DNA from: a bacterium
GTDB taxonomy: Bacteria; Patescibacteriota; Minisyncoccia; Phycocordibacterales; Phycocordibacteraceae
Direction: 5' to 3'
DNA: 64,000 nt
Assembly: GCA_021836725.1 (NCBI GenBank)
Contig: JAKBHL010000011.1
Location: 94,494 to 158,493 of the forward strand
Part shown: piece after piece, positions 1 through 64,000 of the stretch
Layout of the letters: the number at the start of each line of letters is the position of its first letter
Position numbering within the stretch: position 1 is the first letter of the stretch
Notes under the pieces: generated by a model
The model's database searches: none
What the model was told of the DNA's origin: nothing
Seen by the model: the letters and a program-made list of their open reading frames with translations, nothing else
Program-made: the position numbers and the translations under genes

Positions 1-255
1 CTCTCGGTGAAACAAATCATGGACACCGCAGCGCGCTTTGACGCGACGGTCGTCGGCCCCGTGCCGCTTCCGACTGAAATCAAGCGCTGGACGGTGAACC
101 GTTCGACGTTCGTCCACAAAGACGCGCGGGAGCAGTTCGAGATGCGCATCCATAAGCGCCTCATCGATATCCTGAACCCTTCGCCAAAGGTCATCGAGGC
201 TCTCACGAACCTGAACCTGCCAAGCGGTGTGACCATCGACGTGAAGATGGTCTAG
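1..255 (+). CDS. rpsJ: 30S ribosomal protein S10 (5'-truncated by window edge)
   Basis: Translation GPVPLPT...FVHKDAREQFEMRIHKRLIDI matches the conserved S10 C-terminal half; first gene of S10 operon order. Confidence 0.93.
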   Translation, partial: LSVKQIMDTAARFDATVVGPVPLPTEIKRWTVNRSTFVHKDAREQFEMRIHKRLIDILNPSPKVIEALTNLNLPSGVTIDVKMV

Positions 256-292
256 CGGAGCGTTTCCAAAAAGACTGCCAAGAAAACAAAAA

Positions 293-320
293 CGCCCGTA
301 CGGGCGTTTTTGTTTTCTTG
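293..320. terminator. Palindromic hairpin CGCCCG-TA-CGGGCG flanked by A-run upstream and T-run downstream, between rpsJ and rplC; intrinsic-terminator-like, possible attenuator
   Basis: Perfect inverted repeat followed by TTTTTGTTTT; symmetric A/T flanks suggest bidirectional terminator-like structure. Confidence 0.5.
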
Positions 321-430
321 CATTGTCCGGCCCGGTAGTGTAGTGTATGCCCTAACGCTACGTACGGCGCCTTCGGCCGGACCTATGGCAACTCGCGCGA
401 CGCGATTTGCCGTTGCGCGTTTTGCTTTAA

Positions 431-1048
431 ATGAAATTCATTCTCGCAAAGAAAAAGGGCATGACCCGTATCTTCACGGAAGATGGACGCGCGAAGGCGG
501 CCACTATTTTGGATGCCGGAGCGATGACCGTTACGCAGGTAAAGAGCACAGACGGCAAAGACGGCTATGCGGCGGTCCAGGTCGGCACGGGCATCCGCAA
601 GACGAAGAATGTCAGCAAAGCCGTTTTAGGACATACCAAAGGCAAAGGCTACGCGGCTCTTCGCGAGTTCCGCACCGATGGCGCCGCAACGGGAGTCGGC
701 AGCGAGATCGACGTATCGATTTTTGCCGTCGGCGACACAGTGCGCGTCTCAGGCCTTACCAAAGGCAAGGGTTTTGCGGGCGTGGTGAAGCGCCATGGTT
801 TCCATGGCGGGCCGCGCACCCACGGTCAGAAGCACTCCGAGCGCGAGGCGGGTTCCATCGGCGGATCGGGCGGCCGAGCGGGCGGGCGTGTCGCCAAAGG
901 CATCCGCATGGCCGGTCGCATGGGCCAGGATCGTGTCACGGTCGAGAATCTCAAAGTGCTCTCCGTCGATGCGGCGGCGGGCGAGATCATCGTCTCGGGG
1001 GCGGTACCGGGCGCCCGCGGCACGCTTCTTGAGATAGTCTCCGCATAA
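431..1048 (+). CDS. rplC: 50S ribosomal protein L3
   Basis: MKFILAKKKGMTRIFTEDG...GKGFAGVVKRHGFHGGP typical L3; operon position. Confidence 0.95.
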   Translation: MKFILAKKKGMTRIFTEDGRAKAATILDAGAMTVTQVKSTDGKDGYAAVQVGTGIRKTKNVSKAVLGHTKGKGYAALREFRTDGAATGVGSEIDVSIFAVGDTVRVSGLTKGKGFAGVVKRHGFHGGPRTHGQKHSEREAGSIGGSGGRAGGRVAKGIRMAGRMGQDRVTVENLKVLSVDAAAGEIIVSGAVPGARGTLLEIVSA

Positions 1049-1058
1049 CCTGCACACC

Positions 1059-1811
1059 ATGACCACCGCAAAGAAAACGACATCAAAAAAGAAGACCGCC
1101 TCGGCGCCCGTCGCGCGCACGGCGAAAGCCGCGCCGACCTCGCTTGAACTGGCGATCTTTTCCATGGCCGGCGGGAAAGTCGGGACCATCGCGCTTCCGG
1201 ATGCGCTTTTCGGCGCACCCTGGAGGAGCGATCTCGTGCACCAGGTGACGACCGCGATGCAGGCGAACGCGCGCCAAAACCGCGCCCATACGAAAGATCG
1301 TTCCGAAGTCTCGGGCGGCGGCAAGAAGCCGTGGAAGCAAAAAGGCACCGGCCAGGCGCGCCATGGTTCGAGCCGTTCGCCGATCTGGCGCCATGGCGGC
1401 GTCACATTCGGCCCGCGCAAAGAGCGTGATTACAGCGAGAAGATCAACCGCAAGATGCGCATCAATGCGCTCATCTCGGTCCTTTCGAGGAAAGCGAAAG
1501 ACGGTGAAATAATCCTGGTAGACAAGTTTTCCTTTGCCGCGCCGAAGACCGCGCTCGCAAAAAACGCGCTCCTCGCGCTCGCCAAAGGGGCCGACGCCGC
1601 GCCGCTCGCAGCGAAAAAGAAAAACGCGGCGCTCCTCGCGCTCGCCGGCTATGATGACGCTCTAGTGAAGAGTTTCCGCAATCTCGCCTCGGTCGCCACG
1701 GAGGAAGCGCGCAACTTAAACCCGGTTGATGTGATGGCGCACAAATACCTCATCATAGAAAATCCGGAAGCGGCATTCGCCGTGCTTCTTGCGCGCGCCA
1801 AAGCTAAATAA
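1059..1811 (+). CDS. rplD: 50S ribosomal protein L4 with N-terminal K/A-rich extension and an internal short tandem duplication
   Basis: Core GGGKKPWKQKGTGQARHGS matches L4; 250 aa is long for L4; KNALLALAKG...KNAALLALAG repeat at nt ~1555-1650. Confidence 0.92.
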   Translation: MTTAKKTTSKKKTASAPVARTAKAAPTSLELAIFSMAGGKVGTIALPDALFGAPWRSDLVHQVTTAMQANARQNRAHTKDRSEVSGGGKKPWKQKGTGQARHGSSRSPIWRHGGVTFGPRKERDYSEKINRKMRINALISVLSRKAKDGEIILVDKFSFAAPKTALAKNALLALAKGADAAPLAAKKKNAALLALAGYDDALVKSFRNLASVATEEARNLNPVDVMAHKYLIIENPEAAFAVLLARAKAK

Positions 1812-1817
1812 ATCACC

Positions 1818-2177
1818 ATGGCAATCTTCGGCACCACCAAGAAAGAGAAAGAAACGAAACGCGTACCGCAAACGCGCGCTCGAAAGCTCGTAAGCGGCAT
1901 CGCGCACGAAATTATTCGCGCGCCGTGGTTCTCTGAAAAAGCGCTTATCGCGACCGAGAAAGGCGTCTATACGTTCTCTGTGCCCTCGCGCGCCACCAAA
2001 GCCGACATCGCCGGCGCGCTCAAAGAAATATACAAGGTCGCCCCGCGGAAGATCCGCATCGTGAATCTCCCCGCGAAACGCAAAGCGATGCGCACGCGCC
2101 GCGGCGTAGGCACGCGCGCCGCGCGCCGCAAGGCCTATGTGTATCTGAAAGCGGGCGACACCATCCAGTTCGCCTAA
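1818..2177 (+). CDS. rplW: 50S ribosomal protein L23
   Basis: Size, position between rplD and rplB, ...PWFSEKA...KAYVYLKAGDTIQF motif. Confidence 0.9.
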   Translation: MAIFGTTKKEKETKRVPQTRARKLVSGIAHEIIRAPWFSEKALIATEKGVYTFSVPSRATKADIAGALKEIYKVAPRKIRIVNLPAKRKAMRTRRGVGTRAARRKAYVYLKAGDTIQFA

Positions 2178-2196
2178 GTTGCCTAATTATTTTCGT

Positions 2197-3045
2197 ATGA
2201 AATCCTATCGCCCCACCACCAAGAGCCGCCGCCACATGACCACACTGCCGTACCGGGAGCTTCTCTCGGGCGATGCGCCGCACAAGCCGTTGATGAGAAA
2301 GAAGAAACGCCAAGGTGGCCGAAACGGTTTCGGACGCATTACGACGCGCCACCAGGGCGGCGGTCACAAGCGCCGTTTGCGGGACGTAGACTTTATCTAC
2401 GACAAGAAAGATATTCCGGCGAAAATCGAAACCGTCGAGTATGATCCTTTCCGTTCCGCTTTCATCGGACTCGCACTCTATCGCGACGGCGCGCGCCGCT
2501 ACGTCGTCCTTCCCAAGGAGCTCGGAGTCGGTTCCTCCTTTATCGTCTCGGAACACGCGCCGCTTACGCTCGGGAATCGTCTCCCGCTCGGCAAAATCCC
2601 CGTCGGCACCCTTGTGTACAACGTCGAGCTTTCTCCGGGCGCGGGCGCCGTGCTCGCCCGTTCCGCCGGGAACGCCGCCGAAGTGGTCGCGCATGACGGG
2701 GGATATGCCCAGCTGAAGCTTCCTTCAAGCGAAATCCGCAAGGTATCTGATCTCGCGTGGGCGAGCATCGGAATGGTAGGCAACGAAGAATACAATCTCG
2801 TCGTCATCGGCAAAGCGGGGCGTAGCCGCTGGATGGGCATCCGTCCGACCGTCCGTGGAACCGCCATGAACCCGGTCGACCATCCTCATGGCGGCGGCGA
2901 AGGCAAACAAGGCCGCGGTCTCAAGCGCGCAAAGACCATGTGGGGGAAACCCTCCGGCAAGGGTCAGAAGACGCGAACGCCGAAAAAGTACTCGAACAAT
3001 CTCATCATTTCCCGCAGGAAAGTCGGCAAGAAACGCAAAGGATAA
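2197..3045 (+). CDS. rplB: 50S ribosomal protein L2 (alternative upstream ATG at 2179)
   Basis: MKSYRPTTKSRRHMT... and NPVDHPHGGGEGK motif diagnostic of L2. Confidence 0.95.
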   Translation: MKSYRPTTKSRRHMTTLPYRELLSGDAPHKPLMRKKKRQGGRNGFGRITTRHQGGGHKRRLRDVDFIYDKKDIPAKIETVEYDPFRSAFIGLALYRDGARRYVVLPKELGVGSSFIVSEHAPLTLGNRLPLGKIPVGTLVYNVELSPGAGAVLARSAGNAAEVVAHDGGYAQLKLPSSEIRKVSDLAWASIGMVGNEEYNLVVIGKAGRSRWMGIRPTVRGTAMNPVDHPHGGGEGKQGRGLKRAKTMWGKPSGKGQKTRTPKKYSNNLIISRRKVGKKRKG

Positions 3046-3057
3046 TGGTTCCGCTCA

Positions 3058-3089
3058 CAACAGCCCCGCACGAAAGTGCGGGGCTGTTG
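3058..3089. terminator. 14-bp perfect stem with GAAA tetraloop immediately after rplB (no U-tract)
   Basis: CAACAGCCCCGCAC-GAAA-GTGCGGGGCTGTTG seen directly in sequence. Confidence 0.55.
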
Positions 3090-3092
3090 CCA

Positions 3093-3445
3093 GAACCCAT
3101 CTCAATCTCCCAAGATGACATCTTGAAGACGCTATCTCACTTTGAATTAGGAAACTCCATTTGCGACACGCTCCTCGCTTCCTGCGACTCGTCGCTCTGT
3201 CCTTGCGCTCTCGTTTTTGGCTCGCAAAGCGCGTAGTATAGCCAAAAAACACCAAGCTCAGCGCCTTGCGGACGGTCGCAAATGGAGTTTCCTAATTCAA
3301 AGTATCTCAAACCCCCCGCGAGGGATATGCGGCAGAAAGAGGCTTACGGAGCGTGACGACGCGAGTACGAGCCGCTTTTTGAGCACAAAAAGACGGCGTA
3401 CTCCTTTCTGCAGCATACCCGAGCGGGGAAGTTTGAGACGGGTTC
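3093..3445. mobile_element. MITE-like palindromic repeat, copy 1 (composite: core element plus nested ~30-nt inverted repeats at 3138-3168/3280-3310 and small palindrome CAAGATGACATCTTG)
   Basis: Termini GAACCCATCTCAA ... GTTTGAGACGGGTTC; core GGATATGCGGCAGAAAGAGGCTTACGGAGCG...GAGTACGAGCCGCTTTTTGAGCACAAAAAGACGGCGTACTCCTTTCTGCAGCATACC shared with 6 other loci. Confidence 0.75.
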
Positions 3446-4185
3446 TAGCGGTAGTGCGGATTCAGGATAGCTCCGAGGGTAGCGAGAGGGATGCGGAGCG
3501 TCTGGGGGCCAAGGGCATACGGAGCGACCTGGTACGGGTCGAAGAGGATATCGAGATAGCCGTTATCGATGAAGAAATTTTCGAAATTCTTCGCTTCGGG
3601 CGTCGTACCGCGCGTAATGAAGCCCGTGTCGGCATTTTTCCCTATGACGCCCGGGAGCTCTGCACGGCTGATTGCGGAAAGGGTGTCCAGATACGTTGCA
3701 TTCGGCGCGAAGAGATCGGCGAGCGTGAGTTTCGCGCCCGTTGAAGTGTCAAAGGTGAACGTGTGGAAAAACAGATTTCCGTGCGCGCCGAGCGTGTTTT
3801 CATAGACGGTAAAGATGTATGACACCGTGTGCGGCGAAGATGAGACGAGATATTTGATCTGTAGCGTTTGCTTCGCGCCGCCCGGCGGATATGCGGCATT
3901 CCCTCCGGTTTTGAACTGGGAAATCACGCCGCCGATGTAGCTTTGTATGCGTGCGATGGCTTTTCCGTTCGCTCCGCTTGCAAGGGGGGTGGTAGTCGGG
4001 TAATTCGCGGCAATAACATACTCTGGCGACTGCTCCGTATAGGCTCCCGCAGGTAAAAGGACGGGTGTCTGCGTATCTGCCGCGCTCGTCGGCGCTTTCA
4101 CAGGCACCGGCCGCAGAGCGACATAGACGACGATCCCCGCAAGGACAACGCCGATGACCGTAATGCCAAAAATATCCTTTCGCAT
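3445..4185 (-). CDS. Membrane-anchored secreted protein, DUF3298/DUF4163 (RsiV-like) domain; inserted antisense within the ribosomal protein cluster
   Basis: N-terminal TM helix, C-terminal FDPYQVAPYALGPQTLRIP motif resembling DUF3298; reverse strand between rplB and rpsS. Confidence 0.6.
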   Translation of the reverse strand: MRKDIFGITVIGVVLAGIVVYVALRPVPVKAPTSAADTQTPVLLPAGAYTEQSPEYVIAANYPTTTPLASGANGKAIARIQSYIGGVISQFKTGGNAAYPPGGAKQTLQIKYLVSSSPHTVSYIFTVYENTLGAHGNLFFHTFTFDTSTGAKLTLADLFAPNATYLDTLSAISRAELPGVIGKNADTGFITRGTTPEAKNFENFFIDNGYLDILFDPYQVAPYALGPQTLRIPLATLGAILNPHYR

Positions 4186-4215
4186 ACGCTGTAGTGTAAC
4201 AAACTCGAGGCTCGT

Positions 4216-4244
4216 TTGACGATTCCCCGCCGCTCCTGTATCTT
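4216..4244 (+). promoter_or_regulatory. Sigma70-like promoter TTGACG-17-TATCTT upstream of rpsS
   Basis: Hexamers with 17-nt spacer ~40 nt upstream of rpsS ATG; needed because upstream operon continuity is broken. Confidence 0.4.
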
Positions 4245-4283
4245 TCAGGTACCTCGCGCTTGCGCGGGCTTTTCATTGCTTAC

Positions 4284-4622
4284 ATGGCACGCTCACTCAA
4301 AAAAGGACCTTTCGTGGACGCCAAGCTCCTGAAGAAGGTCAGCCACGTAAAACCGGCATCAGCCGGGGTTATTAACACGTGGGCGCGCAGGAGCCAGATA
4401 AGCCCGGAAATGGTCGGTTTTACTTTCGGCGTGCACAACGGCAAGCAGCACGTCGAGGTGCTCGTTTCCGAAGATATGGTGGGGCACCGCCTCGGCGAGT
4501 TCTCGCCGACCAAAAAATTCATCCGCCACGGCGGTAAAATGCAGAAAGAGATTGAGCAGAAGAAACAGCAGGCCGAGATTGCCGGAGCGAAAGCGGCAAA
4601 AGAATCCACTGCAAAGAAATAG
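4284..4622 (+). CDS. rpsS: 30S ribosomal protein S19 with K/E/A-rich C-terminal extension
   Basis: [12 protein letters not shown]...[18 protein letters not shown] typical S19. Confidence 0.93.
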
Positions 4623-4625
4623 TGT

Positions 4626-4946
4626 ATGGCATACGCAACTCTTGAAAGTCATAACCAATCGCCGCGCAAGATGCGGCTCGTTACGGATCTTGTGAAAGGG
4701 AAAAAAATTCCCGCCGCGCTTGCCGCGCTCCAATTTCTCCCGAAACGCGCCGCAGAACCTATCGCGAAGCTCATCAAGAGCGCGGCCGCAAACGCGAAGA
4801 GCCGGGGCGAGAATCCCGAAGAATTAACAGTGCGCTCGATAACCGTCGAGAGTGCCGGCACACTGAAGCGCTATATGCCCCGCGCCTTCGGCCGCGCTTC
4901 GCTCATCCGCCGCCGCAAAAGCCGCGTCAAGGTGACGCTCGCATAA
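4626..4946 (+). CDS. rplV: 50S ribosomal protein L22
   Basis: Position and SPRKMRLVTDLVKGK...KSRVKV pattern. Confidence 0.9.
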   Translation: MAYATLESHNQSPRKMRLVTDLVKGKKIPAALAALQFLPKRAAEPIAKLIKSAAANAKSRGENPEELTVRSITVESAGTLKRYMPRAFGRASLIRRRKSRVKVTLA

Positions 4947-4953
4947 ATTATTT

Positions 4954-5658
4954 ATGACGCACACCGTACATCCTTACGCCCATCGTCTCGGCATCATCCG
5001 GGACTGGAAGAGCCGCTGGTTTGCGCGCGATAAGCAGAGCTATCGCGAGAATATCAAGGTCGACGAGACTATCCGCCGGTTCCTTGCCAAGCGATTGCGC
5101 GGGACCTACACGAGCGGCATCGACATCGAGCGTTCGGAAAGCGAACTGCGCGTCATCCTTTCGACTTCGCGCCCGGGTCTCGTCATCGGCCGTTCGGGCG
5201 AGAATGCGACGAAATTGCGGAAAGAAATCTCCGAGACGATCCGCCGCGTGGCGCCCAAGGACCGCCGCACGCTCAAATTCGACATCAACGAAGTCCGCCA
5301 GCCGGAGACGGATGCCGCCGCGGTCGCGTACATGGTCGCGGAGGGGCTCGAAAAGCGAATGCCGTTCCGCCGCGTGTTGAAGCAAACGGTCGAGAAAGTC
5401 ATCGCGGCGCGCGAGGTCGAAGGGGTGCGCATCACGGTCTCCGGCAGGCTCGGCGGCGCGGAAATGAGCCGCAAAGAAGAGCTCAAGAAAGGCCGCATTC
5501 CGCTGCAGACGTTTCGCGCGGACATCGACTTCGCGCATGAAGTGGCGCATCTCCCGTACGGGATCATCGGCATCAAGGTATGGATCTATCGCGGGAACGT
5601 GTATCAGGACAAGAAGACGTCAGTGCGCCTGTCTTCGGGCGAACCGGCCCGCGGCTAG
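4954..5658 (+). CDS. rpsC: 30S ribosomal protein S3
   Basis: HPYAHRLGIIRDWKSRWF...KH domain, GIKVWIY C-terminal motif. Confidence 0.95.
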   Translation: MTHTVHPYAHRLGIIRDWKSRWFARDKQSYRENIKVDETIRRFLAKRLRGTYTSGIDIERSESELRVILSTSRPGLVIGRSGENATKLRKEISETIRRVAPKDRRTLKFDINEVRQPETDAAAVAYMVAEGLEKRMPFRRVLKQTVEKVIAAREVEGVRITVSGRLGGAEMSRKEELKKGRIPLQTFRADIDFAHEVAHLPYGIIGIKVWIYRGNVYQDKKTSVRLSSGEPARG

Positions 5659-5679
5659 TGCCCGGGTGTACATTTTCGT

Positions 5680-6102
5680 ATGTTATTTCCAAAAAAAGTA
5701 AAACACCGCAAATGGCAGACGCAGCGCAAAAGCGCGAAGCGCTTGAGCCGTCCCGATACCCGCGGTACGACCATCGTCTTCGGTTCATTCGCCCTGAAAG
5801 CGCTCACGAGCGCGCGCATGACGAGCAACCAGATAGAAGCGGCGCGCAAAGTTCTTACCCGTGCGACCGCAAAGACAGGCAAGCTCTGGATCCGTATCTT
5901 TCCGGACCGGCCGGTGACCGCCAAGCCCGCGGAAGTGGGCATGGGAAGCGGCAAGGGCGACCCGAAGCACTACGTGTTTGAAGTGCGCCCGGGGCGCATA
6001 CTTTTTGAAATGGACGGCGTCGCCGAAAGCATCGCGCGCGCGCATTTGCGCCAGGCGAGCATGAAGTTGCCGGTCAAGACCTCGATAATCACGCGGCACT
6101 AA
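5680..6102 (+). CDS. rplP: 50S ribosomal protein L16
   Basis: MLFPKKVKHRKWQ...MGSGKGDP typical L16. Confidence 0.95.
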   Translation: MLFPKKVKHRKWQTQRKSAKRLSRPDTRGTTIVFGSFALKALTSARMTSNQIEAARKVLTRATAKTGKLWIRIFPDRPVTAKPAEVGMGSGKGDPKHYVFEVRPGRILFEMDGVAESIARAHLRQASMKLPVKTSIITRH

Positions 6103-6125
6103 TTTTATTACTTTTTCATATTTTT

Positions 6126-6326
6126 ATGGTAAAAAAGAACACTATGACGACCAAAACGGATCAGGAGCTTGCGAAACTCCTTCTCGATACGCGCATCCAT
6201 CTGCGAACTGAGCGTTTTGCGGCTGCCGGCGCGCGCCCGAAAGATTCGAGCTCGCCGAAGAAGCTGCGCAAGACCATCGCACGCGCGCTTACCGAGCAGC
6301 ACGCGCGTGCGCATCGAACCGTCTAA
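6126..6326 (+). CDS. rpmC: 50S ribosomal protein L29
   Basis: Small helical protein TDQELAKLLLDTRIHLRTERF between rplP and rpsQ. Confidence 0.85.
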   Translation: MVKKNTMTTKTDQELAKLLLDTRIHLRTERFAAAGARPKDSSSPKKLRKTIARALTEQHARAHRTV

Positions 6327-6330
6327 TCAT

Positions 6331-6603
6331 ATGGAACACCGCGCCCCTCGTCCTCAATCGTTTGCCGGCGTCGTCGTAAAGACGGCCATGAAAGACACGG
6401 CCACGGTCCGCGTTGATCGCTTCGTGAAGCATCCGAAGTACAAAAAGTATTTCGTCCGCTCGAAGAAGTACCTTGCGCACGACCCGGGGAATACCGCTCA
6501 GGTCGGCGACAAAGTCACCATCGTCGCAACGCACCCGCTTTCGAAACTGAAGCATTTCGCAATCGCTCGCGCGAAAGACGCGTCCGTCGACGCGAAAAAC
6601 TAG
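6331..6603 (+). CDS. rpsQ: 30S ribosomal protein S17
   Basis: FAGVVVKTAMKDTATVRVDRFVKHPKYKKY typical S17; internal ATG at 6331 within longer ORF. Confidence 0.92.
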   Translation: MEHRAPRPQSFAGVVVKTAMKDTATVRVDRFVKHPKYKKYFVRSKKYLAHDPGNTAQVGDKVTIVATHPLSKLKHFAIARAKDASVDAKN

Positions 6604-6604
6604 T

Positions 6605-6982
6605 ATGTTGCAGCCCCAATCCATCGTCATGGTCGCAGATAATTCCGGCGGGAAGATCGCACGGGTATTCAAAGTGCTTGGCGGTTCCAAGCGCCGCTAC
6701 GCGCGCATCGGCGATACGGTCGTCATCGCCATCCAGACCGCCGAGCCGCGCAAAGCGGTGAAGAAAAAGGACATCTGCCGCGCGGTCGTCGTGCGGCAGA
6801 CGAAGCCTTTCGCCAGGAAAGACGGTTCGTACATACGTTTCGATGAGAATGCAGTCGTCATCGTCGAGAAGCAGGGCAAGGAAATGGCCCCGAAAGGGAA
6901 CCGGATCTTCGGCCCCGTTCCGCGCGAACTTTCCGAGCGCGGCTGGCACTCTATCGTCTCCTTGGCGCCCGAAGTCGTCTAA
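6605..6982 (+). CDS. rplN: 50S ribosomal protein L14
   Basis: [17 protein letters not shown]... typical L14. Confidence 0.95.
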
Positions 6983-6992
6983 TCATTTTCGT

Positions 6993-7223
6993 ATGCACGT
7001 CAAAAAAGGAGACAAAGTGAGGATAATTTCGGGCAAGGACAAGGGCGCGACCGGCGTCATCCTGCGCGCATTGCCGCGGGAAGACATGGTCGTCGTCGAA
7101 GGCGTCGCCATCGCGAAGCGCCACCGCAAGGGTCGTCCGGGCGAAGTGGGCCACATTGCCGAGCGCCCGCGGCCGATTCACGTGTCGAATGTCGTGCGCG
7201 TCGAATCAGCCAAAGGAAAATAA
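6993..7223 (+). CDS. rplX: 50S ribosomal protein L24
   Basis: [26 protein letters not shown] motif. Confidence 0.92.
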
Positions 7224-7230
7224 ATTGCCT

Positions 7231-7782
7231 ATGTCCATAACCAAACAAAGACAGCAGACCGCCTATCTCGCGCTCAAAGAAACATTCGGGTATACGAGCC
7301 CGATGCGGAGTCCGCGCGTGAGCAAGGTCATCGTCTCCTCAGGCGTGGGCAAGAAACGCGACAAGAAACAGCTCGAGCTCATCGAGGATCGTCTCGCGAA
7401 GATTACCGGGCAGAAACCCTCGCAGCGCGCTGCGCGCATCTCCATCGCTTCCTTCAAAGTGCGCGCAGGCGACACCGTCGGGCTTCAGGTGACGCTGCGC
7501 GGCGCGCGGATGTACGATTTTCTCGACAAGCTCATCCACATCGCGTTGCCGCGCACGCGCGATTTCCGCGGCCTTGCCCCAAACGCCATCGATGCGATGG
7601 GCAATATCACCATCGGCATCAAGGAGCATACTATTTTCCCGGAGACGAGCGATGAGGATCTGAAAGACGTTTTCGGTCTCGCCATAACCATCGTCACCAC
7701 CGCCTCGACCAAGGCCGAAGCCGAGGCGTTCCTGCGCCACCTCGGGTTGCCGCTTATCGTTGACTCGGGCGTAAAACGCTGA
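7231..7782 (+). CDS. rplE: 50S ribosomal protein L5
   Basis: Conserved L5 core, operon position. Confidence 0.93.
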   Translation: MSITKQRQQTAYLALKETFGYTSPMRSPRVSKVIVSSGVGKKRDKKQLELIEDRLAKITGQKPSQRAARISIASFKVRAGDTVGLQVTLRGARMYDFLDKLIHIALPRTRDFRGLAPNAIDAMGNITIGIKEHTIFPETSDEDLKDVFGLAITIVTTASTKAEAEAFLRHLGLPLIVDSGVKR

Positions 7783-7818
7783 TACTCTGGAGCGACGCTC
7801 CTCGGAGCTTTATTTTTT

Positions 7819-8088
7819 GTGGCAAAAAAATCCCAGCTGGCACGGTACGCCAAAAAGGCGAAACTCGTAAAGAAGTACGCGGTCAAGCGTGCGGCTTTGA
7901 AGCTCTCTGGCGATTTTGAGGGCCTCCAAAAGCTCCCGAGAAACTCTTCGCCGGTGCGCCTTAAGAACCGTTGCGCTATTTCGGGCCGTTCGCGCGGCTA
8001 TATGCGCGTCTTCGGACTCTCGCGCATCCAGTTCCGCGAGCTCGCGCGCGAAGGGAAGATCCCGGGCGTCAAAAAAGCATCATGGTAA
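7819..8088 (+). CDS. rpsN: 30S ribosomal protein S14
   Basis: [26 protein letters not shown] typical S14. Confidence 0.9.
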
Positions 8089-8486
8089 GCGACCGCGTCG
8101 GCGATTTCATCATCCGTCTGCAAAATGCCGCGCGCATCGGGAAGCGCGACGTCGGCGTGCCGTATTCCGGGCATCTTTTCGCTATCGCTAAAAAACTGAA
8201 GGAACTCGGTTTCCTTACCGCGGTCGAAGTGAAAACGAAAGAGGGCGAAGGCGTAAAGAAGCTGTTTACCGCGACGCTCGCTTACGACGAGCGCGGGCTC
8301 CCGAAATTGCGCGGCGTGAAGCGCGTGAGCAAACCGGGCCGCCGGCTCTATGCGGCGCATACATCTGCGCATCGGGTGAAAGGCGGCACCGGCGCGCGCA
8401 TCCTTTCTTCCTCGAGCGGTATCGTCTCCGACAGAGAGGCGCGCAAGAATAAGGTCGGCGGCGAAGAGCTTTTCGAAATCTGGTAA
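8082..8486 (+). CDS. rpsH: 30S ribosomal protein S8
   Basis: [16 protein letters not shown]... typical S8 N-terminus; overlaps rpsN stop. Confidence 0.92.
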
Positions 8487-8499
8487 TACAGACACCACC

Positions 8500-9030
8500 A
8501 TGAGCCGCCTCGCAAAAAAGCCGATAGCGATAGGGAAAACCGCAGTCCTCGTGGAGGGCGGGGTACTTTCCGTGAAAGGCGCCAAGGGCGCGCTTACCAA
8601 ACGCATACACCCGGCGGTCGCCATTGCGGTCGATGAGAACGGCGTCTCGATCACGCCGAAAGACCGTTCGCGCCTCGCCAAGGCGCTCACCGGCACGTTC
8701 GCTTCGCATGTGAAAAACATGATGGCCGGCGTCGAGACGCCCTACGTGAAGAAACTCATTCTCGAAGGCGTCGGCTATCGTGTCGAAGTCAAAGGAAGCG
8801 ATATCGTCTTGTCCGTCGGTTTCTCCCACACGGTCGCGCTCAAGATACCGGCGGATGTCTCGGCAACAGTCGAAAAGAACGTTATAAAAATCGAAAGCAT
8901 AAACAAAGAGTCGCTCGGACAATTTGCGGCGGACATACGGCGCGTGAAGCCGCCCGAACCGTACCTGGGGAAGGGCATCCGTTACGAAGGAGAAGTGATC
9001 CGCCGCAAACAAGGCAAGAAAGCCGCTTAA
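8500..9030 (+). CDS. rplF: 50S ribosomal protein L6
   Basis: MSRLAKKPIAIG...KGIRYEGEVIRRK typical L6. Confidence 0.93.
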   Translation: MSRLAKKPIAIGKTAVLVEGGVLSVKGAKGALTKRIHPAVAIAVDENGVSITPKDRSRLAKALTGTFASHVKNMMAGVETPYVKKLILEGVGYRVEVKGSDIVLSVGFSHTVALKIPADVSATVEKNVIKIESINKESLGQFAADIRRVKPPEPYLGKGIRYEGEVIRRKQGKKAA

Positions 9031-9033
9031 TTT

Positions 9034-9390
9034 TTGCATATGACTCACGGATCAAAAACGAATACGGAACTGCGGGCGCGCCGCCGCACTCGCATCCGAG
9101 CGCTTGTCAAAGGGACCGCGGCGCGCCCGCGTCTCGCGGTCTTCAAGAGCAATCGCTTCGTCTCAGCGCAGCTTATTGACGACGTGGCAGGAAAGACCAT
9201 CGCCGCCGCGCACGGACGCGAGTTCAAGGGCGCGCAATCCCTACAGGCGGCATCGGTCGGCGAAGCGATCGCACGAAAAGCTCGGGCAACCGGTATCACC
9301 ACGATCGTCTTCGATCGCGGCGGCTACCGTTATGGCGGACAGGTTAAGGCGCTCGCGGACGCAGCGCGGGCGGGCGGACTCATTTTTTAA
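9034..9390 (+). CDS. rplR: 50S ribosomal protein L18
   Basis: RPRLAVFKSNRFVSAQLIDD ... GGYRYGG typical L18. Confidence 0.92.
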   Translation: MHMTHGSKTNTELRARRRTRIRALVKGTAARPRLAVFKSNRFVSAQLIDDVAGKTIAAAHGREFKGAQSLQAASVGEAIARKARATGITTIVFDRGGYRYGGQVKALADAARAGGLIF

Positions 9391-9393
9391 TTT

Positions 9394-10080
9394 ATGATCG
9401 ACGATACACAGTTGTCACAGGAGCAGGAAACGGAGCAGTCGGCGGACGCCGCAGTGTCCGCGGCGGAGAGCCCGATCGAGACGGATGCCTCGGCTGTCGA
9501 GGACGTATCCGTCGCCGTTTCTGGAGAACCGGCGCCTGCCGCGCTCGCGCGCCCCGAACGAGGCGGCAGGGGGCCGGTGCGCTCGCGCGCTCCGCGCGGC
9601 GGGGCGCGCGCCCGCGCTCCGCGCGAGCGCGGCGAGTTTGAGCAAGTCACCATAGACGCGCGCCGCGTCGCGCGCGTGATGGCGGGCGGCCGCCGTTTCA
9701 GCTTCAGTCTCGTGGTCATCATCGGCGACAAAAAAGGCCGCGTGGGCGTGGGGCTTGGGAAAGGGGTCGATACGGCGCTTGCCATAGACAAAGCGACGCG
9801 CGACGCGAAGAAGCATCTCTTTACGATCGCGCGCACGGCTTCGGGCTCGATCCCGCATCAGGTAGAGGCCAAGTACGCTTCTTCCACGGTCGAGATCATC
9901 CCTTCAAAAGGCCGCGGGATCGTCGCGGGTTCGGCGATGCGCACCGTGCTCGAGCTCGGCGGCGTCACCGACGTCGTGGCGAAAATACACACGCGTTCGA
10001 AAAACAAGCTCACCATCTCGCGCGCGACGGTCGCCGCGCTCAAGAAATTGCGCTTGCCCGAGCGGACAAGCGCACAATAA
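9394..10080 (+). CDS. rpsE: 30S ribosomal protein S5 with ~85-aa acidic/Arg-rich N-terminal extension
   Basis: Core RVARVMAGGRRFSFSLVVIIGDKKGRVGVGLGKG matches S5; rplO starts 12 nt after its stop so no rpmD (L30) gene is present. Confidence 0.92.
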   Translation: MIDDTQLSQEQETEQSADAAVSAAESPIETDASAVEDVSVAVSGEPAPAALARPERGGRGPVRSRAPRGGARARAPRERGEFEQVTIDARRVARVMAGGRRFSFSLVVIIGDKKGRVGVGLGKGVDTALAIDKATRDAKKHLFTIARTASGSIPHQVEAKYASSTVEIIPSKGRGIVAGSAMRTVLELGGVTDVVAKIHTRSKNKLTISRATVAALKKLRLPERTSAQ

Positions 10081-10091
10081 AATATCTTCCT

Positions 10092-10544
10092 ATGCAGCTC
10101 AATTCACTCGTCCCGCGCGCAAAACGCCGTTTGTCCGTAGCGGTCGGTCGCGGCGGCAAGCGCGGCAAGACCAGCGGTCATGGCGGAAAAGGGCAGACCG
10201 CGCGCGCCGGGCACAAAATCCGGCCCGAGGTGCGCGATCTCATAAAAAAGCTCCCGAAACGCCGCGGCCACGGCAAGAATCGTTCGCGCACGGTACGGAC
10301 GAACCAATACGGCGTTTCAGCGGTAAATATCGCAGCGCTCGAAACCGCGTATAATGCCGGAGAGACGGTCTCGCCCGCTTCACTGCTTGCAAAGGGGCTC
10401 GTGCGGCGCGCCAAAGGGCGCGCGCCCGCGGTGAAGATACTCGGCACCGGCGCGCTCACGAAAGCGCTTACGGTCAAAAACTGCACGCTTTCTGCCACCG
10501 CCCGTGCCGCCATCCTCGGGGCCGGCGGCACACACAATGCTTAA
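10092..10544 (+). CDS. rplO: 50S ribosomal protein L15
   Basis: GRGGKRGKTSGHGGKGQTARAGH typical L15. Confidence 0.93.
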   Translation: MQLNSLVPRAKRRLSVAVGRGGKRGKTSGHGGKGQTARAGHKIRPEVRDLIKKLPKRRGHGKNRSRTVRTNQYGVSAVNIAALETAYNAGETVSPASLLAKGLVRRAKGRAPAVKILGTGALTKALTVKNCTLSATARAAILGAGGTHNA

Positions 10545-11811
10545 TTCTTTCACTCACAAGCTCAAACTCGCGTTCGGCGACTCGGAGATACGGCACCGCA
10601 TCCTGTTCCTTGCGGCGGCTCTCGCGCTTTTCCGTTTGCTTGCCGCAGTGCCGATTCCGGGAGTCAACAAGGCCGCGCTCGCCGCGTTCTTTGCGAACAA
10701 CCAATTTTTCGGCCTCCTGAACATCTTTTCGGGCGGCGGCCTTTCCCAGCTCTCGATAGTCATGCTTGGCGTGGGCCCCTACATCACCGCCTCGATAATC
10801 ATGCAGCTCGGCACCATCATATTCCCGCAGGTGAAACAGGCGTACTTTGAAGAAGGGGAAGCGGGCCGCGCGAAGTTCATCGAATGGAGCCGTCTTCTCA
10901 CCGTTCCCATCGCTATTTTGCAGGCCGTCGGTTTCTTGTTTCTTCTTGAGAGCCAGGGCGTCATAGCGCATTTGGGTTCCGTATCGCTCATCGCGAACAT
11001 AACGCTCGTCGCGGCTGGTTCCATGCTCCTCATGTGGATCGGCGAGCTCGTGACCGAATTCGGCATCGGCAACGGCGTTTCGCTCATCATTCTCGCCGGC
11101 ATCCTTTCGCGCGTGCCCGCCGGCATTTCCGAGACCATTTTTGCTTCTACCGCTGCGAATATCCCCAGCTATCTCGCATTCCTCGTTCTTGCTCTCGCGA
11201 TGATCTACGCGGTCGTCGTCGTCTCCGATGCCGAGCGCTCGATACCGATTGCCTATGCGCGGCAGGTGCGCGGCGCGGCGCTCGCTCAAGGCGCGGCGAC
11301 GTACCTCCCCATCCGTCTCCTGCAGGCCGGCGTGATCCCCATCATCTTCGCTCTCTCGCTCCTGCTTCTGCCGCAGATGGCGCTTTCGATGCTCGGGGCC
11401 GCGCATGTCTCGTTCGCCTCGGGCGCGGCGCTTTGGTATACCGCTTTCCTCTCCAATCCGTGGAAGTACGGCGCCGTGTATTTCACGCTCGTCGTGCTCT
11501 TTACCTACTTCTACACCGCGGTTACTTTCGAGCCGCACCGCGTCGCGGAGGATCTCCAAAAAACCGGAGCGTTCGTCCCCGGAGTGCGCCCCGGCCGCGA
11601 GACCGAGGAATACATCGGAAAGGTGGTCAACCGCGTTACGCTTCCGGGCGCCGCTTTCCTCGGCCTTCTCGCAGTGGCTCCCTCGATCATCCAAGGGCTT
11701 ACCGGCATTACGACGCTGGTGTTGGGAGGCACGGCGCTTCTCATCGCGGTGCAGGTGGCGCTTGATCTGGCGCAAAAGATCGACGCACAAGTTTCGCTTC
11801 GGGAATACTGA
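10537..11811 (+). CDS. secY: Preprotein translocase SecY
   Basis: 10 TM helices, conserved SecY motifs (GIGNGVSLIIL); follows rplO. Confidence 0.93.
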   Translation: MLNSFTHKLKLAFGDSEIRHRILFLAAALALFRLLAAVPIPGVNKAALAAFFANNQFFGLLNIFSGGGLSQLSIVMLGVGPYITASIIMQLGTIIFPQVKQAYFEEGEAGRAKFIEWSRLLTVPIAILQAVGFLFLLESQGVIAHLGSVSLIANITLVAAGSMLLMWIGELVTEFGIGNGVSLIILAGILSRVPAGISETIFASTAANIPSYLAFLVLALAMIYAVVVVSDAERSIPIAYARQVRGAALAQGAATYLPIRLLQAGVIPIIFALSLLLLPQMALSMLGAAHVSFASGAALWYTAFLSNPWKYGAVYFTLVVLFTYFYTAVTFEPHRVAEDLQKTGAFVPGVRPGRETEEYIGKVVNRVTLPGAAFLGLLAVAPSIIQGLTGITTLVLGGTALLIAVQVALDLAQKIDAQVSLREY

Positions 11812-11835
11812 AACTAAAAATGCTAGAGTGGACGG

Positions 11836-12462
11836 ATGGATACGCACTCCAAGGATACTCTCGCGAAAGGACGTGAAGGGGCGCATACCGTTTTCTTCAT
11901 CGGGAAACCGGGTTGTGGCAAGGGCACGCAAGCGAAGCTGCTCTCGCAAGCGACCGGCTGGGCGATCATTTCTGCCGGTCAGCAGTTTCGAGACATAGCC
12001 GCTCTCGATACCAGGGTTGGCCGGAAAATCAAGTCTGAGATAGAGGCCGGATTTCTCGCGCCGCATTGGTTCGCGATGTATCTTTTTCAGAAGGCGCTTT
12101 TTGCGCTTCCGGACGGCGCGAGCGCCATCTTTGACGGGTTCAATCGCAAACTGCCCGAAGCCGAACTCATTCTCGAATCCCTTTCGTGGCTCGAGCGGCC
12201 GTTCCTGATTTTCGATATCCGTATATCCGATGAAGAAGTGCATCGCCGTCTCATGGGCCGCAGAGAAACCGAAGGCCGGCATGACGATGCCGTCGTTAGC
12301 GAACGATTGAAAGAATATTACGCACACACCGAAGCGGCGGTGGAAACGTTTCGAAGAGCGGGCGTGCTCATCGACATACAAGGTGAGCAGCCGCCGGAGC
12401 AGGTTGCAAGCGATATTCGCGCGGCACTCGCTCACGCACCTTCGCAGACACACCCGGCATGA
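11836..12462 (+). CDS. adk: Adenylate kinase (short, no zinc lid)
   Basis: P-loop GKPGCGKGTQ, position after secY. Confidence 0.9.
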   Translation: MDTHSKDTLAKGREGAHTVFFIGKPGCGKGTQAKLLSQATGWAIISAGQQFRDIAALDTRVGRKIKSEIEAGFLAPHWFAMYLFQKALFALPDGASAIFDGFNRKLPEAELILESLSWLERPFLIFDIRISDEEVHRRLMGRRETEGRHDDAVVSERLKEYYAHTEAAVETFRRAGVLIDIQGEQPPEQVASDIRAALAHAPSQTHPA

Positions 12463-13223
12463 TACTCCGGAACGATACCGAACGGGCGAATCTTATCGAA
12501 GCGGGGAAACGCCTCGCGACAGTGCTTCGCGCGCTCCGCGTCGCCGTCGCCCCCGGAGTGACATCTGAAGAACTAGACGACAAAGCGGAAGAGCTCATAC
12601 GCGCGGGCGCTGATGAGCCGGTGTTCCTCGGCTATACGCCCGAAGGCGCGCATCGCCCGTACCCGGCGACGCTCTGCGTCTCGATAAACGACGAAGTCGT
12701 GCATGGCATCCCGAATGAATCGAAAAAAATCCTGAAGCAAGGGGATATCGTCGGACTCGATCTCGGTCTCGCGCATGAGGGCATCATCGTCGATGCGGCA
12801 ATCACCGTACCGGTCGGGCACGTAGATGACGAGGCGAAACGGCTCCTGTACGCGACCGAGGAGGCGCTCAAAGCCGGAATCGAGCGTGCTGTCATCGGAA
12901 ATCATATCGGCGATATCTCGCACGCCATCGCGGAGACGATCGAGAGCGCGGGTTTCAAGGTCGTGAAATCCCTCGGCGGGCACGGCGTCGGCGATCGTGT
13001 GCACGAAGAACCTTTCATCCCCAACTATGGGCGCGCGGGAACAGGACCGGTACTGGAGGAAGGCATGGTGCTCGCGCTCGAACCGATTTCAAGCGCCGGC
13101 AAGGCGGCGGTCATCCTCGCTCCGGACGGATACACGTACAAAACCAAAGACGGATCCCGCTCCGCGCACTTCGAGCACACCATCTTGATTGAAAAGGACG
13201 GACCGCGTATCATTACCGGATAA
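12459..13223 (+). CDS. map: Methionine aminopeptidase type I
   Basis: Pita-bread fold motifs (HGIP, DIVGLDLG, GGHGVG, ALEP). Confidence 0.92.
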   Translation: MILRNDTERANLIEAGKRLATVLRALRVAVAPGVTSEELDDKAEELIRAGADEPVFLGYTPEGAHRPYPATLCVSINDEVVHGIPNESKKILKQGDIVGLDLGLAHEGIIVDAAITVPVGHVDDEAKRLLYATEEALKAGIERAVIGNHIGDISHAIAETIESAGFKVVKSLGGHGVGDRVHEEPFIPNYGRAGTGPVLEEGMVLALEPISSAGKAAVILAPDGYTYKTKDGSRSAHFEHTILIEKDGPRIITG

Positions 13224-13252
13224 CCGCTCCGCGGCTATTTATTTTTGAAATT

Positions 13253-13837
13253 ATGGCACACAAGAATCCGAAGGAAGAACGCACGTACGTGATGATAAAG
13301 CCCGACGGAGTGAAAAAGGGGCTGGTCGGCGAGATTATCAAGCGTTTCGAGCAGCGCGATCTCAAGATCGTCGCTCTCGAGATGTTTCAGCCGACGTTCG
13401 AGCAGATCGATACGCATTATCCGAAAGATGCCGCGTGGGTGAAGCGCCTCGGCGAGAAGACGCTCGCTACCTATGAAAAGTATCAGTTTGATGCGATGGA
13501 GGATTTCGGTACGGCCGCTCCCGAAGAGATCGGCCCTGAAATACGGAAATGGCTCGTCGATTACATGCTCTCCGCTCCTCTCGTGAAGATGGTGGTCGAA
13601 GGCACGCACGCGGTCGACATGGTGCGTAAGATCTGCGGCCCGACGATGCCGTATCAAGCCGATATGGGCACCATCCGCGGAGATTTTTCCAATGATTCCC
13701 CCGCCATCGCGAACGCCGAGAAACGCGCGGTCGCGAACATCGTTCACGCGTCCGAGACGCCCGAGGAAGCGGCGCACGAGATTGAGCACTGGTTCGGGAA
13801 GAGCACCCTCCACCGCTACAAACGGCACGGCGATTAG
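13253..13837 (+). CDS. ndk: Nucleoside diphosphate kinase with ~45-aa internal insertion
   Basis: ERTYVMIKPDGV and NIVHASE (active-site His) motifs; 194 aa vs ~140 typical. Confidence 0.85.
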   Translation: MAHKNPKEERTYVMIKPDGVKKGLVGEIIKRFEQRDLKIVALEMFQPTFEQIDTHYPKDAAWVKRLGEKTLATYEKYQFDAMEDFGTAAPEEIGPEIRKWLVDYMLSAPLVKMVVEGTHAVDMVRKICGPTMPYQADMGTIRGDFSNDSPAIANAEKRAVANIVHASETPEEAAHEIEHWFGKSTLHRYKRHGD

Positions 13838-13991
13838 AACCCATCCCAAAACCCCCGCCTCCCCCGCGAAGGGTATGCGGCAGAAAGAGGCTCTCGGAGC
13901 CCGACGGGGCGAGAGGCGAGCCGCTTTTAGAGCAGAAAAAGACAGCGTACTCCTTTCTGTCGCATACCCGAGGGGGTTTTGGGATGGGTTC
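13838..13991. mobile_element. MITE-like palindromic repeat, copy 2 (canonical; perfect 20-nt TIRs GAACCCATCCCAAAACCCCC / GGGGGTTTTGGGATGGGTTC)
   Basis: Begins immediately after ndk TAG stop (TAGAACCC); core shared with other copies. Confidence 0.85.
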
Positions 13992-14150
13992 CAGAAAGGG
14001 AGTATACTTATACCCGGAGCCGTTCTTAAAAACGCAACTTGCCTCATTTTCGGGAGCTTTACATTCAGGTTCGCTTGGCGAATTCCGCAGGGAAATCCGA
14101 TAGCCGCCATTGGGGCACCCACCTGGCAGAATAAAGTTGCATCAGGGAAC

Positions 14151-14197
14151 GGCTCCGCAGAAATCCCGTCTCGCTGAGACGGGATTTCTGCGGAGCC
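14151..14197. promoter_or_regulatory. Perfect 21-bp-stem palindrome (GGCTCCGCAGAAATCCCGTCTC-GCTG-GAGACGGGATTTCTGCGGAGCC) 17 nt upstream of the MBL gene start
   Basis: Seen directly; no U-tract follows. Confidence 0.5.
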
Positions 14198-14213
14198 GTG
14201 ATACAGTGCTAGC

Positions 14214-15605
14214 ATGTCATTGCGGCTGAGTTTTTATGGCGGCGCAGGGAAAGTCACCGGATCGAATTTTTTAATTGAAGGGGCGCGCGGAAGGATTCTC
14301 GTCGATTGCGGGATCGAGCAGGGCGCCGACTTCTGTGCGGCAGACATGTACGGGCCGTTTCCCTATGATGTAAAGGCAATTGACGCGCTTGTTCTCACGC
14401 ACGCGCATCTCGATCACGTCGGGCGCGTGCCAAAACTCGTTCGGAGCGGCTTCCGCGGAAGGATTTTCATGACACCGCCCACGAAAGATATAGCCGAGCT
14501 CATTTTGCGCGATTCGGTCAGCATTCTTCGTCAGGATGCTAAGCGCCGCGGAGCCGAACCACTCTACGAGGAACGGGATGTCGACGCGACGTTCGCGCTC
14601 ATCGAGACGCTTGAGTATCATACGGAAAAAGAAATCGCGCCCGGGCTCACCGTTTATTTGCGCGGCACGGGCCATATCCTCGGCTCCTCGAGCGTCCGCA
14701 TCAAGGATGAAGATGGAACCGCGATCGCGCTTACCGGCGATATCGGCAATTCGCCCTCTCCTCTCCTTCCTGATTGGGAGCCGGTGCCGGACGCCGATGC
14801 GCTTGTCATGGAGAGCGTCTATGGCGACCGGCTTCATCCGCCGCATAGGGAACGCGTAGCGCTTCTGCGCGATACGCTCAAACGCGCCATCGGCAAAGGC
14901 GGCGCGGTGCTCATTCCCGCCTTTTCGCTCGAACGTACGCAGCTCATGCTCTATGAACTCTCCAATTTCTTCGCGGCGGGCGAACTTCCGAAAGTGCCCG
15001 TGTTCCTCGATTCGCCGCTCGCTATCCGTGTGACGGAAGTGTATGAGAAATGGGGACCGACCTATTTCAAGAACGCCGCCGAGGAGGAGATGAAGAGAGA
15101 AAAGAGCCTTTTTGAATTTCCGTTTCTGACTAAGACGTTCTCATCCGCACAGTCGCGGGAGATAGAAAAAACGCAAAATCCCAAAATAATCATCGCCGGA
15201 GCAGGGATGAGTCACGGCGGCCGTATCGGCCTCTGGGAGGCGAAATACCTTCCCGATCCATCCACGACCCTCCTCATCGTCGGGTATCAGGCCCCGGGAA
15301 GTCCGGGGCGGCGCATGGCGGAAGGCGCGTCCTCGGTGCGTCTGAATGGCCGCGCCGTGCGTCTGCGGGCAAAAGTGGAAATCCTCGAAGGGTGGTCAGC
15401 GCACGCCGATCGCGATGAACTTCTCAAGTTTGCCGAAACGGCCCTTTCAGAGAAGCGCACAAAAGTTATTTTCACGGCCATCGGCGAGCCTTCCGCCGAG
15501 CGCTTCCTTGCGCAACGCATTCACGACTATCTCGGCGGGCGCGCCGTTGTCCCGGAGGCAGGGGAGGTATGGGACATTGCCAAAGATTCCGTAAAGAAAG
15601 TCTAA
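14214..15605 (+). CDS. MBL-fold beta-CASP family ribonuclease/hydrolase (RNA-metabolising metallo-beta-lactamase, COG1236-like)
   Basis: HAHLDHVG motif, beta-CASP-like central region, C-terminal HADRDEL motif. Confidence 0.75.
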   Translation: MSLRLSFYGGAGKVTGSNFLIEGARGRILVDCGIEQGADFCAADMYGPFPYDVKAIDALVLTHAHLDHVGRVPKLVRSGFRGRIFMTPPTKDIAELILRDSVSILRQDAKRRGAEPLYEERDVDATFALIETLEYHTEKEIAPGLTVYLRGTGHILGSSSVRIKDEDGTAIALTGDIGNSPSPLLPDWEPVPDADALVMESVYGDRLHPPHRERVALLRDTLKRAIGKGGAVLIPAFSLERTQLMLYELSNFFAAGELPKVPVFLDSPLAIRVTEVYEKWGPTYFKNAAEEEMKREKSLFEFPFLTKTFSSAQSREIEKTQNPKIIIAGAGMSHGGRIGLWEAKYLPDPSTTLLIVGYQAPGSPGRRMAEGASSVRLNGRAVRLRAKVEILEGWSAHADRDELLKFAETALSEKRTKVIFTAIGEPSAERFLAQRIHDYLGGRAVVPEAGEVWDIAKDSVKKV

Positions 15606-15644
15606 TTCCGATGAGAGCTCCGTTTTCATATTAAATTAAAAAAG

Positions 15645-15684
15645 AAAAGCGCCGTTTCCAGCTTACGCTGGACGTGCGCTTTTC
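15645..15684. terminator. Bidirectional intrinsic terminator between convergent genes
   Basis: AAAAGCGCC...GGACGTGCGCTTTT hairpin with A/T flanks. Confidence 0.5.
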
Positions 15685-15691
15685 ACCAAAT

Positions 15692-15916
15692 TCATGCCAC
15701 ATGCTCTGACCTGCCGGCAATGTTGCACGCCAGATGTCCCTGTGCGCATTCATCGCACACAGGAATGATGGTGGCGTGCTTTCTGCTTTTCAGGCCGAAA
15801 GCAAAGAGACAAACGACATGCCGCCCCAGCCACTCGAAATATGTCTCGTTCGGCTTCATGTCCCGGATGGCGTAGTGCATCTCGCCCATTTCACCCTTAC
15901 AGATTGAACAGTTCAT
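15692..15916 (-). CDS. Small zinc-ribbon protein (CxxC...CxxC), hypothetical
   Basis: MNCSICKGE...CDECAQGH; coding call tentative. Confidence 0.4.
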   Translation of the reverse strand: MNCSICKGEMGEMHYAIRDMKPNETYFEWLGRHVVCLFAFGLKSRKHATIIPVCDECAQGHLACNIAGRSEHVA

Positions 15917-16013
15917 GCTCGCTTCTCCTCAGCGTCGTAGTGCGGAGCGCACGAATACCGTTGCGCACTATACAGCATCTCCCCAAAGAAGCAACGCATC
16001 AAGCGCCGCGCGC

Positions 16014-16361
16014 TTATACCGCCTGCTTGGCTATGCGCGTGAAAATTTCTGGGTGTTCGGTCGCGAAAGTCGCAAGAACCTTGCGGTCGAGAAGAATGCC
16101 GTGCTTTTTAAGCGTGCCGATGAAAACGCTGTAGGAAGGATGGCCATTCTCGCGAACGGCAGCGTTGAGCCGGACAATCCAAAGCTGCCGGAAATCGGTC
16201 TTTTTATCGCGGCGATGGGCAAAAGCGTATTTACCCGCATGCAGGAGCGCTTCATGCGCGTAGCGCTCTTTCTTTGAACGCACGCCGCGATAACCCTTCG
16301 CCCGCGCGAGAACGTTCTTACGGCGTTTCTGGGCCAACACACCTCCTTTCACTCGTGCCAT
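16014..16361 (-). CDS. rplT: 50S ribosomal protein L20
   Basis: MARVKGGVLAQKRRKNVLARAKGYRG typical L20. Confidence 0.92.
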   Translation of the reverse strand: MARVKGGVLAQKRRKNVLARAKGYRGVRSKKERYAHEALLHAGKYAFAHRRDKKTDFRQLWIVRLNAAVRENGHPSYSVFIGTLKKHGILLDRKVLATFATEHPEIFTRIAKQAV

Positions 16362-16388
16362 ACGGAATAGGTATTTAAATACGGTTAA

Positions 16389-16574
16389 TTATGCGCCCGG
16401 AAGAAAACGCTGTCGGACCTTTGCAGAGAGCGCGAGGGAGACCGATCGGCGTTTCGAGCGGCGTTTCCCGCTGCTTTGCTTTGCGTTGAAATGGTCCTGG
16501 CCTTTCGCACGCGCGACGAGCTTTCCCGTGCGCGTCACGCGGATCCTTTTTGAATATGATTTATTTGTTTTCAT
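16389..16574 (-). CDS. rpmI: 50S ribosomal protein L35
   Basis: MKTNKSYSKRIRVTRTGKLVARAKGQDHFNAKQS; internal start within longer ORF; infC-rpmI-rplT order. Confidence 0.85.
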   Translation of the reverse strand: MKTNKSYSKRIRVTRTGKLVARAKGQDHFNAKQSSGKRRSKRRSVSLALSAKVRQRFLPGA

Positions 16575-17127
16575 CGTTTTGTTTCTGTTCTTTCTCGCGT
16601 TTTTGCTGCGCGACGAGATCGCGCTCGATGACGCCGGCGAAGCCTTTCGGACTCCTCGTGATCGGTTCGGCGACCTTATACGCATAAGGGATGCGCAGGA
16701 GGAACTTCTCAAGGCGCTCCTTAAGAAACTCCTCACCCATGCCCTTATAGCGGCCCTTCAGGAAGAGCTCGGCGCGTACTCGATGCCCCTCGGCGAGCCA
16801 TTCGGCCGCTTTCTTCGCCTTGAGGAGCATGTCATTGTCGCCGGTACCCACCTTTATCTGGATCTCCTTGGTCTCCGATACTTTGACCTTCGCTTTCGCT
16901 ACTTTCTCTTTTTTGCTGCGCTCGTATTCGAATTTACCATAATCCGTAATCTTCGCAACGGGCGGGACCGCCGAGGGCGAAATTTCAATAAGATCAAGTC
17001 CGGCGCGCTTTGCCGCTTCCAGAGCTTCGGAAAGCTTGAGAACACCGAGGTTTTCTCCTTCCGCACCGATGACGCGCAACTCTTGCGCGCGAATCTCATT
17101 ATTTATACGGAGTCGATCGGTAGCCAC
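16561..17127 (-). CDS. infC: Translation initiation factor IF-3
   Basis: INNEIRAQELRVIGAEGENLGV ... typical IF3 N and C domains. Confidence 0.92.
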   Translation of the reverse strand: MATDRLRINNEIRAQELRVIGAEGENLGVLKLSEALEAAKRAGLDLIEISPSAVPPVAKITDYGKFEYERSKKEKVAKAKVKVSETKEIQIKVGTGDNDMLLKAKKAAEWLAEGHRVRAELFLKGRYKGMGEEFLKERLEKFLLRIPYAYKVAEPITRSPKGFAGVIERDLVAQQKREKEQKQNDENK

Positions 17128-17171
17128 TGGAAGTGGCCGAAGTATAGCACAAAGAGTGCGGAATACACAAT

Positions 17172-18119
17172 TTATTTTGAGAGCTGGCCGGGATCGGAGA
17201 GGATGATTTCCGCTTTGCCCTGATAGGAAGAAATCTTGCCCGTGAGGGTGATGACTGTCCCGTTATAGCGCGCAAGATCGCCGAATTTCTTCACGTCATC
17301 GGCGAAGATCACGCCTGAGAACGGGCAATTTTTATAGTCGGTGCAGAAATCGAGGAAAACGGTTCCGCGCGCCGAAGCGTAGACATTCACCAGCCGGCCT
17401 CGTACCGAGGCGATCGCGCCGATGTGGGCTGGCGCATTGCTGTAGTCGATGACGCCGAGCGAAACGGGCGCGGCCGCTCCCGCGGCCGCGCTGGTGCCTT
17501 TGTAGGCGTCGAAGAGACGCCTCAGTATATTTTCATACGTTTGCCGCAGCGCCGGGTCAGTGCCTATCTCTAGGATTTCGTCATTCAGGGTCGTTGCGGA
17601 GTTGGTCCAGTTATAGCTGCCGAGCGCGTACGCCGAGTCGGTGACGATCGCTTTGATGTGCATGATGCCGTTCCCGCTCCCATGCTTCTCGGTTCTCACG
17701 GGAATGCCGGCCGCAATGAGTTCTTTGATGATCGGCTTATCGTAGCTGTTCGCGCTCTCTCCGGCGTCGACGAGTCCGCGCACCTCCACGCCGCGCTCTT
17801 TCGCCGCGACCAGGGCATCGGCGATATCTTTGAGCGTGAACTCATACATCGCGAAATAGATGCGGCTTTTCGCGGCGTTGATGAGCGCGATGATCTCCTT
17901 GTCGTTTTGCTTCGCGTCGAGGCTATAGATGACGCGCGTGGAACCTGCAGACGGCGCAGTGACGGTGACGGCGGGGATACTCGGCGCGGCGCCTTGCGCC
18001 GCGCCGGAATGCCCCGCAGTGTATCCCGCTCCGCCTGCGGTGAGCGCGAGCGTCGCCGCTATCGCAGAGCGAATGATTTTCTGATCCATAGGTATAGGCT
18101 CAGTATAGCGGTAAAACAA
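17172..18119 (-). CDS. Secreted phospholipase-D-family nuclease (HKD motif) fused to C-terminal OB-fold domain; probable true start at 18089 (MDQKIIRS signal peptide)
   Basis: HIKAIVTDSAYALGSYNWTNSA HxK...D...GSxN motif; signal peptide; C-terminal OB-like segment. Confidence 0.75.
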   Translation of the reverse strand: MFYRYTEPIPMDQKIIRSAIAATLALTAGGAGYTAGHSGAAQGAAPSIPAVTVTAPSAGSTRVIYSLDAKQNDKEIIALINAAKSRIYFAMYEFTLKDIADALVAAKERGVEVRGLVDAGESANSYDKPIIKELIAAGIPVRTEKHGSGNGIMHIKAIVTDSAYALGSYNWTNSATTLNDEILEIGTDPALRQTYENILRRLFDAYKGTSAAAGAAAPVSLGVIDYSNAPAHIGAIASVRGRLVNVYASARGTVFLDFCTDYKNCPFSGVIFADDVKKFGDLARYNGTVITLTGKISSYQGKAEIILSDPGQLSK

Positions 18120-18241
18120 GCCGCTCGTCCCATTCCAGCTGCAAAGCAGTCGGGACCTGGCCGATTCCAGCAGTTATCCCCACGTCCCGGTCTCCCGGGA
18201 TGGAGTACGGTATAGCGCATAAGCCATAACAATACGCCGCT

Positions 18242-18775
18242 ATGAAAATCGTCGCCCTCTCGGGAAGTTTGCGAAAGGATTCTTACAACACGATGCTTCT
18301 GCGCTCATGTGCGGAGCTTGCTCCGGCGAACATGGAAATCGAGCTAGTGGGTATCGGCGATCTGCCGCTCTACAATTCCGATTTGGAAGCGGCGTATCCG
18401 GCTGCGGCGCAGGCGCTCAAAGATGCGGTGAATGCGGCCGATGGCCTCATCATCGCGACACCGGAGTACAACCGCTCGATCTCAGGCGTTCTGAAGAACG
18501 CCATTGATTGGCTGAGCCGGCCGTACGGGCAGAACTCTTTCGCCCGCAAGCCGGTGCTCGTCGCCGGCGTTTCGATAGGGAAGATCGGCACTGCCGTCGC
18601 GCAGAGCCACTTGAAGCAAATCATGACATACCTCGATGCAAATCTTATCGGTCAGCCAGAACTGTATCTCGGGCCCGCTGCCGAGCTCTTCGACGCGTCG
18701 GGGAAGCTTACGAATGACTCGACGAAAGAACTGCTCGCGAAAGCGCTCGGCGCGCTCCTTGAGCGCGCGTCCTAG
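18242..18775 (+). CDS. NADPH-dependent FMN reductase family (SsuE/YieF/ChrR-like)
   Basis: MKIVALSGSLRKDSYN...ATPEYNRSISGVLKNAIDW flavodoxin-like signature. Confidence 0.85.
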   Translation: MKIVALSGSLRKDSYNTMLLRSCAELAPANMEIELVGIGDLPLYNSDLEAAYPAAAQALKDAVNAADGLIIATPEYNRSISGVLKNAIDWLSRPYGQNSFARKPVLVAGVSIGKIGTAVAQSHLKQIMTYLDANLIGQPELYLGPAAELFDASGKLTNDSTKELLAKALGALLERAS

Positions 18776-18925
18776 AACCCATCTCAAAACCCCCGCTCGG
18801 GTATGCGGCAGAAAGGAGTACGCCGTCTTTTTCTGCTCTAAAAGCAGCTCGAACTTACGCCGTCGCGCTCCATAAGCCTCTTTCTGCCGCATACCTCTCG
18901 CGGGGATATAAGGTTTTGAAATGAT
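18775..18925. mobile_element. MITE-like palindromic repeat, copy 3 (opposite orientation of core)
   Basis: Starts at the TAG stop of the upstream gene (TAGAACCCATCTCAAAACCCCC); right end GGTTTTGAAATGAT. Confidence 0.8.
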
Positions 18926-18932
18926 CTGGTAC

Positions 18933-19550
18933 TCAGTGCTCCCGCGTGTCCGCGTCCGTATTCAATCCGTTCTTTCTCGCGCGGCGCGCGAGAAGGTTAT
19001 GGCGCCCGGTAAAGAAGAGCAGCAGGAGGAAAAGAAGCGCAACGCCCCACCGCACAGAACCGATCCACGTGGAAGTGAGGTTCCCGAACCAGTAGGAAGT
19101 TGAGAAAAGTATCGTTGTCCAAATCGACGTCGCGACAATTGCCGTGAGCACGAACGTCGAGAGCGGCGAACGGAAGAAGCCGCTTGCGGTATAGGTCGGA
19201 AGCCGCGAGCCCGGAATGAACCGGGCCGTAAAGACAGTGAGCACGTACCGGCTTTCAAGCCACGCACGAAAGGGCGCGACGAACTCATGATCGACATATC
19301 GTCCGAGCCGGGGGTGCGTGCTCGCGAGCCATCCGAGACAGTAGAGACCGATATCGCCGAGTATGATGCCGGCGTAGAGGGAGAAAAGAGCGATGGGCAC
19401 TCCGATGGCGCCATCGGCCGCGAGCACACCGACGATGACGGTGGTCGGATCCTCGAGGATGAACGTACCGAGGATGATGACGAGCGATAAGGTTACCGAA
19501 CTGCCGATCGCGCCGCCGATAAGGTGGGAAAGGAAAAGAGAGAGGGGCAT
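18933..19550 (-). CDS. DedA/VTT-family membrane protein
   Basis: FILEDPTTVIVGVLAA motif, multiple TM helices. Confidence 0.8.
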   Translation of the reverse strand: MPLSLFLSHLIGGAIGSSVTLSLVIILGTFILEDPTTVIVGVLAADGAIGVPIALFSLYAGIILGDIGLYCLGWLASTHPRLGRYVDHEFVAPFRAWLESRYVLTVFTARFIPGSRLPTYTASGFFRSPLSTFVLTAIVATSIWTTILFSTSYWFGNLTSTWIGSVRWGVALLFLLLLFFTGRHNLLARRARKNGLNTDADTREH

Positions 19551-19622
19551 GTGAACCGCTTCAGTGTACCAAATCCCGGTGCGAAACGTGCGATAAGCCG
19601 GAAGCGTATTAGAATAGCGGGT

Positions 19623-20192
19623 ATGCCGCCCGAGATGACCGATGAAGAAATCGTCCGCCGGACACTGCTCGACAAGGAAGCATTTACGCCCCTCATCGAA
19701 CGGTATGAAGCGAAACTCACGCGTTATCTCGAACGGCTAGGGGTCGGCGTCCGCGAAGATCGTGAAGACATCCTGCAGAATGCCTTTATCAAGGCATACA
19801 GGAACCTCAACAGTTTCGATCAGACGCTCGCATTTTCCTCGTGGATGTACCGCATCGCGCATAATGAGGCGATGAGTTTCTTCCGCTCCCGGCATGCGCG
19901 TCCGCAGGTGGTGCTCGACGAGGGGAGCGAAACGCTCCTTACGGAATTGCGGGATGAGGATTCGGATACGGCGCATCTTGCGGAGCTCCGGCTCTCGCGC
20001 GAGGAACTCGCAAAGGCGTTCACGGCGCTTACGCCCGTGCAGCGAGACGTCCTCACGCTCCGTTTTTTTGAAGATCGGTCATATGCCGAGATATCCGATA
20101 TCCTTGAAGTGCCGACGGGGACGGTCTCAACGCTCCTGTATCGCGCTAAACGGGCTCTGCGCGAAGCGCTTCCTGAACCATTTTCACTATGA
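19623..20192 (+). CDS. ECF-type RNA polymerase sigma-70 factor
   Basis: Region 2 (SWMYRIAHNEAMSFFR) and region 4 (SYAEISDILEVPTGTVSTLLYRAKRAL) motifs. Confidence 0.88.
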   Translation: MPPEMTDEEIVRRTLLDKEAFTPLIERYEAKLTRYLERLGVGVREDREDILQNAFIKAYRNLNSFDQTLAFSSWMYRIAHNEAMSFFRSRHARPQVVLDEGSETLLTELRDEDSDTAHLAELRLSREELAKAFTALTPVQRDVLTLRFFEDRSYAEISDILEVPTGTVSTLLYRAKRALREALPEPFSL

Positions 20193-21070
20193 TGCACGAC
20201 GAACAAAAAGACGACCAGCTCGCTCGAAAGGTGCTCGAACGCATCAGCGGCGAACATCTCGTTCCGCGCCCGCGCTGGGAATTCATATTCAAGAATTATT
20301 TTTTCTGGATATTCGGCGCGTTCGCGGTCGCGCTGAGCGCTCTCGCATTTTCCGCGATGCTCTTCGATATCCAGAACGTCGACTGGCGTCTCTCAGCCGC
20401 TACGCACGCGAACTTCCTTGCTTTCTTCCTTGAGGCGGCACCCTTCCTCTGGGCAGGCGCTCTCATACTTTTCATACTCGTCGGCTACGCGAATGTGCGC
20501 CGGACGGCGCACGGCTATCGTTACTCACTCGCCGTTATCGCGCTCGGCGCGGTGCTCGCTTCTCTGGTGCTGGGCAGCGCCCTTTACGCGAGCGGTCTTG
20601 GCGGCGAGATCGAGGAAGCGATTGGCGACCATCCGCCCTTCTACCGTCCTATTCTTGTTGAAGAGCGCTCCTGGTGGCTTGCGCCGGAAAAAGGCCTCTT
20701 AGGCGGACGCGTAATCTCGCTTGCGCCGGATAACGCTTCCTTCGCACTCCGCGACTTCAAGGGGCATCTGTGGCAGGTCGAAACCGGCGACTTGCGCAAT
20801 GCCGATTTTACAGCCGTGCTGCGCGGCGGCATCGTCCGTATCGTCGGCGTACCGGTGGCGGCGACCAGTTCAACTTTCCATGCCTGTTTCGTATTTCCCT
20901 GGGAGATCCGGTATGGTTTTTTCGGCAATTTTTTCCACGCGCCGTCCATGCCGCGCCCGCCGCTGTCCGCGTCCACCAGTGAAAGGAGCATCACGACGCC
21001 GCGCAGCGAACTCTGCAAGGGCATCCGCCCCTACCGGCAGCTTCGTAGCATCGACGAGACCCGCTTCTAG
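20189..21070 (+). CDS. Putative membrane anti-sigma factor (ATGA overlap with sigma gene); C-terminus runs into MITE copy 4
   Basis: Cotranscribed with ECF sigma, 3-4 TM helices; the last ~60 aa are low-complexity and lie immediately upstream of the MITE, whose first bases give the TAG stop. Confidence 0.55.
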   Translation: MMHDEQKDDQLARKVLERISGEHLVPRPRWEFIFKNYFFWIFGAFAVALSALAFSAMLFDIQNVDWRLSAATHANFLAFFLEAAPFLWAGALILFILVGYANVRRTAHGYRYSLAVIALGAVLASLVLGSALYASGLGGEIEEAIGDHPPFYRPILVEERSWWLAPEKGLLGGRVISLAPDNASFALRDFKGHLWQVETGDLRNADFTAVLRGGIVRIVGVPVAATSSTFHACFVFPWEIRYGFFGNFFHAPSMPRPPLSASTSERSITTPRSELCKGIRPYRQLRSIDETRF

Positions 21071-21215
21071 AACCATTTCAAAACTCAGCATTTCCCCGAA
21101 GGGTGTGCGACAGAAAGAGGCTTACGGAGCGCGACGGCGCGAGTACGAGCCGCTTTTTGAGCACAAAAAGACGGCGTACTCCTTTCTGCCGCACACCCTT
21201 CGGGGGTCTGTCTTC
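21070..21215. mobile_element. MITE-like palindromic repeat, copy 4
   Basis: GAACCATTTCAAAAC...core identical to copy 1 over ~100 nt. Confidence 0.8.
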
Positions 21216-21372
21216 CGCAAACGTCGCAGGCGGGCGTAATTTCCAGGACTTTCTTGGAGGCATCGCGGCGCCATTGCTATGCACAGGTGGCAGCATGCGC
21301 GACCACCTCTCTACCTGAAAGGGGTATGCTTTATCGTAGCGCTCCGCTTCTTGGAGCCGCTTTAGCAGCCTA

Positions 21373-21798
21373 ATGGCTTATATGGCGAAAACACTCTCCC
21401 TCATCTTCGGCGTTATCTTGGTGCTCTTCGGGCTTCTCGGATTCATCTCGAATCCACTCGTCGGCGCCAATGCGCTGTTCGTCGCAGACGGGGCTCACAA
21501 TCTCATCCACATCATTCTCGGCGCGATCTTGCTCGCGGTCGCTCTCTGGGCCAGTGAAAGCTCCGTGCTGTGGCTCAAGCTCGTCGGTGTCATCACGTTT
21601 CTCCTCGGTCTCATAGGGGTCCTCACCGTTCCCGCTATCGGCGGGACGCTGCTTGGCATCGCCGGAACGAACGGGGCTTCAAACTGGCTCAACCTCATCG
21701 CCGGTGTGCTTATATTTGCCGCCGGGAAATACGGCAAAGATGACGCGCGGAACGTCATGCCGCCGGTGCAATCTTCAGGCCCGCAACCCCAGATGTGA
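21373..21798 (+). CDS. DUF4383 family small membrane protein
   Basis: LIFGVILVLFGLLGFI...HNLIHIILG pattern characteristic of DUF4383. Confidence 0.7.
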   Translation: MAYMAKTLSLIFGVILVLFGLLGFISNPLVGANALFVADGAHNLIHIILGAILLAVALWASESSVLWLKLVGVITFLLGLIGVLTVPAIGGTLLGIAGTNGASNWLNLIAGVLIFAAGKYGKDDARNVMPPVQSSGPQPQM

Positions 21799-21815
21799 TA
21801 CGAAACGATAACTAG

Positions 21816-21952
21816 AACCCCCAATCCCCGTCGGATATGCGACAGAAAGGAGTACGCTGTCTTTTCCTTCTGAAAAAGCAGCTCGTACTCGCACCGGCGC
21901 ACTCCGTAAGCCTCTTTCTGCCGCATACCCGAGCGGGGGTTTGGGATGGGTT
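21816..21952. mobile_element. MITE-like palindromic repeat, copy 5
   Basis: TAGAACCCCCAATCCCCGTCGG...GGGGGTTTGGGATGGGTT termini. Confidence 0.8.
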
Positions 21953-21963
21953 GTGACAAAACG

Positions 21964-21992
21964 GAAAAACGGATTTTGAAATCCGTTTTTCC
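21964..21992. other. Perfect 14-bp stem hairpin GGAAAAACGGATTT-TG-AAATCCGTTTTTCC adjacent to MITE copy 5
   Basis: Seen directly. Confidence 0.5.
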
Positions 21993-22045
21993 ATTCCCCA
22001 TGCCGCCCTTGTGCGCCGGTACGATGGCGCGTATTCTAACGGGGT

Positions 22046-22525
22046 ATGAAACGCGCCGGGGTCGCCTGCATCCTTTTTCTCGCGTTCGCCGGCCTTGCGG
22101 ATTCCTCCTATATCGCCCAGCACGAGGCGAGCGGCACGCCGCTCCTCTGCAACATCAGCAATCTTTCAGGATGCAACATCGTTGCGGCGAGTCCGTATTC
22201 GCATCTTTTTGGCATCCCGCTCGCCGTGTACGGCGTCGCTTTTTACGGGATCATTTTTGTCCTTGCCGCGCTTGAGCTTGTCATTTTCGACCGGCTCCTG
22301 CGCCGCGTCTTACAGGGGATGGCATTTTTCGGCGTCATTGCATCGCTGTACTTCACCCTCGTCCAGGTGTTCATCATCGGCGCGCTCTGCATCTACTGCC
22401 TTGCCTCAGCCGGCATCGCGCTTCTCATGATGATTTTCGCGAGCGTCATCGAGCCGGTGCGCGGCGCTACGAAACCCGCGCCGCCGCCGGCATCACAGCA
22501 TTTCTCGATGCCGCCCGCGTCCTGA
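22046..22525 (+). CDS. Vitamin K epoxide reductase (VKOR) family thiol oxidoreductase
   Basis: Loop cysteines (LLCNISNLSGC) and TM CIYC active-site motif; 4-5 TM helices. Confidence 0.75.
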   Translation: MKRAGVACILFLAFAGLADSSYIAQHEASGTPLLCNISNLSGCNIVAASPYSHLFGIPLAVYGVAFYGIIFVLAALELVIFDRLLRRVLQGMAFFGVIASLYFTLVQVFIIGALCIYCLASAGIALLMMIFASVIEPVRGATKPAPPPASQHFSMPPAS

Positions 22526-22532
22526 AATCCGT

Positions 22533-23699
22533 ATGCACCGCGTTCTCATTCCCTTGCTCGCCTCGCTCCTCCTTCCTGCAGGCGCCCTTGCCGCAAGCGC
22601 GCCCGCATCCTTCGTTGCAGCGCATTCGCTGCTTGTTGCGAGCTCTTCGCCGGGGAATGTCTATGCGACCGGCGTTTCAATCGTGCTGACCGCGCCGGTC
22701 GCCGGAGACTTCTCGGCCTTTGGCGGCTCGATCATCACCGCTGCGCCGATTACCGGCGACGGGCTGCTCATCGCTGGCACGATAAGCTCGCGCGCGCAGA
22801 TTTCCGGCGATTTTCGAGCGGCTGGCGGAAGCGTGAACGTTGAGAAACCCGTCACCGGCGATCTCATTGCCTTCGGCTTCTCCGTATACGACACGGGCCA
22901 TGCCGGAGGGAGCGTCTTCGTCGCCGCCGCGAACGCCGCGCTACTAAACGGCGCTTCAGGCCCGGTCACCGTCTACGGGAATACCGTTTCGCTCGCCGGC
23001 GATTTCGCGAGCAATGTCACCGTCGTGACAAGCGGCCATCTCACGCTCGCGCCAGGCACCATCATCCGCGGCAAACTCTCCTACGAGGCGCCGGACACCG
23101 CGACGATTCCGGCGTCCGCGACGGTACTCGGCGGCATCACATACAAAAACGCTTCGTATATACCGGATTCCGGCGCTTCGCGCGCGCTTGCACTCGTGAG
23201 TATCGGCGTGTTCCTGCTGGTGCGCATCCTCGGCGCGCTCATCCTTGCGGGTCTTTTGGCCGGGCTCTTCCCGAAGCTTGCAGAGGCGGTTGCCGAATAT
23301 GCGTATCAGGCGCGCCCGCGCAGCATCCTCCTCACGATGCTGCTCGGTTTTGCGGCATTCGTCGTCACGCCGGTCCTCTTCCTCATGCTCGCGCTTACGT
23401 TCGTCGGCATCGGTCTCGCTTTCCTGCTCCTTTTCGCCTATGCGCTCTTGGCGCTTCTCGCGCTCATGTATGCGGGCACCCTTTTCGGCAGCATGCTGGT
23501 ACGACGTTTCTCCGGACGCGTCACCGTGCTCTGGCGAGACGGGGTTCTCGGCATGCTCGCGCTCTCGCTCATCATGCTCGTACCGTTTATCGGCCCCCTC
23601 ACCGTGTTCTTCTTCACGCTCTTCTCCGCCGGGACGCTCCTCTTGCTTTTCTTCAATTTTGCCTTCCCGCGCGAAGAACATACGCCTGAAATGTTATAG
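22533..23699 (+). CDS. Signal-peptide protein with beta-helical GD-repeat region (bactofilin/DUF583-like) and C-terminal polytopic membrane domain
   Basis: Periodic ...VAGDFSAFGGSI.../...ISGDFRAAGGSV.../...VTGDLIAFGFSV... repeats; 4+ C-terminal TM helices. Confidence 0.6.
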   Translation: MHRVLIPLLASLLLPAGALAASAPASFVAAHSLLVASSSPGNVYATGVSIVLTAPVAGDFSAFGGSIITAAPITGDGLLIAGTISSRAQISGDFRAAGGSVNVEKPVTGDLIAFGFSVYDTGHAGGSVFVAAANAALLNGASGPVTVYGNTVSLAGDFASNVTVVTSGHLTLAPGTIIRGKLSYEAPDTATIPASATVLGGITYKNASYIPDSGASRALALVSIGVFLLVRILGALILAGLLAGLFPKLAEAVAEYAYQARPRSILLTMLLGFAAFVVTPVLFLMLALTFVGIGLAFLLLFAYALLALLALMYAGTLFGSMLVRRFSGRVTVLWRDGVLGMLALSLIMLVPFIGPLTVFFFTLFSAGTLLLLFFNFAFPREEHTPEML

Positions 23700-23707
23700 T
23701 ACGAGCG

Positions 23708-24181
23708 ATGAAGATGCCCGAAATCGGCTCGCCAGCGCCGGACTTCACGCTCCCCGATCAGGAAGGGAAGGAGCACGCGCTTAGCGAGTACGCAGGAAAA
23801 TGGCTACTCCTGTATTTCTATCCGAAGGACGATACCCCGGGCTGCACCATCGAGGCGTGCGCGATCCGCGACCAGTTCAAGGATTTTAAGGATATCGGCG
23901 CCATCGTACTGGGCGTTTCGACCGACAGCGTCGCGAGCCATAAGAAGTTCGCCGATGCGTATGCGCTCCCTTTCACGCTCCTTTCCGATGCGCATAAGGA
24001 GGTGGTGGGCAGATACGGCGTGTTCGGGGAAAAGAAATTTATGGGGAAAACGTATATGGGCACGAACCGCACCTCATTCCTCATCGACCCTTCGCTCGCT
24101 ATCGCCAAAGTGTATGAGAAGGTGAAACCCGAGACACATGCCGCCGAAGTCATCGCTGACCTCAAGGCGCTCGGCGCATGA
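23708..24181 (+). CDS. bcp: Peroxiredoxin Bcp (AhpC/TSA family)
   Basis: FYPKDDTPGCT peroxidatic Cys motif. Confidence 0.88.
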   Translation: MKMPEIGSPAPDFTLPDQEGKEHALSEYAGKWLLLYFYPKDDTPGCTIEACAIRDQFKDFKDIGAIVLGVSTDSVASHKKFADAYALPFTLLSDAHKEVVGRYGVFGEKKFMGKTYMGTNRTSFLIDPSLAIAKVYEKVKPETHAAEVIADLKALGA

Positions 24182-24849
24182 ACAGATATTCTACGCGCTC
24201 GACGCGGAAAGAGCGCGCCCGGAAAATAGTCGCCTACCTGAAAAAGACATATCCGGAGCCCGCAAGCGAGCTTGCATACCGGACGCCGTTTCAGTGCGTT
24301 GCCGCGGTCATCCTCTCCGCCCAGTGCACCGATAAAGCGGTTAACAAATTGACAGAGACGCTTTTCAAGAAATACAAAACCCCGTTTGATTTCGCGCGCG
24401 CGAAACCCGCCGTCTTTACGCGAGAGATCTCGTCCATTCCGTTTTTCCGCACCAAGGCGAAGGCGATCATCAAAGCGGCGAAAATAATCGATAAAAAATA
24501 CGGCGGCGGCATCCCGCAGACCGCCGCGGAACTTACCGGATTACCGGGGGTCGGCTACAAGACGGCGCACGTCATCCTTGGCGAGCTGTACGGCATCTGG
24601 GAGGGCATCCCGACCGATACGCATGTGAAGCGCTTCGCGAAGCGTTTCGACCTCACCGATGCCGATGACCCGACGAACATCTCGAAGGATCTCGAGGCGC
24701 TCATACCGAAAAAAGACTGGAAGTACGTGAATAACGGCCTCGTCCTCTATGGCCGGTACGTGTGTCCCGCACGCCCGCACGAATGTGCGGTGCACCCTCT
24801 GACGAGGCTCTGGCCGCCCTCAGCGAGACGTTGGCCGAAGGCGACATGA
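24178..24849 (+). CDS. nth: Endonuclease III-like HhH-GPD DNA glycosylase with degenerate [4Fe-4S] loop
   Basis: HhH-GPD (LPGVGYKTAHVILG, catalytic K and D present); C-terminus is C-x6-C-x2-H-x5-W instead of C-x6-C-x2-C-x5-C. Confidence 0.8.
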   Translation: MNRYSTRSTRKERARKIVAYLKKTYPEPASELAYRTPFQCVAAVILSAQCTDKAVNKLTETLFKKYKTPFDFARAKPAVFTREISSIPFFRTKAKAIIKAAKIIDKKYGGGIPQTAAELTGLPGVGYKTAHVILGELYGIWEGIPTDTHVKRFAKRFDLTDADDPTNISKDLEALIPKKDWKYVNNGLVLYGRYVCPARPHECAVHPLTRLWPPSARRWPKAT

Positions 24850-24870
24850 GAAATAAGGTACTATGGCGGC

Positions 24871-25560
24871 ATGGGAAAACGCCCGGTAGCCGCTTTCGAC
24901 ATAGACGGGACGGTATTTCGATCATCCCTGACTCTCGAACTCGTCGAACGCCTCATTGAGAAAGGGATATTCCCGCAGGAATCGCACGCTCTCTACGAGA
25001 GAGAACGCGCGCGCTGGCTCGATCGGGAAGGCGATTATCAAGCGTATGTCGACAAGGTCGTTGAGGTCTTCCAAAAACAGATAAAAGGGGTTCCGTTTGC
25101 GGCAGTGGCGGACGCCGCCGGGGAAATTATCGAGGAAAAGAAGAATCGCGTCTATCGCTACACGCGCGATCTCATCAAAGACCTGAAAGGAAGGGGGTAT
25201 TATCTTCTCGCCATCTCGCATTCGCCGAAATTTATCGCCGATGGATTCGGTTATGAAGCGGGATTCGACAAGGTCTACGGATTTTTCTTCACTTCAGGGC
25301 CGTCCGGAAACTTCACGGGCGACGTCGAGGACGGCGATCTCATCCAAAACAAATCAGCGATACTGCAGAGGGCGGTGCGCAAAGAAGGCCTGACGTTTGA
25401 GGGTTCGATCGGCGTCGGGGACACGGAGAGCGACATCCCACTTCTTGAGTCGGTTGAAACGGCCATCGCATTCAACCCGAACGGCGCGCTTTACGCGCAT
25501 GCAAGAAGGCGCGGTTGGAAAATAGTCGTTGAACGCAAAGATGTCGTCTACGAAATTTAG
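24871..25560 (+). CDS. HAD-superfamily hydrolase, subfamily IB-like
   Basis: Motif I FDIDGTV, motif IV GVGDTESD. Confidence 0.75.
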   Translation: MGKRPVAAFDIDGTVFRSSLTLELVERLIEKGIFPQESHALYERERARWLDREGDYQAYVDKVVEVFQKQIKGVPFAAVADAAGEIIEEKKNRVYRYTRDLIKDLKGRGYYLLAISHSPKFIADGFGYEAGFDKVYGFFFTSGPSGNFTGDVEDGDLIQNKSAILQRAVRKEGLTFEGSIGVGDTESDIPLLESVETAIAFNPNGALYAHARRRGWKIVVERKDVVYEI

Positions 25561-26341
25561 GGCGCTGGTGTGGCGGCAGTATCGCGCGCGCGGAAGGCAT
25601 ACGCTGCCGTGGCGCACAACGCATGATCCGTACCGGATACTCGTCTCCGAAATCATGCTGCAGCAGACGCAGGTGGAACGTGTACTGCCGTTCTATGCCG
25701 CGTTCATAAAAAAGTTCCCGACGGCGCGCGCGCTCGCCGCGGCGCCGCTCTCCGAAATTCTGAAAAGCTGGCAAGGACTCGGCTATAATCGTCGGGCGAA
25801 CATGCTCCTCAAGGCGGCGAAAGAAATCGCGGCGCACGGAATGCCGCATACGGTGCACGAGCTCGAAAAATTGCCGGGTATCGGTCCCTACACCGCCCGC
25901 GCTCTTGCGGCGTTCGCCTACAACCATGACGTCGTCGTGGTGGAAACGAACATCCGCACGGCCGTTCTGCATCATTTCTTTCCGAAAAGGAAAAACGTCT
26001 CCGATGCGGAGATAGAACGCATACTGAGGAAGGTGTCGCCTGCGGGGAGGGCAAGAGAATGGTACAGCGCGCTCATGGATTACGGCGCTCACTTGAAACG
26101 TTCGGGCATATCGCGCAATGCGCAGAGCCGGCACTATGCAAAACAGACGAAATTCGCGGGCTCCGCGCGCGAAGCGCGCGGAGCCATCCTCCGAGAACTT
26201 ACTCGTAGAAGCGCAACGAGCGAGCGTCTCATGGGGCTATTCGGGCCGCTCCGGAGAGCGCAGGCCGCGCGCGCCCTTGCTGCGCTTGCCGCGGAGGGGC
26301 TGATTCGCGCCCGAGGGAACCGATACGCGCTCGCGGACTAA
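25529..26341 (+). CDS. MutY-like HhH-GPD adenine glycosylase homolog lacking Fe-S cluster loop and NUDIX-like C-terminal domain; C-terminal winged-helix-like tail (start uncertain, possibly 25541)
   Basis: LPWR...DPYRILVSEIMLQQTQVERV and LPGIGPYTARAL HhH motifs; zero Cys after the HhH region. Confidence 0.75.
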   Translation: MNAKMSSTKFRALVWRQYRARGRHTLPWRTTHDPYRILVSEIMLQQTQVERVLPFYAAFIKKFPTARALAAAPLSEILKSWQGLGYNRRANMLLKAAKEIAAHGMPHTVHELEKLPGIGPYTARALAAFAYNHDVVVVETNIRTAVLHHFFPKRKNVSDAEIERILRKVSPAGRAREWYSALMDYGAHLKRSGISRNAQSRHYAKQTKFAGSAREARGAILRELTRRSATSERLMGLFGPLRRAQAARALAALAAEGLIRARGNRYALAD

Positions 26342-26523
26342 AACCCATTTCAAACCCCATCTTCTCCTAAGATGTCATCTTAGGAGATTTGACCGGCCTC
26401 CGCGAGAGGTATGCGGCAGAAAGAGGCTTACGGAGCGTGACGACGCGAGTACGAGCCGCTTTTTGAGCACAAAAAGACGGCGTACTCCTTTCTGCCGCAT
26501 ACCCGAGCGGGGGTTTTCTGTCC
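26341..26523. mobile_element. MITE-like palindromic repeat, copy 6 (with nested 40-nt palindrome CTCCTAAGATGTCATCTTAGGAG)
   Basis: AAACCCATTTCAAACCCC left end overlapping the TAA stop of the upstream gene; right end abuts stop of MFS gene on the other strand. Confidence 0.8.
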
Positions 26524-27690
26524 CTAGCGGGAATCTTTTATGAGAAGTGTCGTTCCCGCGCCGGCGATGGCGATGAATCCGCCGGTGAGCACGAAGAGGA
26601 TTTGATAATTACCGAAAAAGAGGATCAAGCTCCCCGCAAGCGGCGCGACGAGATCCGCCAGGGGCCAGATACCGCGGAAGATATTCACCGAATTCACGTC
26701 CTGTTCGGAAACCCGCCGGAAAAAATGTATCTCGGTCATGCTTTCAATAAACGCCGCACCGACGCGTGAGATGATGAGGATGCCGAGGATCAGGATGAAC
26801 GGAGAAGCCGCGGAAAGCGCGCCGATTGAGGCGAGCGCGCCGCCCGCAATGAGAAATCCCGCAAACATAAGCTCTTTCTCCCCGAGAAACCGATCGGCGA
26901 TCCACCCCGCCGGATATTCGATGAGCACATAGGGTATGAGCATTATTGAGAACATTTTGCCGAGGCTTGACCAGGGTATGCCGAGCGCGCTGTGGAGATA
27001 TACCGGAACGTAGAGCGGCATCCAGACGTAAAAGAGATACAGGAGAAGATGAGCGAACGTAACCGACGCGAGATCGCGGTCGTGCGCTATGCAAAAGAGC
27101 GCATCGCGCATGCGTGATAGTTTGGGAGGTTTGCCTTTAGGGAGAGCGCGGGCGGCGAAGAGGACGATGAACGGCACAAGCGCCGCTGAGGCGGCGAGGA
27201 ATACGCGGCCGTAGTCATTTGAATGCGCGAGAAGCGCGCCCATGAGAAGCGGTGCCGCAAGTGCGGCGATATTCCATGCGGTAAGGAAAGTCGCTCGGAC
27301 GCGACCGGTCGTACCCTCCTGCGCGATAGTCGCTTCCAGGAGCAGGTCAAGCTGGTAGTACAGGAAGGGTTGCAGCGCTACGGTGACGGCGATAAGCAGA
27401 ATGCCGGCGATAGCGCCCGGAGATGCCGCGAGCGCGAAGAGCGCGACCATTTCCGCGATTGCAAATACGAGCGCGAGCTGTTGCGCGCCGTAGCGCGCAA
27501 CCAGGCGCGGGAGATAGGGGAAAAGCAGAACCGCGCCGAGAGCGCCGAGAGCGATCACGAGACCGGCATCCGCTTCCGGCATGAATGCGGAAAGGTAGGG
27601 GAGCAGGATATAGATGATGAGGGTCGCGAAAAGCGAGAAGAAAAAATTCCCGACGGCGAGGATGACACGCGGACGCATCGCCTCGAGCAT
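26524..27690 (-). CDS. Major facilitator superfamily transporter
   Basis: 12 predicted TM helices, MFS-like loop motifs. Confidence 0.8.
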   Translation of the reverse strand: MLEAMRPRVILAVGNFFFSLFATLIIYILLPYLSAFMPEADAGLVIALGALGAVLLFPYLPRLVARYGAQQLALVFAIAEMVALFALAASPGAIAGILLIAVTVALQPFLYYQLDLLLEATIAQEGTTGRVRATFLTAWNIAALAAPLLMGALLAHSNDYGRVFLAASAALVPFIVLFAARALPKGKPPKLSRMRDALFCIAHDRDLASVTFAHLLLYLFYVWMPLYVPVYLHSALGIPWSSLGKMFSIMLIPYVLIEYPAGWIADRFLGEKELMFAGFLIAGGALASIGALSAASPFILILGILIISRVGAAFIESMTEIHFFRRVSEQDVNSVNIFRGIWPLADLVAPLAGSLILFFGNYQILFVLTGGFIAIAGAGTTLLIKDSR

Positions 27691-27744
27691 ACCACGGCAA
27701 AAGCGCGGTTCGCCGGAGGCGAACCGCGCTTTTCGTTTGCGAGA

Positions 27745-29667
27745 TTACATCCCGATGAGCACGGGGATCACCATCGGCGCCTTATTCGTTCTGGTAAAGA
27801 GGAATCCGGCGATCACGTCGGTGAGCGTATTCTTCACATAATCGAGGTCGATAGGATTCATATTGCGGGTCGAATCCTCGATCGTCTTCTTGATAAGGAT
27901 GCGCGCTTCATTCAAGAGATTTTGCGATTCACGCAGGTAGATAAAGCCACGGCTGATGATATCGGGCGACTTCCGGAGCTTCCCGGTTTTCAGATTCACG
28001 TTTGCGATGATGACGAACATCCCGTCCTTCGCGAGCGACTGGCGGTCGCGGATGACGACTTCCTGCATGTCGCCGATAGTGAAACCGTCTACCACCATGG
28101 GCGCGGACGGCACGCGCTGCTTATGGATGTTCATTCGTTCTCCGTCCTCGATATCGATGACCGTGCCGTTGTCCGCGATGACGATGTTTTCTTTCGGGAA
28201 TCCGGATTGCTCGACGGCTTTCGCATGGCAGGTCGTCATCGAACGATAGCCGTATCCCGGCATGAAGAACTTCGGGTGCACCTGCTTGTTGATCCAGACA
28301 AGTTCGCCGGTATTGCCGTGACCGGTCGAGTGCACGTCGCTCGAACGGTAGTGGATGAGCGTCACGTTATGGCGGTAGAGATTGTCTTTCAATTTCTGCA
28401 CGGCGATCTCGTTGCCGGGGATGACGGACGAGGAGAGCACGATGGTATCGCGCTCGTTCAGGGTGATGTATTTGTGCTGGCGTGTCGCGATGCGCATAAG
28501 TCCGGCGAATTCCTCGCCCTGCGCGCCGGTCGAGAGGATGACGATCTTGTCAGGCGGATAATTGCCGACATCCTGGGCCTGGATGAATGTCTCCTTGTTG
28601 ACTTTCAGAAGGCCGGTTTTCTCGGCTATCTCGAGGTTGGTTTTTATCGAGCGGCCTTCAAGGACTATTTTCTTGTTGTATTTTTCCGCCGCTTCCATGA
28701 TGTGGATCATGCGTTCGAATTGCGAGGCGAACGTGCCGATGATGAGCCGTCCCGAGACGGTCCGGATGATATCTTCGAGCGTCTGGATGACGCGCACTTC
28801 GGGGATGGAGAAACCGTCTTTCTCGGCGTTGGTCGAGTCTGCAATGAGGAAGATATTCTTGTCTTTGCCGATCTCGCCCCAGGTTTTGAATTCGCGTTCG
28901 GACGGGGTCGTGCCGTCGTGATCGAGTTTCAGGTCGCCCGAGATGACGACGTTGCCATGGGGAGTTTCGATCGAAGCGCCCATTGAATCGGGTATCGAGT
29001 GCGTGACCGGGAAGAATTTCACCCGGGTTGAACCGATCGTCATGCTCTGGCCGGCCGCAACGACGATCATTTCAGATTTCGGCACATCCGGATATTCTTC
29101 CTGCCGGCGGGCGATCATTACCGAGGTGAGATTCTGTGTGTAGATGGGCGGCGTGCCGAAACGCGGGAGAATGAACGGGATGCCGCCGATGTGATCGAGG
29201 TGCCCGTGCGTGATGATGACGCCTTTTACGCGCGCCGCGTTTTTTTCGAGATAGCGCGTGTTGGGGAGGATGTAATCGACGCCCGGGGAGGTGTCTTCGG
29301 AAACGAACTGGAAACCGGCGTCAAAGACGAGGATATCGCCGGTCGCGCCGACTTCGACCGCGATCATGTTGCGGCCGACCTCTTCCGCGCCGCCGAGCGG
29401 GATGATGCGGACGGTATTCGCTCCCGCCGGTTCGGGGAAATAGTCCGCAGTGCGGCTTGCGCGCGCGGGCATCGCGGTCGGGCGGCGCAGGATCCTTTGG
29501 ATGCGCCGCGTCGCGCCGCCCGGACGGGCAGCGCCGCGTCCGGACGGACGCGCCCCCCGCTCGAAACGTTTCGGAGGGCGGTTATGGTTCGATTGCGCAT
29601 CGCGCCTCGGGTTTGATCGCGGATGCGGCGAAGCGGGTGCAGGTGCTGGTGCAGGTGCTGGATTCAT
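27745..29667 (-). CDS. rnj: Ribonuclease J (beta-CASP MBL) with Pro/Ala/Arg-rich low-complexity N-terminal extension (start uncertain)
   Basis: VRIIPLGGAEEVGRNMIAVEV..., ITHGHLDHIGG; (AP)n encoded by tandem GCACCTGCACCA repeats at the 5' end. Confidence 0.88.
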   Translation of the reverse strand: MNPAPAPAPAPASPHPRSNPRRDAQSNHNRPPKRFERGARPSGRGAARPGGATRRIQRILRRPTAMPARASRTADYFPEPAGANTVRIIPLGGAEEVGRNMIAVEVGATGDILVFDAGFQFVSEDTSPGVDYILPNTRYLEKNAARVKGVIITHGHLDHIGGIPFILPRFGTPPIYTQNLTSVMIARRQEEYPDVPKSEMIVVAAGQSMTIGSTRVKFFPVTHSIPDSMGASIETPHGNVVISGDLKLDHDGTTPSEREFKTWGEIGKDKNIFLIADSTNAEKDGFSIPEVRVIQTLEDIIRTVSGRLIIGTFASQFERMIHIMEAAEKYNKKIVLEGRSIKTNLEIAEKTGLLKVNKETFIQAQDVGNYPPDKIVILSTGAQGEEFAGLMRIATRQHKYITLNERDTIVLSSSVIPGNEIAVQKLKDNLYRHNVTLIHYRSSDVHSTGHGNTGELVWINKQVHPKFFMPGYGYRSMTTCHAKAVEQSGFPKENIVIADNGTVIDIEDGERMNIHKQRVPSAPMVVDGFTIGDMQEVVIRDRQSLAKDGMFVIIANVNLKTGKLRKSPDIISRGFIYLRESQNLLNEARILIKKTIEDSTRNMNPIDLDYVKNTLTDVIAGFLFTRTNKAPMVIPVLIGM

Positions 29668-29730
29668 AACGATTGGTTAATTACTCGGGCTTGCAAAATT
29701 AATAAATCAAAGAAACCCGTACGAAAATAG

Positions 29731-31485
29731 CTAGTGTTTCTGTTGCGCGAAGAAAGGCCACACCGCGTCGGTTGCACGGTACCAGCGCGCGACCGTCGCG
29801 AAACGATCCGCAGGGGTCACGATCTGCGGGAGCACGACGCCCTTGAGATCTTTCGGCACCGTGTAGGTGAAATCCGGCGCGTAGATGAACGCCGCAGGAT
29901 AATCCGCAGCAATGGTGTCCTCGATTTTCTGGAGGTCGGCCGCGCGAAGCGCCTGATCGTTGGAACTGCGGGCTTCCTCAAGCAGCGTATCGACGGTCTT
30001 GTTCGCATAGAGCGCGATATTGAGGCCGGGATCATTGCGTTCCTGAGAGTCCCAAAAGGCATAGAGATCCTGATCGCGTCCGACGACCATGCCGTAGAGG
30101 AGCGCCTCATATTTGCGCGGCCGTATGACGTTCTGCGAAAGATCACCCGGTTGGTAAAGCTCGATATTGACCGGAATGCCGAGCTTCTCCCAATAGGTCT
30201 TGACGGCGCTTGCGACGTTCTTCAGTTCCGGCACGTTCGACGTGCGTATGGTGATGGTGCCGAGCGTTTGTTTCGAGCTCGCATTCTTCCAGATGCGCGC
30301 GTTGCCGTCGTACACCCACCCGGCCGCCTCAAGGATCTGCGCGGCCGTTGCGGTCGGATTTTTCGACTCGGGAATGGCCACCTGCTTCACGGATCCTCCG
30401 GGCGGTACCGGCCCCATGATCGCGGTCGCATAACCGTCGAGCACCGACTTGATGATGGCGTTGCGATCAAGCGCGAGCGAGAGCGCTTTGCGTACCTCAA
30501 GACGCGCATAGACAGGGTTCTCGCTCGGATTCCAGAACACGCCGAAGATGCGCGCGTAAGGAGCGGTCAGCGCGCCCTTGCCGCTCACGCCATACGCGCT
30601 CTCGACGGCGCCGCTTGCAAGCGCGCTCGCGAGATCTTCAGTACGCGAATAGAAATTGAAGCGGATGCCGTCGAGGTAGGGTCGGCCGAACACATAGTAC
30701 GGGTTCTCGGCGAGCGACACGCTTTGGATGAGTCCGGAAGCGTCGCGCGAGATGCCCACGATCTTGAACGGCCCGGCTCCCACAGGATTCGTTTCGAGAT
30801 TGGAGAAGGGAAACTCCTCGCTCGAGATATTCTGCCAGAGGTGCGCGGGGAGGATGCCCAGAGTCGTCAATCCGAGAAACGGCTCATACGGTTTCGCGAG
30901 CGTAAAGCGCACGGTACGCTGGTCGACCGCGAGCACGCTCACGCCGGACCAGTCCGCGTACTCCGGGCTTTTGAGCGCGGAGTTCTGCGCCTCGTTCACC
31001 GTGAAGACGACATCGGCCGCCGTGACGGGCGTGCCGTCGGAGAATTTCGCGTCTTTGCGCAAGATGAAGGTGTACGTTTTTCCGTCGGGAGATATCGTGT
31101 AGCTTTTCGCGAGCACCGGCACGAGCGTACCGGTACCCGAGAGGCCCATGAGCCCCGCATAGGTGAGCGCGGAGAGGTCGCGATCGGCGTCGCTGATGGC
31201 AAGAAGGGGGTTGATGAATCGCGGGCTTCCCACCTCGCCCTCAACGAGCGTGCCGCCATAACTGGGTACGCGGACGAGCAGGGATTGTTCAAGCGCGTAC
31301 AGGCTCGAAATCGACGCAATGCCGACGAGGATCGCAAGCAGGTAAAATATGCTGCGATCGCCCGGCGAGGCGGCGCGGACACGTTCTTTCACGAACTCAA
31401 ACGCGCGGACGGTATGTTTCCGCGCAAACCGTTCTCGCAACCGCGCGACGTATTCGCGAGAACGAGAACCGTCCATGCGGGTCAT
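29731..31485 (-). CDS. ABC transporter substrate-binding protein, family 5 (OppA/DppA-like), N-terminally membrane-anchored
   Basis: SBP_bac_5-like length and motifs, N-terminal TM. Confidence 0.8.
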   Translation of the reverse strand: MTRMDGSRSREYVARLRERFARKHTVRAFEFVKERVRAASPGDRSIFYLLAILVGIASISSLYALEQSLLVRVPSYGGTLVEGEVGSPRFINPLLAISDADRDLSALTYAGLMGLSGTGTLVPVLAKSYTISPDGKTYTFILRKDAKFSDGTPVTAADVVFTVNEAQNSALKSPEYADWSGVSVLAVDQRTVRFTLAKPYEPFLGLTTLGILPAHLWQNISSEEFPFSNLETNPVGAGPFKIVGISRDASGLIQSVSLAENPYYVFGRPYLDGIRFNFYSRTEDLASALASGAVESAYGVSGKGALTAPYARIFGVFWNPSENPVYARLEVRKALSLALDRNAIIKSVLDGYATAIMGPVPPGGSVKQVAIPESKNPTATAAQILEAAGWVYDGNARIWKNASSKQTLGTITIRTSNVPELKNVASAVKTYWEKLGIPVNIELYQPGDLSQNVIRPRKYEALLYGMVVGRDQDLYAFWDSQERNDPGLNIALYANKTVDTLLEEARSSNDQALRAADLQKIEDTIAADYPAAFIYAPDFTYTVPKDLKGVVLPQIVTPADRFATVARWYRATDAVWPFFAQQKH

Positions 31486-31742
31486 AATCCCGAAAGAAGG
31501 AAGTTCGCTATGGCCGCGAGTACGAGGATAACCGCAATAGCGATAGTCGCGTTGAATAAAAACTTTTCGGCGCCTCTGCGCTTGTAAAAAGTCGACGCGA
31601 AATTATCGCCTCCGAAGGCTCCCCCGAGGGTCGCGCCGCGCTGTTGGAGCACGATGCCGACGATAAGAAGGATTCCGAGGATGATTTCCGCGTACGGCAA
31701 TGCCGATACGAGTGCCTCCATCTGTGCGTCTGAGGATACCAC
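31482..31742 (-). CDS. secG: Preprotein translocase subunit SecG
   Basis: Two TM helices with GGAFGGDN glycine-rich loop typical of SecG. Confidence 0.75.
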   Translation of the reverse strand: MVSSDAQMEALVSALPYAEIILGILLIVGIVLQQRGATLGGAFGGDNFASTFYKRRGAEKFLFNATIAIAVILVLAAIANFLLSGL

Positions 31743-31763
31743 GGACGGATACGTGCGCGCAAC

Positions 31764-31792
31764 TTGCTTGTGGACGGCGGTTTCTCTATACT
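31764..31792 (+). promoter_or_regulatory. Sigma70-like promoter TTGCTT-17-TATACT upstream of groES (no CIRCE element seen)
   Basis: Hexamers and spacing seen directly. Confidence 0.45.
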
Positions 31793-31839
31793 CTGCCCAC
31801 AGGGCTTAGGGGAGAATTATTCATTTATATATAGGGACT

Positions 31840-32145
31840 ATGGCGAAGAAACTTTCACTGGTGCCGCTTGGCGACCGTATTGTAGTGATGCCCTCTGAGA
31901 AAGAGGGAGAAAAGATGCTCGCTTCCGGCATCATCATTCCGGAGACAGTCGATAAAGAAAAACCAGCTCAAGGGAGCGTGGTCGCGGTCGGCCCGGGCAA
32001 ATACGAGGACGGCAAGCTTCTGCCGATGCAGGTAAAAGTGGGCGATACGGTTCTCTTCAGCAAATACGGCTACGACGAGGTCAAAATCGCAGGACAGGAG
32101 TACTACATCCTCTCGGAATCCGGAGTTTTGGGCGTCTTGAAATAA
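31840..32145 (+). CDS. groES: Co-chaperonin GroES
   Basis: LVPLGDRIVV...mobile loop, 101 aa. Confidence 0.95.
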   Translation: MAKKLSLVPLGDRIVVMPSEKEGEKMLASGIIIPETVDKEKPAQGSVVAVGPGKYEDGKLLPMQVKVGDTVLFSKYGYDEVKIAGQEYYILSESGVLGVLK

Positions 32146-32170
32146 CCGATTACCATCAAATTAAGACTAA

Positions 32171-33817
<1,647 letters not shown>

Positions 33818-33833
33818 ATACGTACCCGTACCG

Positions 33834-33869
33834 AAAACAGCGCGGCACCCGCGGGTGCCGCGCTGTTTT
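33834..33869. terminator. Bidirectional intrinsic terminator between groEL and convergent phosphatase gene
   Basis: AAAACAGCGCGGCACCC-GCGGGTGCCGCGCTGTTTT perfect hairpin with A/T flanks. Confidence 0.8.
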
Positions 33870-33876
33870 CGGTTAT

Positions 33877-34614
33877 CTACTCTCCCGGCGTCTCATTGTA
33901 GCTCAAGACCTCCCAGCCGCGCGTGCTTGAAAAGAGTTTCCATGGATGGAATTCGCACACGGTGATATTTGCATTGTCCGAGGCGTTGAAGAAGGAAAGC
34001 TTCACGTAATCGGCGGCATGGAGGCGCTTGCGGTAAAGAAGGTAGGCGATGAGCATTTTCAGAAAGATGCTGTGCGTCACCACGCAGGTCTCGCGCGCGT
34101 TTTGATTGGAGAGGAACGAAAGCGCCCGCCGCGCCCGTTTTTTCAAGTCTTCAAAATTTTCTTCATCCGAGTAGCGATACGTATCATCGTGGTACGCGCG
34201 GTCCATCTGATCGACGATACGAACGACCCCAGGGTCATCATCGCGTTTGCCGACGATCTCGCTCGGATTCCGGCGTTCCGCCAGAAGCTCAGAGTAACGA
34301 ATTGGCACATTGAGATACTGGTTGATGGTATCCGCAGTTTCTTTTGTGCGTTCGTAAGGGCTTGCGATGATACGGGTGATCGGAAAGCGCACGAGATATC
34401 GCCCGACGCGCTTGCTCTGGAGCCGACCTTTTTCGGAGAGACCGCCTTCCGAGCCTTGGCGGATATGAGCGGCATTCAAGAGTGTTTCGCCGTGACGGAC
34501 GAAATAGAAACGCCGCGGTCGCATAAAAAACAGAATAAGAACGGCAACAAGGACAATCAGCGCCGGCGCAAAGAGCGGTGCAGCTGCAACGAGTAGTATG
34601 TGTGCCGACGGCAT
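33877..34614 (-). CDS. Histidine phosphatase family protein (phosphoglycerate mutase-like), N-terminal TM anchor
   Basis: RHGETLLN catalytic motif. Confidence 0.75.
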   Translation of the reverse strand: MPSAHILLVAAAPLFAPALIVLVAVLILFFMRPRRFYFVRHGETLLNAAHIRQGSEGGLSEKGRLQSKRVGRYLVRFPITRIIASPYERTKETADTINQYLNVPIRYSELLAERRNPSEIVGKRDDDPGVVRIVDQMDRAYHDDTYRYSDEENFEDLKKRARRALSFLSNQNARETCVVTHSIFLKMLIAYLLYRKRLHAADYVKLSFFNASDNANITVCEFHPWKLFSSTRGWEVLSYNETPGE

Positions 34615-34667
34615 GAGGCGTAGTATACCCGATATGTTACACTCGTAAGCATCGTTCCTACTTTCTT

Positions 34668-34841
34668 ATGAGCAGCAAGTCACTCATCTGGGGCGGAATG
34701 TTTGTCGGTTCGACCATCGGCGGCTCATTGCCGTATTTTTGGAACGGCGATTTTTTTTCATACACCATCTGGAGCGCCATCGGCGGTTTCGTCGGCATCT
34801 ATATCGGCTTCAAGCTCGCCAAAATGACCGGCGTACTTTGA
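34668..34841 (+). CDS. Small (57 aa) glycine-zipper membrane protein, hypothetical
   Basis: Read directly: MSSKSLIWGGMFVGSTIGGSLPYFWNGDFFSYTIWSAIGGFVGIYIGFKLAKMTGVL; not in supplied ORF track (<60 aa). Confidence 0.4.
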   Translation: MSSKSLIWGGMFVGSTIGGSLPYFWNGDFFSYTIWSAIGGFVGIYIGFKLAKMTGVL

Positions 34842-34862
34842 GGAAAGAGGAAACTTTAGACC

Positions 34863-35369
34863 TTACCACGTAGAGCAGGCGGGCTCTCCGCTACATATCA
34901 TCCACGCCCACGTCGGACGCACTGGGTCATAAAAGGTTTGGTTCACTGAAGGATAGCTTTCCGGCAGCACATGGTCTAGGAATTTGTAGTTGGTGCCATC
35001 GGAATTGTAAATATACCCGGCACACGATTGCGCCACGAAACTCGGATCAACCGGCAATATCGATATATATGTAGGCGCCAAGTTCGGGATATATCCGGAA
35101 GCACCGGTCAGCGTTCCCGCCAATCCTCCGCAATTACCGACTCCATATCCGTTCCAGCCGCTTGAGACCGGGTACGATCCGTTATGATCGTTTGCGTATA
35201 ACTGCAGTGCCTGCTGGATAGAAAGCATCTCTTCCTTTCTTTGAGCGTCACGGGCTTTTGCGCGTGCAGTATTCAGTGAAACGAGTACCACGGCCGATAA
35301 CAACCCGATAATCGCAATGACGACCAGTAATTCAATAAGAGTAAATCCATTTCGTACCGTCGAATTCAT
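34863..35369 (-). CDS. Type IV pilin-like protein (prepilin N-terminal methylation motif)
   Basis: NGFTLIELLVVIAIIGLLSAVVL class III signal peptide. Confidence 0.85.
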   Translation of the reverse strand: MNSTVRNGFTLIELLVVIAIIGLLSAVVLVSLNTARAKARDAQRKEEMLSIQQALQLYANDHNGSYPVSSGWNGYGVGNCGGLAGTLTGASGYIPNLAPTYISILPVDPSFVAQSCAGYIYNSDGTNYKFLDHVLPESYPSVNQTFYDPVRPTWAWMICSGEPACSTW

Positions 35370-35659
35370 GGAGTCTGAGAATTGAAATGTTCTGCTTGCA
35401 TACGAAGCACATCGGATTGTATCTGACTTGCGGGAGTTGGATTGGATGAACCACTGCCAAAAAATACGACAATGATTATTGCCGACACAATTGCGATAAC
35501 GACAAAACCAAGCATAAAATACTTCGCTTGCTCATCATCTTTCGCTATGTGGTGCCTTACCAACCATGCAGACATTCCTCCGGATGCGTTCGACGTAACG
35601 CCAGAATCTCTTACTGAACCGCCCGTATCCTCCTCATCAAAGACTATCTCCCCACTCAT
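35366..35659 (-). CDS. Small membrane protein, hypothetical (translationally coupled upstream of pilin)
   Basis: Single TM; stop overlaps pilin start. Confidence 0.45.
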   Translation of the reverse strand: MSGEIVFDEEDTGGSVRDSGVTSNASGGMSAWLVRHHIAKDDEQAKYFMLGFVVIAIVSAIIIVVFFGSGSSNPTPASQIQSDVLRMQAEHFNSQTP

Positions 35660-35764
35660 GATTTCAGGATAACAGACCTGGGCAAGACTGCGGCAGTCAG
35701 GGTGGATAGTGACACTATATTATTATTCTGGTAGGGGGAATGCGGATGTACACTATCAAGAACC

Positions 35765-36109
35765 ATGTCTCTGCATATCAAACGGGCATACGAACTTCCG
35801 GCAAAAAGTGACGGCCTGCGGATTCTCGTCGATCGCGTGTGGCCGCGGGGCCTGAGTAAAAAGAAGTTAAAGCTTTATCGGTGGGAGAAAGAACTTGCTC
35901 CCAGCACGGCCTTGCGCAAGTGGTTCGCGCACGATCCGGCGAAGTGGGCCGGATTCAAACGCAGATACAGCACGGAGCTCAAAAGATCGAAATCGCTTAT
36001 CGCGCAGTTGCGTGACCTCGCCCGCTCGCGCACCGTAACGCTCGTGTACGGCGCAAAGGACGAAAAGCACAATCAAGCGGCGGCACTGAAGGAATTCTTG
36101 CGCAGATAG
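35765..36109 (+). CDS. DUF488 (YeaO-like) family protein
   Basis: RILVDRVWPRGLSK...WFAHDP motif typical of DUF488. Confidence 0.75.
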   Translation: MSLHIKRAYELPAKSDGLRILVDRVWPRGLSKKKLKLYRWEKELAPSTALRKWFAHDPAKWAGFKRRYSTELKRSKSLIAQLRDLARSRTVTLVYGAKDEKHNQAAALKEFLRR

Positions 36110-36170
36110 CGGCATATTCGCTGCGTAGGGTTCGGAGACGCAGCCTTATCCGAATCGGAAGTTTCTATGT

Positions 36171-36190
36171 GCCGAGACGGTGGGATTTGG
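36171..36190 (-). repeat. Partial duplicate of the tRNA-Ser 3' end (GCCGAGACGGTGGGATTTGG vs GCGGAGACGGTGGGATTTGA)
   Basis: 17/20 identity, ~130 nt beyond the tRNA 3' end. Confidence 0.5.
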
Positions 36191-36320
36191 TCACACATAA
36201 TTTCCTGCTGGAAATTTGCGCTACCCCGCCTCGCGCCGGCGCGCTCCGGCCTTCAAATCCCCCGAATCTCTTGCAATGATGTTTCACTCAGCCAGCTCCC
36301 AGCTGGCTTCGCGAATCATT

Positions 36321-36408
36321 GCGGAGACGGTGGGATTTGAACCCACGAGGGGATTTCTCCCCTGCCTCATTAGCAGCGAGGTGCTTTCGACCACTCAGCC
36401 ACGTCTCC
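36321..36408 (-). tRNA. tRNA-Ser (anticodon GCU), long variable arm
   Basis: Reverse complement reads GGAGACGTGGCTGAGTGG...CTGCTAA anticodon loop...variable arm...GGTTCAAATCCCACCGTCTCCGC; no encoded CCA. Confidence 0.85.
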
Positions 36409-36429
36409 GTGAGGGACACAGTAGCAAAT

Positions 36430-37071
36430 TTAGTGGGCGAGAGCGAGCGGGATGATAGTGGCGGCGCCGGCCGCCGTAAGCGCGTCGATTGCCGCCTGAA
36501 GCGTGGCGCCGGTGGTGAGGACGTCGTCGAGGAGTATGTACGTGTAGGAAGGATTGATGCCGTGCACGGCTTTAAAGGCGCCGCGCATGTTTTCTTTCCG
36601 CTTCCGGCGGGGGAGAGAGACCTGCGAAGCGGTCTCGCGCGTACGCGCGAGAAGCGCGGTATCGACCGTAAAACCGGAAAGATTTTTTATGGCGCGCACC
36701 GCGATTTCCTCGGCTTGGTTGTAGCCGCGCTCTTTTTGCCGTAGCGCGCCGAGCGGTATGGGCACGATCAGACACTTGCGCGACGGCCACTGGTCATCGT
36801 CGCGCAAATACTCCGTGAGCGCCCCGGCGAGCAAGTGGAAAGCTTTTTCACTCCGGTGGTACTTAGCCTCGTGAACGGCCGCGCGCACAGAAGGAGCGGA
36901 AAAGGGAAGAAGCGCGACAGTTTCCGGCCGCGTTCCTCCTGCCACCTGCGGCGAAAGGAGTGCGAGAAAATCGTCATTTGAAACGTCGCGCAGCGCGGTT
37001 TCGTCCGTGCGCGGTGGGAACAGAATGTCGAGAAGACGCCGCATATCCATGGTAGTATTGTCGCATGTCAT
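36430..37071 (-). CDS. comFC: ComF-family phosphoribosyltransferase-domain competence protein (ComFC-like)
   Basis: PRPP-binding motif ILLDDVLTTGATL at C-terminus. Confidence 0.7.
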   Translation of the reverse strand: MTCDNTTMDMRRLLDILFPPRTDETALRDVSNDDFLALLSPQVAGGTRPETVALLPFSAPSVRAAVHEAKYHRSEKAFHLLAGALTEYLRDDDQWPSRKCLIVPIPLGALRQKERGYNQAEEIAVRAIKNLSGFTVDTALLARTRETASQVSLPRRKRKENMRGAFKAVHGINPSYTYILLDDVLTTGATLQAAIDALTAAGAATIIPLALAH

Positions 37072-38141
37072 TCCTTACCGATCTCTTTGCAAAGAAGAAA
37101 GAAGAGAGCGTACTCGGTATCGATATCGGTTCGTCATCTCTGAAAGTCGTGCAGCTGCGAAAGAAGCAGGGGCAGGTCGTGCTCGAGACGTACGGCGAAC
37201 TCGCGCTCGGTCCCTACGGCGGCGCGGAAGTGGGGCAGGCGATGAACCTCTCCGCCGAACAGGTTACCGAGACACTGAAAGATCTGATACGCGAAGCGAA
37301 AGTGACGACAAAAAGCTGCGGCGTCTCAATACCATTTGCGCGTTCTTTGCTCACGCTCGTTGAGTTGCCGTACCGCAAGAATCCGAAAGAACAAAAGACC
37401 ATCATTGAGCTTGAGGCTCGGAAATACATTCCTGTGCCGATTTCTGAAGTGCAGCTCGATTGGTTTATCGTACCGGAGGAAACTCCTTCGGAGAGCGCCG
37501 CGCCGCGGGACAAGGTTTCCGTGCTGATCGTGGCCGTCCATAACGATGAACTGAAGTTTCTGCAGAGCGTTATCGCGGGAGCGCATCTTGCCGCGAGCTT
37601 TTACGAGATTGAGATCTTCAGCACCATCCGCGCGGCAATCGACGAGCCGGTAAAACCGGTCATGGTGCTCGACATCGGCGCCGCTTCGACAAAGACCTAT
37701 GTGGTCGAGCATGGAGTCGTCGCGCTGTCGCACACCATAAACGCCGGAGGGCAGGACATCACGCGCGCCATCGCGGTTTCAAGCAACGTGTCTCTCGCAC
37801 GCGCTGAAGCACTGAAGAAAGAGGAAGGGCTTGGGACCGGTGCCGCTTCCGAGTCTCCCGAACTCGTCTTTTCGCGCATCTTCTCGGAAGCGCGCCGTGT
37901 CCTCATACAATACGAAACGGCGCACAAGAAATCCATCACCGCGATCGTGCTCACCGGCGGCGGCGGTGTCACCAAAGCGCTCGACGCGTATGCGAAGAGT
38001 ATCTTCTCGATCGACGTGCGCATCGCGAATCCTTTCGCAAAGACCGAAGCGCCCGCTTTCATGCGCCCGGTGCTCGAGGAGATCGGGCCGGAGTTCGCGG
38101 TTGCCGTGGGTCTTGCGCTGCGCAAGCTCGAGGAAGTGTGA
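37065..38141 (+). CDS. pilM: Type IV pilus assembly protein PilM (actin-like ATPase)
   Basis: LGIDIGSSSLKVVQL... actin-fold N-terminus, ~358 aa, followed by PilN/PilO-like genes. Confidence 0.85.
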   Translation: MSFLTDLFAKKKEESVLGIDIGSSSLKVVQLRKKQGQVVLETYGELALGPYGGAEVGQAMNLSAEQVTETLKDLIREAKVTTKSCGVSIPFARSLLTLVELPYRKNPKEQKTIIELEARKYIPVPISEVQLDWFIVPEETPSESAAPRDKVSVLIVAVHNDELKFLQSVIAGAHLAASFYEIEIFSTIRAAIDEPVKPVMVLDIGAASTKTYVVEHGVVALSHTINAGGQDITRAIAVSSNVSLARAEALKKEEGLGTGAASESPELVFSRIFSEARRVLIQYETAHKKSITAIVLTGGGGVTKALDAYAKSIFSIDVRIANPFAKTEAPAFMRPVLEEIGPEFAVAVGLALRKLEEV

Positions 38142-38208
38142 GCGTGGGGAAAGTTTTGCACACGCAGCGCGCTCGGGGCTTGTATGAGTAGCGTATACTG
38201 AAAAGGAA

Positions 38209-38868
38209 ATGGCTCTTCCCCCAACGATACCGACTTCGTTCGTTCCTCACGAGGCGTCCGCATCGGCTCGTCGATTTCGCGCCGATTATTCCGGCGCCTT
38301 CGGTTTCTTCGCTTACGGGCTTCTCGTCATAGCCGTCGTGCTTGCCATCGGCGTCTTCCTCTACGGCCGCATCCTGGTCGCGACGCAGGGCGCAAAGGAC
38401 GCCGAGCTTGCGAAAGCCGAAGCGGGGGTCGATCCGGCGACCGTCGAAAGTTTCATACGATTGCACAATCGCCTCGCGTCGGGAGAGGCGCTCCTGGGGA
38501 ATCACGTCGCGTTCTCGAGATTCTTCACGCTGCTTCAGACCGTCATGCCCACGACCGTCCGTTTCTCTTCGCTGCACCTCTGGTTCGACAGCACCGGGAC
38601 GGCAAATGTCGAAGGCACCGGCGTCGCCAAGAGTTTCAACGCTCTCGCGGCCGCCTCTGCCGATTTCGCGACCGACGGCGGTATAAAGAATGCCATTTTC
38701 TCGAATATCGTCGTGAGCAGCAAGAACAACGCCGTATCTTTCGCGCTGGCCGCAACGCTTAATCCGAAGCTCATTGCCTTTTCGCCGACCGCATCCGCAT
38801 CTGCTTCCACTACCACGGTTCCCGCTTCGGGACTCCCGCAAGGAACGGCGAGCACTACATTGCCATGA
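38209..38868 (+). CDS. pilN: PilN-like bitopic pilus assembly protein
   Basis: Single TM after short cytoplasmic N-terminus; operon context. Confidence 0.6.
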   Translation: MALPPTIPTSFVPHEASASARRFRADYSGAFGFFAYGLLVIAVVLAIGVFLYGRILVATQGAKDAELAKAEAGVDPATVESFIRLHNRLASGEALLGNHVAFSRFFTLLQTVMPTTVRFSSLHLWFDSTGTANVEGTGVAKSFNALAAASADFATDGGIKNAIFSNIVVSSKNNAVSFALAATLNPKLIAFSPTASASASTTTVPASGLPQGTASTTLP

Positions 38869-39416
38869 ACAACCGCATCCTGCCGCTCCTCGCGCTTTTT
38901 GTCTCCATCGGTATCTTCTTCGGTTACGTTCATCCGGCCTGGACCGGCGGGATAGCCAGTACGCAAGCCGCTATCGCTTCCGATAACCAGGCACTTGCCG
39001 CGGCAAGCGCCTATGCCGCGCAACAGAACACGCTCATCGCCGCGCGTAACGCGATAGATCCGGCGGATCTCACGCGGCTTGCAACCCTTCTGCCCGATTC
39101 TGTCGACAATGTCGGCATCATCCTCGACCTGAATGCACTCGCCGCGCGTTCCGGGCTCTCGCTTTCCAATATCGACGTCAGGAGCGCAACGAATTCTTCC
39201 GGCGCCGCAGGTGGCGCGGTGCCGTCTTCCGCAAATCCGGTGGGTTCGGTCGATCTCTCCCTTTCCGCGTCCGGGACCTATGCCGCATTCCAGGCGTTTC
39301 TGAGCGGGGTCGAGGCGAGTCAGCGTCTTCTCGATGTCCGCGATCTCCTCGTAAAGGGATCCGATACCGGCATTTATACCTATCAAATGACGCTGCGCCT
39401 CTATTGGCTGCGCTAA
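38865..39416 (+). CDS. pilO: PilO-like pilus assembly protein
   Basis: N-terminal TM, coiled-coil, context after PilN. Confidence 0.55.
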   Translation: MNNRILPLLALFVSIGIFFGYVHPAWTGGIASTQAAIASDNQALAAASAYAAQQNTLIAARNAIDPADLTRLATLLPDSVDNVGIILDLNALAARSGLSLSNIDVRSATNSSGAAGGAVPSSANPVGSVDLSLSASGTYAAFQAFLSGVEASQRLLDVRDLLVKGSDTGIYTYQMTLRLYWLR

Positions 39417-39724
39417 CCCCTATGAAACTTAATTCCAATACCGTCATCATAATCGTTGTCGCGCTCATCGCCGCGGCGGGCGCGTACTGGTATTTCTTCA
39501 CCGGAACGGGGAATCAGCCGCCGATCTCAGTAAGCACGTCGAAGAGCGAGGCGCAGACGCGTTTCCAGGTTCTCGTCAATGAGCTTCAACCGATCTCCTT
39601 CAATACCAGCATCTTTTCGGACCCGCGTTTCAACGCCCTGGTCGATCTTACGACGCCAATTTCTCCGGAATCCACCGGCCGCTCCGATCCGTTCGCTCCG
39701 ATTGCAGGCGTCAGCGGGATGTGA
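39404..39724 (+). CDS. Small bitopic membrane protein (PilP-like position), hypothetical
   Basis: Single TM; location between pilO and pilB. Confidence 0.45.
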   Translation: MAALTPMKLNSNTVIIIVVALIAAAGAYWYFFTGTGNQPPISVSTSKSEAQTRFQVLVNELQPISFNTSIFSDPRFNALVDLTTPISPESTGRSDPFAPIAGVSGM

Positions 39725-39739
39725 GCGGAATAATGAGTA

Positions 39740-41512
39740 ATGAATCTTCTCGGACTGCTTCTTGATAAAGGGCTCCTCTCTTCGACCGACCGAGCGGCAG
39801 TCGAAGCCGCGCTCGCAAAAAAAATCCCTCTGGAGAATGCGCTCGCCGAGCACGGCATCTCTCTCAAAGACGCGCTTGCCGCCGCGGGAGAAGCATATGG
39901 GCTTCCGACGCGCATACTCGGCGATCCTCCCGCAGCCGAAGAAGCGTTCAGCTATATCCCGATAGACTCCGCGCGCCACTACGGATTCGTACCGCTCGAC
40001 GTAGTGGACGGCGCGCTTGAAGTGGGTATCACCGATCCCGACAACATCGAAGCGCTCGACGCGTTGCAGTTCATTTCGGGACAGACCGGCGTTCCCTACA
40101 AGACTTTTCTTATCACGAAACAGGATTTTGACCGCGTATTGAATGCGTACCAAAATCTTTCGGGCGAGATTGGCAGCGCGCTTTCCGAATATGAGACGAC
40201 CACGAAACCCGCTCCTGCTGCCGCGCCCGCCCCGTCCGAATCGGACTCCGCCCTCGACGAAAAGCCGCTGGTCCTCACGGGTGCTCATGAGGTTTTGAAA
40301 GAGGACGCGCCGGTGACAAAAATCGTCTCGACGATATTGCGCTATGCCATTGAGGGACACGCATCCGACATTCACATCGAACCGTCGCCGGGCAAGACGC
40401 GCGTTCGTTTCCGCACCGATGGGGATCTGCACACGTCTTTGGAGCTTCCGGCGAAAATGCACGAAGCGGTGATCGCCCGGGTGAAGATACTCGCGAAGCT
40501 GCGCCTCGACGAGAAAAGAAAGCCGCAGGACGGACGTTTCTCGGCAGTTGTCGAGAAACGCCGTATTGATTTCCGCGTCTCCACCTTTCCGACAGAATTC
40601 GGCGAAAAGGTCGTGATGCGTATTCTCGATCAATCGGCTACCACCGCGTCCCTGGAGTCGATCGGGCTTACCGAGGAGCAGCTCGCCGTAGTCCGCGGCA
40701 TGATGAAAGTCCCGTACGGCATCATCCTCATCGCCGGACCGACCGGTTCGGGAAAATCAACGACGCTTTTCGCGATGCTCTCCGAACTTGATCGCGAGAC
40801 CGCAAACGTCGTCTCGCTCGAAGACCCTGTCGAATACGAGATCCCCGGCGTCGCGCAGAGCCAAGTGCGCCCCGAAATAGGCTATACGTTCGCGAGCGGG
40901 CTCCGTTCCGTCTTGCGCCAGGACCCGGACGTCATCATGGTCGGGGAGATCCGCGATAAAGAGACCGCCGCGCTTGCCGTCCAAGCGGCGCTCACCGGCC
41001 ACCTCGTTTTCTCCACCATCCATACCAATACCGCCGCCGGCGCGATACCGAGGCTCATCGACATGGGCGTCGATCCCTTCCTTGTCGCGCCGACGTTGGT
41101 CGCGGTCATCGGCCAACGCCTTGTGCAAAAACTCTGTACGGGCGCGGGCAAGCCTTTTGCGATTACGGACAGCGTTAAAGAGTTTTTGGATCGGCAATTT
41201 GCGGATCTACCGCAGGAGTACCGCAAAAAATTGCCTCCTTTCAAGGAGTTTTATCACGCCAGCCCGACGGCGGAGTGTCCGAACGGTACGCGCGGGCGCA
41301 TGGCCGTCTTCGAAATACTGCGTATGGACAAGAAGATCGAACAGGTCGTGTTGAAAGCGCCGGTCGAGGAAAATATCTACGCCGCCGCACGCCTGGGCGG
41401 CATGCTCACGATGCGTGAAGACGCCATCGTAAAAGCGCTCGCGGGCGAGATTCCTTTCGAGGAGGTGAATACGCTCGGCGGAGAACTCTTCTCGGCAGGG
41501 GATAGTGCCTGA
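39740..41512 (+). CDS. pilB: Type IV pilus assembly ATPase PilB/GspE family
   Basis: Walker A GPTGSGKST, Asp box, His box, N-terminal GSPII domains; Zn motif reduced to 2 Cys. Confidence 0.92.
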   Translation: MNLLGLLLDKGLLSSTDRAAVEAALAKKIPLENALAEHGISLKDALAAAGEAYGLPTRILGDPPAAEEAFSYIPIDSARHYGFVPLDVVDGALEVGITDPDNIEALDALQFISGQTGVPYKTFLITKQDFDRVLNAYQNLSGEIGSALSEYETTTKPAPAAAPAPSESDSALDEKPLVLTGAHEVLKEDAPVTKIVSTILRYAIEGHASDIHIEPSPGKTRVRFRTDGDLHTSLELPAKMHEAVIARVKILAKLRLDEKRKPQDGRFSAVVEKRRIDFRVSTFPTEFGEKVVMRILDQSATTASLESIGLTEEQLAVVRGMMKVPYGIILIAGPTGSGKSTTLFAMLSELDRETANVVSLEDPVEYEIPGVAQSQVRPEIGYTFASGLRSVLRQDPDVIMVGEIRDKETAALAVQAALTGHLVFSTIHTNTAAGAIPRLIDMGVDPFLVAPTLVAVIGQRLVQKLCTGAGKPFAITDSVKEFLDRQFADLPQEYRKKLPPFKEFYHASPTAECPNGTRGRMAVFEILRMDKKIEQVVLKAPVEENIYAAARLGGMLTMREDAIVKALAGEIPFEEVNTLGGELFSAGDSA

Positions 41513-41538
41513 TACGCATGCGGTATACTGATTAGCAT

Positions 41539-41946
41539 ATGGCATACCGCGTGTATCTCGTTGACGATGACAGGTTCCTGCTTGATCTCTATGCCGTTAA
41601 GTTCAAGAATGCCGGTCACGAAGTGAGCGCGTTTGGCGGCGGCGAAGATCTCCTCGCTGCGCTGCGCAAAGAAGGCGCGGTCACGCCCGACGCGATCCTG
41701 CTCGACATCATCATGCCCGGCATGAACGGTTTTGAAACGCTTGAAACGATACGAAAGGAAGGTCTCGCAAAGGGTGCGAAGATAATCATCCTCTCAAATC
41801 AAGGCCAAGATTCTGACTTCGAGAAATCAAAAGAACTCGTCGCGGACGGTTACATCATAAAGGCGTCCGCTATCCCTTCCGAAGTGCTTGCAGAGACCGT
41901 GCGCATCATCGAAGCGGGCGCATCCCGCGCGGAAGAGTCCCGTTGA
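41539..41946 (+). CDS. Stand-alone response-regulator receiver (CheY-like) domain
   Basis: VYLVDDDRFLL...LLDIIMPGMNG...KIIILSN conserved REC residues. Confidence 0.85.
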   Translation: MAYRVYLVDDDRFLLDLYAVKFKNAGHEVSAFGGGEDLLAALRKEGAVTPDAILLDIIMPGMNGFETLETIRKEGLAKGAKIIILSNQGQDSDFEKSKELVADGYIIKASAIPSEVLAETVRIIEAGASRAEESR

Positions 41947-41950
41947 TCGT

Positions 41951-43012
41951 ATGGCTGCCGAAAAACGTCTCGAAGAACTTCTCAATATCGTTGTCACCGA
42001 AGGCGGTTCCGACTTGCATCTTTTTGCCGGCGGATCGCCGGTGATTCGCGTTTCCAGCACGTTGATTCCTCTTACTAAGTATCCCGCATTTACCGCCGAG
42101 GAGACCGAAGCGATGCTCAAGAGCATCGTGCCGCCGGAGCGATGGGATTCATTCGAGAAGAATCAGACCATCGACCTGTCCTATGCGTACCGGGCGGACA
42201 TGCGCTTCCGCGTGAACGGCTACCGCGTGCAGGGGGGGACCGCCCTTGCGTTCCGGCTCATACCGCATGCTGTCCGCACGTTTACCGAACTCAATCTGCC
42301 TTCCGTGCTCGAAGTCTTTACGCAGCGCGAACAGGGGTTCTTCCTCGTGGTGGGGCCGGTGGGGCAGGGCAAATCAACGACGCTCGCCGCGATGATAAAC
42401 CGCATCAATGATTCGCGCGCCGAGCACATCCTCACCATCGAGGATCCGGTTGAATACCTTTTTACGCCGAAAAAATCCCTCATCCATCAGCGCGAAGTCC
42501 ATATCGATGCGCCGGATTTCGGCACGGCGCTCCAGAGCGCTTTCCGCGAGGACGTCGACGTGATCATGGTCGGCGAGATGCGCGATTACGAGACCATCTC
42601 TTCGGCGGTGACCGCTGCTGAGACCGGCCACCTGGTCTTTTCCACCCTCCATACCAACAACGCCGCGCAGACCATTGATCGCATCATCGACATGTTCCCG
42701 TCCGAACAGCAGGGGCAGGTTCGGGTGCAGCTGGCCGGTTCTCTCGCGGGTATTTTCTCCCAACGGCTCATTCCGCGGGTGTCCGGCGGGCTTATCCCGG
42801 CATACGAACTCCTGATTAATAACAACGCAGTGGCGAACCTTATCCGGGAAGCGCAGACTCACGAGATAAGCGCGGTCATCCAAACTTCTTCGCAGGAGGG
42901 CATGATCGACCTTGATCGCATGCTTGCGGATCTCGTGCATCGGGGCGAAGTGACAGTCGAGCACGCCTACGAACACGCGATGGATCCGAAAACTTTTGAA
43001 CGCTATCTCTAA
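41951..43012 (+). CDS. pilT: Twitching-motility retraction ATPase PilT
   Basis: GPVGQGKSTTLAAMI Walker A, PilT-type AIRNLIRE-like motif (AVANLIREAQ). Confidence 0.9.
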   Translation: MAAEKRLEELLNIVVTEGGSDLHLFAGGSPVIRVSSTLIPLTKYPAFTAEETEAMLKSIVPPERWDSFEKNQTIDLSYAYRADMRFRVNGYRVQGGTALAFRLIPHAVRTFTELNLPSVLEVFTQREQGFFLVVGPVGQGKSTTLAAMINRINDSRAEHILTIEDPVEYLFTPKKSLIHQREVHIDAPDFGTALQSAFREDVDVIMVGEMRDYETISSAVTAAETGHLVFSTLHTNNAAQTIDRIIDMFPSEQQGQVRVQLAGSLAGIFSQRLIPRVSGGLIPAYELLINNNAVANLIREAQTHEISAVIQTSSQEGMIDLDRMLADLVHRGEVTVEHAYEHAMDPKTFERYL

Positions 43013-44222
43013 AACTATGCTCTTCAAATACCGAGCGATCGACCAGGACGGGCACGAACGGGAGGGAACCATAGAAGCTCCTTCCCAGGAGGTCGCAGTC
43101 TCTTCGCTTCAGCGGCGCAATCTCATCATATCGGTCATCGAGTCTTCGGAAAAACATTCATTACTGGAGCTTGAAATCCCGATGTTCAACCGGATTTCAA
43201 ACAAAGAAATAGTCATCCTTTCGCGTCAGATATCAACCCTATTTGAAGCGCAGGTCTCCGCGCTGCGCGTCTTCCGCCTCCTCGCCGCCGAAGTCGACAA
43301 TAAAAAACTCGCAACCGTTCTTTCCACAGTCGGCGATGATATCCAGGGCGGAAGCCCGATAAGCAAAGCGCTCGCGCGCCACCCGAAAGTCTTCGCGCCG
43401 TTCTATGTAAACATGGTCCGTGCGGGAGAGGAGTCGGGCAAATTATCGGAAACGTTCATCTACCTCGCCGACTACCTTGACCGCTCCTACGACGTCATGA
43501 GCAAGGCAGAGAATGCGCTCATCTATCCCGCATTCGTCATCGCGGTCTTCTTCGGCGTGATGGCGCTCATGCTCACGCTCGTCATCCCGAAAATAAGCGC
43601 CGTCCTCATCGATTCTGGACAACCTGTGCCGCTCTATACCCGTATTGTCATCGGCTTCTCTGATTTCCTTGTTAACTACGGCATCTTCCTGCTCATCGCG
43701 CTCATCGCGCTCGGTTTCTACGTGTGGCAGCTCGGAAAGACCGAGCGCGGCAAGCTCATTCTCGACGGCCTGAAGATTTCGGTACCCTATGTCGGCGATC
43801 TCTACAAAAAACTCTATCTCGCGCGCATCGCGGACAATTTCTCCACCATGCTCATTTCCGGCGTCTCGGTCGTCCAAGCGCTCGATATCTCGGCGTCCGT
43901 CGTGGGCAATTCCGTCTATGCAAAGATACTTTCTGAAGTGACCGCGGATGTGAAAGGGGGTTCCTCGATATCCGATGCTTTCGGCAAGCACCCGGAGATG
44001 CCGGGCATCATGGTCGCAATGACGAAAGTCGGCGAAGAAACCGGCGAGCTCGGGAAAATCCTCATTACGCTTGCCAAATTCTACAACCGCGAAGTGAATA
44101 ATGCGGTCGACACGCTCGTCGGCCTCATCGAACCGATCATGATCGTCCTTTTGGGCGTGGGCGTGGGTACGCTCTTGGCCGCAGTTTTGCTCCCGATTTA
44201 TAATCTTGCCGGAGCCATATAG
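42996..44222 (+). CDS. pilC: Type IV pilus inner-membrane platform protein PilC/GspF
   Basis: Two T2SSF repeats, ~400 aa. Confidence 0.88.
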   Translation: MNAISKTMLFKYRAIDQDGHEREGTIEAPSQEVAVSSLQRRNLIISVIESSEKHSLLELEIPMFNRISNKEIVILSRQISTLFEAQVSALRVFRLLAAEVDNKKLATVLSTVGDDIQGGSPISKALARHPKVFAPFYVNMVRAGEESGKLSETFIYLADYLDRSYDVMSKAENALIYPAFVIAVFFGVMALMLTLVIPKISAVLIDSGQPVPLYTRIVIGFSDFLVNYGIFLLIALIALGFYVWQLGKTERGKLILDGLKISVPYVGDLYKKLYLARIADNFSTMLISGVSVVQALDISASVVGNSVYAKILSEVTADVKGGSSISDAFGKHPEMPGIMVAMTKVGEETGELGKILITLAKFYNREVNNAVDTLVGLIEPIMIVLLGVGVGTLLAAVLLPIYNLAGAI

Positions 44223-44332
44223 CACGGCCTCAGCCTCGTGCAAAACGGCACTGGAGGGAACTATCCACACCCTCCCCCATATACACGCCCTGCCAGGCGT
44301 ACAATGGTCCTATTAGCCACACACAACATATT

Positions 44333-44788
44333 ATGTACAAAAATCGTTCTCAAGGTTTCACCCTCATCGAACTTCTCGTCGTGATCGCCATCATCGGCAT
44401 CCTCTCGGCGGTCGTGCTCGCTTCGCTCAACACCGCCCGCCAGAAAGGCAACGATGCCGCCATCCAATCCGACCTCTCGACCATCCAGACTCAGGCCGAG
44501 ATCTACTACGGCGGCGCGGGCAACAACAGCTACGGAACAGTGGCCGGTAGCGCTTGCAATACGGCAAGTACGCTCTTTGCCGATGCGACGATCATAAAAG
44601 CGGTCAATGGCGCTCAGAATGCTGCTGGCACCTCCAATCCGCTTGTCTGTGGTAATTCCACTTCGGCCTATGCGGTTGAAGCGAAACTCACCGCTCCGGC
44701 GACAGCGACGTACTGGTGCGTCGACTCGACCGGCACCGCGAAGCAGGAGACTACGGCATCTGCCGCCGGCTTCACGGTCTGTCCGTAA
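44333..44788 (+). CDS. Type IV pilin (major pilin candidate), paralog 1
   Basis: QGFTLIELLVVIAIIGILSAVVLASLNTARQKG N-terminus. Confidence 0.88.
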   Translation: MYKNRSQGFTLIELLVVIAIIGILSAVVLASLNTARQKGNDAAIQSDLSTIQTQAEIYYGGAGNNSYGTVAGSACNTASTLFADATIIKAVNGAQNAAGTSNPLVCGNSTSAYAVEAKLTAPATATYWCVDSTGTAKQETTASAAGFTVCP

Positions 44789-44819
44789 TTTCCCGTCATT
44801 TATCCCAATCAAATAACTT

Positions 44820-45272
44820 ATGAAAGTACAAAGGCAACGCGGTTTCACCCTCATCGAACTTCTCGTCGTGATCGCCATCATCGGCATCCTCTCGGCGGTC
44901 GTGCTCGCTTCGCTCAACACCGCCCGCCAGAAAGGCAACGATGCCGCCATCCAATCCGACCTCTCGACCATCCAGACTCAGGCCGAGATCTACTACGGCG
45001 GCGCGGGCAACAACAGCTATGGCGCAGCTCAATCGGCTTCCTGTGCCGCGACGACGGGCACCCTCTGGTCGGATCCGACGATCGTCAAGGCCGTTACAGG
45101 CGCTCAGAACGCCTCGGGTGCGGCTGCAAATGTTGTATGTAATAGCACGGCGACCGCCTATGCGATATCGGCTCAGTTGACAGCAGTAAGCGGTACGTGG
45201 TGGTGCGTCGACTCGACCGGCACGGCGAAGCAAGAAACTGCTGCCCTCGGCACTCTCACGGCCTGTCAGTAA
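44820..45272 (+). CDS. Type IV pilin, paralog 2 (5' 179 nt identical to paralog 1)
   Basis: nt 44841-45019 identical to 44354-44532; C-terminal halves diverge. Confidence 0.88.
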   Translation: MKVQRQRGFTLIELLVVIAIIGILSAVVLASLNTARQKGNDAAIQSDLSTIQTQAEIYYGGAGNNSYGAAQSASCAATTGTLWSDPTIVKAVTGAQNASGAAANVVCNSTATAYAISAQLTAVSGTWWCVDSTGTAKQETAALGTLTACQ

Positions 45273-45335
45273 GTCTTTTCGGTGCGCACGTAAGAAGCCC
45301 GCGGCACAGCCGCGGGCTTCTGTTATGATGCGTGC

Positions 45336-46097
45336 ATGCTTTTTCTCCTCACGATCCTATTTTTTGCGCTCGGGGCTATCGTGGCAAGTTTCGTCGGAGT
45401 ACTTGTCGCGCGCCTCAATACCGGTCAGAGTTTTCTTATCGGGCGTTCTCGTTGCGACACGTGCGGCGCGCCGCTTTCGCCGTTCTCACTCATTCCGATC
45501 ATCTCATACGTCGCGCTTGGCGCCCGCGCGCGCTGCTGCGGCGCACGCCTCTCATTCTTCGCGCCTCTCATGGAATTGCTCTTGGGAGGGCTTTTCGCAC
45601 TCGCGTATCTCAAGATCGGTTTTACCGCCGCGCTGCCGTTTATGCTTTTTTCGCTCTCGACGCTCCTCGCGCTCGTCCTCTACGACCTTGCTCACCAAAT
45701 ACTCCCGTCCGTGCTCCTCGGAGCATTCGTCCTTGCGAGCGCTTGCGCGGGATTTTTACCAGCGGAGGATATGAGCGCATTCGGCGTCTCGCTCATGGTC
45801 GCCGGCGCGTTTGCGCTCTTTCTGGCGCTCATCAACCTCCTCTCGCGCGGGCGGGCGATGGGGCTCGCCGACGCGCCGTTTGTGTTCGGACTCGCGCTTC
45901 TGACGGGCCCCGCCGCGCCCGCCGGTTTCATCTCATCGTTTTGGATCGGTGCGGTTATAGGGATAATCGTGTTGGCACGGAGACCGCGAGGTTCTAGAAT
46001 GGGAGTTGAGGTACCGTTTGCGCCTTTCCTCGCCGCCGGTTTCCTCCTCATGTACTTTACTCAATGGAACCCTCTCATCATCGCGGCTTTACGCTGA
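45336..46097 (+). CDS. pilD: Prepilin peptidase (A24 family) PilD
   Basis: N-terminal CDTC...CC zinc-binding region, 6-8 TM helices, conserved Asp-containing loops. Confidence 0.85.
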   Translation: MLFLLTILFFALGAIVASFVGVLVARLNTGQSFLIGRSRCDTCGAPLSPFSLIPIISYVALGARARCCGARLSFFAPLMELLLGGLFALAYLKIGFTAALPFMLFSLSTLLALVLYDLAHQILPSVLLGAFVLASACAGFLPAEDMSAFGVSLMVAGAFALFLALINLLSRGRAMGLADAPFVFGLALLTGPAAPAGFISSFWIGAVIGIIVLARRPRGSRMGVEVPFAPFLAAGFLLMYFTQWNPLIIAALR

Positions 46098-46729
46098 TCG
46101 AACTTCTGGTCGTGTTGGCGATCATGGTCATCCTCACCGCGGTCGTGCTGACCAGCCAAAGCTCTTTCAATAAGACACTCATCCTTGCGAATACCGCATA
46201 CGATGTGGCGCTCACCCTGCGCAGCGCCGAGACCTATGGCCTGGGCAATCGCGTGGCCGGGACCGTAGAAAACGCAGGATACGGCCTCGATTTCCAAAAA
46301 GCGACGCCGGGTTCCTTCACGCTTTTTGCCGATACGTACCCGCCGCCCTCCTCCACAAGCTGTCACCCGACCACCGACCCGACGGCCCCGAACGCCCGCC
46401 CGGGCGACTGCGTGTATGAGGCGAATCAGGGCGAGAAGGTCACCGGTTATACGCTCGGGAATGGCATTACGGTGAGCGATTTTTGCGCCTATACGCCGAA
46501 CACGCTGTCGTGGTCGTGCGCGAATTCCGGTAATCAGGCGCTCACGGTACTCGATATCATTTTCTCGCGCCCGAATCCCGATCCGTTCATGAGCGTAAAC
46601 GGCGCTTATTCGGCATCGTCTCCGGTAACGCAAGCGTGCCTCACCCTTTCCTCTCCGCAGGGCGGCTCGCGCTTCATTTCAGTCGGCGCGTCGGGAGAGA
46701 TAAACGCGACCGCCACCTCATGCCCATGA
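46064..46729 (+). CDS. Pseudopilin/minor pilin with prepilin motif
   Basis: RGFTLIELLVVLAIMVIL N-terminus. Confidence 0.75.
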   Translation: MEPSHHRGFTLIELLVVLAIMVILTAVVLTSQSSFNKTLILANTAYDVALTLRSAETYGLGNRVAGTVENAGYGLDFQKATPGSFTLFADTYPPPSSTSCHPTTDPTAPNARPGDCVYEANQGEKVTGYTLGNGITVSDFCAYTPNTLSWSCANSGNQALTVLDIIFSRPNPDPFMSVNGAYSASSPVTQACLTLSSPQGGSRFISVGASGEINATATSCP

Positions 46730-47244
46730 CCCGCTCCAGAGGATACACGCTCATCGAACTCATCGTCGCGATGGGGCTCTTTTCGCTCATCATGCTGCTG
46801 GCTTCGGGCGCCTACCTCATTCTGATAGGCGCCAACCGGCAAGCGCAGGCCATTTCCACCGGTATCGACAATCTTTCTTTCGCTCTTGAAAGCATGACGC
46901 GCAGCATCCGTACCGGCACGAACTATAACTGCGGCGGCCTGGGCGATTGTCCGAGTGGCGCCAGCAGTTTTTCTGTCGTGGACGATAACGGCGCGTCGGT
47001 CACGTATAGCCTTGTCGGATCCGCGATTCAAAAAATGACGGGCAATACGGCGAGCACGCTCACCGACCCGTCAGTGACTATCTCGTCCTTGACGTTCTAT
47101 GCGTTTGGCACGCATCCGGCGCCGACCGATTACCAGCAAGCGCGCGTTACCATCATCGTTTCAGGCACCGTCTCCTCCGGCCCGGGGAAAACGGAACCGT
47201 TTACGATTGAAACCGGCGCGACAATGCGCGGATCCGATATATGA
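46720..47244 (+). CDS. Pseudopilin/minor pilin (GspJ/PilW-like)
   Basis: RGYTLIELIVAMGLFSLIML N-terminus; internal start within longer ORF. Confidence 0.7.
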   Translation: MPMTRSRGYTLIELIVAMGLFSLIMLLASGAYLILIGANRQAQAISTGIDNLSFALESMTRSIRTGTNYNCGGLGDCPSGASSFSVVDDNGASVTYSLVGSAIQKMTGNTASTLTDPSVTISSLTFYAFGTHPAPTDYQQARVTIIVSGTVSSGPGKTEPFTIETGATMRGSDI

Positions 47245-48005
47245 AAACATTCCACGAGCCTGAAACTCACCCCGACTCCCCGCTCGGGTATGCGACAGAA
47301 AGGAGTACGCCGTCTTTTTGTGCTCAAAAAGCGGCTCGTACTCGCCCCGTCGGGCTCCGTAAGCCTCTTTCTGCCGCATACCTCTCGCGGGGATGCGAGA
47401 GGTTAGAAGCGGGTCTCGGAGAGCGAAGCCAGCTTCGCGGCTTCACGCTCATCGAAGCCATGATCGCCGTAAGCATCCTCGCGCTTGCGGTCGCGGGGCC
47501 TCTGTTCGGCGCGGATCGCGCTATCGTCGCCGCGGAGGGCGCGCGCTACCAGCTCACCGCTTCCTATCTCGCGCAAGAAGGCGTCGAGTACGTGCGCGCG
47601 ATGCGCGATGATGAGTATCTCCTCGCATATCAGGCGGGCGGCACAAACACCTCAAGCGCCGCCTGGACCGACTTCCTTACCGGAACGGACAGCGCGGCCA
47701 TCACCCAATGCCGTTCAATGACCTGCACGCTCGATCCGGCGCTTCCGATGGGCACCGGAAGCGGATTCTCGCTCAACCCCTGTACCGGCAGCGCCTGCAC
47801 GCCGCTCTATCTCGCAAACAACGGTACTACGAACTACTACACCGAGCAGAGCGGCAATGGCGCGATACTACAGCCGTTCACGCGCACGATACAAGCGTTT
47901 ACGGTCTCTTCCACCGAGGAGCGCATCGTCTCGATCGTGTCGTGGAATTTCCATGGTATCCCGTACACAGTTACGGTGATAGACCACCTTACGTCATGGC
48001 AATGA
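47241..48005 (+). CDS. Pseudopilin with prepilin motif; only in-frame start (47241) lies upstream of the MITE, giving a ~65-aa leader read through the element
   Basis: ...LRGFTLIEAMIAVSILALAV prepilin motif at aa ~60; no in-frame ATG/GTG/TTG between MITE and motif. Confidence 0.55.
   Translation: MKTFHEPETHPDSPLGYATERSTPSFCAQKAARTRPVGLRKPLSAAYLSRGCERLEAGLGERSQLRGFTLIEAMIAVSILALAVAGPLFGADRAIVAAEGARYQLTASYLAQEGVEYVRAMRDDEYLLAYQAGGTNTSSAAWTDFLTGTDSAAITQCRSMTCTLDPALPMGTGSGFSLNPCTGSACTPLYLANNGTTNYYTEQSGNGAILQPFTRTIQAFTVSSTEERIVSIVSWNFHGIPYTVTVIDHLTSWQ
47262..47418. mobile_element. MITE-like palindromic repeat, copy 7 (inside the 5' end of the next pseudopilin ORF)
   Basis: CCCCGCTCGGGTATGCGACAGAAAGGAGTACGCC...CTTTCTGCCGCATACCTCTCGCGGGG core. 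Confidence 0.8.
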
Positions 48006-48520
48006 AAAACAAAAATGGCCCCGCGCACATACGCCCCTCCGCGTCTCGGCGGGGGTTCGCGCTCCTCATGGCTCTCATTTTCATGTCGGTGATGCTGAGC
48101 ATCGGCCTCACGCTCGGCTCCCTCGCGTACAAACAGCAAGTGCTCGCTTCCTCGGCCATCGAATCGCAGTATGCGTTTTATGCTGCCGACAGCGCGCTTG
48201 AATGCGCCCTCTATGCCGATCAGCAGCAGAATCTCTTCGCCTATCCTCCGACTACGCCCTCCTCGGCTCCGCTCATGTCCTGCGGTTCGAGCGCGCCGGT
48301 CTCTGCAACCGTACTCTCCTATACTCCAAGCCAGTGGATTATCGCCACACGCCTTTCGCTCGATTCGGGGAAGCATTGCGCGGACGTAACGGTCTATAAA
48401 CCGGCGCTTAGCAGCGGCACGACCTATCTCTTCTCGCAGGGCTACGACGTTCCGTGCGCCACGGTAGCAAGTCCCGGAGGAACGCGCTTTGTATCCCGCG
48501 GTATCAGCGCCCATTACTAG
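47990..48520 (+). CDS. PilX_N-domain pilus assembly protein
   Basis: RRGFALLMALIFMSVMLSIGLTLG typical PilX N-terminal domain. Confidence 0.65.
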   Translation, partial: YVMAMKNKNGPAHIRPSASRRGFALLMALIFMSVMLSIGLTLGSLAYKQQVLASSAIESQYAFYAADSALECALYADQQQNLFAYPPTTPSSAPLMSCGSSAPVSATVLSYTPSQWIIATRLSLDSGKHCADVTVYKPALSSGTTYLFSQGYDVPCATVASPGGTRFVSRGISAHY

Positions 48521-48633
48521 AGCACGTTCAAAAACCCCTCATACTGCGTTGCCCTTCTCTCGAAAACACTCACCGTACCCCAAAGTACGCCTCGTGTTTC
48601 CTCGCTCGTGCGCCTTGTCTGAGGGATTTTTGA

Positions 48634-50703
<2,070 letters not shown>

Positions 50704-50712
50704 TAAAGTGCG

Positions 50713-51009
50713 GTGATGGCAACGGCAGAAGAAGTAAAGAAGCTCGCAACCCTCGCACGCGTTTCCCTGCCCGAGGAAGAGCTCGCAAAATTCGCGAGTG
50801 AATTCGATGCGATCCTTGCCTACGTCGGACAGCTCGAGACGCTCGACATCAAGCAGGGTTCCGCGCAAGAGAAGCCGCCGCTGCGCAACGTCATGCGCGC
50901 GGACGGCACGCCGCACGAAGGAGGCGCCTATACCGAAAAGCTTGCCGCGCAATTTCCCGCACGCGAAGGCACCGCGCTTTCGGTGAAGCAGGTCATACGC
51001 CATGACTAG
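50713..51009 (+). CDS. gatC: Glu/Asp-tRNA amidotransferase subunit C
   Basis: Size and position upstream of gatA; KLATLARVSLPEEE motif. Confidence 0.85.
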   Translation: MMATAEEVKKLATLARVSLPEEELAKFASEFDAILAYVGQLETLDIKQGSAQEKPPLRNVMRADGTPHEGGAYTEKLAAQFPAREGTALSVKQVIRHD

Positions 51010-52435
51010 GCGAAATGAACTGACGATAGCGGAGGCGGCCCGCGCGCTACGCGCGCGGGAATTCACCGTGCGCGAGCTGTGGGACGCGTGCGCGGCGGCC
51101 GCCTCCGCGCGCAATCCGGAACTAAACGCATTTCTTGAGATTTTTGACGCCGACGATGCGGCGATTGCCGCCGCGCAAAAGCGCATCGATACCGACGGTT
51201 CCGCCGCGCCGCCCCTCTGCGGCATCCCGCTTGCGATGAAGGACAATATCCTGATAGAGGGGAAGATTGCGAGCGCCGGTTCCAGGATGCTTGAAAATTA
51301 TCGCGCGACCTATGACGCGACTGTGGTGAAGAAGCTGAAAGAAGCGTGCGCGCTTTTCCTCGGGCGTACCAACATGGACGAATTCGCGATGGGTTCTTCG
51401 ACCGAGCATTCCGCCTACGGTCCGACAAAAAATCCGCATGATACGCGCCGCGTGCCCGGCGGCTCTTCCGGCGGCTCCGCCGCCGCCGTTGCTGCGCACC
51501 TCGCGATTGCGGCGCTCGGCTCCGACACCGGCGGCTCCATCCGCCAGCCAGCGGCGCACACCGGACTGGTGGGATTGAAACCGACCTACGGCGCCGTCTC
51601 GCGTTCGGGACTCATAGCGATGGGCTCTTCGCTCGATCAGATAGGCCCTCTCGCAAAGACGGTTGAGGATGCGCGCCTTCTCTACGAGGCAATCGTCGGG
51701 CGCGATCCCCTTGACGCGACGACGATTCCCGCAGGCCTTTATCCATCACGCGGCATCCCCGAGAAATTCCGCATCGGCGTACCGCGGCACCTTCTCGAGA
51801 AAGGCGTCGACGCCGACGTGCGCGCCGCGTTTGATGCGACGCTGGAGCGACTGAAAGACGCCGGACATGCGCTTATCGACATAGAGTTGCCGATGAGCGC
51901 CTACGCGCTCGCGGCGTATTACGTCCTCATGCCTGCGGAAGTCTCGACCAACCTCGCGCGACTCGACGGTATCCGCTACGGGCGCGCGGCGCGCGGGGAG
52001 ACTCTGCTTGACGACTATCTTCTTTCGCGTACCGGCGGATTCGGGAAAGAAACGCTTCGCCGCATTTTGCTTGGCACCTTCGTACTGTCCTCCGGCTACA
52101 TCGACGCATACTACTACAAAGCGGACGCCGCGCGCCGCGTGCTGCGCCGCGAATACGAGAAAGCGTTTGAAAAAGCCGACATCATCGCTTTTCCGACGAC
52201 GCCGTCGCCGGCATTCGCTCTCGGCGAAAAGAGCGACCCGCTCTCGATGTATCTCGAAGACATTTTCACGGCGACTGCAAACCTTACCGGCATGCCGGCG
52301 CTCTCCGTTCCGATGGGTTTCGTGGAACGCGCGGGGAAACAGCTGCCCGTCGGCATGCATCTCACCGCGCCGAATCAGGCGGAGGACGCGCTTTTCGTCC
52401 TCGGTGCCGCAGTGGAGAAAGCGCGCGGCGCCTAG
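51002..52435 (+). CDS. gatA: Glu/Asp-tRNA amidotransferase subunit A
   Basis: Amidase signature GGSSGGSAAAVAA, catalytic K and S. Confidence 0.93.
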   Translation: MTRRNELTIAEAARALRAREFTVRELWDACAAAASARNPELNAFLEIFDADDAAIAAAQKRIDTDGSAAPPLCGIPLAMKDNILIEGKIASAGSRMLENYRATYDATVVKKLKEACALFLGRTNMDEFAMGSSTEHSAYGPTKNPHDTRRVPGGSSGGSAAAVAAHLAIAALGSDTGGSIRQPAAHTGLVGLKPTYGAVSRSGLIAMGSSLDQIGPLAKTVEDARLLYEAIVGRDPLDATTIPAGLYPSRGIPEKFRIGVPRHLLEKGVDADVRAAFDATLERLKDAGHALIDIELPMSAYALAAYYVLMPAEVSTNLARLDGIRYGRAARGETLLDDYLLSRTGGFGKETLRRILLGTFVLSSGYIDAYYYKADAARRVLRREYEKAFEKADIIAFPTTPSPAFALGEKSDPLSMYLEDIFTATANLTGMPALSVPMGFVERAGKQLPVGMHLTAPNQAEDALFVLGAAVEKARGA

Positions 52436-52459
52436 CGCATCTCGTCTATACTGAAAGCG

Positions 52460-53044
52460 ATGCCCACCACTCCCGCTACGCAGATAAACGTCGAGTATTT
52501 CTTCCGCCTCTTGTACGATCTTTTCTATGGCGCGCATGGGTCGGCGAACTATTCGGTATTTCAGACTTTTCTCGCACACCTCTGGCTCTGGATCATCATC
52601 GTCGGCTACGCACTCTCGGTCATAGGGCTTTTCGTCATCGTGTACGCCATGATACGCCTTTTCGAGCTTCGCGAGCGCGAAGAGGAACAGTACGGCACGC
52701 TACTCCTCGCGCCGGAGGCTGAGGGCGGCATGAACCGGCGCTGGCTGCACATTGAGTCGCTCGGGAACGGCGCAAACGCGAGCGCGTGGCGCGAGGCGAT
52801 CATCGAAGCCGACATCATGCTTGACGACATGCTCACCGAACAAGGGTACGCGGGCGAGGGCGTCGGCGAGAAGCTCAAGACAGTCGAACCGGCGGATTTC
52901 AACACGCTCCAGGATGCGTGGGAGGCGCACAAAGTGCGCAACCAGATAGCGCACGAAGGTTCCGCTTTCGATCTCTCCGAAACCCTCGCCCGCCGCACCC
53001 TTGCCCGCTACGAATCCGTCTTCCGCGAGTTCAAAATCATCTAG
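52460..53044 (+). CDS. Membrane-anchored protein with C-terminal DUF4145/HEPN-like domain (R-x4-H-E-G motif)
   Basis: Two N-terminal TM helices; C-terminal AWEAHKVRNQIAHEG resembles the Rx4-6H HEPN signature. Confidence 0.5.
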   Translation: MPTTPATQINVEYFFRLLYDLFYGAHGSANYSVFQTFLAHLWLWIIIVGYALSVIGLFVIVYAMIRLFELREREEEQYGTLLLAPEAEGGMNRRWLHIESLGNGANASAWREAIIEADIMLDDMLTEQGYAGEGVGEKLKTVEPADFNTLQDAWEAHKVRNQIAHEGSAFDLSETLARRTLARYESVFREFKII

Positions 53045-53051
53045 AAGCATT

Positions 53052-53080
53052 TTTGGTGCAGTTGCGTTGCCGTCGGGAAT
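53052..53080 (+). promoter_or_regulatory. Strong sigma70-like promoter TTGCGT-17-TATACT upstream of candidate ssrA
   Basis: Hexamers and spacing seen directly; ~18 nt upstream of proposed mature 5' end. Confidence 0.5.
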
Positions 53081-53098
53081 TTCCTATACTTGCCCCTA

Positions 53099-53506
53099 GC
53101 GGGGTAGAGGAGAGGTACCTCGGGAGGCTCATGTGAAAACGTGACCCTATCCGGTAACGGGTAGTGGAAAAACTCTCTAAATTGCTGGAATACCGTTAGA
53201 GCTTCTTGTGCTACAGCGCGATCCGAAAGGATGAGCGCGAACGCCTAAAAAACGAGAAGATTCGGCAATCAGCAGCCAAGCCTAGTTTTACTTCGGGGGT
53301 TCCCCCATTCCGATGGGGAAGGCGAACGGCGGAGTGCGAAAGTGAGGACAAAGTCCGAGCGGGAGCAACTCCGGTAAGTGAGACTGGGAAGGTTCAGAGA
53401 CTATAATGGGAGAGTCCTTATGGGATTGTGGTATAGTCCATTCCTGTTGGAAACAGCAGGTGTAAAAGAACCTCCAGACGCCGGTTCGATTCCGGCCCCC
53501 GCAACA
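53099..53506 (+). ncRNA. ssrA: Candidate tmRNA (ssrA), ~400 nt
   Basis: 3' tRNA-like end GCCGG-TTCGATT-CCGGC-CCCCGC-A with 5' GCGGGGT able to form the acceptor stem; promoter upstream and hairpin terminator downstream; tag ORF not confidently identified. Confidence 0.5.
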
Positions 53507-53513
53507 AGCAAAC

Positions 53514-53539
53514 GAAAGCCGCCTAAAAGGGCGGCTTTC
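53514..53539 (+). terminator. Intrinsic terminator after candidate ssrA
   Basis: GAAAGCCGCC-TAAAA-GGGCGGCTTTC hairpin. Confidence 0.6.
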
Positions 53540-53684
53540 GCATTTGCGCAGTTGCGGAGGGAGCGAAGCGCCTGCGCGCTTCGCGTCCGGAATCGAACAG
53601 CCGGAGCGATGTTTCGCCAGCAGGCGAAACTGCGAGGCAGGGTTCGTGAAAATCCGCGAGCGACGGCGAGCGGATTATTCCTGA

Positions 53685-53708
53685 CTTCGACCGGCCCCCG
53701 CAACAAGG
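53685..53708 (+). repeat. Direct repeat of the ssrA 3' end (TTCGACCGGCCCCCGCAACAAGG)
   Basis: Matches TTCGATTCCGGCCCCCGCAACAAGC at 53485-53508; att-like duplication. Confidence 0.6.
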
Positions 53709-53840
53709 TAGTGCGTGGCCTGCTAACCCAGACCGTTCGGCATCAAAAGTGCCGAAAATCAGTTCAAGACTGATACGGTCGAAATACGCAAAAGGCATCC
53801 TTTCGGCCGTCTTTTGCGTAGGTAATGCTAAAGTATCCAC

Positions 53841-54425
53841 ATGACCGACGAACAATTGTTGTCGCGAGCGAGATCTCTGCAAGAAGACGCGCGACGGATT
53901 TTGCAAGAATTAAATTTGTTCTCGATTATCAGAACGATCTCGGAACCGGAAATCGTGGGGAGCGTGAAAAGCGGGCTCATGATCATGCCTGACATCGATA
54001 TCCATGCGTGGATGGAAGAGCCGAATCTCGGGGCTGTCTCGAATATGCTTTCCACACTTGCGAAGATGTCGACCATTCAGATGGTACATTTCAACAACTA
54101 CCGCGAGCTACGGAGGGATTTCCGAAAGGATCGCATCAATTTTCCGCACGCATACTATGTCGGACTGCGTACCATACAGCCCTCGGGCGAATGGAAGATT
54201 GATATGTGGTTTGGAAAGCGCGGGGAAGTGGGCGAGTATGATGCAACCGAGCTTGAAACGATGACCGATGAACAGCGTCTCGGCATTCTGCGACTCAAGG
54301 AGACTTGGAGAGACGGTAAGGGGTATCGGGATGGTGTTCTCAGCACCGATTTCTATAAAGCGGTCATGCGACACGATGTAAAAGACGAGGGAGGATTTGT
54401 AGAATATCTGAAGACGAAAGAATAA
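53841..54425 (+). CDS. Nucleotidyltransferase-fold protein (GrpB/UPF0157-like; GS-x11-DxD motif), in low-GC islet
   Basis: IVGSVKSGLMIMPDIDIH minimal NTase motif; local GC ~50% vs ~63% genome. Confidence 0.6.
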   Translation: MTDEQLLSRARSLQEDARRILQELNLFSIIRTISEPEIVGSVKSGLMIMPDIDIHAWMEEPNLGAVSNMLSTLAKMSTIQMVHFNNYRELRRDFRKDRINFPHAYYVGLRTIQPSGEWKIDMWFGKRGEVGEYDATELETMTDEQRLGILRLKETWRDGKGYRDGVLSTDFYKAVMRHDVKDEGGFVEYLKTKE

Positions 54426-54428
54426 CGT

Positions 54429-54929
54429 ATGGAAATTAAATCTACACTGACTAATCGTTCAGGCCAGGTATTGGATGTTATCTATCGGGACATAGAATCG
54501 TTTGAAGAACTTGGGAATCGCACTGTGCATGGTGTTCACGCGTTCTGTTTCGCCGGTGACGAGCTGATCATCGTCTATTCGGAAGCAAAAGGGTATTGGA
54601 CGCCGCCGGGCGGCGGGGTGGAGCCGGGGGAGACGGCTGAAGAAGCGATTGTGCGCGAAGTCTTCGAGGAAACGAACATGCGGGTACTCAAACAGCGTGT
54701 CATTGGATACCAGGAAATCTCCGAGCCGCACCGGCTTACGGTGCAAGTGCGTTCGGTTTGCATCGTTGAACCGATTGGGCCGTTTATCGCCGATGCCGAT
54801 TCCAGCGATGGCGAAGGAGTGACCGAAATCAAGCCCATTGATCCAAAAGATATCAAAAAATATTTCGACTGGGGTGAAATTGGTGCTCATATACTTGAAC
54901 GATCCTTATCTATTAAAAGACAGCTCTGA
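54429..54929 (+). CDS. NUDIX hydrolase
   Basis: Nudix box GGGVEPGETAEEAIVREVFEETN. Confidence 0.85.
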   Translation: MEIKSTLTNRSGQVLDVIYRDIESFEELGNRTVHGVHAFCFAGDELIIVYSEAKGYWTPPGGGVEPGETAEEAIVREVFEETNMRVLKQRVIGYQEISEPHRLTVQVRSVCIVEPIGPFIADADSSDGEGVTEIKPIDPKDIKKYFDWGEIGAHILERSLSIKRQL

Positions 54930-54940
54930 ACATAGTCACT

Positions 54941-55288
54941 ATGCAAGAGGTCGTACAGGAGGCCAGGAACGATTTTGAGAATGGTCTGATTGATCAAGGC
55001 CTACTCATTGAGTTGTATAGAGGATATAAAGATGTTGGTGATACGGTACGGTTTGTAACCAAAGCAAGAAATATTTTCCCGAACGGGAATTGTGGACTCG
55101 CGTCTCTGTATCTAAAAAGAAAATTAGGAGGCGAAATTGTTCATGGGAAATATGAGAAACACGACCATACATTCCTGCTCAGCAAAGATACTGTTATAGA
55201 TATCACTGCAGATCAGTTCGGAGGCCCAAAAGTGTATGTCGGTCCTCTTCGGTTACCATGGTCATTTGAAGAAAACAGACGAGCTTGA
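54941..55288 (+). CDS. Hypothetical protein (low GC ~43%)
   Basis: ORF with codon usage distinct from surroundings; no recognised motif. Confidence 0.45.
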   Translation: MQEVVQEARNDFENGLIDQGLLIELYRGYKDVGDTVRFVTKARNIFPNGNCGLASLYLKRKLGGEIVHGKYEKHDHTFLLSKDTVIDITADQFGGPKVYVGPLRLPWSFEENRRA

Positions 55289-55373
55289 TAAGCACAGGAA
55301 TTGAACTTGAAAAAATCACTGGATGCACCGATTCCCGACCCGCTGTCCTCCGCTTGCGACACGGCAAAAAATC

Positions 55374-55403
55374 TTGACAAAAGTCAGTAATAAGTGGTAT
55401 TCT
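55374..55403 (+). promoter_or_regulatory. Sigma70-like promoter TTGACA-18-TATTCT
   Basis: Seen directly upstream of 55476 ORF. Confidence 0.4.
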
Positions 55404-55475
55404 GCAATCGAGTCGTCTGGGAATTAGACGCACTCGGTACATTCGTCGTTCAACGAAATACCGTAGGAGTTCTTT

Positions 55476-55763
55476 ATGAATCGAAACAGAGAGCTCGTTT
55501 ATTCCGCTATCCTCGCGATGGTCATGTTGCCGGCCATGGCCGCAGCACCGGCACCACGCGCAGCGGAAACGCAGTTAAGCATCCGCATCACGCGGCATGC
55601 CGCGGAGCTGATTGCCGCACGAGAGCGCGGCATGACACCGACCATCGCGCCAGCCACTGCCCGGCCAGGCTCGAACAGGTTCTTTGCGCAGTCCTGCAAA
55701 GCAGCCGGCGGCAACGCCGTCATCGCGCGAGGGGCAGGTTCCAAGCAGCTCGTTTGCGTGTGA
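55476..55763 (+). CDS. Small secreted protein, hypothetical
   Basis: Signal peptide (AILAMVMLPAMAAAPA). Confidence 0.45.
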   Translation: MNRNRELVYSAILAMVMLPAMAAAPAPRAAETQLSIRITRHAAELIAARERGMTPTIAPATARPGSNRFFAQSCKAAGGNAVIARGAGSKQLVCV

Positions 55764-55883
55764 ATCGCACGCATTCACGGGGCAAAAGGGCATGCTGAGA
55801 TGCCACCAGGGCGGAAGCGAAAGCTTCCGCCCTAATTTTTTGTTCATTCTTGCGCGCTATACTGGAGGAACACCGCACCCGCC

Positions 55884-56861
55884 ATGGTATCGAAAACGAT
55901 TAAAACCGCGTCAGTCATGCTCGCCATCGCGTGTTTTGCCTTGCCGTCCGTGGCATCAGCTTCGACGCTCTCGTCCGGGCAGGTACAGGCGATTATCGGG
56001 TTACTTGAGGCGTTCAACGTCAGCCAATCGACCGTAGCTCGCGTAAAGCAGGCGCTCGGGATTTCCCAAACCCCCGTTTCCGGCGGTCGCACCAGCGCCG
56101 CGGACCCGCCCACTCCTTCGCAGCCACCGCCCGCTCCGCATGTTCCTGCGATCGGAAGCGCGTACCCCTCGAGCAATATCGGTTTCGACCTTTCTTACAA
56201 TGCTCTTTCATACCCGGCCGGGCACTTCAGTTTCGGCATCGTCGGCATTTCAGGCGGGAAAGCGTTCGTGCACAACAACCGGCTGGTTTCCGAATACTCC
56301 TGGGCGCATGTCGGTGCTATCGCACCGACCGTCTACATGAACCTGAACGCGCCCTATGGCAGTACTGTGGCGGGGAACACCGATACTCCCAAATCCTGCC
56401 CGACACAGGGCGCATCCGGTACCGAACCCACGGCCTGCGAAGGATACAACTACGGTTTCAATGCGGCGAAAGACGCATACGCGTACGCAAAAGATCATGC
56501 CGTTACATCCGCGCTCTGGTGGATCGATATCGAGGAAGCGAACAGCTGGTCGCCGAACACGGCTGTCAACGACGCAACGATACAAGGCGCGATTGATTAC
56601 CTGAATACGCAGGGCGTGCGCGCCGGCATCTACTCCGTGGCGCGCATGTGGAACGACATCGCGGGAAATAATTTCGTGCCGACACAGACGATAAACGGCC
56701 AGACGGTTTCCGTTCCGGCGTGGATGCCCATAGGCATTTCGAACCTGGTCAGCGCGATCAACGCGTGTGCGACTGAAACGAGTTTCATCCCGGGCGGTCC
56801 GATTTGGCTCGTGCAGTATGTGGCGAACTCGACAGCCGTCGACCAAAACGTTTCCTGCTGA
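55884..56861 (+). CDS. Secreted protein with P-rich linker; possible glycoside-hydrolase-like TIM-barrel (GH25/DUF1906-like) domain
   Basis: Signal peptide; IGFDLSY...WWIDIEE motifs weakly reminiscent of GH25/DUF1906; function call weak. Confidence 0.5.
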   Translation: MVSKTIKTASVMLAIACFALPSVASASTLSSGQVQAIIGLLEAFNVSQSTVARVKQALGISQTPVSGGRTSAADPPTPSQPPPAPHVPAIGSAYPSSNIGFDLSYNALSYPAGHFSFGIVGISGGKAFVHNNRLVSEYSWAHVGAIAPTVYMNLNAPYGSTVAGNTDTPKSCPTQGASGTEPTACEGYNYGFNAAKDAYAYAKDHAVTSALWWIDIEEANSWSPNTAVNDATIQGAIDYLNTQGVRAGIYSVARMWNDIAGNNFVPTQTINGQTVSVPAWMPIGISNLVSAINACATETSFIPGGPIWLVQYVANSTAVDQNVSC

Positions 56862-57005
56862 AAGACCGAAAAAGACTCCCGCGTAAGGAAGCTTGACACG
56901 TTCTAATTGATATATATGCTCTGCGGCAGAGCCCTTTGATTCCATTGCGGACAGAGAGCTTCGCCCGCACCGGCCGGCGCGGACAATCCCTCGAGGAGAG
57001 TTGTC

Positions 57006-57578
57006 ATGGCCACACAAAATGCGGTCGAAGAGAAACTAAGTACGACAATCCGGACACAACCTTTGTTTGTCCCCGTCGGAACGACAGAACTTCCGAAACT
57101 CCCCAGCAAGCCGACTGATCAGTGTTTCAACGGTCCGCAGTACGGGTTGCGCAGCATCAATCTCAACCGTTGGCTCCTGTCATATCAGCCGGGAACGCCC
57201 GGTTGCGTTGTCACGGCGCTCAGGCCAACCGGGGTGGTGACAGAAGCTGAATGGGTTGCGGCGCTGCTCGGCGTACCAGCTGATACGCCGATGAAATTAA
57301 CAGCCGAGCTCCTCAAAGAGCGCGACCACACCATGTCCTTGGTACAAGTGGAAGGCATGGTGGAACGAACGCAACAAGGACTTCGTACCGGCATGCCTAC
57401 TGACGGGTGGTCCAGTTTCTTCTTTGTGGAGAACAAGAAAGACGGTGTTGAACTGACGGGCATCTATCGTGACGAAAGTAAAATGCGATGGTGTCTGCGC
57501 TTTTCACTCAATCGCGATATTCTCTGGCATTGCAATCATCGTCTCCTTGTTCCCAATTTGGACGTTTCGAAGCTCTGA
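57006..57578 (+). CDS. Hypothetical protein
   Basis: ORF with upstream TTGACA-type promoter and downstream terminator. Confidence 0.5.
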   Translation: MATQNAVEEKLSTTIRTQPLFVPVGTTELPKLPSKPTDQCFNGPQYGLRSINLNRWLLSYQPGTPGCVVTALRPTGVVTEAEWVAALLGVPADTPMKLTAELLKERDHTMSLVQVEGMVERTQQGLRTGMPTDGWSSFFFVENKKDGVELTGIYRDESKMRWCLRFSLNRDILWHCNHRLLVPNLDVSKL

Positions 57579-57612
57579 TTCCCTTACCATAGCGTTCAAA
57601 CGTTCTCCAAAT

Positions 57613-57644
57613 AAAATCCCTCTCGCGCACGCGAGAGGGATTTT
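57613..57644 (+). terminator. Intrinsic terminator
   Basis: AAAATCCCTCTCGCG-CAC-GCGAGAGGGATTTT. Confidence 0.75.
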
Positions 57645-57666
57645 ATATCATTTCCGATAGAAAGAT

Positions 57667-57691
57667 AAAAACCGCCTTCTCGGCGGTTTTT
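57667..57691. terminator. Bidirectional intrinsic terminator
   Basis: AAAAACCGCC-TTCTC-GGCGGTTTTT. Confidence 0.75.
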
Positions 57692-57710
57692 ATCCGCATC
57701 GCGTCTTCTC

Positions 57711-57938
57711 TTACATCTTAACCGGGCACATTGTGCAGGTTTTTTTGTGGGTGAAAGCAAGATAGAGCGCAGAGAGGCCGACGAGTATGTAGACTGTCCA
57801 CTCAAGCGACGGCCACGCGCTGAGTACGAAGTGGACGACGTTCCAATCAGCCCCTGCAAAATTCCCGAGACCGATCAAACCCCAATTGAGCGCCCCGACA
57901 ACCGTCAGCACGAACGCAATCTGGTGGAATATTTTCAT
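57711..57938 (-). CDS. DUF378 family small membrane protein
   Basis: VVGALNWGLIGL...WTVYILVGLSALY typical DUF378. Confidence 0.75.
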   Translation of the reverse strand: MKIFHQIAFVLTVVGALNWGLIGLGNFAGADWNVVHFVLSAWPSLEWTVYILVGLSALYLAFTHKKTCTMCPVKM

Positions 57939-58010
57939 ACGATGACGACGGCCGCTAGCTAGTAAGGTTTATGATGCCGTCTGCCGGAAGTATGACGTCT
58001 CCGGGGGAAA

Positions 58011-58532
58011 ATGAAAGGGCGGCAGGTGCACAACGGGATATCGAAATGTTTGGCATGGTACACTCGAAGAACTATGACGCACATCATCATCTTTACCGCG
58101 AATTATCTCTATCTGCTACCGGTAGTCATATTCATCGCGTACGGGCTCCTCACGAAAAGAAGGAGGGAGTTCATACTGCTTTCCGTGCTGGTGCTCCCGA
58201 CAAGCTATCTGCTTGGCGTTCTTGCCGGGCACCTGTTCTATGATCCGCGCCCCTTTGTCGTTTCCCATACCACGCCGCTCTTCCCCCACGCGCCGGACAA
58301 CGGATTCCCCTCGGATCACGCGCTCCTTACCGGAACGCTCGCGGCGCTCATCACGGCCTTTAGCGTGCCTCTTGGGTTGTTCATGTGGTTCCTCGCGTTT
58401 CTTATCGGCGCGTCCCGCGTCCTCGCCGGCGTGCATCACGCTCTCGATATCATCGGTTCGTTCCTTATCGCGGCGGCGAGCACGGCAGTTCTGTGGCAGC
58501 TTTTGAAACGATTCCACTCATTCCGGAACTAA
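58011..58532 (+). CDS. PAP2-family phosphatase (undecaprenyl-diphosphatase-like); probable start at 58074
   Basis: PSDH and SRVLAGVHHALD PAP2 motifs. Confidence 0.8.
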   Translation: MKGRQVHNGISKCLAWYTRRTMTHIIIFTANYLYLLPVVIFIAYGLLTKRRREFILLSVLVLPTSYLLGVLAGHLFYDPRPFVVSHTTPLFPHAPDNGFPSDHALLTGTLAALITAFSVPLGLFMWFLAFLIGASRVLAGVHHALDIIGSFLIAAASTAVLWQLLKRFHSFRN

Positions 58533-58568
58533 CGATTGTTTCTAAAGAGACGGCTGCGCGAGAACGAA

Positions 58569-58898
58569 TCAATGAGTGACCGGAAGACCAGCCTTCTGCC
58601 ACGCGATGATGCCACCGGTGACGCTTGCCGCCTGCTCCAGACCGAGGCCGTGCAGGAGATCGGTAGCCATGGAACTGCGTCCACCGGAACGGCAGATGAC
58701 ATGAATCGAATCGTATTGCTTGAGACGCGCCGCTTCGGTTTCAAGGCGGTCGATAGGGATGTTCAGCGCGCCGGCGATGCCTTCCGCGCGGACTTCTTCC
58801 CGCGTGCGCACGTCAAGCAGCACATGGCCTTCAGCGCCGAGGCGCTCATACGCTTCGGTGACGGATATGCTCGGGGGGCCGGATGAGAAGCCAAACAT
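58569..58898 (-). CDS. Rhodanese-domain sulfurtransferase
   Basis: Active-site loop CRSGGRS. Confidence 0.85.
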   Translation of the reverse strand: MFGFSSGPPSISVTEAYERLGAEGHVLLDVRTREEVRAEGIAGALNIPIDRLETEAARLKQYDSIHVICRSGGRSSMATDLLHGLGLEQAASVTGGIIAWQKAGLPVTH

Positions 58899-58972
58899 AC
58901 GTTACAAGAGAGCATACGGCGAAGCCGGCGCTGCCGTCAACACGCCGCGCGAACCGTACGCTCCACCGCCGG

Positions 58973-59458
58973 CTACCAATTTCCGATCTTGAAAGAGTAT
59001 TTCTCGTGCAGCATTCTGTCGATGCTGTAATAACGCCAACTTTTGCCGAGCCAGAGCGCGACAAATACGATGAAATAAATGATAGCCGCGCCGATATCGG
59101 TCGAGCCCGGCTGGTAAGGACCGCCAAATCCCTCGGCAGTCGACCAGATGACAAGCGCCATCAGCATGCCGCCGGTCATCGTCACTTTGCTGAAAACTCC
59201 GAAAATGAGACCGAGCGCAATCGCCGTTTCCGCAACCGCAACCACGATGGCGAAGAAATGGGGTTGAACGTTTACCCCTTGCACCCAGAGATTAATCCAG
59301 GCTTGCACCAGAGCGCCTTGTCCCTGCGCTCCGCTGGTAAGATACGAAGTGAGATTGTTGATGAACGCGGGACTCCACTTGAAATACGCATCAATGAGCC
59401 AGACGAAGCCGAAGGCGATACGCAAGACGGCAAACGAACGATCTTCTCGGGGGCGCAT
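58973..59458 (-). CDS. DoxX family membrane protein
   Basis: 4 TM helices, DoxX-like pattern. Confidence 0.7.
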   Translation of the reverse strand: MRPREDRSFAVLRIAFGFVWLIDAYFKWSPAFINNLTSYLTSGAQGQGALVQAWINLWVQGVNVQPHFFAIVVAVAETAIALGLIFGVFSKVTMTGGMLMALVIWSTAEGFGGPYQPGSTDIGAAIIYFIVFVALWLGKSWRYYSIDRMLHEKYSFKIGNW

Positions 59459-59592
59459 AATTGAAATGAGTTATGGAGTAGTAACCGGCAGACTCATGCT
59501 TCGAACGCGCACATCCATCATGGTAAAGCAAACGACGTGAAATGAAAGCGCCTCCTGGGGAGTAATAAAGATATACCAACATAGCCATATTC

Positions 59593-60072
59593 ATGAAAAA
59601 GCTTCTCGCAACATCATTCCTGGTCGGAGCGTCGGTCTTATACATATTCTTGCGGCCCGGGAATGCAACGACGCCCGCTACGCTTGGGGCGACAAACAAC
59701 GCCACCAGCGCCGGCGGCGGAACGGCGACGTCCCAAGGCAGCGCGGCACCGCCGCCCTCGTCGGCTGCGCCCGCCGCCGCACAAAGCGGATACAAGGATG
59801 GGACCTATACCGGCAGCATCGCGGATGCGTATTACGGGCCGGTGAAGGTGCAAGCAACGATTAAGGGTGGAGCTCTGAATAACGTCTCTTTCCTTTTGTT
59901 TCCAAATGGCGAGCAAACCTCGACTTATATAAACGAGCAGGTGATGCCGATGCTCACCCAGGAGGCGATTTCCGCACAAAGCGCAAACGTGAACGGTGTC
60001 TCCGGAGCGACGTTTACAAGCCAGGCATTCGAGCAATCGCTCGCTTCAGCACTCAGGAAAGCGCGAAGCTAG
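59593..60072 (+). CDS. Secreted FMN-binding domain protein (flavinylation target, SGAT motif)
   Basis: Signal peptide/anchor; VSGATFTS motif at C-terminus typical of FMN_bind domains flavinylated by ApbE. Confidence 0.75.
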   Translation: MKKLLATSFLVGASVLYIFLRPGNATTPATLGATNNATSAGGGTATSQGSAAPPPSSAAPAAAQSGYKDGTYTGSIADAYYGPVKVQATIKGGALNNVSFLLFPNGEQTSTYINEQVMPMLTQEAISAQSANVNGVSGATFTSQAFEQSLASALRKARS

Positions 60073-60078
60073 CCGGAC

Positions 60079-60822
60079 ATGCGGGAGACACGCCTCATCA
60101 TGGGCATGCCCATCGAAATAGAAATCGTGCACGAGGGCGCGCATGATGCGCTTGAAGCGGCGTTTGCGCACCTGGTCGCCGTTGATGAGCAGTTCAGTCC
60201 GTATAAAAATGACAGTGAAATTTCCCGTATGAACCGCGGCGAAGTTGCGCCTGCAACCTCGAGCGAAGCGATGCGCGAGATCCTCGCGCTTGCCGAAAGG
60301 ACGAAATCAGAGACTGACGGCTACTTCGATATTCGTCGTCCGGATGGGCTTATCGATCCTTCGGGCATCGTGAAGGGACTCGCGATACGCGATGTCGCGG
60401 CGCTTCTTTCCGCGCGCGGGTGCGGGCATTTTTTTGTAAATGCCGGCGGCGATATCGCAATGAGCGGGGAAAATCCGGACGGCAGCGCATGGAGCGTCGG
60501 CATCAGGAACCCGTTCAAGCACGACGAGATAGTGAAAGTCATCTATCCGCGCAGCAAGGGCGTCGCGACCTCGGGCTCCTACATCCGCGGCGCGCACATC
60601 TACAACCCGCATGCGCCCTCGGAGGAGCTGCGCGACGTCGTGAGCGTCACGGTCATCGGTCCCGATGTGCTCGAGGCGGATCGTTTCGCGACCGCGGCGT
60701 TTGCGATGGGGAAGGGTGGTATCACGTTTATCGAAAACCTGCCCGGCTTTGAAGGGTACGCGATCGACGCGCAGGGCATCGCAACCATGACGAGCGGTTT
60801 TGCCGCTTTTACCAAGCCATGA
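60079..60822 (+). CDS. apbE: ApbE-family FAD:protein FMN transferase (short form)
   Basis: ApbE fold motifs (DPSGIVKGLAIRD, GGDIA). Confidence 0.75.
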   Translation: MRETRLIMGMPIEIEIVHEGAHDALEAAFAHLVAVDEQFSPYKNDSEISRMNRGEVAPATSSEAMREILALAERTKSETDGYFDIRRPDGLIDPSGIVKGLAIRDVAALLSARGCGHFFVNAGGDIAMSGENPDGSAWSVGIRNPFKHDEIVKVIYPRSKGVATSGSYIRGAHIYNPHAPSEELRDVVSVTVIGPDVLEADRFATAAFAMGKGGITFIENLPGFEGYAIDAQGIATMTSGFAAFTKP

Positions 60823-62327
60823 TCGGGGCCCTGAAAGCGTTCATCGATCGCACCACGATGTATCGGCTGGTGCTCTATTACCTCCTCACGCTTCTTGCCG
60901 CCGCAGTCGTTTTGGGCGCGTTCGGCGTCCTGCCGTACGCGCCACTCGTCCTGCTGTATGCGACCGGCGTGCTGCTTGCGGCGGCGTGGATCAGCAACGA
61001 GATCCTGGCGCGATTTTTCGGCGCGGCGACCAATGCCGAGTCCGCCATCATTACGGCACTCATCCTCGCGCTCATCTTTTCGCCCCTTGCGGTTACCGGT
61101 ACTAACGGCGTTGCCGCCTTCGCGGCCATCGCCGCAGTCGCGATGGCGTCGAAGTATCTTCTTTCGATCGAGAAGAAGCACATCTTTAACCCGGCGGCGT
61201 TCGCCGCCGTGTTCTCGGCATTCGCCTTCGGAATTCCCGCGACATGGTGGATCGGCGGGAACAGCACGCTTTTGGCGCTCGTCATCCTCGGCGGCGTCCT
61301 CGTCGTGTATAAATTGCGCCGACTCGATCTCGTGCTCGCTTTTGCCGTCGCGGCGCTCGGCACCATCGCGCTTACGTCGTTTGATCCTCTCGGTGCGATT
61401 GAGGAAACGCTCCTACACTCCGCATTTTTCTTTCTCGCGTTCGTGATGCTGACCGAGCCTTTGACCATGCCGCCGACGCGGCGATCCCGCATCCTCTACG
61501 GCGCGCTCGTCGGCGTACTTTTCGTGCCTATCGTCCATGTGGGATCATTTTATGTTTCGCCGGAGTTGGGGCTTCTCATCGGAAATGCGTTTTCGTACCT
61601 GGTGAGCCCAAAGAGGCGTTATACGCTCACGCTCATCGAGCGCCACAAGCTTGCGCGCGGTATTTATGAATTCGTATTTCGCCCCGATCGCCCTTTGAAT
61701 TTCGCGCCCGGGCAGTATCTGGAATGGACGCTCGCGAAAGTCCCGTTCGACAGCCGCGGCAATCGCCGTTACTTCACGATCGCCTCAGCGCCTCATGATG
61801 AGAACGTGCGCCTCGGCGTGCGTTTCTACGAGACACCGAGCGCATTCAAACGCGCGCTCGCCGCACTCCCGCAGGAAGGAGTCATCTACGCCGCTTCGCT
61901 TGCCGGAGAATTCATGCTGCCGAAAGACAAAAAGAAAAAACTGGCATTCATCGCAGGCGGCGTGGGCATCACGCCGTTTGCAAGCATGGCACGGCATCTT
62001 TCTTCTTCCGGAGAATCGCGCGATGCGGTATTGCTCTATGCGAGCCGCACCGCCCCCGAAGTGGCATATCAGGACGTTTTCGCGCGCGCGGCGCGGGAGG
62101 GCTTGCGCACCGTTTATGCGCTCACGGCTGAAAGCCCTCTTCTGCCCGGCACGCATGCCGGAGCGATTGATGCGGCGCTCATCAAGCGCGAGATCCCCGA
62201 CTATCGCGAACGCCTCTTCTATCTTTCCGGGCCGCCGGGCATGGTGTCGGGAATGAAACGCATTCTCGTCGCGCTCGGCGTCTCGCGCTTCTCGATCAAG
62301 ACCGATTACTTCCCCGGCCTCGCCTGA
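60819..62327 (+). CDS. Polytopic membrane oxidoreductase: N-terminal 6-8 TM domain fused to C-terminal FNR-like FAD/NAD(P)-binding module
   Basis: RYFTIASAP (RxYS FAD motif) and GGVGITP NAD motif; coupled (overlap) with apbE. Confidence 0.7.
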   Translation: MIGALKAFIDRTTMYRLVLYYLLTLLAAAVVLGAFGVLPYAPLVLLYATGVLLAAAWISNEILARFFGAATNAESAIITALILALIFSPLAVTGTNGVAAFAAIAAVAMASKYLLSIEKKHIFNPAAFAAVFSAFAFGIPATWWIGGNSTLLALVILGGVLVVYKLRRLDLVLAFAVAALGTIALTSFDPLGAIEETLLHSAFFFLAFVMLTEPLTMPPTRRSRILYGALVGVLFVPIVHVGSFYVSPELGLLIGNAFSYLVSPKRRYTLTLIERHKLARGIYEFVFRPDRPLNFAPGQYLEWTLAKVPFDSRGNRRYFTIASAPHDENVRLGVRFYETPSAFKRALAALPQEGVIYAASLAGEFMLPKDKKKKLAFIAGGVGITPFASMARHLSSSGESRDAVLLYASRTAPEVAYQDVFARAAREGLRTVYALTAESPLLPGTHAGAIDAALIKREIPDYRERLFYLSGPPGMVSGMKRILVALGVSRFSIKTDYFPGLA

Positions 62328-62369
62328 ACGCCGTCTTTCATAGGACGGAAATGGTACCATGACATTTCT

Positions 62370-64000
62370 ATGCCTTCCGATAAGAAGAGAACAGCGCGCG
62401 TGTGGCCTGTGTTGCGCGCGTACAGCAAAGCCGCGCTCGCATATCCGAAATCCCTGAGCATCGCGATCATCGCGACAATCGGTATTGAAGCGGCCGCGGT
62501 CATCGCGCCGCTATATTTGCGGCAGTTCATAGATCTGCTCTCCGGCGGCGCACCCTCTGTGGGCACCGTGCAAGCGCTTTTCATCGTGCTCGGCTTTTTT
62601 GCCGCGGTAAATTTTGTCGGATGGATCGGACAGCGCGTACGCATGCTCTCAATCGGGCGCATGGAAGCGAAAGTGATGACCGATTTGTATGAAAACGCTT
62701 TCAATTATCTGCTCGGCCACGCGCATGAGTTTTTCATCTCGAACTTCACCGGCACGCTCACGCGCCGCGTTGCGCGTTACGCGCGCTCCTTTGAACAAGT
62801 TTTCGATAATCTGCTACTCAACTTTTCCCCCGCCTTTATTTTCGCCATCGGCGTCATCGGTGTGCTCTCGACGCAAAGCATGCTGCTTGGCGTCGGGCTT
62901 TTCGTATGGACGGTCACATTCGTATACATCCAGTTTAGGATGGTGCTGTGGCGCCAGCCGCTGCGCTCCGCGCGCGCCGAGGAAGACAGCAAGGTAACCG
63001 GTTTCCTTTCCGACACGGTACTCAACCACTCGACCATCACTACTTTCGCAGCCGCCCCGTACGAGAGGATGCGGTTTCAAGACACGGTCGCGCGCTGGTA
63101 TGCGGCGACAAAGCGCGCCTGGGATGCCGATGCGTGGGTCTACGGCGTGCAGGGGCTCTTCGCCATCGGGATAGAGGTGGCGCTGCTCGCGGGCGCGGTG
63201 CTGCTCTGGCAGCAAGGCATCGTGACGGTGGGAGATTTCGTGCTGATCCAGATCTACATTCTCGGCCTCATGAATCGCATCTGGGGCATCGGGCGCAACA
63301 TGCGCCAGCTCTACGACGCGTTCGCCGATGCGACTGAAATGCTCGATATCATCGAGATGCCGCACGCGATCCAGGATGCCGCAGGCGCACAACCCCTCCG
63401 GGTGCGCGAGGGAGCGATCACTTTCGAGCATGTCCATTTCGAGTACCATGAAAATCAGGCGGTGCTTCTTGATTTCGACCTTGCCATCCCGCCGCACGAA
63501 AAAGTGGCGCTGGTCGGCTCTTCCGGCGCGGGGAAGTCGACCATCACGAAACTGCTCCTGCGTCTCTACGATGTCACGGATGGGGCTATCCGCATCGACG
63601 GGCAGAACATAGCCGATGTGGCGCAGGAGAGCTTGCGCGCGGCGATAGCGTTCGTTCCGCAAGAGCCGATGCTCTTTCACCGTTCGCTCATGGACAACAT
63701 CCGCTATGGCCGCCAGGGGGCGACCGACGAGGAGGTTTTCGAAGCGGCGCGGCAAGCGCACTGCGATGAGTTCATCGGCCGTTATCCGGAAGGGTTTGAG
63801 ACGATGGTCGGCGAGCGCGGCGTAAAGCTTTCCGGAGGCGAGCGCCAGCGCGTGGCGATCGCGCGCGCAATCCTGAAAAACGCGCCGATTCTCGTCCTCG
63901 ACGAGGCGACATCGAGTCTTGATTCTGAATCCGAGGCGCTTATTCAGGATGCGTTTACGCGGCTCATGCGGGGCAAGACCGTCATCGCCATCGCGCACCG
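62370..64000 (+). CDS. ABC transporter permease/ATP-binding fusion (MsbA-like exporter), 3'-truncated by window edge
   Basis: 6-TM domain then Walker A GSSGAGKST, signature LSGGERQR; not in ORF track because no stop within window. Confidence 0.85.
   Translation, partial: MPSDKKRTARVWPVLRAYSKAALAYPKSLSIAIIATIGIEAAAVIAPLYLRQFIDLLSGGAPSVGTVQALFIVLGFFAAVNFVGWIGQRVRMLSIGRMEAKVMTDLYENAFNYLLGHAHEFFISNFTGTLTRRVARYARSFEQVFDNLLLNFSPAFIFAIGVIGVLSTQSMLLGVGLFVWTVTFVYIQFRMVLWRQPLRSARAEEDSKVTGFLSDTVLNHSTITTFAAAPYERMRFQDTVARWYAATKRAWDADAWVYGVQGLFAIGIEVALLAGAVLLWQQGIVTVGDFVLIQIYILGLMNRIWGIGRNMRQLYDAFADATEMLDIIEMPHAIQDAAGAQPLRVREGAITFEHVHFEYHENQAVLLDFDLAIPPHEKVALVGSSGAGKSTITKLLLRLYDVTDGAIRIDGQNIADVAQESLRAAIAFVPQEPMLFHRSLMDNIRYGRQGATDEEVFEAARQAHCDEFIGRYPEGFETMVGERGVKLSGGERQRVAIARAILKNAPILVLDEATSSLDSESEALIQDAFTRLMRGKTVIAIAH

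Follow-up and report, generated by a model that had tools for sequence, protein, structure and literature searches.

A MITE-like repeat in the leader-coding segment of a minor pilin gene of an uncultured Paceibacteria bacterium

The window, that is, the whole stretch of 64,000 nt that was analysed, has a GC content of 58% and contains a type IV pilus cluster. Its host is an uncultured ultrasmall bacterium of the Paceibacteria (CPR). Pili are thought to serve such episymbionts in host contact. The cluster encodes a PilB-like ATPase (39740-41512), a PilT-like ATPase (41888-43012) and a PilC-like protein (42996-44222), with a response regulator gene listed between the PilB-like and PilT-like genes, and carries two major pilin genes that are nearly identical (44333-44788 and 44820-45272). 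Next comes, at 45336-46097 (+ strand), the gene of a PilD-like prepilin peptidase. This gene was recognised by a match to Pfam A24_N_bact (E = 1.3e-21) and by a gene order that is the same in relatives. Its product showed no match to Pfam Peptidase_A24 at E < 0.01, and its motifs YDLAHQILP and GLAD resemble, by eye, the two catalytic Asp motifs. The locus has both the prepilin peptidase and the assembly genes (PilB-, PilT-, PilC- and PilD-like) of a pilus locus. Four minor pilin genes are found consecutively in the cluster, and ligA and gatCA lie beyond them. Between pilD and the pilX-like gene, both included, the five genes of the operon overlap one after another and leave no intergenic DNA. 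The gene described here, at 47241-48005 (+ strand), has 254 codons and a stop. Its start codon ATG (47241-47243) overlaps the stop TGA (47242-47244) of an upstream minor pilin gene (46720-47244, + strand; leader MPMTRSRG, followed by YTLIE) in the form ATGA. Its 3' end is overlapped by a downstream PilX-like minor pilin gene (47996-48520, + strand), which was assigned by synteny and a weak PilX_N match (E = 0.0011).

The 254-residue product, including its long leader, scored 28.3 bits against Pfam N_methyl (cutoff 21.2) and 19.8 against TIGR02532 (cutoff 16.3). Its score against the PilV equivalog TIGR02523 was 30.3 bits, which is under the curated cutoff of 52.2. Judged from its sequence, the gene is a PilV/GspI-class minor (pseudo)pilin gene and is best termed PilV/GspI-like. 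The product has the features of a class III signal, namely Gly at -1, Phe at +1, Glu at +5 and a hydrophobic tract of about 21 residues. In the cleavage region, R66-G67 (codons 47436-47438 and 47439-47441, + strand) precede the cleavage point and F68-T-L-I-E72-AMIAVSILALAVAGPLF follows it, and the Kyte-Doolittle maximum of 2.54 is reached at residue 70. The mature pilin extends from F68 to Q254 (47442-48002, + strand); its N-terminal helix is hydrophobic, carries Glu at +5 and is followed by a beta-sheet head. The long N-terminal helix packs on an antiparallel sheet as in the pilin fold, and a Foldseek search against the PDB gave no significant match. Hundreds of homologs were found in MAGs of Paceibacteria, Kaiserbacteria and other Patescibacteria. 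The pilin represents a clade-specific Paceibacteria family.

The leader is encoded by the first 67 codons (47241-47441, + strand), the last of which is that of Gly67. A repeat copy occupies about 47259-47406 (+ strand) of this segment and consists of a 116-nt core at 47278-47394 and degenerate outer inverted repeats, with TTAG at the right end. The core is 90-96% identical by blastn to six other copies in the window, which occur in both orientations, with E values down to 4e-48. The repeat family is far beyond chance and is real. Each of the six others lies in intergenic DNA and begins 0-15 nt past a stop codon. Two of them, at 3313-3428 and 26397-26512 (both - strand), lie between convergent genes. 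In three copies the stop codon is contained in the terminal (C/T)TAG: the copy at 13862-13977 (- strand), directly after ndk (13253-13837), has the ndk stop (13835-13837) in its terminal TTAG, and the copies at 18791-18907 (+ strand) and 21091-21206 (- strand) have the TAG stops of the genes at 18242-18775 and 20189-21070, respectively, in their terminal CTAG. The copy at 21825-21941 (+ strand) lies 15 nt past the stop of the gene at 21373-21798. Large antisense ORFs that run over the copies at 13862 and 21825 were judged spurious, the real genes at these places being ndk and the gene at 21373-21798. Of the seven copies in 64 kb, three point one way and four the other. Further copies were found in the related loci L001 and L005 and in L089.

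Repeat copies are about 148-165 nt long, and the pilin copy is about 148 nt. The inverted arms of the family are about 45 nt. Terminal inverted repeats are present, with arms CTAGAACCCATCTCAAAACCCCCGCTCGGGTATGCGGCAGAAAG and the complement, whose outer part has degenerated in the pilin copy; full-length copies have the outer inverted ends CTAGAACCCATCTCAAAACC... and the complement, and the ends of the element read CTAGAACCCATCTC.... The copies end in CTAG, CTAA, TTAG or CTGG, fitting a palindromic YTAR, and a target-site duplication is inseparable from this palindromic tetranucleotide; for an intact copy, there was no pair of an empty and a filled site to compare. The varying terminal CTAG, CTAA or TTAG would fit a YTAR target duplication of IS5-type elements. 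The repeat lacks coding capacity of its own and is under about 300 bp, which agrees with the size of a MITE. Rfam contained no family for it, either at the gathering threshold or at a permissive E-value, and a promoter and terminator scan detected nothing within it. The family has a very restricted distribution. Its translated peptide was found in only three proteins among 5.8 billion clusters. Two of these are this pilin, in two lineages, and the third (P0121) has no Pfam domain, so that this pilin gene is the only one that joins the repeat peptide to a Pfam-domain protein.

The size, inverted repeats, copy number and orientations of the repeat fit the behaviour of a MITE. We consider it unlikely that it is a structured dispersed repeat of another sort (REP/BIME-like, or moved by a Y1 transposase), with its own mode of spread, rather than a transposon-derived MITE, and the consequence for the pilin would then be the same. 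Such an origin would be in line with the internal hairpins with covariation, with the inseparable duplication mentioned above, and with the fact that no parent insertion sequence was seen: a scan of JGI metagenomes with the repeat core returned just one copy, which is partial and lies at the end of a contig (L089), and a plasmid search with the repeat gave no match. In addition, the copies at 47278 and 21091 have 15 nt of flank in common past the end of the repeat (about 30 nt if gaps are allowed), which suggests recombination or conversion between copies rather than cut-and-paste transposition. However, the inverted arms are long, the terminal tetranucleotides vary as would be expected of a YTAR duplication, and the size, copy number and presence in both orientations fit a MITE; the repeat is called a MITE below.

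A preliminary description of this DNA had proposed that a MITE copy lies in frame at the 5' end of a pseudopilin gene and that ATG 47241 is the sole in-frame start. The repeat alignments and the ORF at 47241-48005 bear out both points. The distance to the prepilin motif had been given as about 60 codons, and the motif was found to start 65 codons after the ATG. The intervening codons are free of stops, as had been described, but they are not entirely MITE, which makes up only about 148 of 198 nt; the flanks outside it are codons 1-6 (47241-47258) and the last 11 or so codons (47407-47438). The 67-residue leader (47241-47441) is hydrophilic, with a Kyte-Doolittle maximum of 0.07 and no hydrophobic stretch, and has a net charge of about +4 (11 K/R against 7 D/E). 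Tryptic peptides within it include TFHEPETHPDSPLGYATER, STPSFCAQK and PLSAAYLSR. The same ORF with the same leader, differing by one amino acid, is present in an independent ENA assembly (P0001). The pilin ORF with its long leader therefore does not stem from faulty assembly.

No in-frame ATG, GTG, TTG, CTG, ATT, ATC or ATA occurs between codons 1 and 71, and over the 66 codons that precede Gly67, ATG 47241 is the only NTG or ATH codon in frame. For canonical and near-cognate codons, this excludes a hidden start close to the motif, which the preliminary description had listed among its alternatives. A start at some other codon, for example GCG at 47409-47411 (+ strand), would yield a normal short leader and make the open frame upstream irrelevant. 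The model for such a start is L005, which carries the repeat copy in inverted orientation and whose gene is called from a GTG in the terminal inverted repeat, 10 codons before the Gly; the family consensus at this place is GAGATGGG, preceded by a G-run that could be a ribosome-binding site. In the three-way alignment, however, the site of this GTG is GCG in the window and ATA in L001. Furthermore, L005 is a contig of 1.5 kb, and the gene that precedes the pilin gene on it has no relation to the pilin operon. The left half of this contig may thus be a chimera joined at the repeat, and only the right half was used. A non-canonical start near the motif is thus very improbable. L005 had also been considered as an ancestor that was free of the MITE or had it in an intergenic place, and was dropped from this role in view of its unrelated upstream gene and short contig.

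A comparison with an ortholog lacking the MITE, which had been suggested as a check, was possible with L008. This insert-free ortholog keeps the ATGA overlap and has an eight-residue leader, MNSKLQFG, followed by FTLIE. The ATGA overlap is also found in L001, L006 and L007. The overlap in L008 identifies ATG 47241 as the ancestral start, with translational coupling, and places the insertion inside the leader-coding segment. None of the relatives found to lack the MITE is closer than 76% identity. In a sister lineage represented by four independent assemblies (L001-L004), the repeat is present at the same place in inverted orientation and is open in frame. The element is read there in another of its frames, and 66 codons separate ATGAAAAC from the Gly codon, as in the window. 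The mature part of the window protein shares 96% identity with L001-L004 and likewise 96% with L005. An inversion in situ, conversion by an inverted donor and an independent insertion would all predict the equal length seen in L001.

The called leaders of 115 orthologs range from 2 to 68 residues, mostly 2-13, with the window and L001 at the extremes. In 359 pilin-like genes from 89 related loci, the distance from the Gly back to the nearest possible start is usually 3-10 codons. A leader of 20-47 codons is forced in about two dozen of these genes, and one of 66 only in the window. The recurrence of forced leaders of 20-47 codons suggests that long leaders are tolerated in this clade. The closest relatives with leaders of similar length, L001-L004, all contain the MITE; a leader as long but free of it, which would have spoken against a role of the element, was not encountered among them.

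The mature part of the gene was compared at the codon level. The dN/dS ratio was 0.054 between the window and L001 over 188 mature codons (dS 0.31) and 0.041 between the window and L005 (dS 0.47). Polarisation with three sequences placed 15 synonymous and 2 non-synonymous changes on the branch of the window, where neutrality would predict roughly 4 and 13; the corresponding numbers were 17 and 4 for L001, and 30 and 6 for L005. On these counts, the pilin gene is under purifying selection, which is strong on the branch of the window, and in the window translation is possible only from 47241.

These data bear on whether the insertion has recently inactivated the gene, by cutting the body off from a usable start or by blocking translation, with the open frame being a coincidence of GC-rich sequence. 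Open frames are indeed common in the family (13 of 42 across the repeat copies, or about 31%), and because about 31% of the repeat frames are open anyway, the openness of one copy is not significant alone. Stop-removing substitutions in the pilin copy relative to the copy at 21091 were considered and dropped, as the latter is open in the same frame too. An inactivated gene would also be compatible with the loss of the GTG start of L005, which is GCG in the window, and with the 95.6% identity of the pilin copy core to the copy at 26397, which would agree with a young insertion or a conversion. If this identity does mean a recent insertion, part of the signal of purifying selection would predate it. 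However, the window's own branch shows the excess of synonymous changes, and the pairwise dN/dS is about 0.05. The repeat is present at the pilin locus in all three related lineages, and two of these, with opposite repeat orientations, keep both the frame and its openness. The ancestral ATGA start and the overlapping downstream gene are also intact. Inactivation, which had been offered as one reading of the arrangement, is for these reasons improbable.

We consider it likely that the gene is functional and that its 67-residue cytoplasmic leader is removed by the PilD-like peptidase of the operon, the insertion being near neutral. The case rests jointly on the preserved ancestral start, the fact that no other start exists, the maintenance of the frame in both orientations and the selection on the mature part; of the possibilities raised at the outset, an unusually long class III leader is the one that these data favour. 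The repeat family usually lands right after stop codons, and at this locus such a site would be the leader of the next gene. As the genes of the operon overlap, the unusual intragenic location can be explained without special targeting. On this reading, a non-coding palindromic repeat of about 148 nt is inserted where a functional minor pilin gene encodes its leader, and ribosomes starting at the coupled ATG 47241 may read through a copy that is free of stops and keeps the frame. The predicted product is a prepilin with a hydrophilic, net-positive leader of 67 residues. It is known that the leader of a class III signal peptide is cytoplasmic, that cleavage occurs after the Gly on the cytoplasmic face, and that only this Gly is critical (PMC4471445). 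By this topology, the leader would stay in the cytoplasm, a PilD-like peptidase may cut after Gly67, and the mature pilin would be unchanged. With the mature pilin unchanged after removal of the leader, the insertion would be near neutral, and this removal would be the simplest reason for the persistence of an in-frame, stop-free copy.

Characterised pilins have leaders of 6-26 residues (PMC4471445). The leader in the window is hydrophilic but, at 67 residues, about 2.5 times as long, a length that speaks against a functional reading. The nearest likeness is to the long-leader type IVb/Flp prepilins (PMC4471445), in which a hydrophilic leader also ends in Gly and is followed by F-T-L-I-E and a hydrophobic helix, and which have a dedicated peptidase. 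Their leaders, however, are about 15-30 amino acids long, whereas the present one is mostly derived from the repeat rather than being an evolved leader, and the mature product is a type IVa-like minor pilin, unlike type IVb/Flp prepilins. If the window prepilin is processed, prepilin peptidases accept leaders far beyond the range of characterised pilins. Pilin prediction tools and gene callers for CPR genomes would be concerned as well, since they may take genes of this kind for truncated or dead ones.

In-frame insertions of MITEs are established for the Rickettsia palindromic elements (RPEs; Ogata et al. 2000, reviewed in PMC10969869) and for intragenic ERIC and BOX elements (PMC10969869). 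Like the repeat in the pilin gene, RPEs are palindromes of about 100-150 bp that lie in frame in a coding gene whose protein tolerates them. Unlike it, RPEs are often found in ORFs and lengthen the mature protein, whereas the present repeat shows no such preference for ORFs, being intergenic in six of seven copies, and adds its peptide to a segment that would be cleaved off. ERIC, BOX and Correia-type MITEs are similarly small and non-autonomous, have inverted repeats, and are mostly intergenic; some are read as part of an ORF, creating in-frame fusions, and they can supply stops or starts (PMC10969869). They have no sequence relationship to the present repeat, whose host belongs to the CPR and whose site is a class III leader. 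A literature search found no description of a MITE inserted in the leader of a class III signal peptide. The present case differs from the known ones in its otherwise intergenic family, its CPR host and its insertion in a class III leader that would be cleaved off. The locus offers a clean natural example of a mobile element surviving in a tightly packed, essential-looking operon, inside a protein segment that would be discarded.

The repeat copy may also be kept for a function of its own, as a hairpin that modulates the stability of the mRNA, translational coupling or minor-pilin stoichiometry. Such a role can coexist with the functional reading given above, and the long leader would then be a by-product. 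Nine repeat copies share a Y-shaped fold with compensatory changes in five pairs. The 221-nt segment spanning the pilin copy (47230-47450) folds with -101 kcal/mol (z = -6.4). A fold of this stability could also impede ribosomes, which speaks against a functional gene. A constraint on the hairpin would agree with the divergence of the repeat between the window and L001, which at about 14% falls below the synonymous divergence measured for the gene around it (dS 0.31), and with the presence of unrelated hairpin cassettes, one type of them strongly covarying, at the same leader position in related genomes. However, compensatory changes could equally reflect the needs of transposition or of DNA structure, and the similarity of copies can stem from recent spread or gene conversion. 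The six other copies lie in unrelated places in either orientation, and neither a terminator-like nor a promoter-like site was found in the repeat. A function of the hairpin is thus conceivable, and we regard it as rather doubtful.

Many orthologs have other palindromic inserts at the same spot of the leader. Two units of 28 codons recur among them, type A (TKRVSQKRDSDFSFANECREQT..GFT) and type B (TKRAERQTHV.MHLSEASAGRKAVRGFT). Both follow directly on a relic G-F-T and close with a new G-F-T just ahead of L-I-E, and they are arranged singly, in tandem or as hybrids. In six sequences, 96.7% of the cells of the type B hairpin are paired, with changes on both sides in 9 of 12 pairs. None of 500 shuffles reached this degree of pairing, and slid controls were 21-44% paired. 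Judging from these six sequences, selection on type B acts on the structure of the nucleic acid and not on the peptide, which changes freely.

The MITE of the window may be related to these cassettes by position. In the leader remnant outside the MITE at 47407-47438 (+ strand), the segment GGAGAGCGAAGCCAGC resembles the right end of an older type A cassette, and its first 12 nt are also present in the flank of the copy at 21091, as part of the shared 15-mer. The right ends of type A in L001 (CAGGGAGCAAATCCAGC) and L006 (CAGGGAGCAAACCCAGC) agree at 16 of 17 positions. In L001 and in the window, two apparent type A ends surround the MITE, and the MITE is probably nested in an older type A cassette. 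We tentatively suggest that the leader-coding stretch of Paceibacteria minor pilin genes is a dedicated niche for structured nucleic-acid cassettes, of which the MITE in the window would be only the largest occupant; we hold this to be a real possibility, though short of an even chance. The type A and B cassettes could be selfish elements that target the motif, or hairpins that act in cis to adjust minor-pilin stoichiometry. The covarying hairpin cassettes in these leaders point to an undescribed class of leader-embedded elements, and this pattern is the lead most worth following. In L013, L090 and L091, type A or B units occur in the leaders of all three consecutive minor pilin genes, and none was found in the major pilins of these loci. 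Across 1.44 Mb of related loci, the units were seen in pilin leaders only, except for one reverse-oriented copy (L091, 5687-5756), which lies inside a pilus cluster in the spacer upstream of a major pilin gene.

Palindromic, in-frame units of 28 codons, of two types (A and B) distinct from the MITE of the window, were found to recur among related loci in the leaders of minor pilins, the N-terminal segments expected to be removed by a PilD-like peptidase. These units occur in the leaders of three different minor pilin genes, with G-F-T codons on either side of each unit. In the type B hairpin, compensatory covariation is strong and affects 9 of 12 pairs. In the coordinates of the respective loci, leader units of type A or B lie at 8426-8500 and 9837-10012 of L013, 7563-7713 and 9019-9192 of L090, and 7662-7734, 8420-8491 and 9017-9110 of L091. 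Further leader units are located at 3008-3082 of L006, 3029-3103 of L007, 9929-10012 of L009 and 9904-9977 of L011. One further unit resembling these types (L091, 5687-5756, minus strand) is non-coding and in reverse orientation; as it occupies the spacer between pilC and a major pilin gene, such units are not strictly confined to leaders.

The pilus locus L077 is a further instance of paralogs with leader inserts in common. Its neighboring minor pilin genes at 9394 and 10004 share a leader insert of about 30 residues, M[RK]PSLKTYNLKLETSEKTLSFWSFTLHASRSKIRG. A third gene of this locus (8660) also has a long leader, which differs from that insert.

In the window, the MITE copy in the minor pilin leader (copy 47278, named by its core start) shares with copy 21091 an identical 15-mer, TAGAAGCGGGTCTCG, located past the repeat end at 47404-47418 (plus strand) and 21055-21069 (minus strand), and the flank similarity reaches about 30 nt when gaps are allowed. 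One of these copies seems to be derived from the other, flank included. At 21055-21069, the 15-mer is antisense to the final codons (..IDETRF*) of the gene at 20189-21070. For three genes, one of them ndk, the TAG stop codon (13835-13837, 18773-18775 and 21068-21070) falls within the terminal (C/T)TAG of a MITE copy; either the element targets CTAG/TTAG at stop codons, or it now provides the stops. In copy 26397, an extra small hairpin, CTCCTAAGATGACATCTTAGGAG, is inserted in one terminal repeat (26513-26545, minus-strand reading).

The tandem major pilin genes of the window (44333-44788 and 44820-45272, plus strand) share a 187-nt 5′ segment with 98% identity (repeat D3) and a second block near their 3′ ends (repeat D6), a sign that they were duplicated recently or are still undergoing gene conversion. 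The sole Pfam match of the PilD-like protein (45336-46097, plus strand) was the N-terminal A24_N_bact domain; neither an NCBIfam match nor a Peptidase_A24 match at E < 0.01 was obtained. The catalytic domain has diverged too far to be recognized by the Peptidase_A24 model at this threshold; Asp-containing motifs are nonetheless visible by eye.

The window also harbors a group I intron (53121-53460, plus strand; Rfam, 60 bits), directly followed by a weak match to the tmRNA 3′ end (53479-53496, plus strand; E = 8e-4). ARAGORN found no tmRNA. This region may therefore represent an ssrA gene interrupted by the intron.

Follow-up and report, generated by a model that had tools for sequence, protein, structure and literature searches.

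The stretch of DNA analysed here (64,000 nt, hereafter the window) very probably holds an initiator-type tRNA-Met(CAU) gene of Patescibacteria (CPR) which is split by an intron and whose 3' end is a hotspot of recombination. The bacterium is one of the Paceibacteria/Parcubacteria and, going by labelled relatives, stands near Kaiserbacteria. The coordinates of its features are collected in Table 1.

Table 1. Features of the tRNA locus and of the related tRNA-Ser locus (window coordinates)
Feature	Position	Strand	Basis
Putative sigma-70-type promoter (TTGCGT, 17-nt spacer, TATACT)	53062-53090	+	inference from sequence
tRNA-Met(CAU), 5' exon	53098-53132	+	ARAGORN intron option; cloverleaf fold; exon identity
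Group I intron, 336 nt, without ORF	53133-53468	+	RF00028 match; covariation
tRNA-Met(CAU), 3' exon	53469-53504	+	ARAGORN; relatives; cloverleaf fold of spliced product
Island crossover/overlap segment GCAACA, unoccupied in the window	53501-53506	+	sister-contig junctions
Bidirectional stem-loop terminator within the module	53512-53541		terminator scan; stem compensated in L150
Inverted copy (I1) of the tRNA 3' end	53551-53598	+	repeat search; relatives
Module interior	53601-53684	+	compensatory changes; motif search
Direct copy (D1/DR2) of the tRNA 3' end, from the T-loop on	53685-53707	+	repeat of 53485-53508
Islet leader	53708-53840	+	alignment to island left ends
Islet gene 1, 194-aa Pol-beta-fold nucleotidyltransferase	53841-54425	+	predicted structure; motif
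Islet gene 2, NUDIX hydrolase	54429-54929	+	Pfam PF00293, 2e-12
Islet gene 3, YunG-family protein	54941-55288	+	Pfam PF24585; lowest GC3 (0.36)
Degraded right end of the islet	55295-55364	+	homology to L148 and L152
Second module, 3' of tRNA-Ser(GCT) (36321-36408)	36150-36320	-	motif comparison

A tRNA-Met(CAU) gene split by an intron

ARAGORN called a tRNA-Met(cat) with a 336-nt intron, and the spliced product is a clean cloverleaf of 71 nt with a D-arm and a CAU anticodon arm. The 5' exon contributes the 5' strand of the acceptor stem, the D-arm, the 5' strand of the anticodon stem and the loop through U36, while the 3' exon supplies A37 and A38, the 3' strand of the anticodon stem, a 4-nt variable loop, the T-arm, the 3' strand of the acceptor stem and the discriminator A73; CCA is not encoded. 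The sequence-only reading had described a structured RNA with a tRNA-like 3' end, and this was recovered, as the gene (~53098-53504) holds the T-arm GGTTCGATTCC and an acceptor stem in which 5' GCGGGG pairs with 3' CCCCGC. The order ligA-gatCA-up194-tRNA is syntenic in ~19 species. The strong promoter proposed in the same reading stood in part: the -10 element TATACT (53085-53090) ends 7 nt 5' of tRNA nucleotide 1, and the layout TTGNNN-17-TAYRNT is kept at the same spacing to the tRNA in five close relatives (L066, L121, L041, L132 and L053), but its strength did not hold, as a consensus promoter scan made no call at 53062-53090, where only the -10 element is good.

The intron, inserted between U36 and A37 (36/37), reached 60.2 bits with RF00028, whose gathering score is 50, and the match spans the whole model (1-253 of 253). 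Its helices are P1 (53129-33/53140-44), P2 (53145-53/53158-66), P3 (53173-77/53408-12), P4 (53183-87/53263-67), P6 (53269-82/53387-98), P8 (53413-18/53422-27) and P9 (53444-49/53454-59); inspection by eye revealed no convincing P10. The layout CTCAT-intron...G-AA recurs in 26 species, and both the U53132.G53141 pair of P1 at the splice site and the intron-terminal G (53468 in the window) are invariant in 26/26 sequences. Across the 26-species alignment 29 of the 52 consensus pairs are doubly compensated, with almost no disruptions, which places the intron under structural constraint. A 105-nt extension of P6 (53284-53388) is found only in the species of the window and in L066. Orthologous tRNA genes without the intron occur in L144, L150, L149 and L021, and the exons of L144 and L150 are exactly those of the window, joined as CTCAT-AACC; since intronless genes with identical exons exist, the intron boundaries are fixed. 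The model score and the covariation suggest that the intron is capable of guanosine-dependent self-splicing.

The length and structure of this RNA, which had been taken for those of ssrA (tmRNA), come from the group I intron inside the tRNA-Met(CAU) gene. A tmRNA, maybe permuted, would place the integration of islands at ssrA, a classical island target; its ends pair like an acceptor stem, a T-arm is present, the length is ~400 nt, and Rfam gave weak partial matches (RF00023, 14.8 bits; permuted model RF04321, 18.6 bits). These matches, however, fall well short of the gathering score (47) and involve the T-arm only, and ARAGORN found no tmRNA gene (0 on both strands) and no tag peptide. The interior is a full-length group I intron whose removal leaves a complete tRNA, and orthologues without it are ordinary tRNAs. 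The acceptor pair 3:70 is C:G, whereas a tmRNA has to have G3:U70 to be charged with alanine. The tmRNA identity is virtually certain to be wrong and was ruled out.

The spliced tRNA probably serves as an initiator, judging from its identity elements. Hallmarks of initiators are a GCGGGG/CCCCGC acceptor stem with A73, a mismatch at 1:72 and A11:U24. In place of the canonical C1xA72 the window has A1xA72, with no Watson-Crick pair; among the relatives position 1 is A, C or T, always opposite A72, and the T1 of L029 would pair. Elongator tRNAs have Y11:R24 and initiators A11:U24, and the D-stem carries the latter (A53108:T53120). Compared with the E. coli reference sequences, the spliced tRNA is identical at 56/71 positions to tRNA-fMet and at 41-42 to elongator tRNA-Met and tRNA-Ile2. 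We consider it very improbable that the split gene is an elongator tRNA-Met or a tRNA-Ile2 (with CAU modified to lysidine) instead. The CAU anticodon is common to all three classes, and of the three canonical G:C pairs only two are present in the anticodon stem (A29:U41, G30:C40, G31:C39; the first one is missing, as in most of the 26 relatives). Azoarcus tRNA-Ile2 has its group I intron at 36/37. For tRNA-Ile2, group I introns at 36/37 have been listed, e.g. in Bacteroidota (Table S5, PMC13011429). Against such an assignment stand the acceptor stem with A73, the 1:72 mismatch, A11:U24 and the fMet-like sequence, and in several relatives another tRNA(CAU) gene, without an intron, lies close by; moreover, the au/GC/GC stem is a documented natural initiator variant of alpha-proteobacteria and some mycoplasmas, in which the R:Y rule is kept (PMC5389676).

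In its general build the intron resembles the known group I introns of tRNA genes, being an ORF-less ribozyme in the anticodon loop with an RF00028 core, a U before the 5' splice site, a terminal G and a patchy presence among relatives. Bacterial introns of this loop lie at 33/34 in cyanobacterial tRNA-fMet, at 34/35 in tRNA-Leu, at 36/37 in Azoarcus tRNA-Ile and Agrobacterium tRNA-Arg, and at 35/36 in Patescibacteria tRNA-Asn and tRNA-Asp (Nakagawa et al. 2026, PMC13011429). The tRNA-fMet introns of that survey are at 33/34, with only two Met(CAU) cases, both 33/34, in 95 complete Patescibacteria genomes (PMC13011429); unlike these, the intron of the window sits at 36/37 of an initiator-type tRNA and has the P6 extension. 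The intron-bearing initiator-type tRNA was found in at least 26 species among the Patescibacteria MAG matches listed, and this 36/37 type of tRNA-Met(CAU) intron is common in Patescibacteria MAGs.

In the mechanism that we propose, the gene would be transcribed from the promoter just upstream and the intron would excise itself by a guanosine-initiated, two-step transesterification, the U.G pair of P1 setting the 5' splice site and the 3' splice site falling after the terminal G. Ligation of the exons would give the 71-nt tRNA, to which CCA would be added afterwards because it is not encoded.

Serine-recombinase islands at the tRNA 3' end

The tail of the tRNA gene is a landing site, and strains of the same species carry different islands there. 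Sister contigs from conspecific metagenome strains are 100% identical to the window through 53506, and the identity resumes at 53501 (53498 in L011) after inserts which differ between contigs with an identical upstream gene. The islands are thus present or absent among strains with exact junctions, and the window is an empty site, because the conspecific island sits exactly at 53501-53506. The island measures 14,786 bp (GC 0.51). Those of the sister strains L001 and L005 encode a protein with Resolvase, Recombinase and Zn_ribbon_recom domains (Pfam); the recombinases of the two are 98% identical and their cargo is different. A variable defence cassette lies between the left end of the island and the recombinase gene, with OLD (7.5e-52) or with Shedu SduA (1e-146) and PDC-S57, and type I R-M and Fic were also noticed. 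A small HTH_17 gene of the island could encode a directionality factor. Serine recombinases adjoin the same tRNA in L071 and L066. The sequence-only reading had remarked that no integrase remains, and we likewise found no recombinase gene at the locus of the window. The predicted attP junction of the island gave 0 matches in JGI metagenomes, no circular form was found there, and the recombinase has no relatives in IMG/VR. We propose that GCAACA, the last bases of the gene, would be the attachment site at which a large serine recombinase inserts these ~15-kb islands of interchangeable defence cargo.

The sister islands are akin to other large-serine-recombinase elements in their Resolvase-Recombinase-Zn-ribbon protein, precise junctions, minimal identity between sites and HTH_17 gene, but here it is the cassette between left end and recombinase gene that is swapped. 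Tycheposons and Islander-type arrays integrate at tRNA 3' ends, carry partial tRNA copies at their ends and push older elements outward, leave degenerate remnants, bring defence or niche cargo and in some cases use large serine recombinases (Hackl et al., bioRxiv 10.1101/2020.12.28.424599). The site at a tRNA 3' end, partial copies, proposed outward displacement, remnants, defence cargo and large serine recombinases recur at the locus described here. In contrast to those systems, the locus belongs to a CPR bacterium and there is an intron within the targeted tRNA gene; the elements taken here to be active are all of the large serine recombinase type, with a shared core of only 6 nt. The arrays also have an inverted tRNA-end copy and a structured spacer, of which a term search of the preprint found no description.

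The module downstream of the tRNA gene

Beyond the tRNA gene lies a module (53509-53707) which is a discrete insertion of ~190 nt. The second direct copy, the inverted segment and the terminator that had been described from the letters alone were confirmed: the direct repeat of the 3' end is exact over 17 nt (CCGGCCCCCGCAACAAG, at 53492-53508 and 53691-53707) and extends to ~23 nt if a 2-nt gap is allowed, the inverted T-loop-like segment is a T-arm copy (53587-53603, 88% complementary), and the terminator is the stem-loop of Table 1. The inverted copy I1 comprises the T-loop, the 3' strands of the T-stem and of the acceptor stem and the trailer, and is broken by hairpin A (53563-53584), which is fully compensated in L150, L025 and L032; inverted copies of other species match each species' own T-stem sequence. 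The interior contains CCGGAGCG (53601-08), hairpin B with a CAGCAG loop (53611-30), GCGAGGCAGGG (53632-42) and hairpin C (53652-75) with the conserved loop GAGCGACGGCGA, and compensatory changes were noticed in hairpin B in 7 species and in hairpin C in L150. Taking hairpins A, B and C and the terminator together, 5 + 1 + 3 pairs are compensated between the window and L150 and none is disrupted. Copies equivalent to the direct copy of the window are found in ~10 species. Such direct copies begin in the T-loop, and each has a terminator of its own behind it. The species L084 is without the whole module, and the sequence flanking the direct copy of L150 comes directly after the L084 tRNA; because of this L084 represents the empty site. 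The stretch 53685-53707 is read as a displaced, older tRNA 3' end which at the same time forms the left junction with the islet described below.

Within the window the two motifs CCGGAGCG...GCGAGGC are found together at just two places, one behind each tRNA gene, against 0.03 expected. The second module, at tRNA-Ser(GCT), has a terminator, the inverted copy GGGGGATTTGAA, CCGGAGCG...GCGAGGCGGGG (36228-36249), a hairpin with CCAGCAGG and the direct copy CAAATCCCACCGTCTC. The module belongs to a family of ~130-200 nt whose members lie at several tRNA genes and each correspond to the tRNA that they follow.

The junctions of the serine-recombinase islands share 6 nt and the module repeats 17-23 nt, and at least two different recombination mechanisms are therefore assumed. 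No tyrosine integrase was detected in the window, in the sampled cargo (Pfam) or among the ORFs inspected by eye downstream of 8 module loci. In the order of events that we propose, the cargo-less module would have brought a replacement tRNA 3' end with a terminator, and its arrival would have pushed the previous 3' end to 53685-53707. All conspecific contigs agree at 100% identity over the islet, the module and the repeats; the mobility of these parts therefore lies in the past and is not observed. A direct repeat of the 3' end that starts in the T-loop or anticodon loop is also typical of a classical tRNA-integrating island, but the tyrosine integrase of such islands was not found in the window. 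CIMEs, known from the Streptococcus ICE literature, are cis-mobilisable, att-flanked remnants without recombination genes. Like them, the module is a short gene-less segment with direct att-type repeats beside the target, where further elements accrete; unlike them, it has only ~130-200 nt, an inverted copy of the target and hairpins under compensatory evolution, and forms a family across tRNA genes.

It is possible, though somewhat unlikely, that the module is no passive scar of integration but a functional structured nucleic acid kept at tRNA 3' ends for a role of its own, be it as a small RNA, as an element of the 3' trailer that acts in processing or attenuation and can pair with the 3' half of the tRNA, as a site folded in single-stranded DNA, or for example as a decoy or landing pad that spares the tRNA from island traffic. 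The purely compensatory change of its stems would fit such a role, as would the conservation of the loops and of CCGGAGCG, GCGAGGC and CCAGCAGG, which the tRNA-Ser module shares, the continued complementarity of inverted copies to the tRNA end of their own species, and the finding that islands are joined to the direct copy in the window as well as in L004 and L070. On the other hand, no Rfam family matched the module and no promoter was found in it, it behaves as an insertion with target duplication, and the islands of the sister strains went into the genuine tRNA end rather than the decoy copy. It is also dispensable, since it is missing from many relatives, L084, L121, L041 and L144 among them.

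The low-GC islet and the tandem units

Behind the module lies the islet, where the composition shifts. A low-GC islet had been claimed within surroundings of 63%; the dip is real (GC 0.40-0.52 over 53800-55400 against ~0.60 in the flanks), but that surrounding value did not hold, the whole window having 0.579. Recomputed codon composition was not uniform either, as GC3 is 0.58, 0.51 and 0.36 in islet genes 1, 2 and 3 and 0.70-0.77 in ligA, gatC, gatA, up194, p95 and p325. The leader, with a hairpin at 53736-56, GTTCAAGAC at 53762-70, a hairpin at ~53787-53818 and then the ATG of gene 1, has the layout of the ~155-nt left end of the serine-recombinase islands and a 20-nt match of 95% to it (pairwise E 4e-5).

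Gene 1 had been called a GrpB-like nucleotidyltransferase. The nucleotidyltransferase fold was upheld (AlphaFold pLDDT 90.9, top PDB matches all NTases, GS...DxD motif invariant), but the GrpB likeness found no Pfam, NCBIfam or PDB sequence support; the named members of the family are all Patescibacteria. The NUDIX assignment of gene 2 proved correct, and gene 3, labelled hypothetical, belongs to the YunG family. A search for the islet genes in other genomes found the gene 1-gene 2 pair in L144 and L141 and a NUDIX copy, 81% identical, in L148. In L148 a distance of 3.4 kb, with an island junction in it, separates the NUDIX gene from the YunG gene, and gene 3 may originally have belonged to a separate unit. 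In L144 (52% GC) cargo that is 75% identical to the islet at the nucleotide level comes directly after the GCAACA of the intronless tRNA-fMet with identical exons.

A degenerate third repeat copy had been placed at the far end of the islet. The right end has an inverted-type CAGGAATTGAACTTGA (55295-55310), a direct-type CGATTCCCGACCCGC (55329-43) and a relic core TCCTCCGCTTGCGACACGG (55346-64), and coincides with the return to high GC. Within the window neither repeat is statistically above chance: the direct-type one needs a gap, with 2.4 comparable matches expected per window at up to 3 mismatches, and the inverted-type one is one of 15 matches where 12.8 are expected. It is the homology to intact inverted-spacer-direct structures in L148 and L152 (16/16 identity and an alignable relic core) that suggests a third copy.

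The islet resembles an older island's cargo end. We propose that an earlier island was acquired from a lower-GC relative and that the islet would be its cargo end, without a recombinase and with this degraded right end as its boundary. That the three genes are native and vertically inherited, their low GC being gene-specific, is decidedly unlikely. The islet is indeed fixed in all conspecific contigs, its gene family is confined to Patescibacteria where named, and the pair of L141 lies among ordinary small genes of housekeeping type. Yet its GC3 departs from that of the neighbours, 0 of the ~19 syntenic relatives have the genes at the locus (up to 8 kb per locus), L144, outside that set, has them after an island-type junction, the leader is homologous to the left ends of mobile islands, and at the right there is a degraded end structure. 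Serial integration at the tRNA-like 3' end, proposed earlier, is supported and extended by the serine-recombinase islands at the site, the empty site of L084 and this likeness of the islet to a cargo end.

Units of the form direct copy ... inverted copy, spacer, direct copy, with 45-100 nt between the inverted and the second direct copy, occur in the window, L004, L021, L098 and L148-L152. By analogy with CTXphi, which integrates at dif with the host Xer proteins, such units might have entered as single-stranded DNA through a folded hairpin att site, in which the inverted and direct copies would mimic the duplex tRNA 3' end; we regard this as unlikely. The attP(+) of CTXphi has two inverted sites 90 bp apart, its integration is irreversible and its prophages are in tandem (PMC4246890), and the units resemble such IMEX in having two inverted target-like sites, no integrase of their own and tandem arrays (in the window, unit 2 of L004, L021, L098 and L148/L152). 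The topology of the units, with terminators borne by the element after the new tRNA end, is also what we would derive for such an integration, and the covariation of the hairpins would fit a single-stranded stage. However, it is a likeness of topology only. Among the sampled unit proteins there was no sign of replication, Rep or phage genes, and the target is the T-arm and 3' end of a tRNA and not dif, so we do not file the units as IMEX members. Furthermore, the copies do not co-vary mutually after integration, and the direct repeats are explained equally well by a conventional tyrosine integrase for which the conserved motifs were arm-type sites, with an internal deletion afterwards as in CIMEs.

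The group I intron and the islands are of already known kinds. Integration as single-stranded DNA, if true, would explain the cargo units without recombinases and the tandem arrays.

An intron-split tRNA-Met(CAU) gene

The sequence-only reading had proposed the structured RNA at 53052-53510 as a candidate ssrA. ARAGORN run on the whole window reported one tRNA-Ser and no tmRNA, and Rfam at gathering thresholds recovered the same tRNA-Ser together with a full-length group I intron (60.2 bits, gathering 50). When introns were allowed, ARAGORN called a tRNA-Met(CAT) with a 336-nt intron, again with no tmRNA. In a permissive Rfam scan of the RNA the tmRNA models reached only 14.8 and 18.6 bits (gathering 47) and matched the T-arm alone, and the tmRNA reading was therefore rejected; the paired ends, T-arm and length of ~400 nt, which had suggested it, belong to a tRNA that contains an intron. 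The intron borders in the table were set by group I rules, in which the U before the 5' splice site is paired to a G of P1 and the last intron base is G.

Features of the window discussed in the text
Feature	Position	Strand	Detail
tRNA-Ser	36321-36408		
tRNA-Ser module	36150-36320	minus	downstream of tRNA-Ser; terminator, inverted copy of tRNA-Ser 3' end, CCGGAGCG...GCGAGGCGGGG (36228-36249), CCAGCAGG-loop hairpin
Near-repeat, first copy	53053-53066		TTGGTGCAGTTGCG
-10 element	53085-53090		
tRNA-Met(CAT), ARAGORN	53098-53505		336-nt intron
Group I intron, Rfam	53121-53460		60.2 bits
5' exon	53098-53132		group I rules
Intron	53133-53468		group I rules
P6 extension	53284-53388		105 nt
3' exon	53469-53504		group I rules
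fMet module	53509-53707		hairpins A, B and C
Near-repeat, second copy	53543-53556		TTTGCGCAGTTGCG
Inverted copy 1	53551-53598		
Direct copy 1	53685-53707		second repeat
Islet	53841-55288		three genes
Islet right end, inverted-type part	55295-55310		16/16 identical to L152
Islet right end, direct-copy part	55346-55364		GCGACACGG vs GCAACACGG (L152)

The spliced 71-mer formed a clean cloverleaf and was identical to E. coli tRNA-fMet at 56 of 71 positions; elongator Met and Ile2 agreed with it at 41-42. Its sequence shows the acceptor GCGGGG/CCCCGC, A73, A11:U24 and A opposite A at 1:72, which leaves that position without a Watson-Crick pair; its anticodon stem is au/GC/GC, which differs from GC/GC/GC and is on record as a natural variant of initiators (PMC5389676). 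Judged by its sequence, the spliced tRNA is of initiator type, and the intron presumably splices from the tRNA transcript. An intron site at 33/34, as in the cyanobacterial tRNA-fMet, was ruled out, since the 3' exon starts AACCUCC and is without CAUAA.

A gap of 7 nt separates the end of the conserved -10 element from the first tRNA nucleotide, both here and in five close relatives, and the primary transcript may therefore begin at or beside the mature 5' end (A1); RNase P may have little or no 5' leader to remove. A 14-nt near-repeat was also noticed, one copy lying just 5' of the tRNA promoter and the other at the start of the module's inverted copy.

Constraint, distribution and variants of the intron

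A pattern that joined the J8/7-P7' part of the intron to a T-arm and acceptor of fMet type matched at least 120 loci in the species-representative genome set, and among the matches listed 26 genes with CTCAT before the intron, G at its end and AA after it were extracted. In their alignment double compensatory changes were seen at 29 of the 52 consensus pairs and disruptions were very few, the splice-site U.G pair was invariant, and helices P1, P2, P3, P4, P6, P8, P9 and the anticodon stem were all recovered. The loci L144 (5206-5277) and L150 from related species carry tRNA-fMet genes without the intron and with exons identical to those of the window, and the intron boundaries are therefore fixed independently. 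The exon sequence is unchanged whether the intron is present or absent; L149 and L021 (4796-4867) are likewise intronless. The 36/37 intron is thus a presence/absence polymorphism of the clade.

About 19 species, with GatA 81-55% identical, share the order ligA-gatC-gatA-194-aa membrane protein-tRNA(intron); their labels are Patescibacteria, Paceibacterota, Kaiserbacteria or, loosely, Saccharibacteria. The split tRNA thus belongs to the inherited core genes of a CPR clade. Exact-protein look-ups matched the window to ENA metagenome contigs ERZ272369xx-375xx and to MAGs GCA_027422625.1, GCA_027422635.1 and GCA_027400695.1.

A 2026 survey of tRNA introns in 95 complete Patescibacteria genomes reported no IC introns and listed just two Met(CAU) introns, both at 33/34, which it gives as the usual fMet site (PMC13011429). 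The window's intron differs from these in lying at 36/37; since the survey already has fMet introns, it is a new case of a known kind of tRNA intron, and the kind itself is not new.

The P6 extension had one other carrier, the locus L066. We considered it as a mobile mini-insert and rejected this, as it is single-copy and confined to this intron. In the conspecific MAG GCA_027422635.1 (L012, 1-200) a short P6 hairpin, GTCTCGGGTAGGCCGAGAAAGG, of a type common in other species, stands in its place, the rest of the stretch being 99-100% identical to the window. This is either an allelic replacement within the intron or a chimeric contig end, the latter being considered because the contig begins inside the intron.

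A second class of intron-split tRNA(CAU), in which ARAGORN puts the intron at loop position 32, is probably the 33/34 type. It was seen at L023, L024, L031, L034, L045, L059, L076, L079, L108, L125 and L129, in Microgenomates-group MAGs (Woese-, Chisholm- and Shapirobacteria) as well as in MAGs of small genome size whose label is Gammaproteobacteria or Pseudomonadales. An Eremiobacterota MAG (L106, 3183-3958) has a 696-nt intron at 36/37 of tRNA-Met(CAU), long enough for a homing endonuclease gene.

Islands and structured modules at tRNA 3' ends

Contigs sharing an identical upstream gene differed in the DNA 3' of the tRNA: they equal the window at 100% identity up to 53506 and once more from 53501, with junctions of CCCCCGCAACA to CGAGAGAACACTAGG and of GACGCACAGCG to GCAACAAGCAAACG. 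The insert of contig k141_705354 (14,786 bp, GC 0.51) has genes for a nuclease of the OLD family, a large serine recombinase, Fic, a type I R-M system and an HTH_17 protein. In a second island the recombinase is 98% identical to this one, and PDC-S57 and Shedu stand where the first has OLD. The window is the unoccupied allele of this island site, and these empty and occupied alleles bear out the proposal of integration at the 3' end of a tRNA-like gene. Next to the same tRNA, and in the same layout, L071 has a recombinase of 64% identity; L066 has a more distant serine recombinase beside this tRNA. The predicted attP junction of the excised form (GACGCACAGCG, GCAACA and CGAGAGAACAC in succession) was not found in JGI metagenomes, nor did the recombinase have relatives in IMG/VR. 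In the conspecific contigs L001 (5129-8150) and L005 (1487-4696) the variable defence cassette lies between an identical ~120-nt left end and the 98% identical recombinase; as OLD and PDC-S57 plus Shedu differ between near-identical flanks, a cassette-exchange hotspot within the element is suggested.

The duplication of the tRNA 3' end, an exact repeat of 17 nt, proved real, as did the inverted copy of the T-arm between the repeats. They were identical in all conspecific contigs, and are therefore older than the current island polymorphism. The arrangement recurred in about 10 species in the order tRNA end, bidirectional terminator, inverted T-loop-to-trailer copy, 45-100 nt of hairpins, direct copy and second terminator; the direct copy starts in the T-loop, and the copies always match the T-stem of their own species. 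L150 has a window-type module beside its intronless tRNA, and in L084 the tRNA is joined straight to the flank found 3' of the direct copy of L150. The module is therefore a discrete insertion of ~190 nt with target duplication. Between the window and L150 the pair changes (five in hairpin A, one in B, three in C) were all compensatory with loops conserved, and hairpin B co-varied in seven species.

No Rfam family was found for the module; a known RNA family was ruled out, the best match of a permissive scan being a lone, terminator-driven BjrC1505 (26.6 bits against 50). Since the module ends pair like an acceptor stem, its minus strand was considered as a tRNA-like RNA or mini-tmRNA; this was dropped, as the T-stem fails to form in L035 and L053 (modules of other genomes), G3:U70 is missing and ARAGORN returned nothing. 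The SRP-RNA likeness of GUCCGGAA...CAGCC was judged coincidental, being absent from the tRNA-Ser module and not called by Rfam. In strain GCA_027422625.1 (L004, 4987-7707) the module is recombinant: as far as 53636 its 5' half matches the window at 99%, and in its 3' half it is nearly the same as the module of L053, which is from another species. Its direct copy is followed by a different unit, with radical SAM/SPASM and a PNP_UDP_1 phosphorylase, that closes with its own inverted-spacer-direct structure.

As a control, 121 other tRNA genes in the sequences examined were scanned for direct copies of the gene's own 3' end, and seven had one 83-176 nt downstream. One was the tRNA-Ser of the window, with its copy ~133 nt downstream of the gene. 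Its module shares with the fMet module CCGGAGCG, GCGAGGC[A/G]GGG and the CCAGCAGG hairpin loop, and the motif pair CCGGAGCG/GCGAGGC[A/G]GGG occurs exactly twice in the window, once 3' of each tRNA (0.03 expected). Small, structured elements thus form a family at the 3' ends of tRNA genes. Similar direct copies were seen 3' of tRNA-Asp (L088, L105, L149), tRNA-Met (L105), tRNA-Ile (L045) and tRNA-Gly (L112).

No integrase accompanied the modules among the units sampled, and no recombinase gene was recognisable by eye among ORF translations near modules in eight other species. We put forward, as a tentative and rather doubtful proposal, that the modules (~130-200 nt) are an undescribed family of gene-less miniature elements inserting into the tRNA T-loop/3' end. 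Each has, in order, a replacement 3' end, a terminator, an inverted copy of the host tRNA end, compensating hairpins with conserved motifs (CCGGAGCG/GCGAGGC/CAGCAG) and a direct copy. While the element is single-stranded, the inverted and direct copies would pair into a hairpin that serves as the attachment site, or else they would act as RNA; the modules would then be landing pads where cargo units that lack a recombinase collect together with the defence islands of the serine recombinases. As to origin, the module may be what internal deletion has left of a conventional element targeting the T-loop, its conserved motifs being arm-type sites, or it may be an integrated single-stranded element whose copies fold into the attachment site. 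The second reading resembles in layout CTXphi, whose attachment site is folded from the single-stranded element (PMC4246890); by our own derivation it predicts the order direct copy, cargo, inverted copy, spacer, direct copy, tandem arrays included, a resemblance and not a proof.

The islet and what the locus implies

GC falls over the islet, as had been claimed, and so does GC3. Its second gene is indeed NUDIX; the label GrpB-like for the first was without support, this being a Pol-beta-fold nucleotidyltransferase (NTase) whose named family members are all from Patescibacteria, and the third, left as hypothetical, could be assigned to YunG. The 133-nt leader 3' of the second repeat has the layout of the island left ends (hairpin, GTTCAAGAC, CGCAAAAG...CTTTTG hairpin, ATG). 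L144, a 52%-GC Parcubacteria MAG with the same synteny, carries pyrophosphatase-NTase-NUDIX behind an island-type junction directly 3' of GCAACA, at 75% nucleotide identity to the islet, and in L141 the NTase-NUDIX pair lies among small nucleotide-housekeeping-type genes. We therefore read the islet as island cargo, probably from a lower-GC relative. A defence system was considered and rejected: the one PADLOC match was a weak one, of NUDIX to the candidate PDC-S07 (3.9e-9), the remaining two genes having none, and the contexts in L141 and L144 are more like nucleotide housekeeping. Some homologues of the 194-aa NTase (P0071, P0085, P0086, P0088) are fused to DUF3850/ASCH domains, and the gene repeatedly neighbours NUDIX, inorganic pyrophosphatase, YunG, ASCH and CYTH genes (L141, L144); these fusions and neighbours suggest a nucleotide- or RNA-end-directed function.

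The proposed third repeat copy, where the islet ends on the right, does not reach significance on its own within the window, but gains support from homology to L152, where an inverted-type element precedes an intact direct copy 3' of NUDIX; the first part of the right end is identical to that element and the second aligns with the core of the direct copy (table). In L148 (reverse strand, 1-4406) NUDIX and YunG homologues (81% and 77% identical) lie ~3.4 kb apart; at the start of the interval stand an inverted-spacer-direct structure, still intact, and the leader of an island. As an island junction separates the two genes there, the islet of the window may fuse two units.

The sequence-only observation was thus largely real. 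The locus would be ordered as tRNA, serine-recombinase island (in some strains only), terminator-inverted copy 1-hairpins-direct copy 1, islet, inverted copy 2-direct copy 2 and core genes. This order agrees with the picture drawn of Prochlorococcus tycheposons, in which newer arrivals displace older elements outward (bioRxiv 10.1101/2020.12.28.424599).

Both the split initiator tRNA and the defence islands with their serine recombinases are new cases of kinds already known, and the part that may be new is the structured module family. The gene can mislead annotation, as it escapes the standard finders of tRNA and tmRNA, plain ARAGORN being silent here, so that a genome bin would seem to lack an initiator tRNA or the RNA be taken for ssrA. 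A split initiator tRNA would make all translation initiation in these reduced-genome bacteria ribozyme-dependent. By the pattern matches the 36/37 type appears widespread in Patescibacteria MAGs, and because it is missing from the recent complete-genome survey (PMC13011429) the picture of CPR intron diversity is incomplete. The strain-resolved data also make the locus a clean example from nature of serine-recombinase islands that shuttle interchangeable defence cassettes (OLD, Shedu, type I R-M) in CPR bacteria, since the empty and the occupied allele are both at hand and their junctions are exact. The mobile elements and attachment sites of CPR bacteria are poorly known; the 443-aa recombinase with its attB/attP pair is a candidate genetic tool for them, and the family of structured modules behind tRNA genes is a testable feature.

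Follow-up and report, generated by a model that had tools for sequence, protein, structure and literature searches.

A Patescibacteria operon of the NQR/RNF-like class encodes an FMN-binding subunit, a leaderless ApbE and an RnfD-FNR fusion protein

A tight three-gene operon at 59593-62327 (+ strand) of a 64,000-nucleotide stretch, here called the window, of Patescibacteria DNA of the Paceibacteria type is a member of the NQR/RNF-like flavinylation-associated system, as operationally defined by Méheust et al. 2021 eLife (PMC8238504). Its three genes probably encode a one-way transmembrane electron-transfer complex of the NQR/RNF-like type together with its own flavin-attachment enzyme. The operon is a clean example of its class, with spurious neighbours dropped from the model, and it exposes a testable inconsistency between a leaderless ApbE and a substrate predicted to lie on the outside. 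The genes and their surroundings are as follows.

58011-58532, + strand: PAP2 neighbour (Pfam, 62.6 bits)
58569-58898, - strand: rhodanese neighbour (Pfam, 49.4 bits)
58973-59458, - strand: DoxX-like neighbour (Pfam, 18.8 bits, under the cut-off of 23.6)
59593-60072, + strand: FMN_bind subunit, 159 aa (Pfam PF04205, 34.6 bits)
60001-60012, + strand: SGAT flavinylation motif, read straight from the sequence (T140 codon, 60010-60012)
60079-60822, + strand: short leaderless ApbE-family FAD:protein FMN transferase, 247 aa (Pfam PF02424, 145.6 bits)
60819-61616, + strand: RnfD/NqrB-like membrane domain, residues 1-266 of the 502-aa fusion protein (PF03116)
61617-62327, + strand: FNR-like FAD/NAD(P)H module, residues 267-502 of the 502-aa fusion protein (PF00175)

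An earlier sequence-only reading of this DNA had described a minimal ApbE-associated Nqr/Rnf-like module, and open reading frames, Pfam and NCBIfam placed every gene that it had named where it had seen them; among the HMM profiles that it had suggested, FMN_bind, ApbE, NQR2_RnfD_RnfE and NAD_binding_1 gave matches. The module has the architecture of the published class, which requires that an NqrB/RnfD domain (PF03116) at the N-terminus and an NqrF-type NAD-binding domain (PF00175) at the C-terminus be joined in a single protein, encoded within five genes of ApbE (PF02424) or FMN_bind (PF04205) (PMC8238504). Indeed, the 502-aa protein (60819-62327) combines PF03116 and PF00175 in this way, and the genes for ApbE and FMN_bind lie directly upstream in the same operon. 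It also shares the feature used by Huang et al. 2024 mSystems (PMC11334425, PMC10979944), who modelled the system for Ktedonobacter racemifer, of an NqrB/RnfD-like subunit lacking the conserved flavinylated Thr. The two-subunit architecture, the clustered ApbE gene and the taxa (CPR, Actinobacteria, Chloroflexi) are likewise those of the known system, and we found no architectural difference. The host is indeed a CPR bacterium, as the sequence-only reading had stressed; however, earlier work had reported the system, chiefly from Actinobacteria and the candidate phyla radiation (PMC11334425), and its presence is therefore less surprising than that reading held. The closest homologues of the operon are from Patescibacteria, and apart from the leaderless ApbE it is ordinary for its bacterial group.

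The gene order FMN_bind, ApbE, RnfD-FNR is kept in 48 of 72 loci, spanning Patescibacteria, Alphaproteobacteria, Chloroflexota and Spirochaetota, and the window's order recurs in two Ktedonobacteria loci (L013 and L031). Intergenic gaps in the related loci range from -17 to +56 nt and are mostly 1-7 nt. In the window, the stop of ApbE overlaps the start of the fusion gene by 4 nt (ATGA), confirming the overlap noted previously. The FMN_bind and ApbE genes share a frame and are separated by TAG and two codons, but a read-through fusion at this stop codon was rejected, since the frame is shared in 9 of 39 related loci, which is about what chance would give. A scan for promoters and terminators gave results at or near shuffle expectation and was uninformative. 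The first report listed 127 clusters (PMC8238504), a number that the family far exceeds: we counted more than 435 loci among GTDB species representatives and 557 clusters at 50% identity (E<=1e-30).

The N-terminal half of the fusion protein matches PF03116 (NQR2_RnfD_RnfE) over residues 147-262 with 42.7 bits (cut-off 27.7) and has about 10 helices. Its AF2 model (pLDDT 79.8) retrieved only RnfD or NqrB chains among the top 15 Foldseek matches in the PDB (TMq 0.63-0.74). Sequence and predicted fold thus speak against a membrane domain unrelated to redox carriers, which the sequence-only reading had named as an outcome that would undo it. Hydropathy and the distribution of Lys and Arg give an N-in/C-in topology, with all K/R-rich loops on the side of the FNR module. 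In the alignment with RnfD (8ahx_D), about 55 residues (about 144-198) are unmatched between approximately W144 and G146 of the query; by this comparison, the loop that bears the flavinylated Thr in RnfD and NqrB is deleted, and its site lies on the opposite, outer side. No [ST]GA[ST] motif was found in the membrane domain. The conserved A-[TS]-W-W (141-144) was considered as a relic flavinylation site and rejected: it aligns ahead of the RnfD loop and lacks D-x-x-[ST]-G. Only H121 and H240 are invariant among the histidines, and they are predicted to lie on opposite membrane faces; as the RnfD/NqrB fold carries no haem, the heme-binding His pairs that the earlier reading had proposed to look for in this domain are unlikely. 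Nor does the protein belong to the NOX/ferric-reductase type: it has no PF01794 match, its fold is that of RnfD/NqrB and not of NOX, and it has only these two invariant histidines where that type has two bis-His haem sites.

The C-terminal half is a complete FNR-type FAD/NAD(P)H module, bearing out the earlier description of a polytopic membrane protein fused to such a domain. PF00175 (NAD_binding_1) matches residues 377-479 with 45.4 bits, and the motifs RRYFTIAS (316-323), GGVGITP (380-386), SGPPGM (470-475) and a C-terminal DYFPGLA are present. The NCBIfam alignments over residues 274-498 were to flavohaemoprotein-type reductase modules, profile matches in the PDB were to T4moF, b5 reductase, flavohaemoglobin and NqrF, and Foldseek superposed the module on 4eh1 with TMt 0.83 and an rmsd of 2.9 Å. 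The fusion protein has no Cys anywhere and therefore no 2Fe-2S domain.

The FMN_bind protein starts with MKK and a 17-residue hydrophobic anchor (residues 4-20), followed by a Ser/Thr/Ala/Pro-rich linker (about residues 21-66) and the FMN-binding domain (residues 67-159). The SGAT motif (residues 137-140, in the context NGV-SGAT-FTS) is present as previously described; [DN]-x-[IV]-SGA[ST] is kept in all FMN_bind partners from related loci, and FMN is predicted to be joined to T140 by a phosphoester bond. The nearest solved structure is the FMN-binding domain 8p2a (E 7e-15), presumably a domain from the Streptomyces azureus protein that PMC10339131 describes as flavinylated by ApbE. The protein had been called a lipoprotein, but it contains no Cys, and hence no lipobox Cys, and cannot be one; its sequence suggests a signal-anchored protein. 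The putative N-terminal export or anchor segment agrees with the earlier interpretation, against which the absence of a signal peptide would have spoken. In 42 of 45 homologues the residues ahead of the anchor carry more positive charge than those behind it, from which an N-in/C-out orientation is predicted. The Pro/Thr/Ser-rich tether of the homologues is long, reaching about 170 residues in Mesorhizobium.

ApbE is short, as had been noted, and it also lacks a signal peptide. Domain and catalytic and metal-site motifs place it in the flavin transferase family: aligned to E. coli/Salmonella ApbE, it keeps TSGSY (164-168), H173-IYNP and EADRFAT (199-205), while about 50 residues of those proteins (about 105-155) are absent. 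A search for an N-terminal lipoprotein or secretion signal in the operon's ApbE found none: the protein begins 7 residues ahead of the conserved MGMP, its N-terminus (MRETRLIMGMP) has no hydrophobic segment, and the open reading frame cannot be extended because a stop codon lies 6 nt upstream. The N-terminus is leaderless in every related locus examined in which ApbE was found and in the 117 of 120 public homologues with a locatable MGMP motif, and this holds for both ApbE clades associated with the system, across at least 5 phyla. To what is known of the class we can add that its ApbE is always short or leaderless and that both redox proteins of the present operon are Cys-free.

For cofactors, direction of electron flow, docking and acceptor, we infer the following path. 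NAD(P)H would reduce the FAD of the cytoplasmic FNR module, which would pass electrons to a non-covalent flavin in the RnfD/NqrB-like domain, the equivalent of the membrane-spanning riboflavin/FMN pair of NqrB/RnfD. From there they would reach the covalent FMN that ApbE is expected to attach to T140 of the FMN_bind subunit, which would dock at the outer face, filling the position of the RnfD flavinylation loop that is lost here, and deliver them to an extracytosolic acceptor. The lack of Cys in both redox proteins and the RnfD/NqrB fold make it unlikely that haem or Fe-S serves as a carrier; flavins probably account for the whole path. Patescibacteria are regarded as fermenters devoid of electron-transport chains. 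In such a cell without a respiratory chain, the complex is likely to serve as an NAD(P)H outlet, for example onto external oxidants such as Fe(III) or O2; if so, a widespread flavin wire from NAD(P)H to the outside would give CPR bacteria a disposal route for reducing equivalents and could let them reduce iron or oxygen on their own surface or on a host. Published descriptions of the class consist solely of bioinformatic and AlphaFold prediction (PMC8238504, PMC11334425), and in the published work on it we found experimental proof of cofactor, activity or acceptor for no member.

With Rnf (RnfABCDGE) and Na+-NQR (NqrABCDEF) the operon shares the RnfD/NqrB fold and ApbE-dependent flavinylation; FMN_bind takes the role of RnfG/NqrC, and the FNR module resembles the FAD/NADH domain of NqrF. 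However, no genes for RnfA/E (NqrD/E), RnfB or RnfC (NqrA) occur in or beside the operon, and it does not belong to these complexes, which have Fe-S centres, retain the covalent-FMN loop and show semicircular electron flow, in contrast to the one-way outward flow proposed here; their ApbE, unlike the present one, is a lipoprotein. The membrane domain does retain the re-entrant FNPA and TEPLTMPP motifs, and NqrB and RnfD are parts of ion-translocating complexes, so one could think of a minimal, energy-coupled Na+/H+ redox pump instead of a simple electron outlet. We regard this as quite improbable, as the RnfA/E and NqrD/E subunits missing from the operon belong to the redox-coupled ion path in current models. 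Another related system is Listeria-type flavin-based EET (Ndh2, EetA/B, DmkA, PplA, FmnB), in which electrons also pass from cytoplasmic NAD(P)H to an ApbE-flavinylated surface FMN_bind protein in a monoderm-type cell. Ndh2, the quinone step and EetA/B are all absent from our operon, and PplA and FmnB are lipoproteins, whereas here FMN_bind appears to be signal-anchored and ApbE is leaderless. The Bifidobacterium sifE/apbE iron system (PMC5449479) was also considered and is a different system.

The leaderless ApbE counts against the outward path, because the FMN_bind protein that it should modify has a predicted outward orientation. Among characterised ApbEs, all those acting on exported domains are exported themselves, whereas the leaderless ones act on cytoplasmic proteins (review PMC12052999). 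The ApbE of Klebsiella pneumoniae likewise has no signal peptide, but its substrate is a soluble cytoplasmic fumarate reductase (PMC12052999), whereas the only canonical motif here is predicted to face outward. The whole flavin chain might then face the cytoplasm, with FMN_bind oriented N-out/C-in and flavinylated inside the cell, and the complex acting as a membrane-bound NAD(P)H oxidoreductase whose acceptor is membrane-soluble or bound in the membrane domain rather than extracytosolic. This arrangement would suit the known substrates of leaderless ApbEs, the leaderless state of both clades and the quinone and riboflavin sites of NqrB, which in NQR structures sit towards the cytoplasmic side; but it contradicts the positive-inside rule for FMN_bind, leaves the gap of the deleted loop on the outer face and the long tethers, typical of envelope-spanning linkers, unaccounted for, and to our knowledge quinones are generally absent from Patescibacteria. 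The published multimer model also sets the FMN_bind subunit outside (PMC11334425), and we consider the cytoplasm-facing arrangement unlikely. More broadly, should ApbE be cytoplasmic throughout the class, either FMN_bind receives its flavin before export, or without being exported, through a route new for ApbE substrates, or the extracytosolic assignment is wrong and NQR/RNF-like systems are inward-facing membrane NAD(P)H oxidoreductases; we see this as possible but doubtful.

The DoxX-like, rhodanese and PAP2 genes do adjoin the operon, as the sequence-only reading had pointed out, both in the window and in contigs of the same species, and could suggest a sulfur- or thiosulfate-linked redox module. 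This is very improbable: in 80 related loci there were no homologues of the DoxX-like, PAP2 or DUF378 proteins and one rhodanese, none of these four families is among the 25 commonest families listed for 150 immediate neighbours, the genes lie on the opposite strand or are transcribed separately, and the DoxX match is below the Pfam cut-off. We conclude that the DoxX-like, rhodanese, PAP2 and DUF378 genes are incidental neighbours outside the system. A search of the 150 flanking ORFs for a conserved acceptor gene found none linked to the operon; the census gave a two-component system (10-12 members), DUF5666 (4), Nramp (2) and VIT1 (2). Natural fusions of FMN_bind or ApbE to RnfD-FNR, from which the topology could be read, were also sought in long actinobacterial ORFs (557-755 aa), which have no extra Pfam domain; the representative-library matches to the RnfD-FNR protein all begin at the membrane domain, and these long frames are over-extended ORFs in high-GC DNA.

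ORF mapping combined with Pfam and NCBIfam scans recovered every gene named in the sequence-only reading of this region, whose core consists of three genes in one block on the same strand:

59593-60072, forward strand: FMN_bind protein (159 aa; Pfam, 34.6 bits)
60079-60822, forward strand: ApbE (247 aa; Pfam, 145.6 bits)
60819-62327, forward strand: RnfD-FNR, 502-aa protein with an RnfD/NqrB-like membrane domain and an FNR module (PF03116 NQR2_RnfD_RnfE, 42.7 bits, cut-off 27.7 bits; PF00175 NAD_binding_1, 45.4 bits)

The FMN_bind and ApbE genes are 6 nt apart, and the reported overlap of the ApbE stop with the membrane-protein gene was seen as an ATGA that joins the end of ApbE to the start of the 502-aa gene. 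ApbE contains a single cysteine, and the proteins encoded by 59593-60072 and 60819-62327 contain none.

The N-terminal half of the 502-aa protein aligned with Azotobacter RnfD (8ahx_D; family profile, E 3.9e-4) in two blocks, query residues 10-145 with RnfD 14-143 and query residues 126-262 with RnfD 198-333. These blocks leave ~55 RnfD residues unmatched, which we take to be the outer loop bearing the ApbE-flavinylated Thr. Residues 1-266 were modelled with AF2 (pLDDT 79.8), and the top 15 PDB matches of this model were RnfD and NqrB chains only (E 3.7e-6 to 5e-4, TMq 0.63-0.74), followed by urea transporters with E>0.1. Hydropathy averaged over the family indicated ~10 helices in the membrane domain. 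Since every K/R-rich loop (SKYLLSIEKKH, YKLRR, TRRSR and SPKRR) is on the side of the FNR module, the protein is predicted to be N-in/C-in, and this topology puts what is left of the flavinylation loop, PATWWIGGN (140-148), on the outer face.

In the C-terminal half, the family profile hit PDB reductase modules of the FNR type over residues ~264-500, e.g. T4moF, cytochrome b5 reductase, flavohaemoglobin and the FAD domain of NqrF, and NCBIfam alignments extended over residues 274-498. The AF2 model of this half (pLDDT 85.2, pTM 0.78) superposed on FAD/NAD modules, e.g. 4eh1 (TMt 0.83, rmsd 2.9 Å), and RRYFTIAS (R-x-Y-[ST]), GGVGITP, SGPPGM and an aromatic C-terminal residue are invariant across the family. 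As the whole 502-aa sequence is free of cysteine, it would carry neither a 2Fe-2S or other Fe-S centre nor a c-type haem. The haem-binding His pair considered in the sequence-only reading is unlikely: the only invariant histidines of the family, H121 and H240, are predicted to lie on different sides of the membrane, and this speaks against a bis-His haem in the membrane domain.

The FMN_bind protein carries the flavinylation motif NGV-SGAT-FTS, and since SGAT occupies residues 137-140, T140 is the predicted flavinylated residue. The closest solved relative of its domain is 8p2a (E 7e-15), presumably one domain of the multi-FMN protein from Streptomyces azureus. The latter is flavinylated by ApbE (PMC10339131). 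FMN_bind had been called a lipoprotein, a description that we could not maintain, because a protein without cysteine cannot contain a lipobox; the N-terminal segment MKK-LLATSFLVGASVLYIFL-R would be a signal anchor, or else a signal peptide that is not cleaved off. In 45 FMN_bind partners from related loci, the mean charge of the anchor flanks was +2.0/-0.1 on the N-terminal side and +1.0/-1.1 on the C-terminal side. An N-in/C-out orientation is predicted because the N-flank was the more positive one in 42 of the 45 proteins. The anchor of these partners is followed by a Pro/Thr/Ser/Ala-rich tether of 30 to ~170 residues.

The ApbE retains the TSGSY, H173-IYNP and EADRFAT motifs and is indeed short, with an internal loss of ~50 residues (~105-155) relative to E. 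coli/Salmonella ApbE. The conserved MGMP sits 7 residues into the protein, and an upstream stop rules out a longer ORF. In related loci the ApbE start is always M-[KR]-x-T-R-x-x-M-G-M-P; a second clade of ~290 aa from Saccharibacteria and Actinobacteria starts with F-[ED]-A-I-G-T. A hydrophobic leader was absent from both clades in all related loci where ApbE was found. We repeated this check on the 120 nearest public ApbE homologues, whose gene starts come from independent pipelines: the conserved motif was present in 117, within the first 14 residues in 105, and a hydrophobic N-terminal extension was found in 0 of 12 longer extensions. Characterised ApbEs with exported substrates are lipoproteins or secreted, an ApbE knockout was not complemented by cytosolically expressed ApbE, and the known leaderless ApbE acts on a cytoplasmic enzyme (PMC12052999). 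Signal peptides of the NQR/RNF-like system are not mentioned by Méheust et al. 2021 (PMC8238504) or Huang et al. 2024 (PMC11334425). Possibly, a second, exported ApbE is encoded elsewhere in the carrier genomes, or FMN_bind is flavinylated before export, or, contrary to the predicted orientation, the FMN_bind domain is in fact inward-facing. A read-through fusion of FMN_bind and ApbE was excluded as an answer.

The NQR/RNF-like system is defined as a PF03116-PF00175 fusion within a flavinylation-associated cluster (Méheust et al. 2021, PMC8238504), and Huang et al. 2024 (PMC11334425) modelled the Ktedonobacter complex and described the loss of the flavinylation site from the RnfD-like subunit. 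The window operon has each testable defining feature of this system and, judged by its sequence, is a new member of this already known, bioinformatically defined class. Lacking RnfA/E/B/C, NqrA/D/E and any Fe-S centre, it does not count as a canonical Rnf or NQR complex; nor is it a Listeria-type EET locus, and the 502-aa protein is not of the NOX/ferric-reductase type. The sequence-only proposal of a minimal ApbE-associated electron-transfer module was correct in substance. In the best-supported path, with the FMN_bind subunit facing outwards, electrons would pass from NAD(P)H to the FAD of the cytoplasmic FNR module, from there to a flavin bound non-covalently by the RnfD-like domain, then to the covalent FMN on T140, and finally to an acceptor. 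Protein identities, topology predictions and conservation of the operon are what the analysis shows; which cofactors take part, which way the electrons run and what accepts them are inferred.

Upstream of the core are a divergent DoxX-like gene and rhodanese, PAP2 and DUF378 genes, and an ABC exporter gene follows downstream:

58973-59458, reverse strand: DoxX-like gene (PF07681, 18.8 bits, gathering cut-off 23.6; no NCBIfam assignment)
62370-64000, forward strand: ABC exporter (ABC_membrane + ABC_tran, 594 aa), starting 42 nt after the RnfD-FNR stop and running beyond the window

The identity of the first gene as DoxX is uncertain. The DoxX-like, rhodanese and PAP2 neighbours are present as described, and their apparent association with the operon is not conserved: the 80 related loci contained no homologue of the DoxX-like, PAP2 or DUF378 genes and one of the rhodanese. 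Because the neighbours vary, the functional unit is the three-gene core. There is no terminator-like site between the RnfD-FNR stop and the exporter gene, which may be co-transcribed with the operon in this organism; the adjacency was seen in same-species contigs only. When 150 ORFs immediately next to the operon in ~40 loci were surveyed with Pfam, no family recurred except a histidine kinase/OmpR-type pair (10-12 members), DUF5666 (4), Nramp (2) and VIT1 (2), and neither the 80 loci nor this census revealed an acceptor gene linked to the operon. There is a weak hint of a link to iron or manganese, which agrees with the six clusters that Méheust et al. (PMC8238504) found linked to VIT1. A sensor histidine kinase and an OmpR-type response regulator adjoin the operon in about a quarter of the loci examined, e.g. 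in L009 (9491-11625), L012, L015, L020, L023, L035, L044 and L075.

The identical 502-aa protein, with the same gene order, occurs on contigs of the MAGs GCA_027328985.1 and GCA_021843165.1, as well as on several metagenome contigs in ENA. Closed CPR genomes such as CP066688.1 and OY970314.1 also have the operon, and Mesorhizobium, Ktedonobacter and Agreia are among its cultivable carriers. The named homologues that match the 502-aa protein best belong to Minisyncoccota, Paceibacterota, Parcubacteria and Kaiserbacteria; since these are Patescibacteria groups, the attribution to a CPR-type genome was right. The GC content of the window is ~58%. Scanning GTDB species representatives gave more than 435 confirmed loci, a lower bound, and the 80 kept for comparison came from Patescibacteria, Mesorhizobium/Kaistia, Ktedonobacteria and other Chloroflexota, Spirochaetota and Actinobacteria. 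Of the 72 loci with a full anchor gene, 48 had the genes arranged as FMN_bind, short ApbE (~247 aa), RnfD-FNR, and gaps between core genes were mostly 1-7 nt. Searched exhaustively with a profile of the membrane domain, the family comprised 557 clusters (50% identity) when E<=1e-30 was required and 1332 when the limit was E<=1e-10, with full-length members of ~480-515 aa that have this domain at their N-terminal start. The NQR/RNF-like operon is common in Patescibacteria. Alphaproteobacterial homologues (L009, L012, L015, L020 and L023 from Mesorhizobium/Phyllobacterium; L010, L011, L048) are ~48-50% identical to the window 502-aa protein, compared with only 35-44% for Saccharibacteria (L025, L050, L062, L069), which suggests that the whole three-gene operon moved between phyla by horizontal transfer.

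The window also contains an interrupted tRNA gene:

53098-53506, forward strand: tRNA-Met(CAU) gene with intron (Rfam RF00028, 60.2 bits, 53121-53460)

The insertion is a group I intron of ~336 nt that splits the anticodon loop directly after CAU. On the unspliced DNA ARAGORN gave no match at all, and a weak 'tmRNA 3' end' match at 53479-53496 was rejected as the T-arm and acceptor of the split tRNA. Removal of 53133-53468 resulted in a clean tRNA-Met cloverleaf in ARAGORN.
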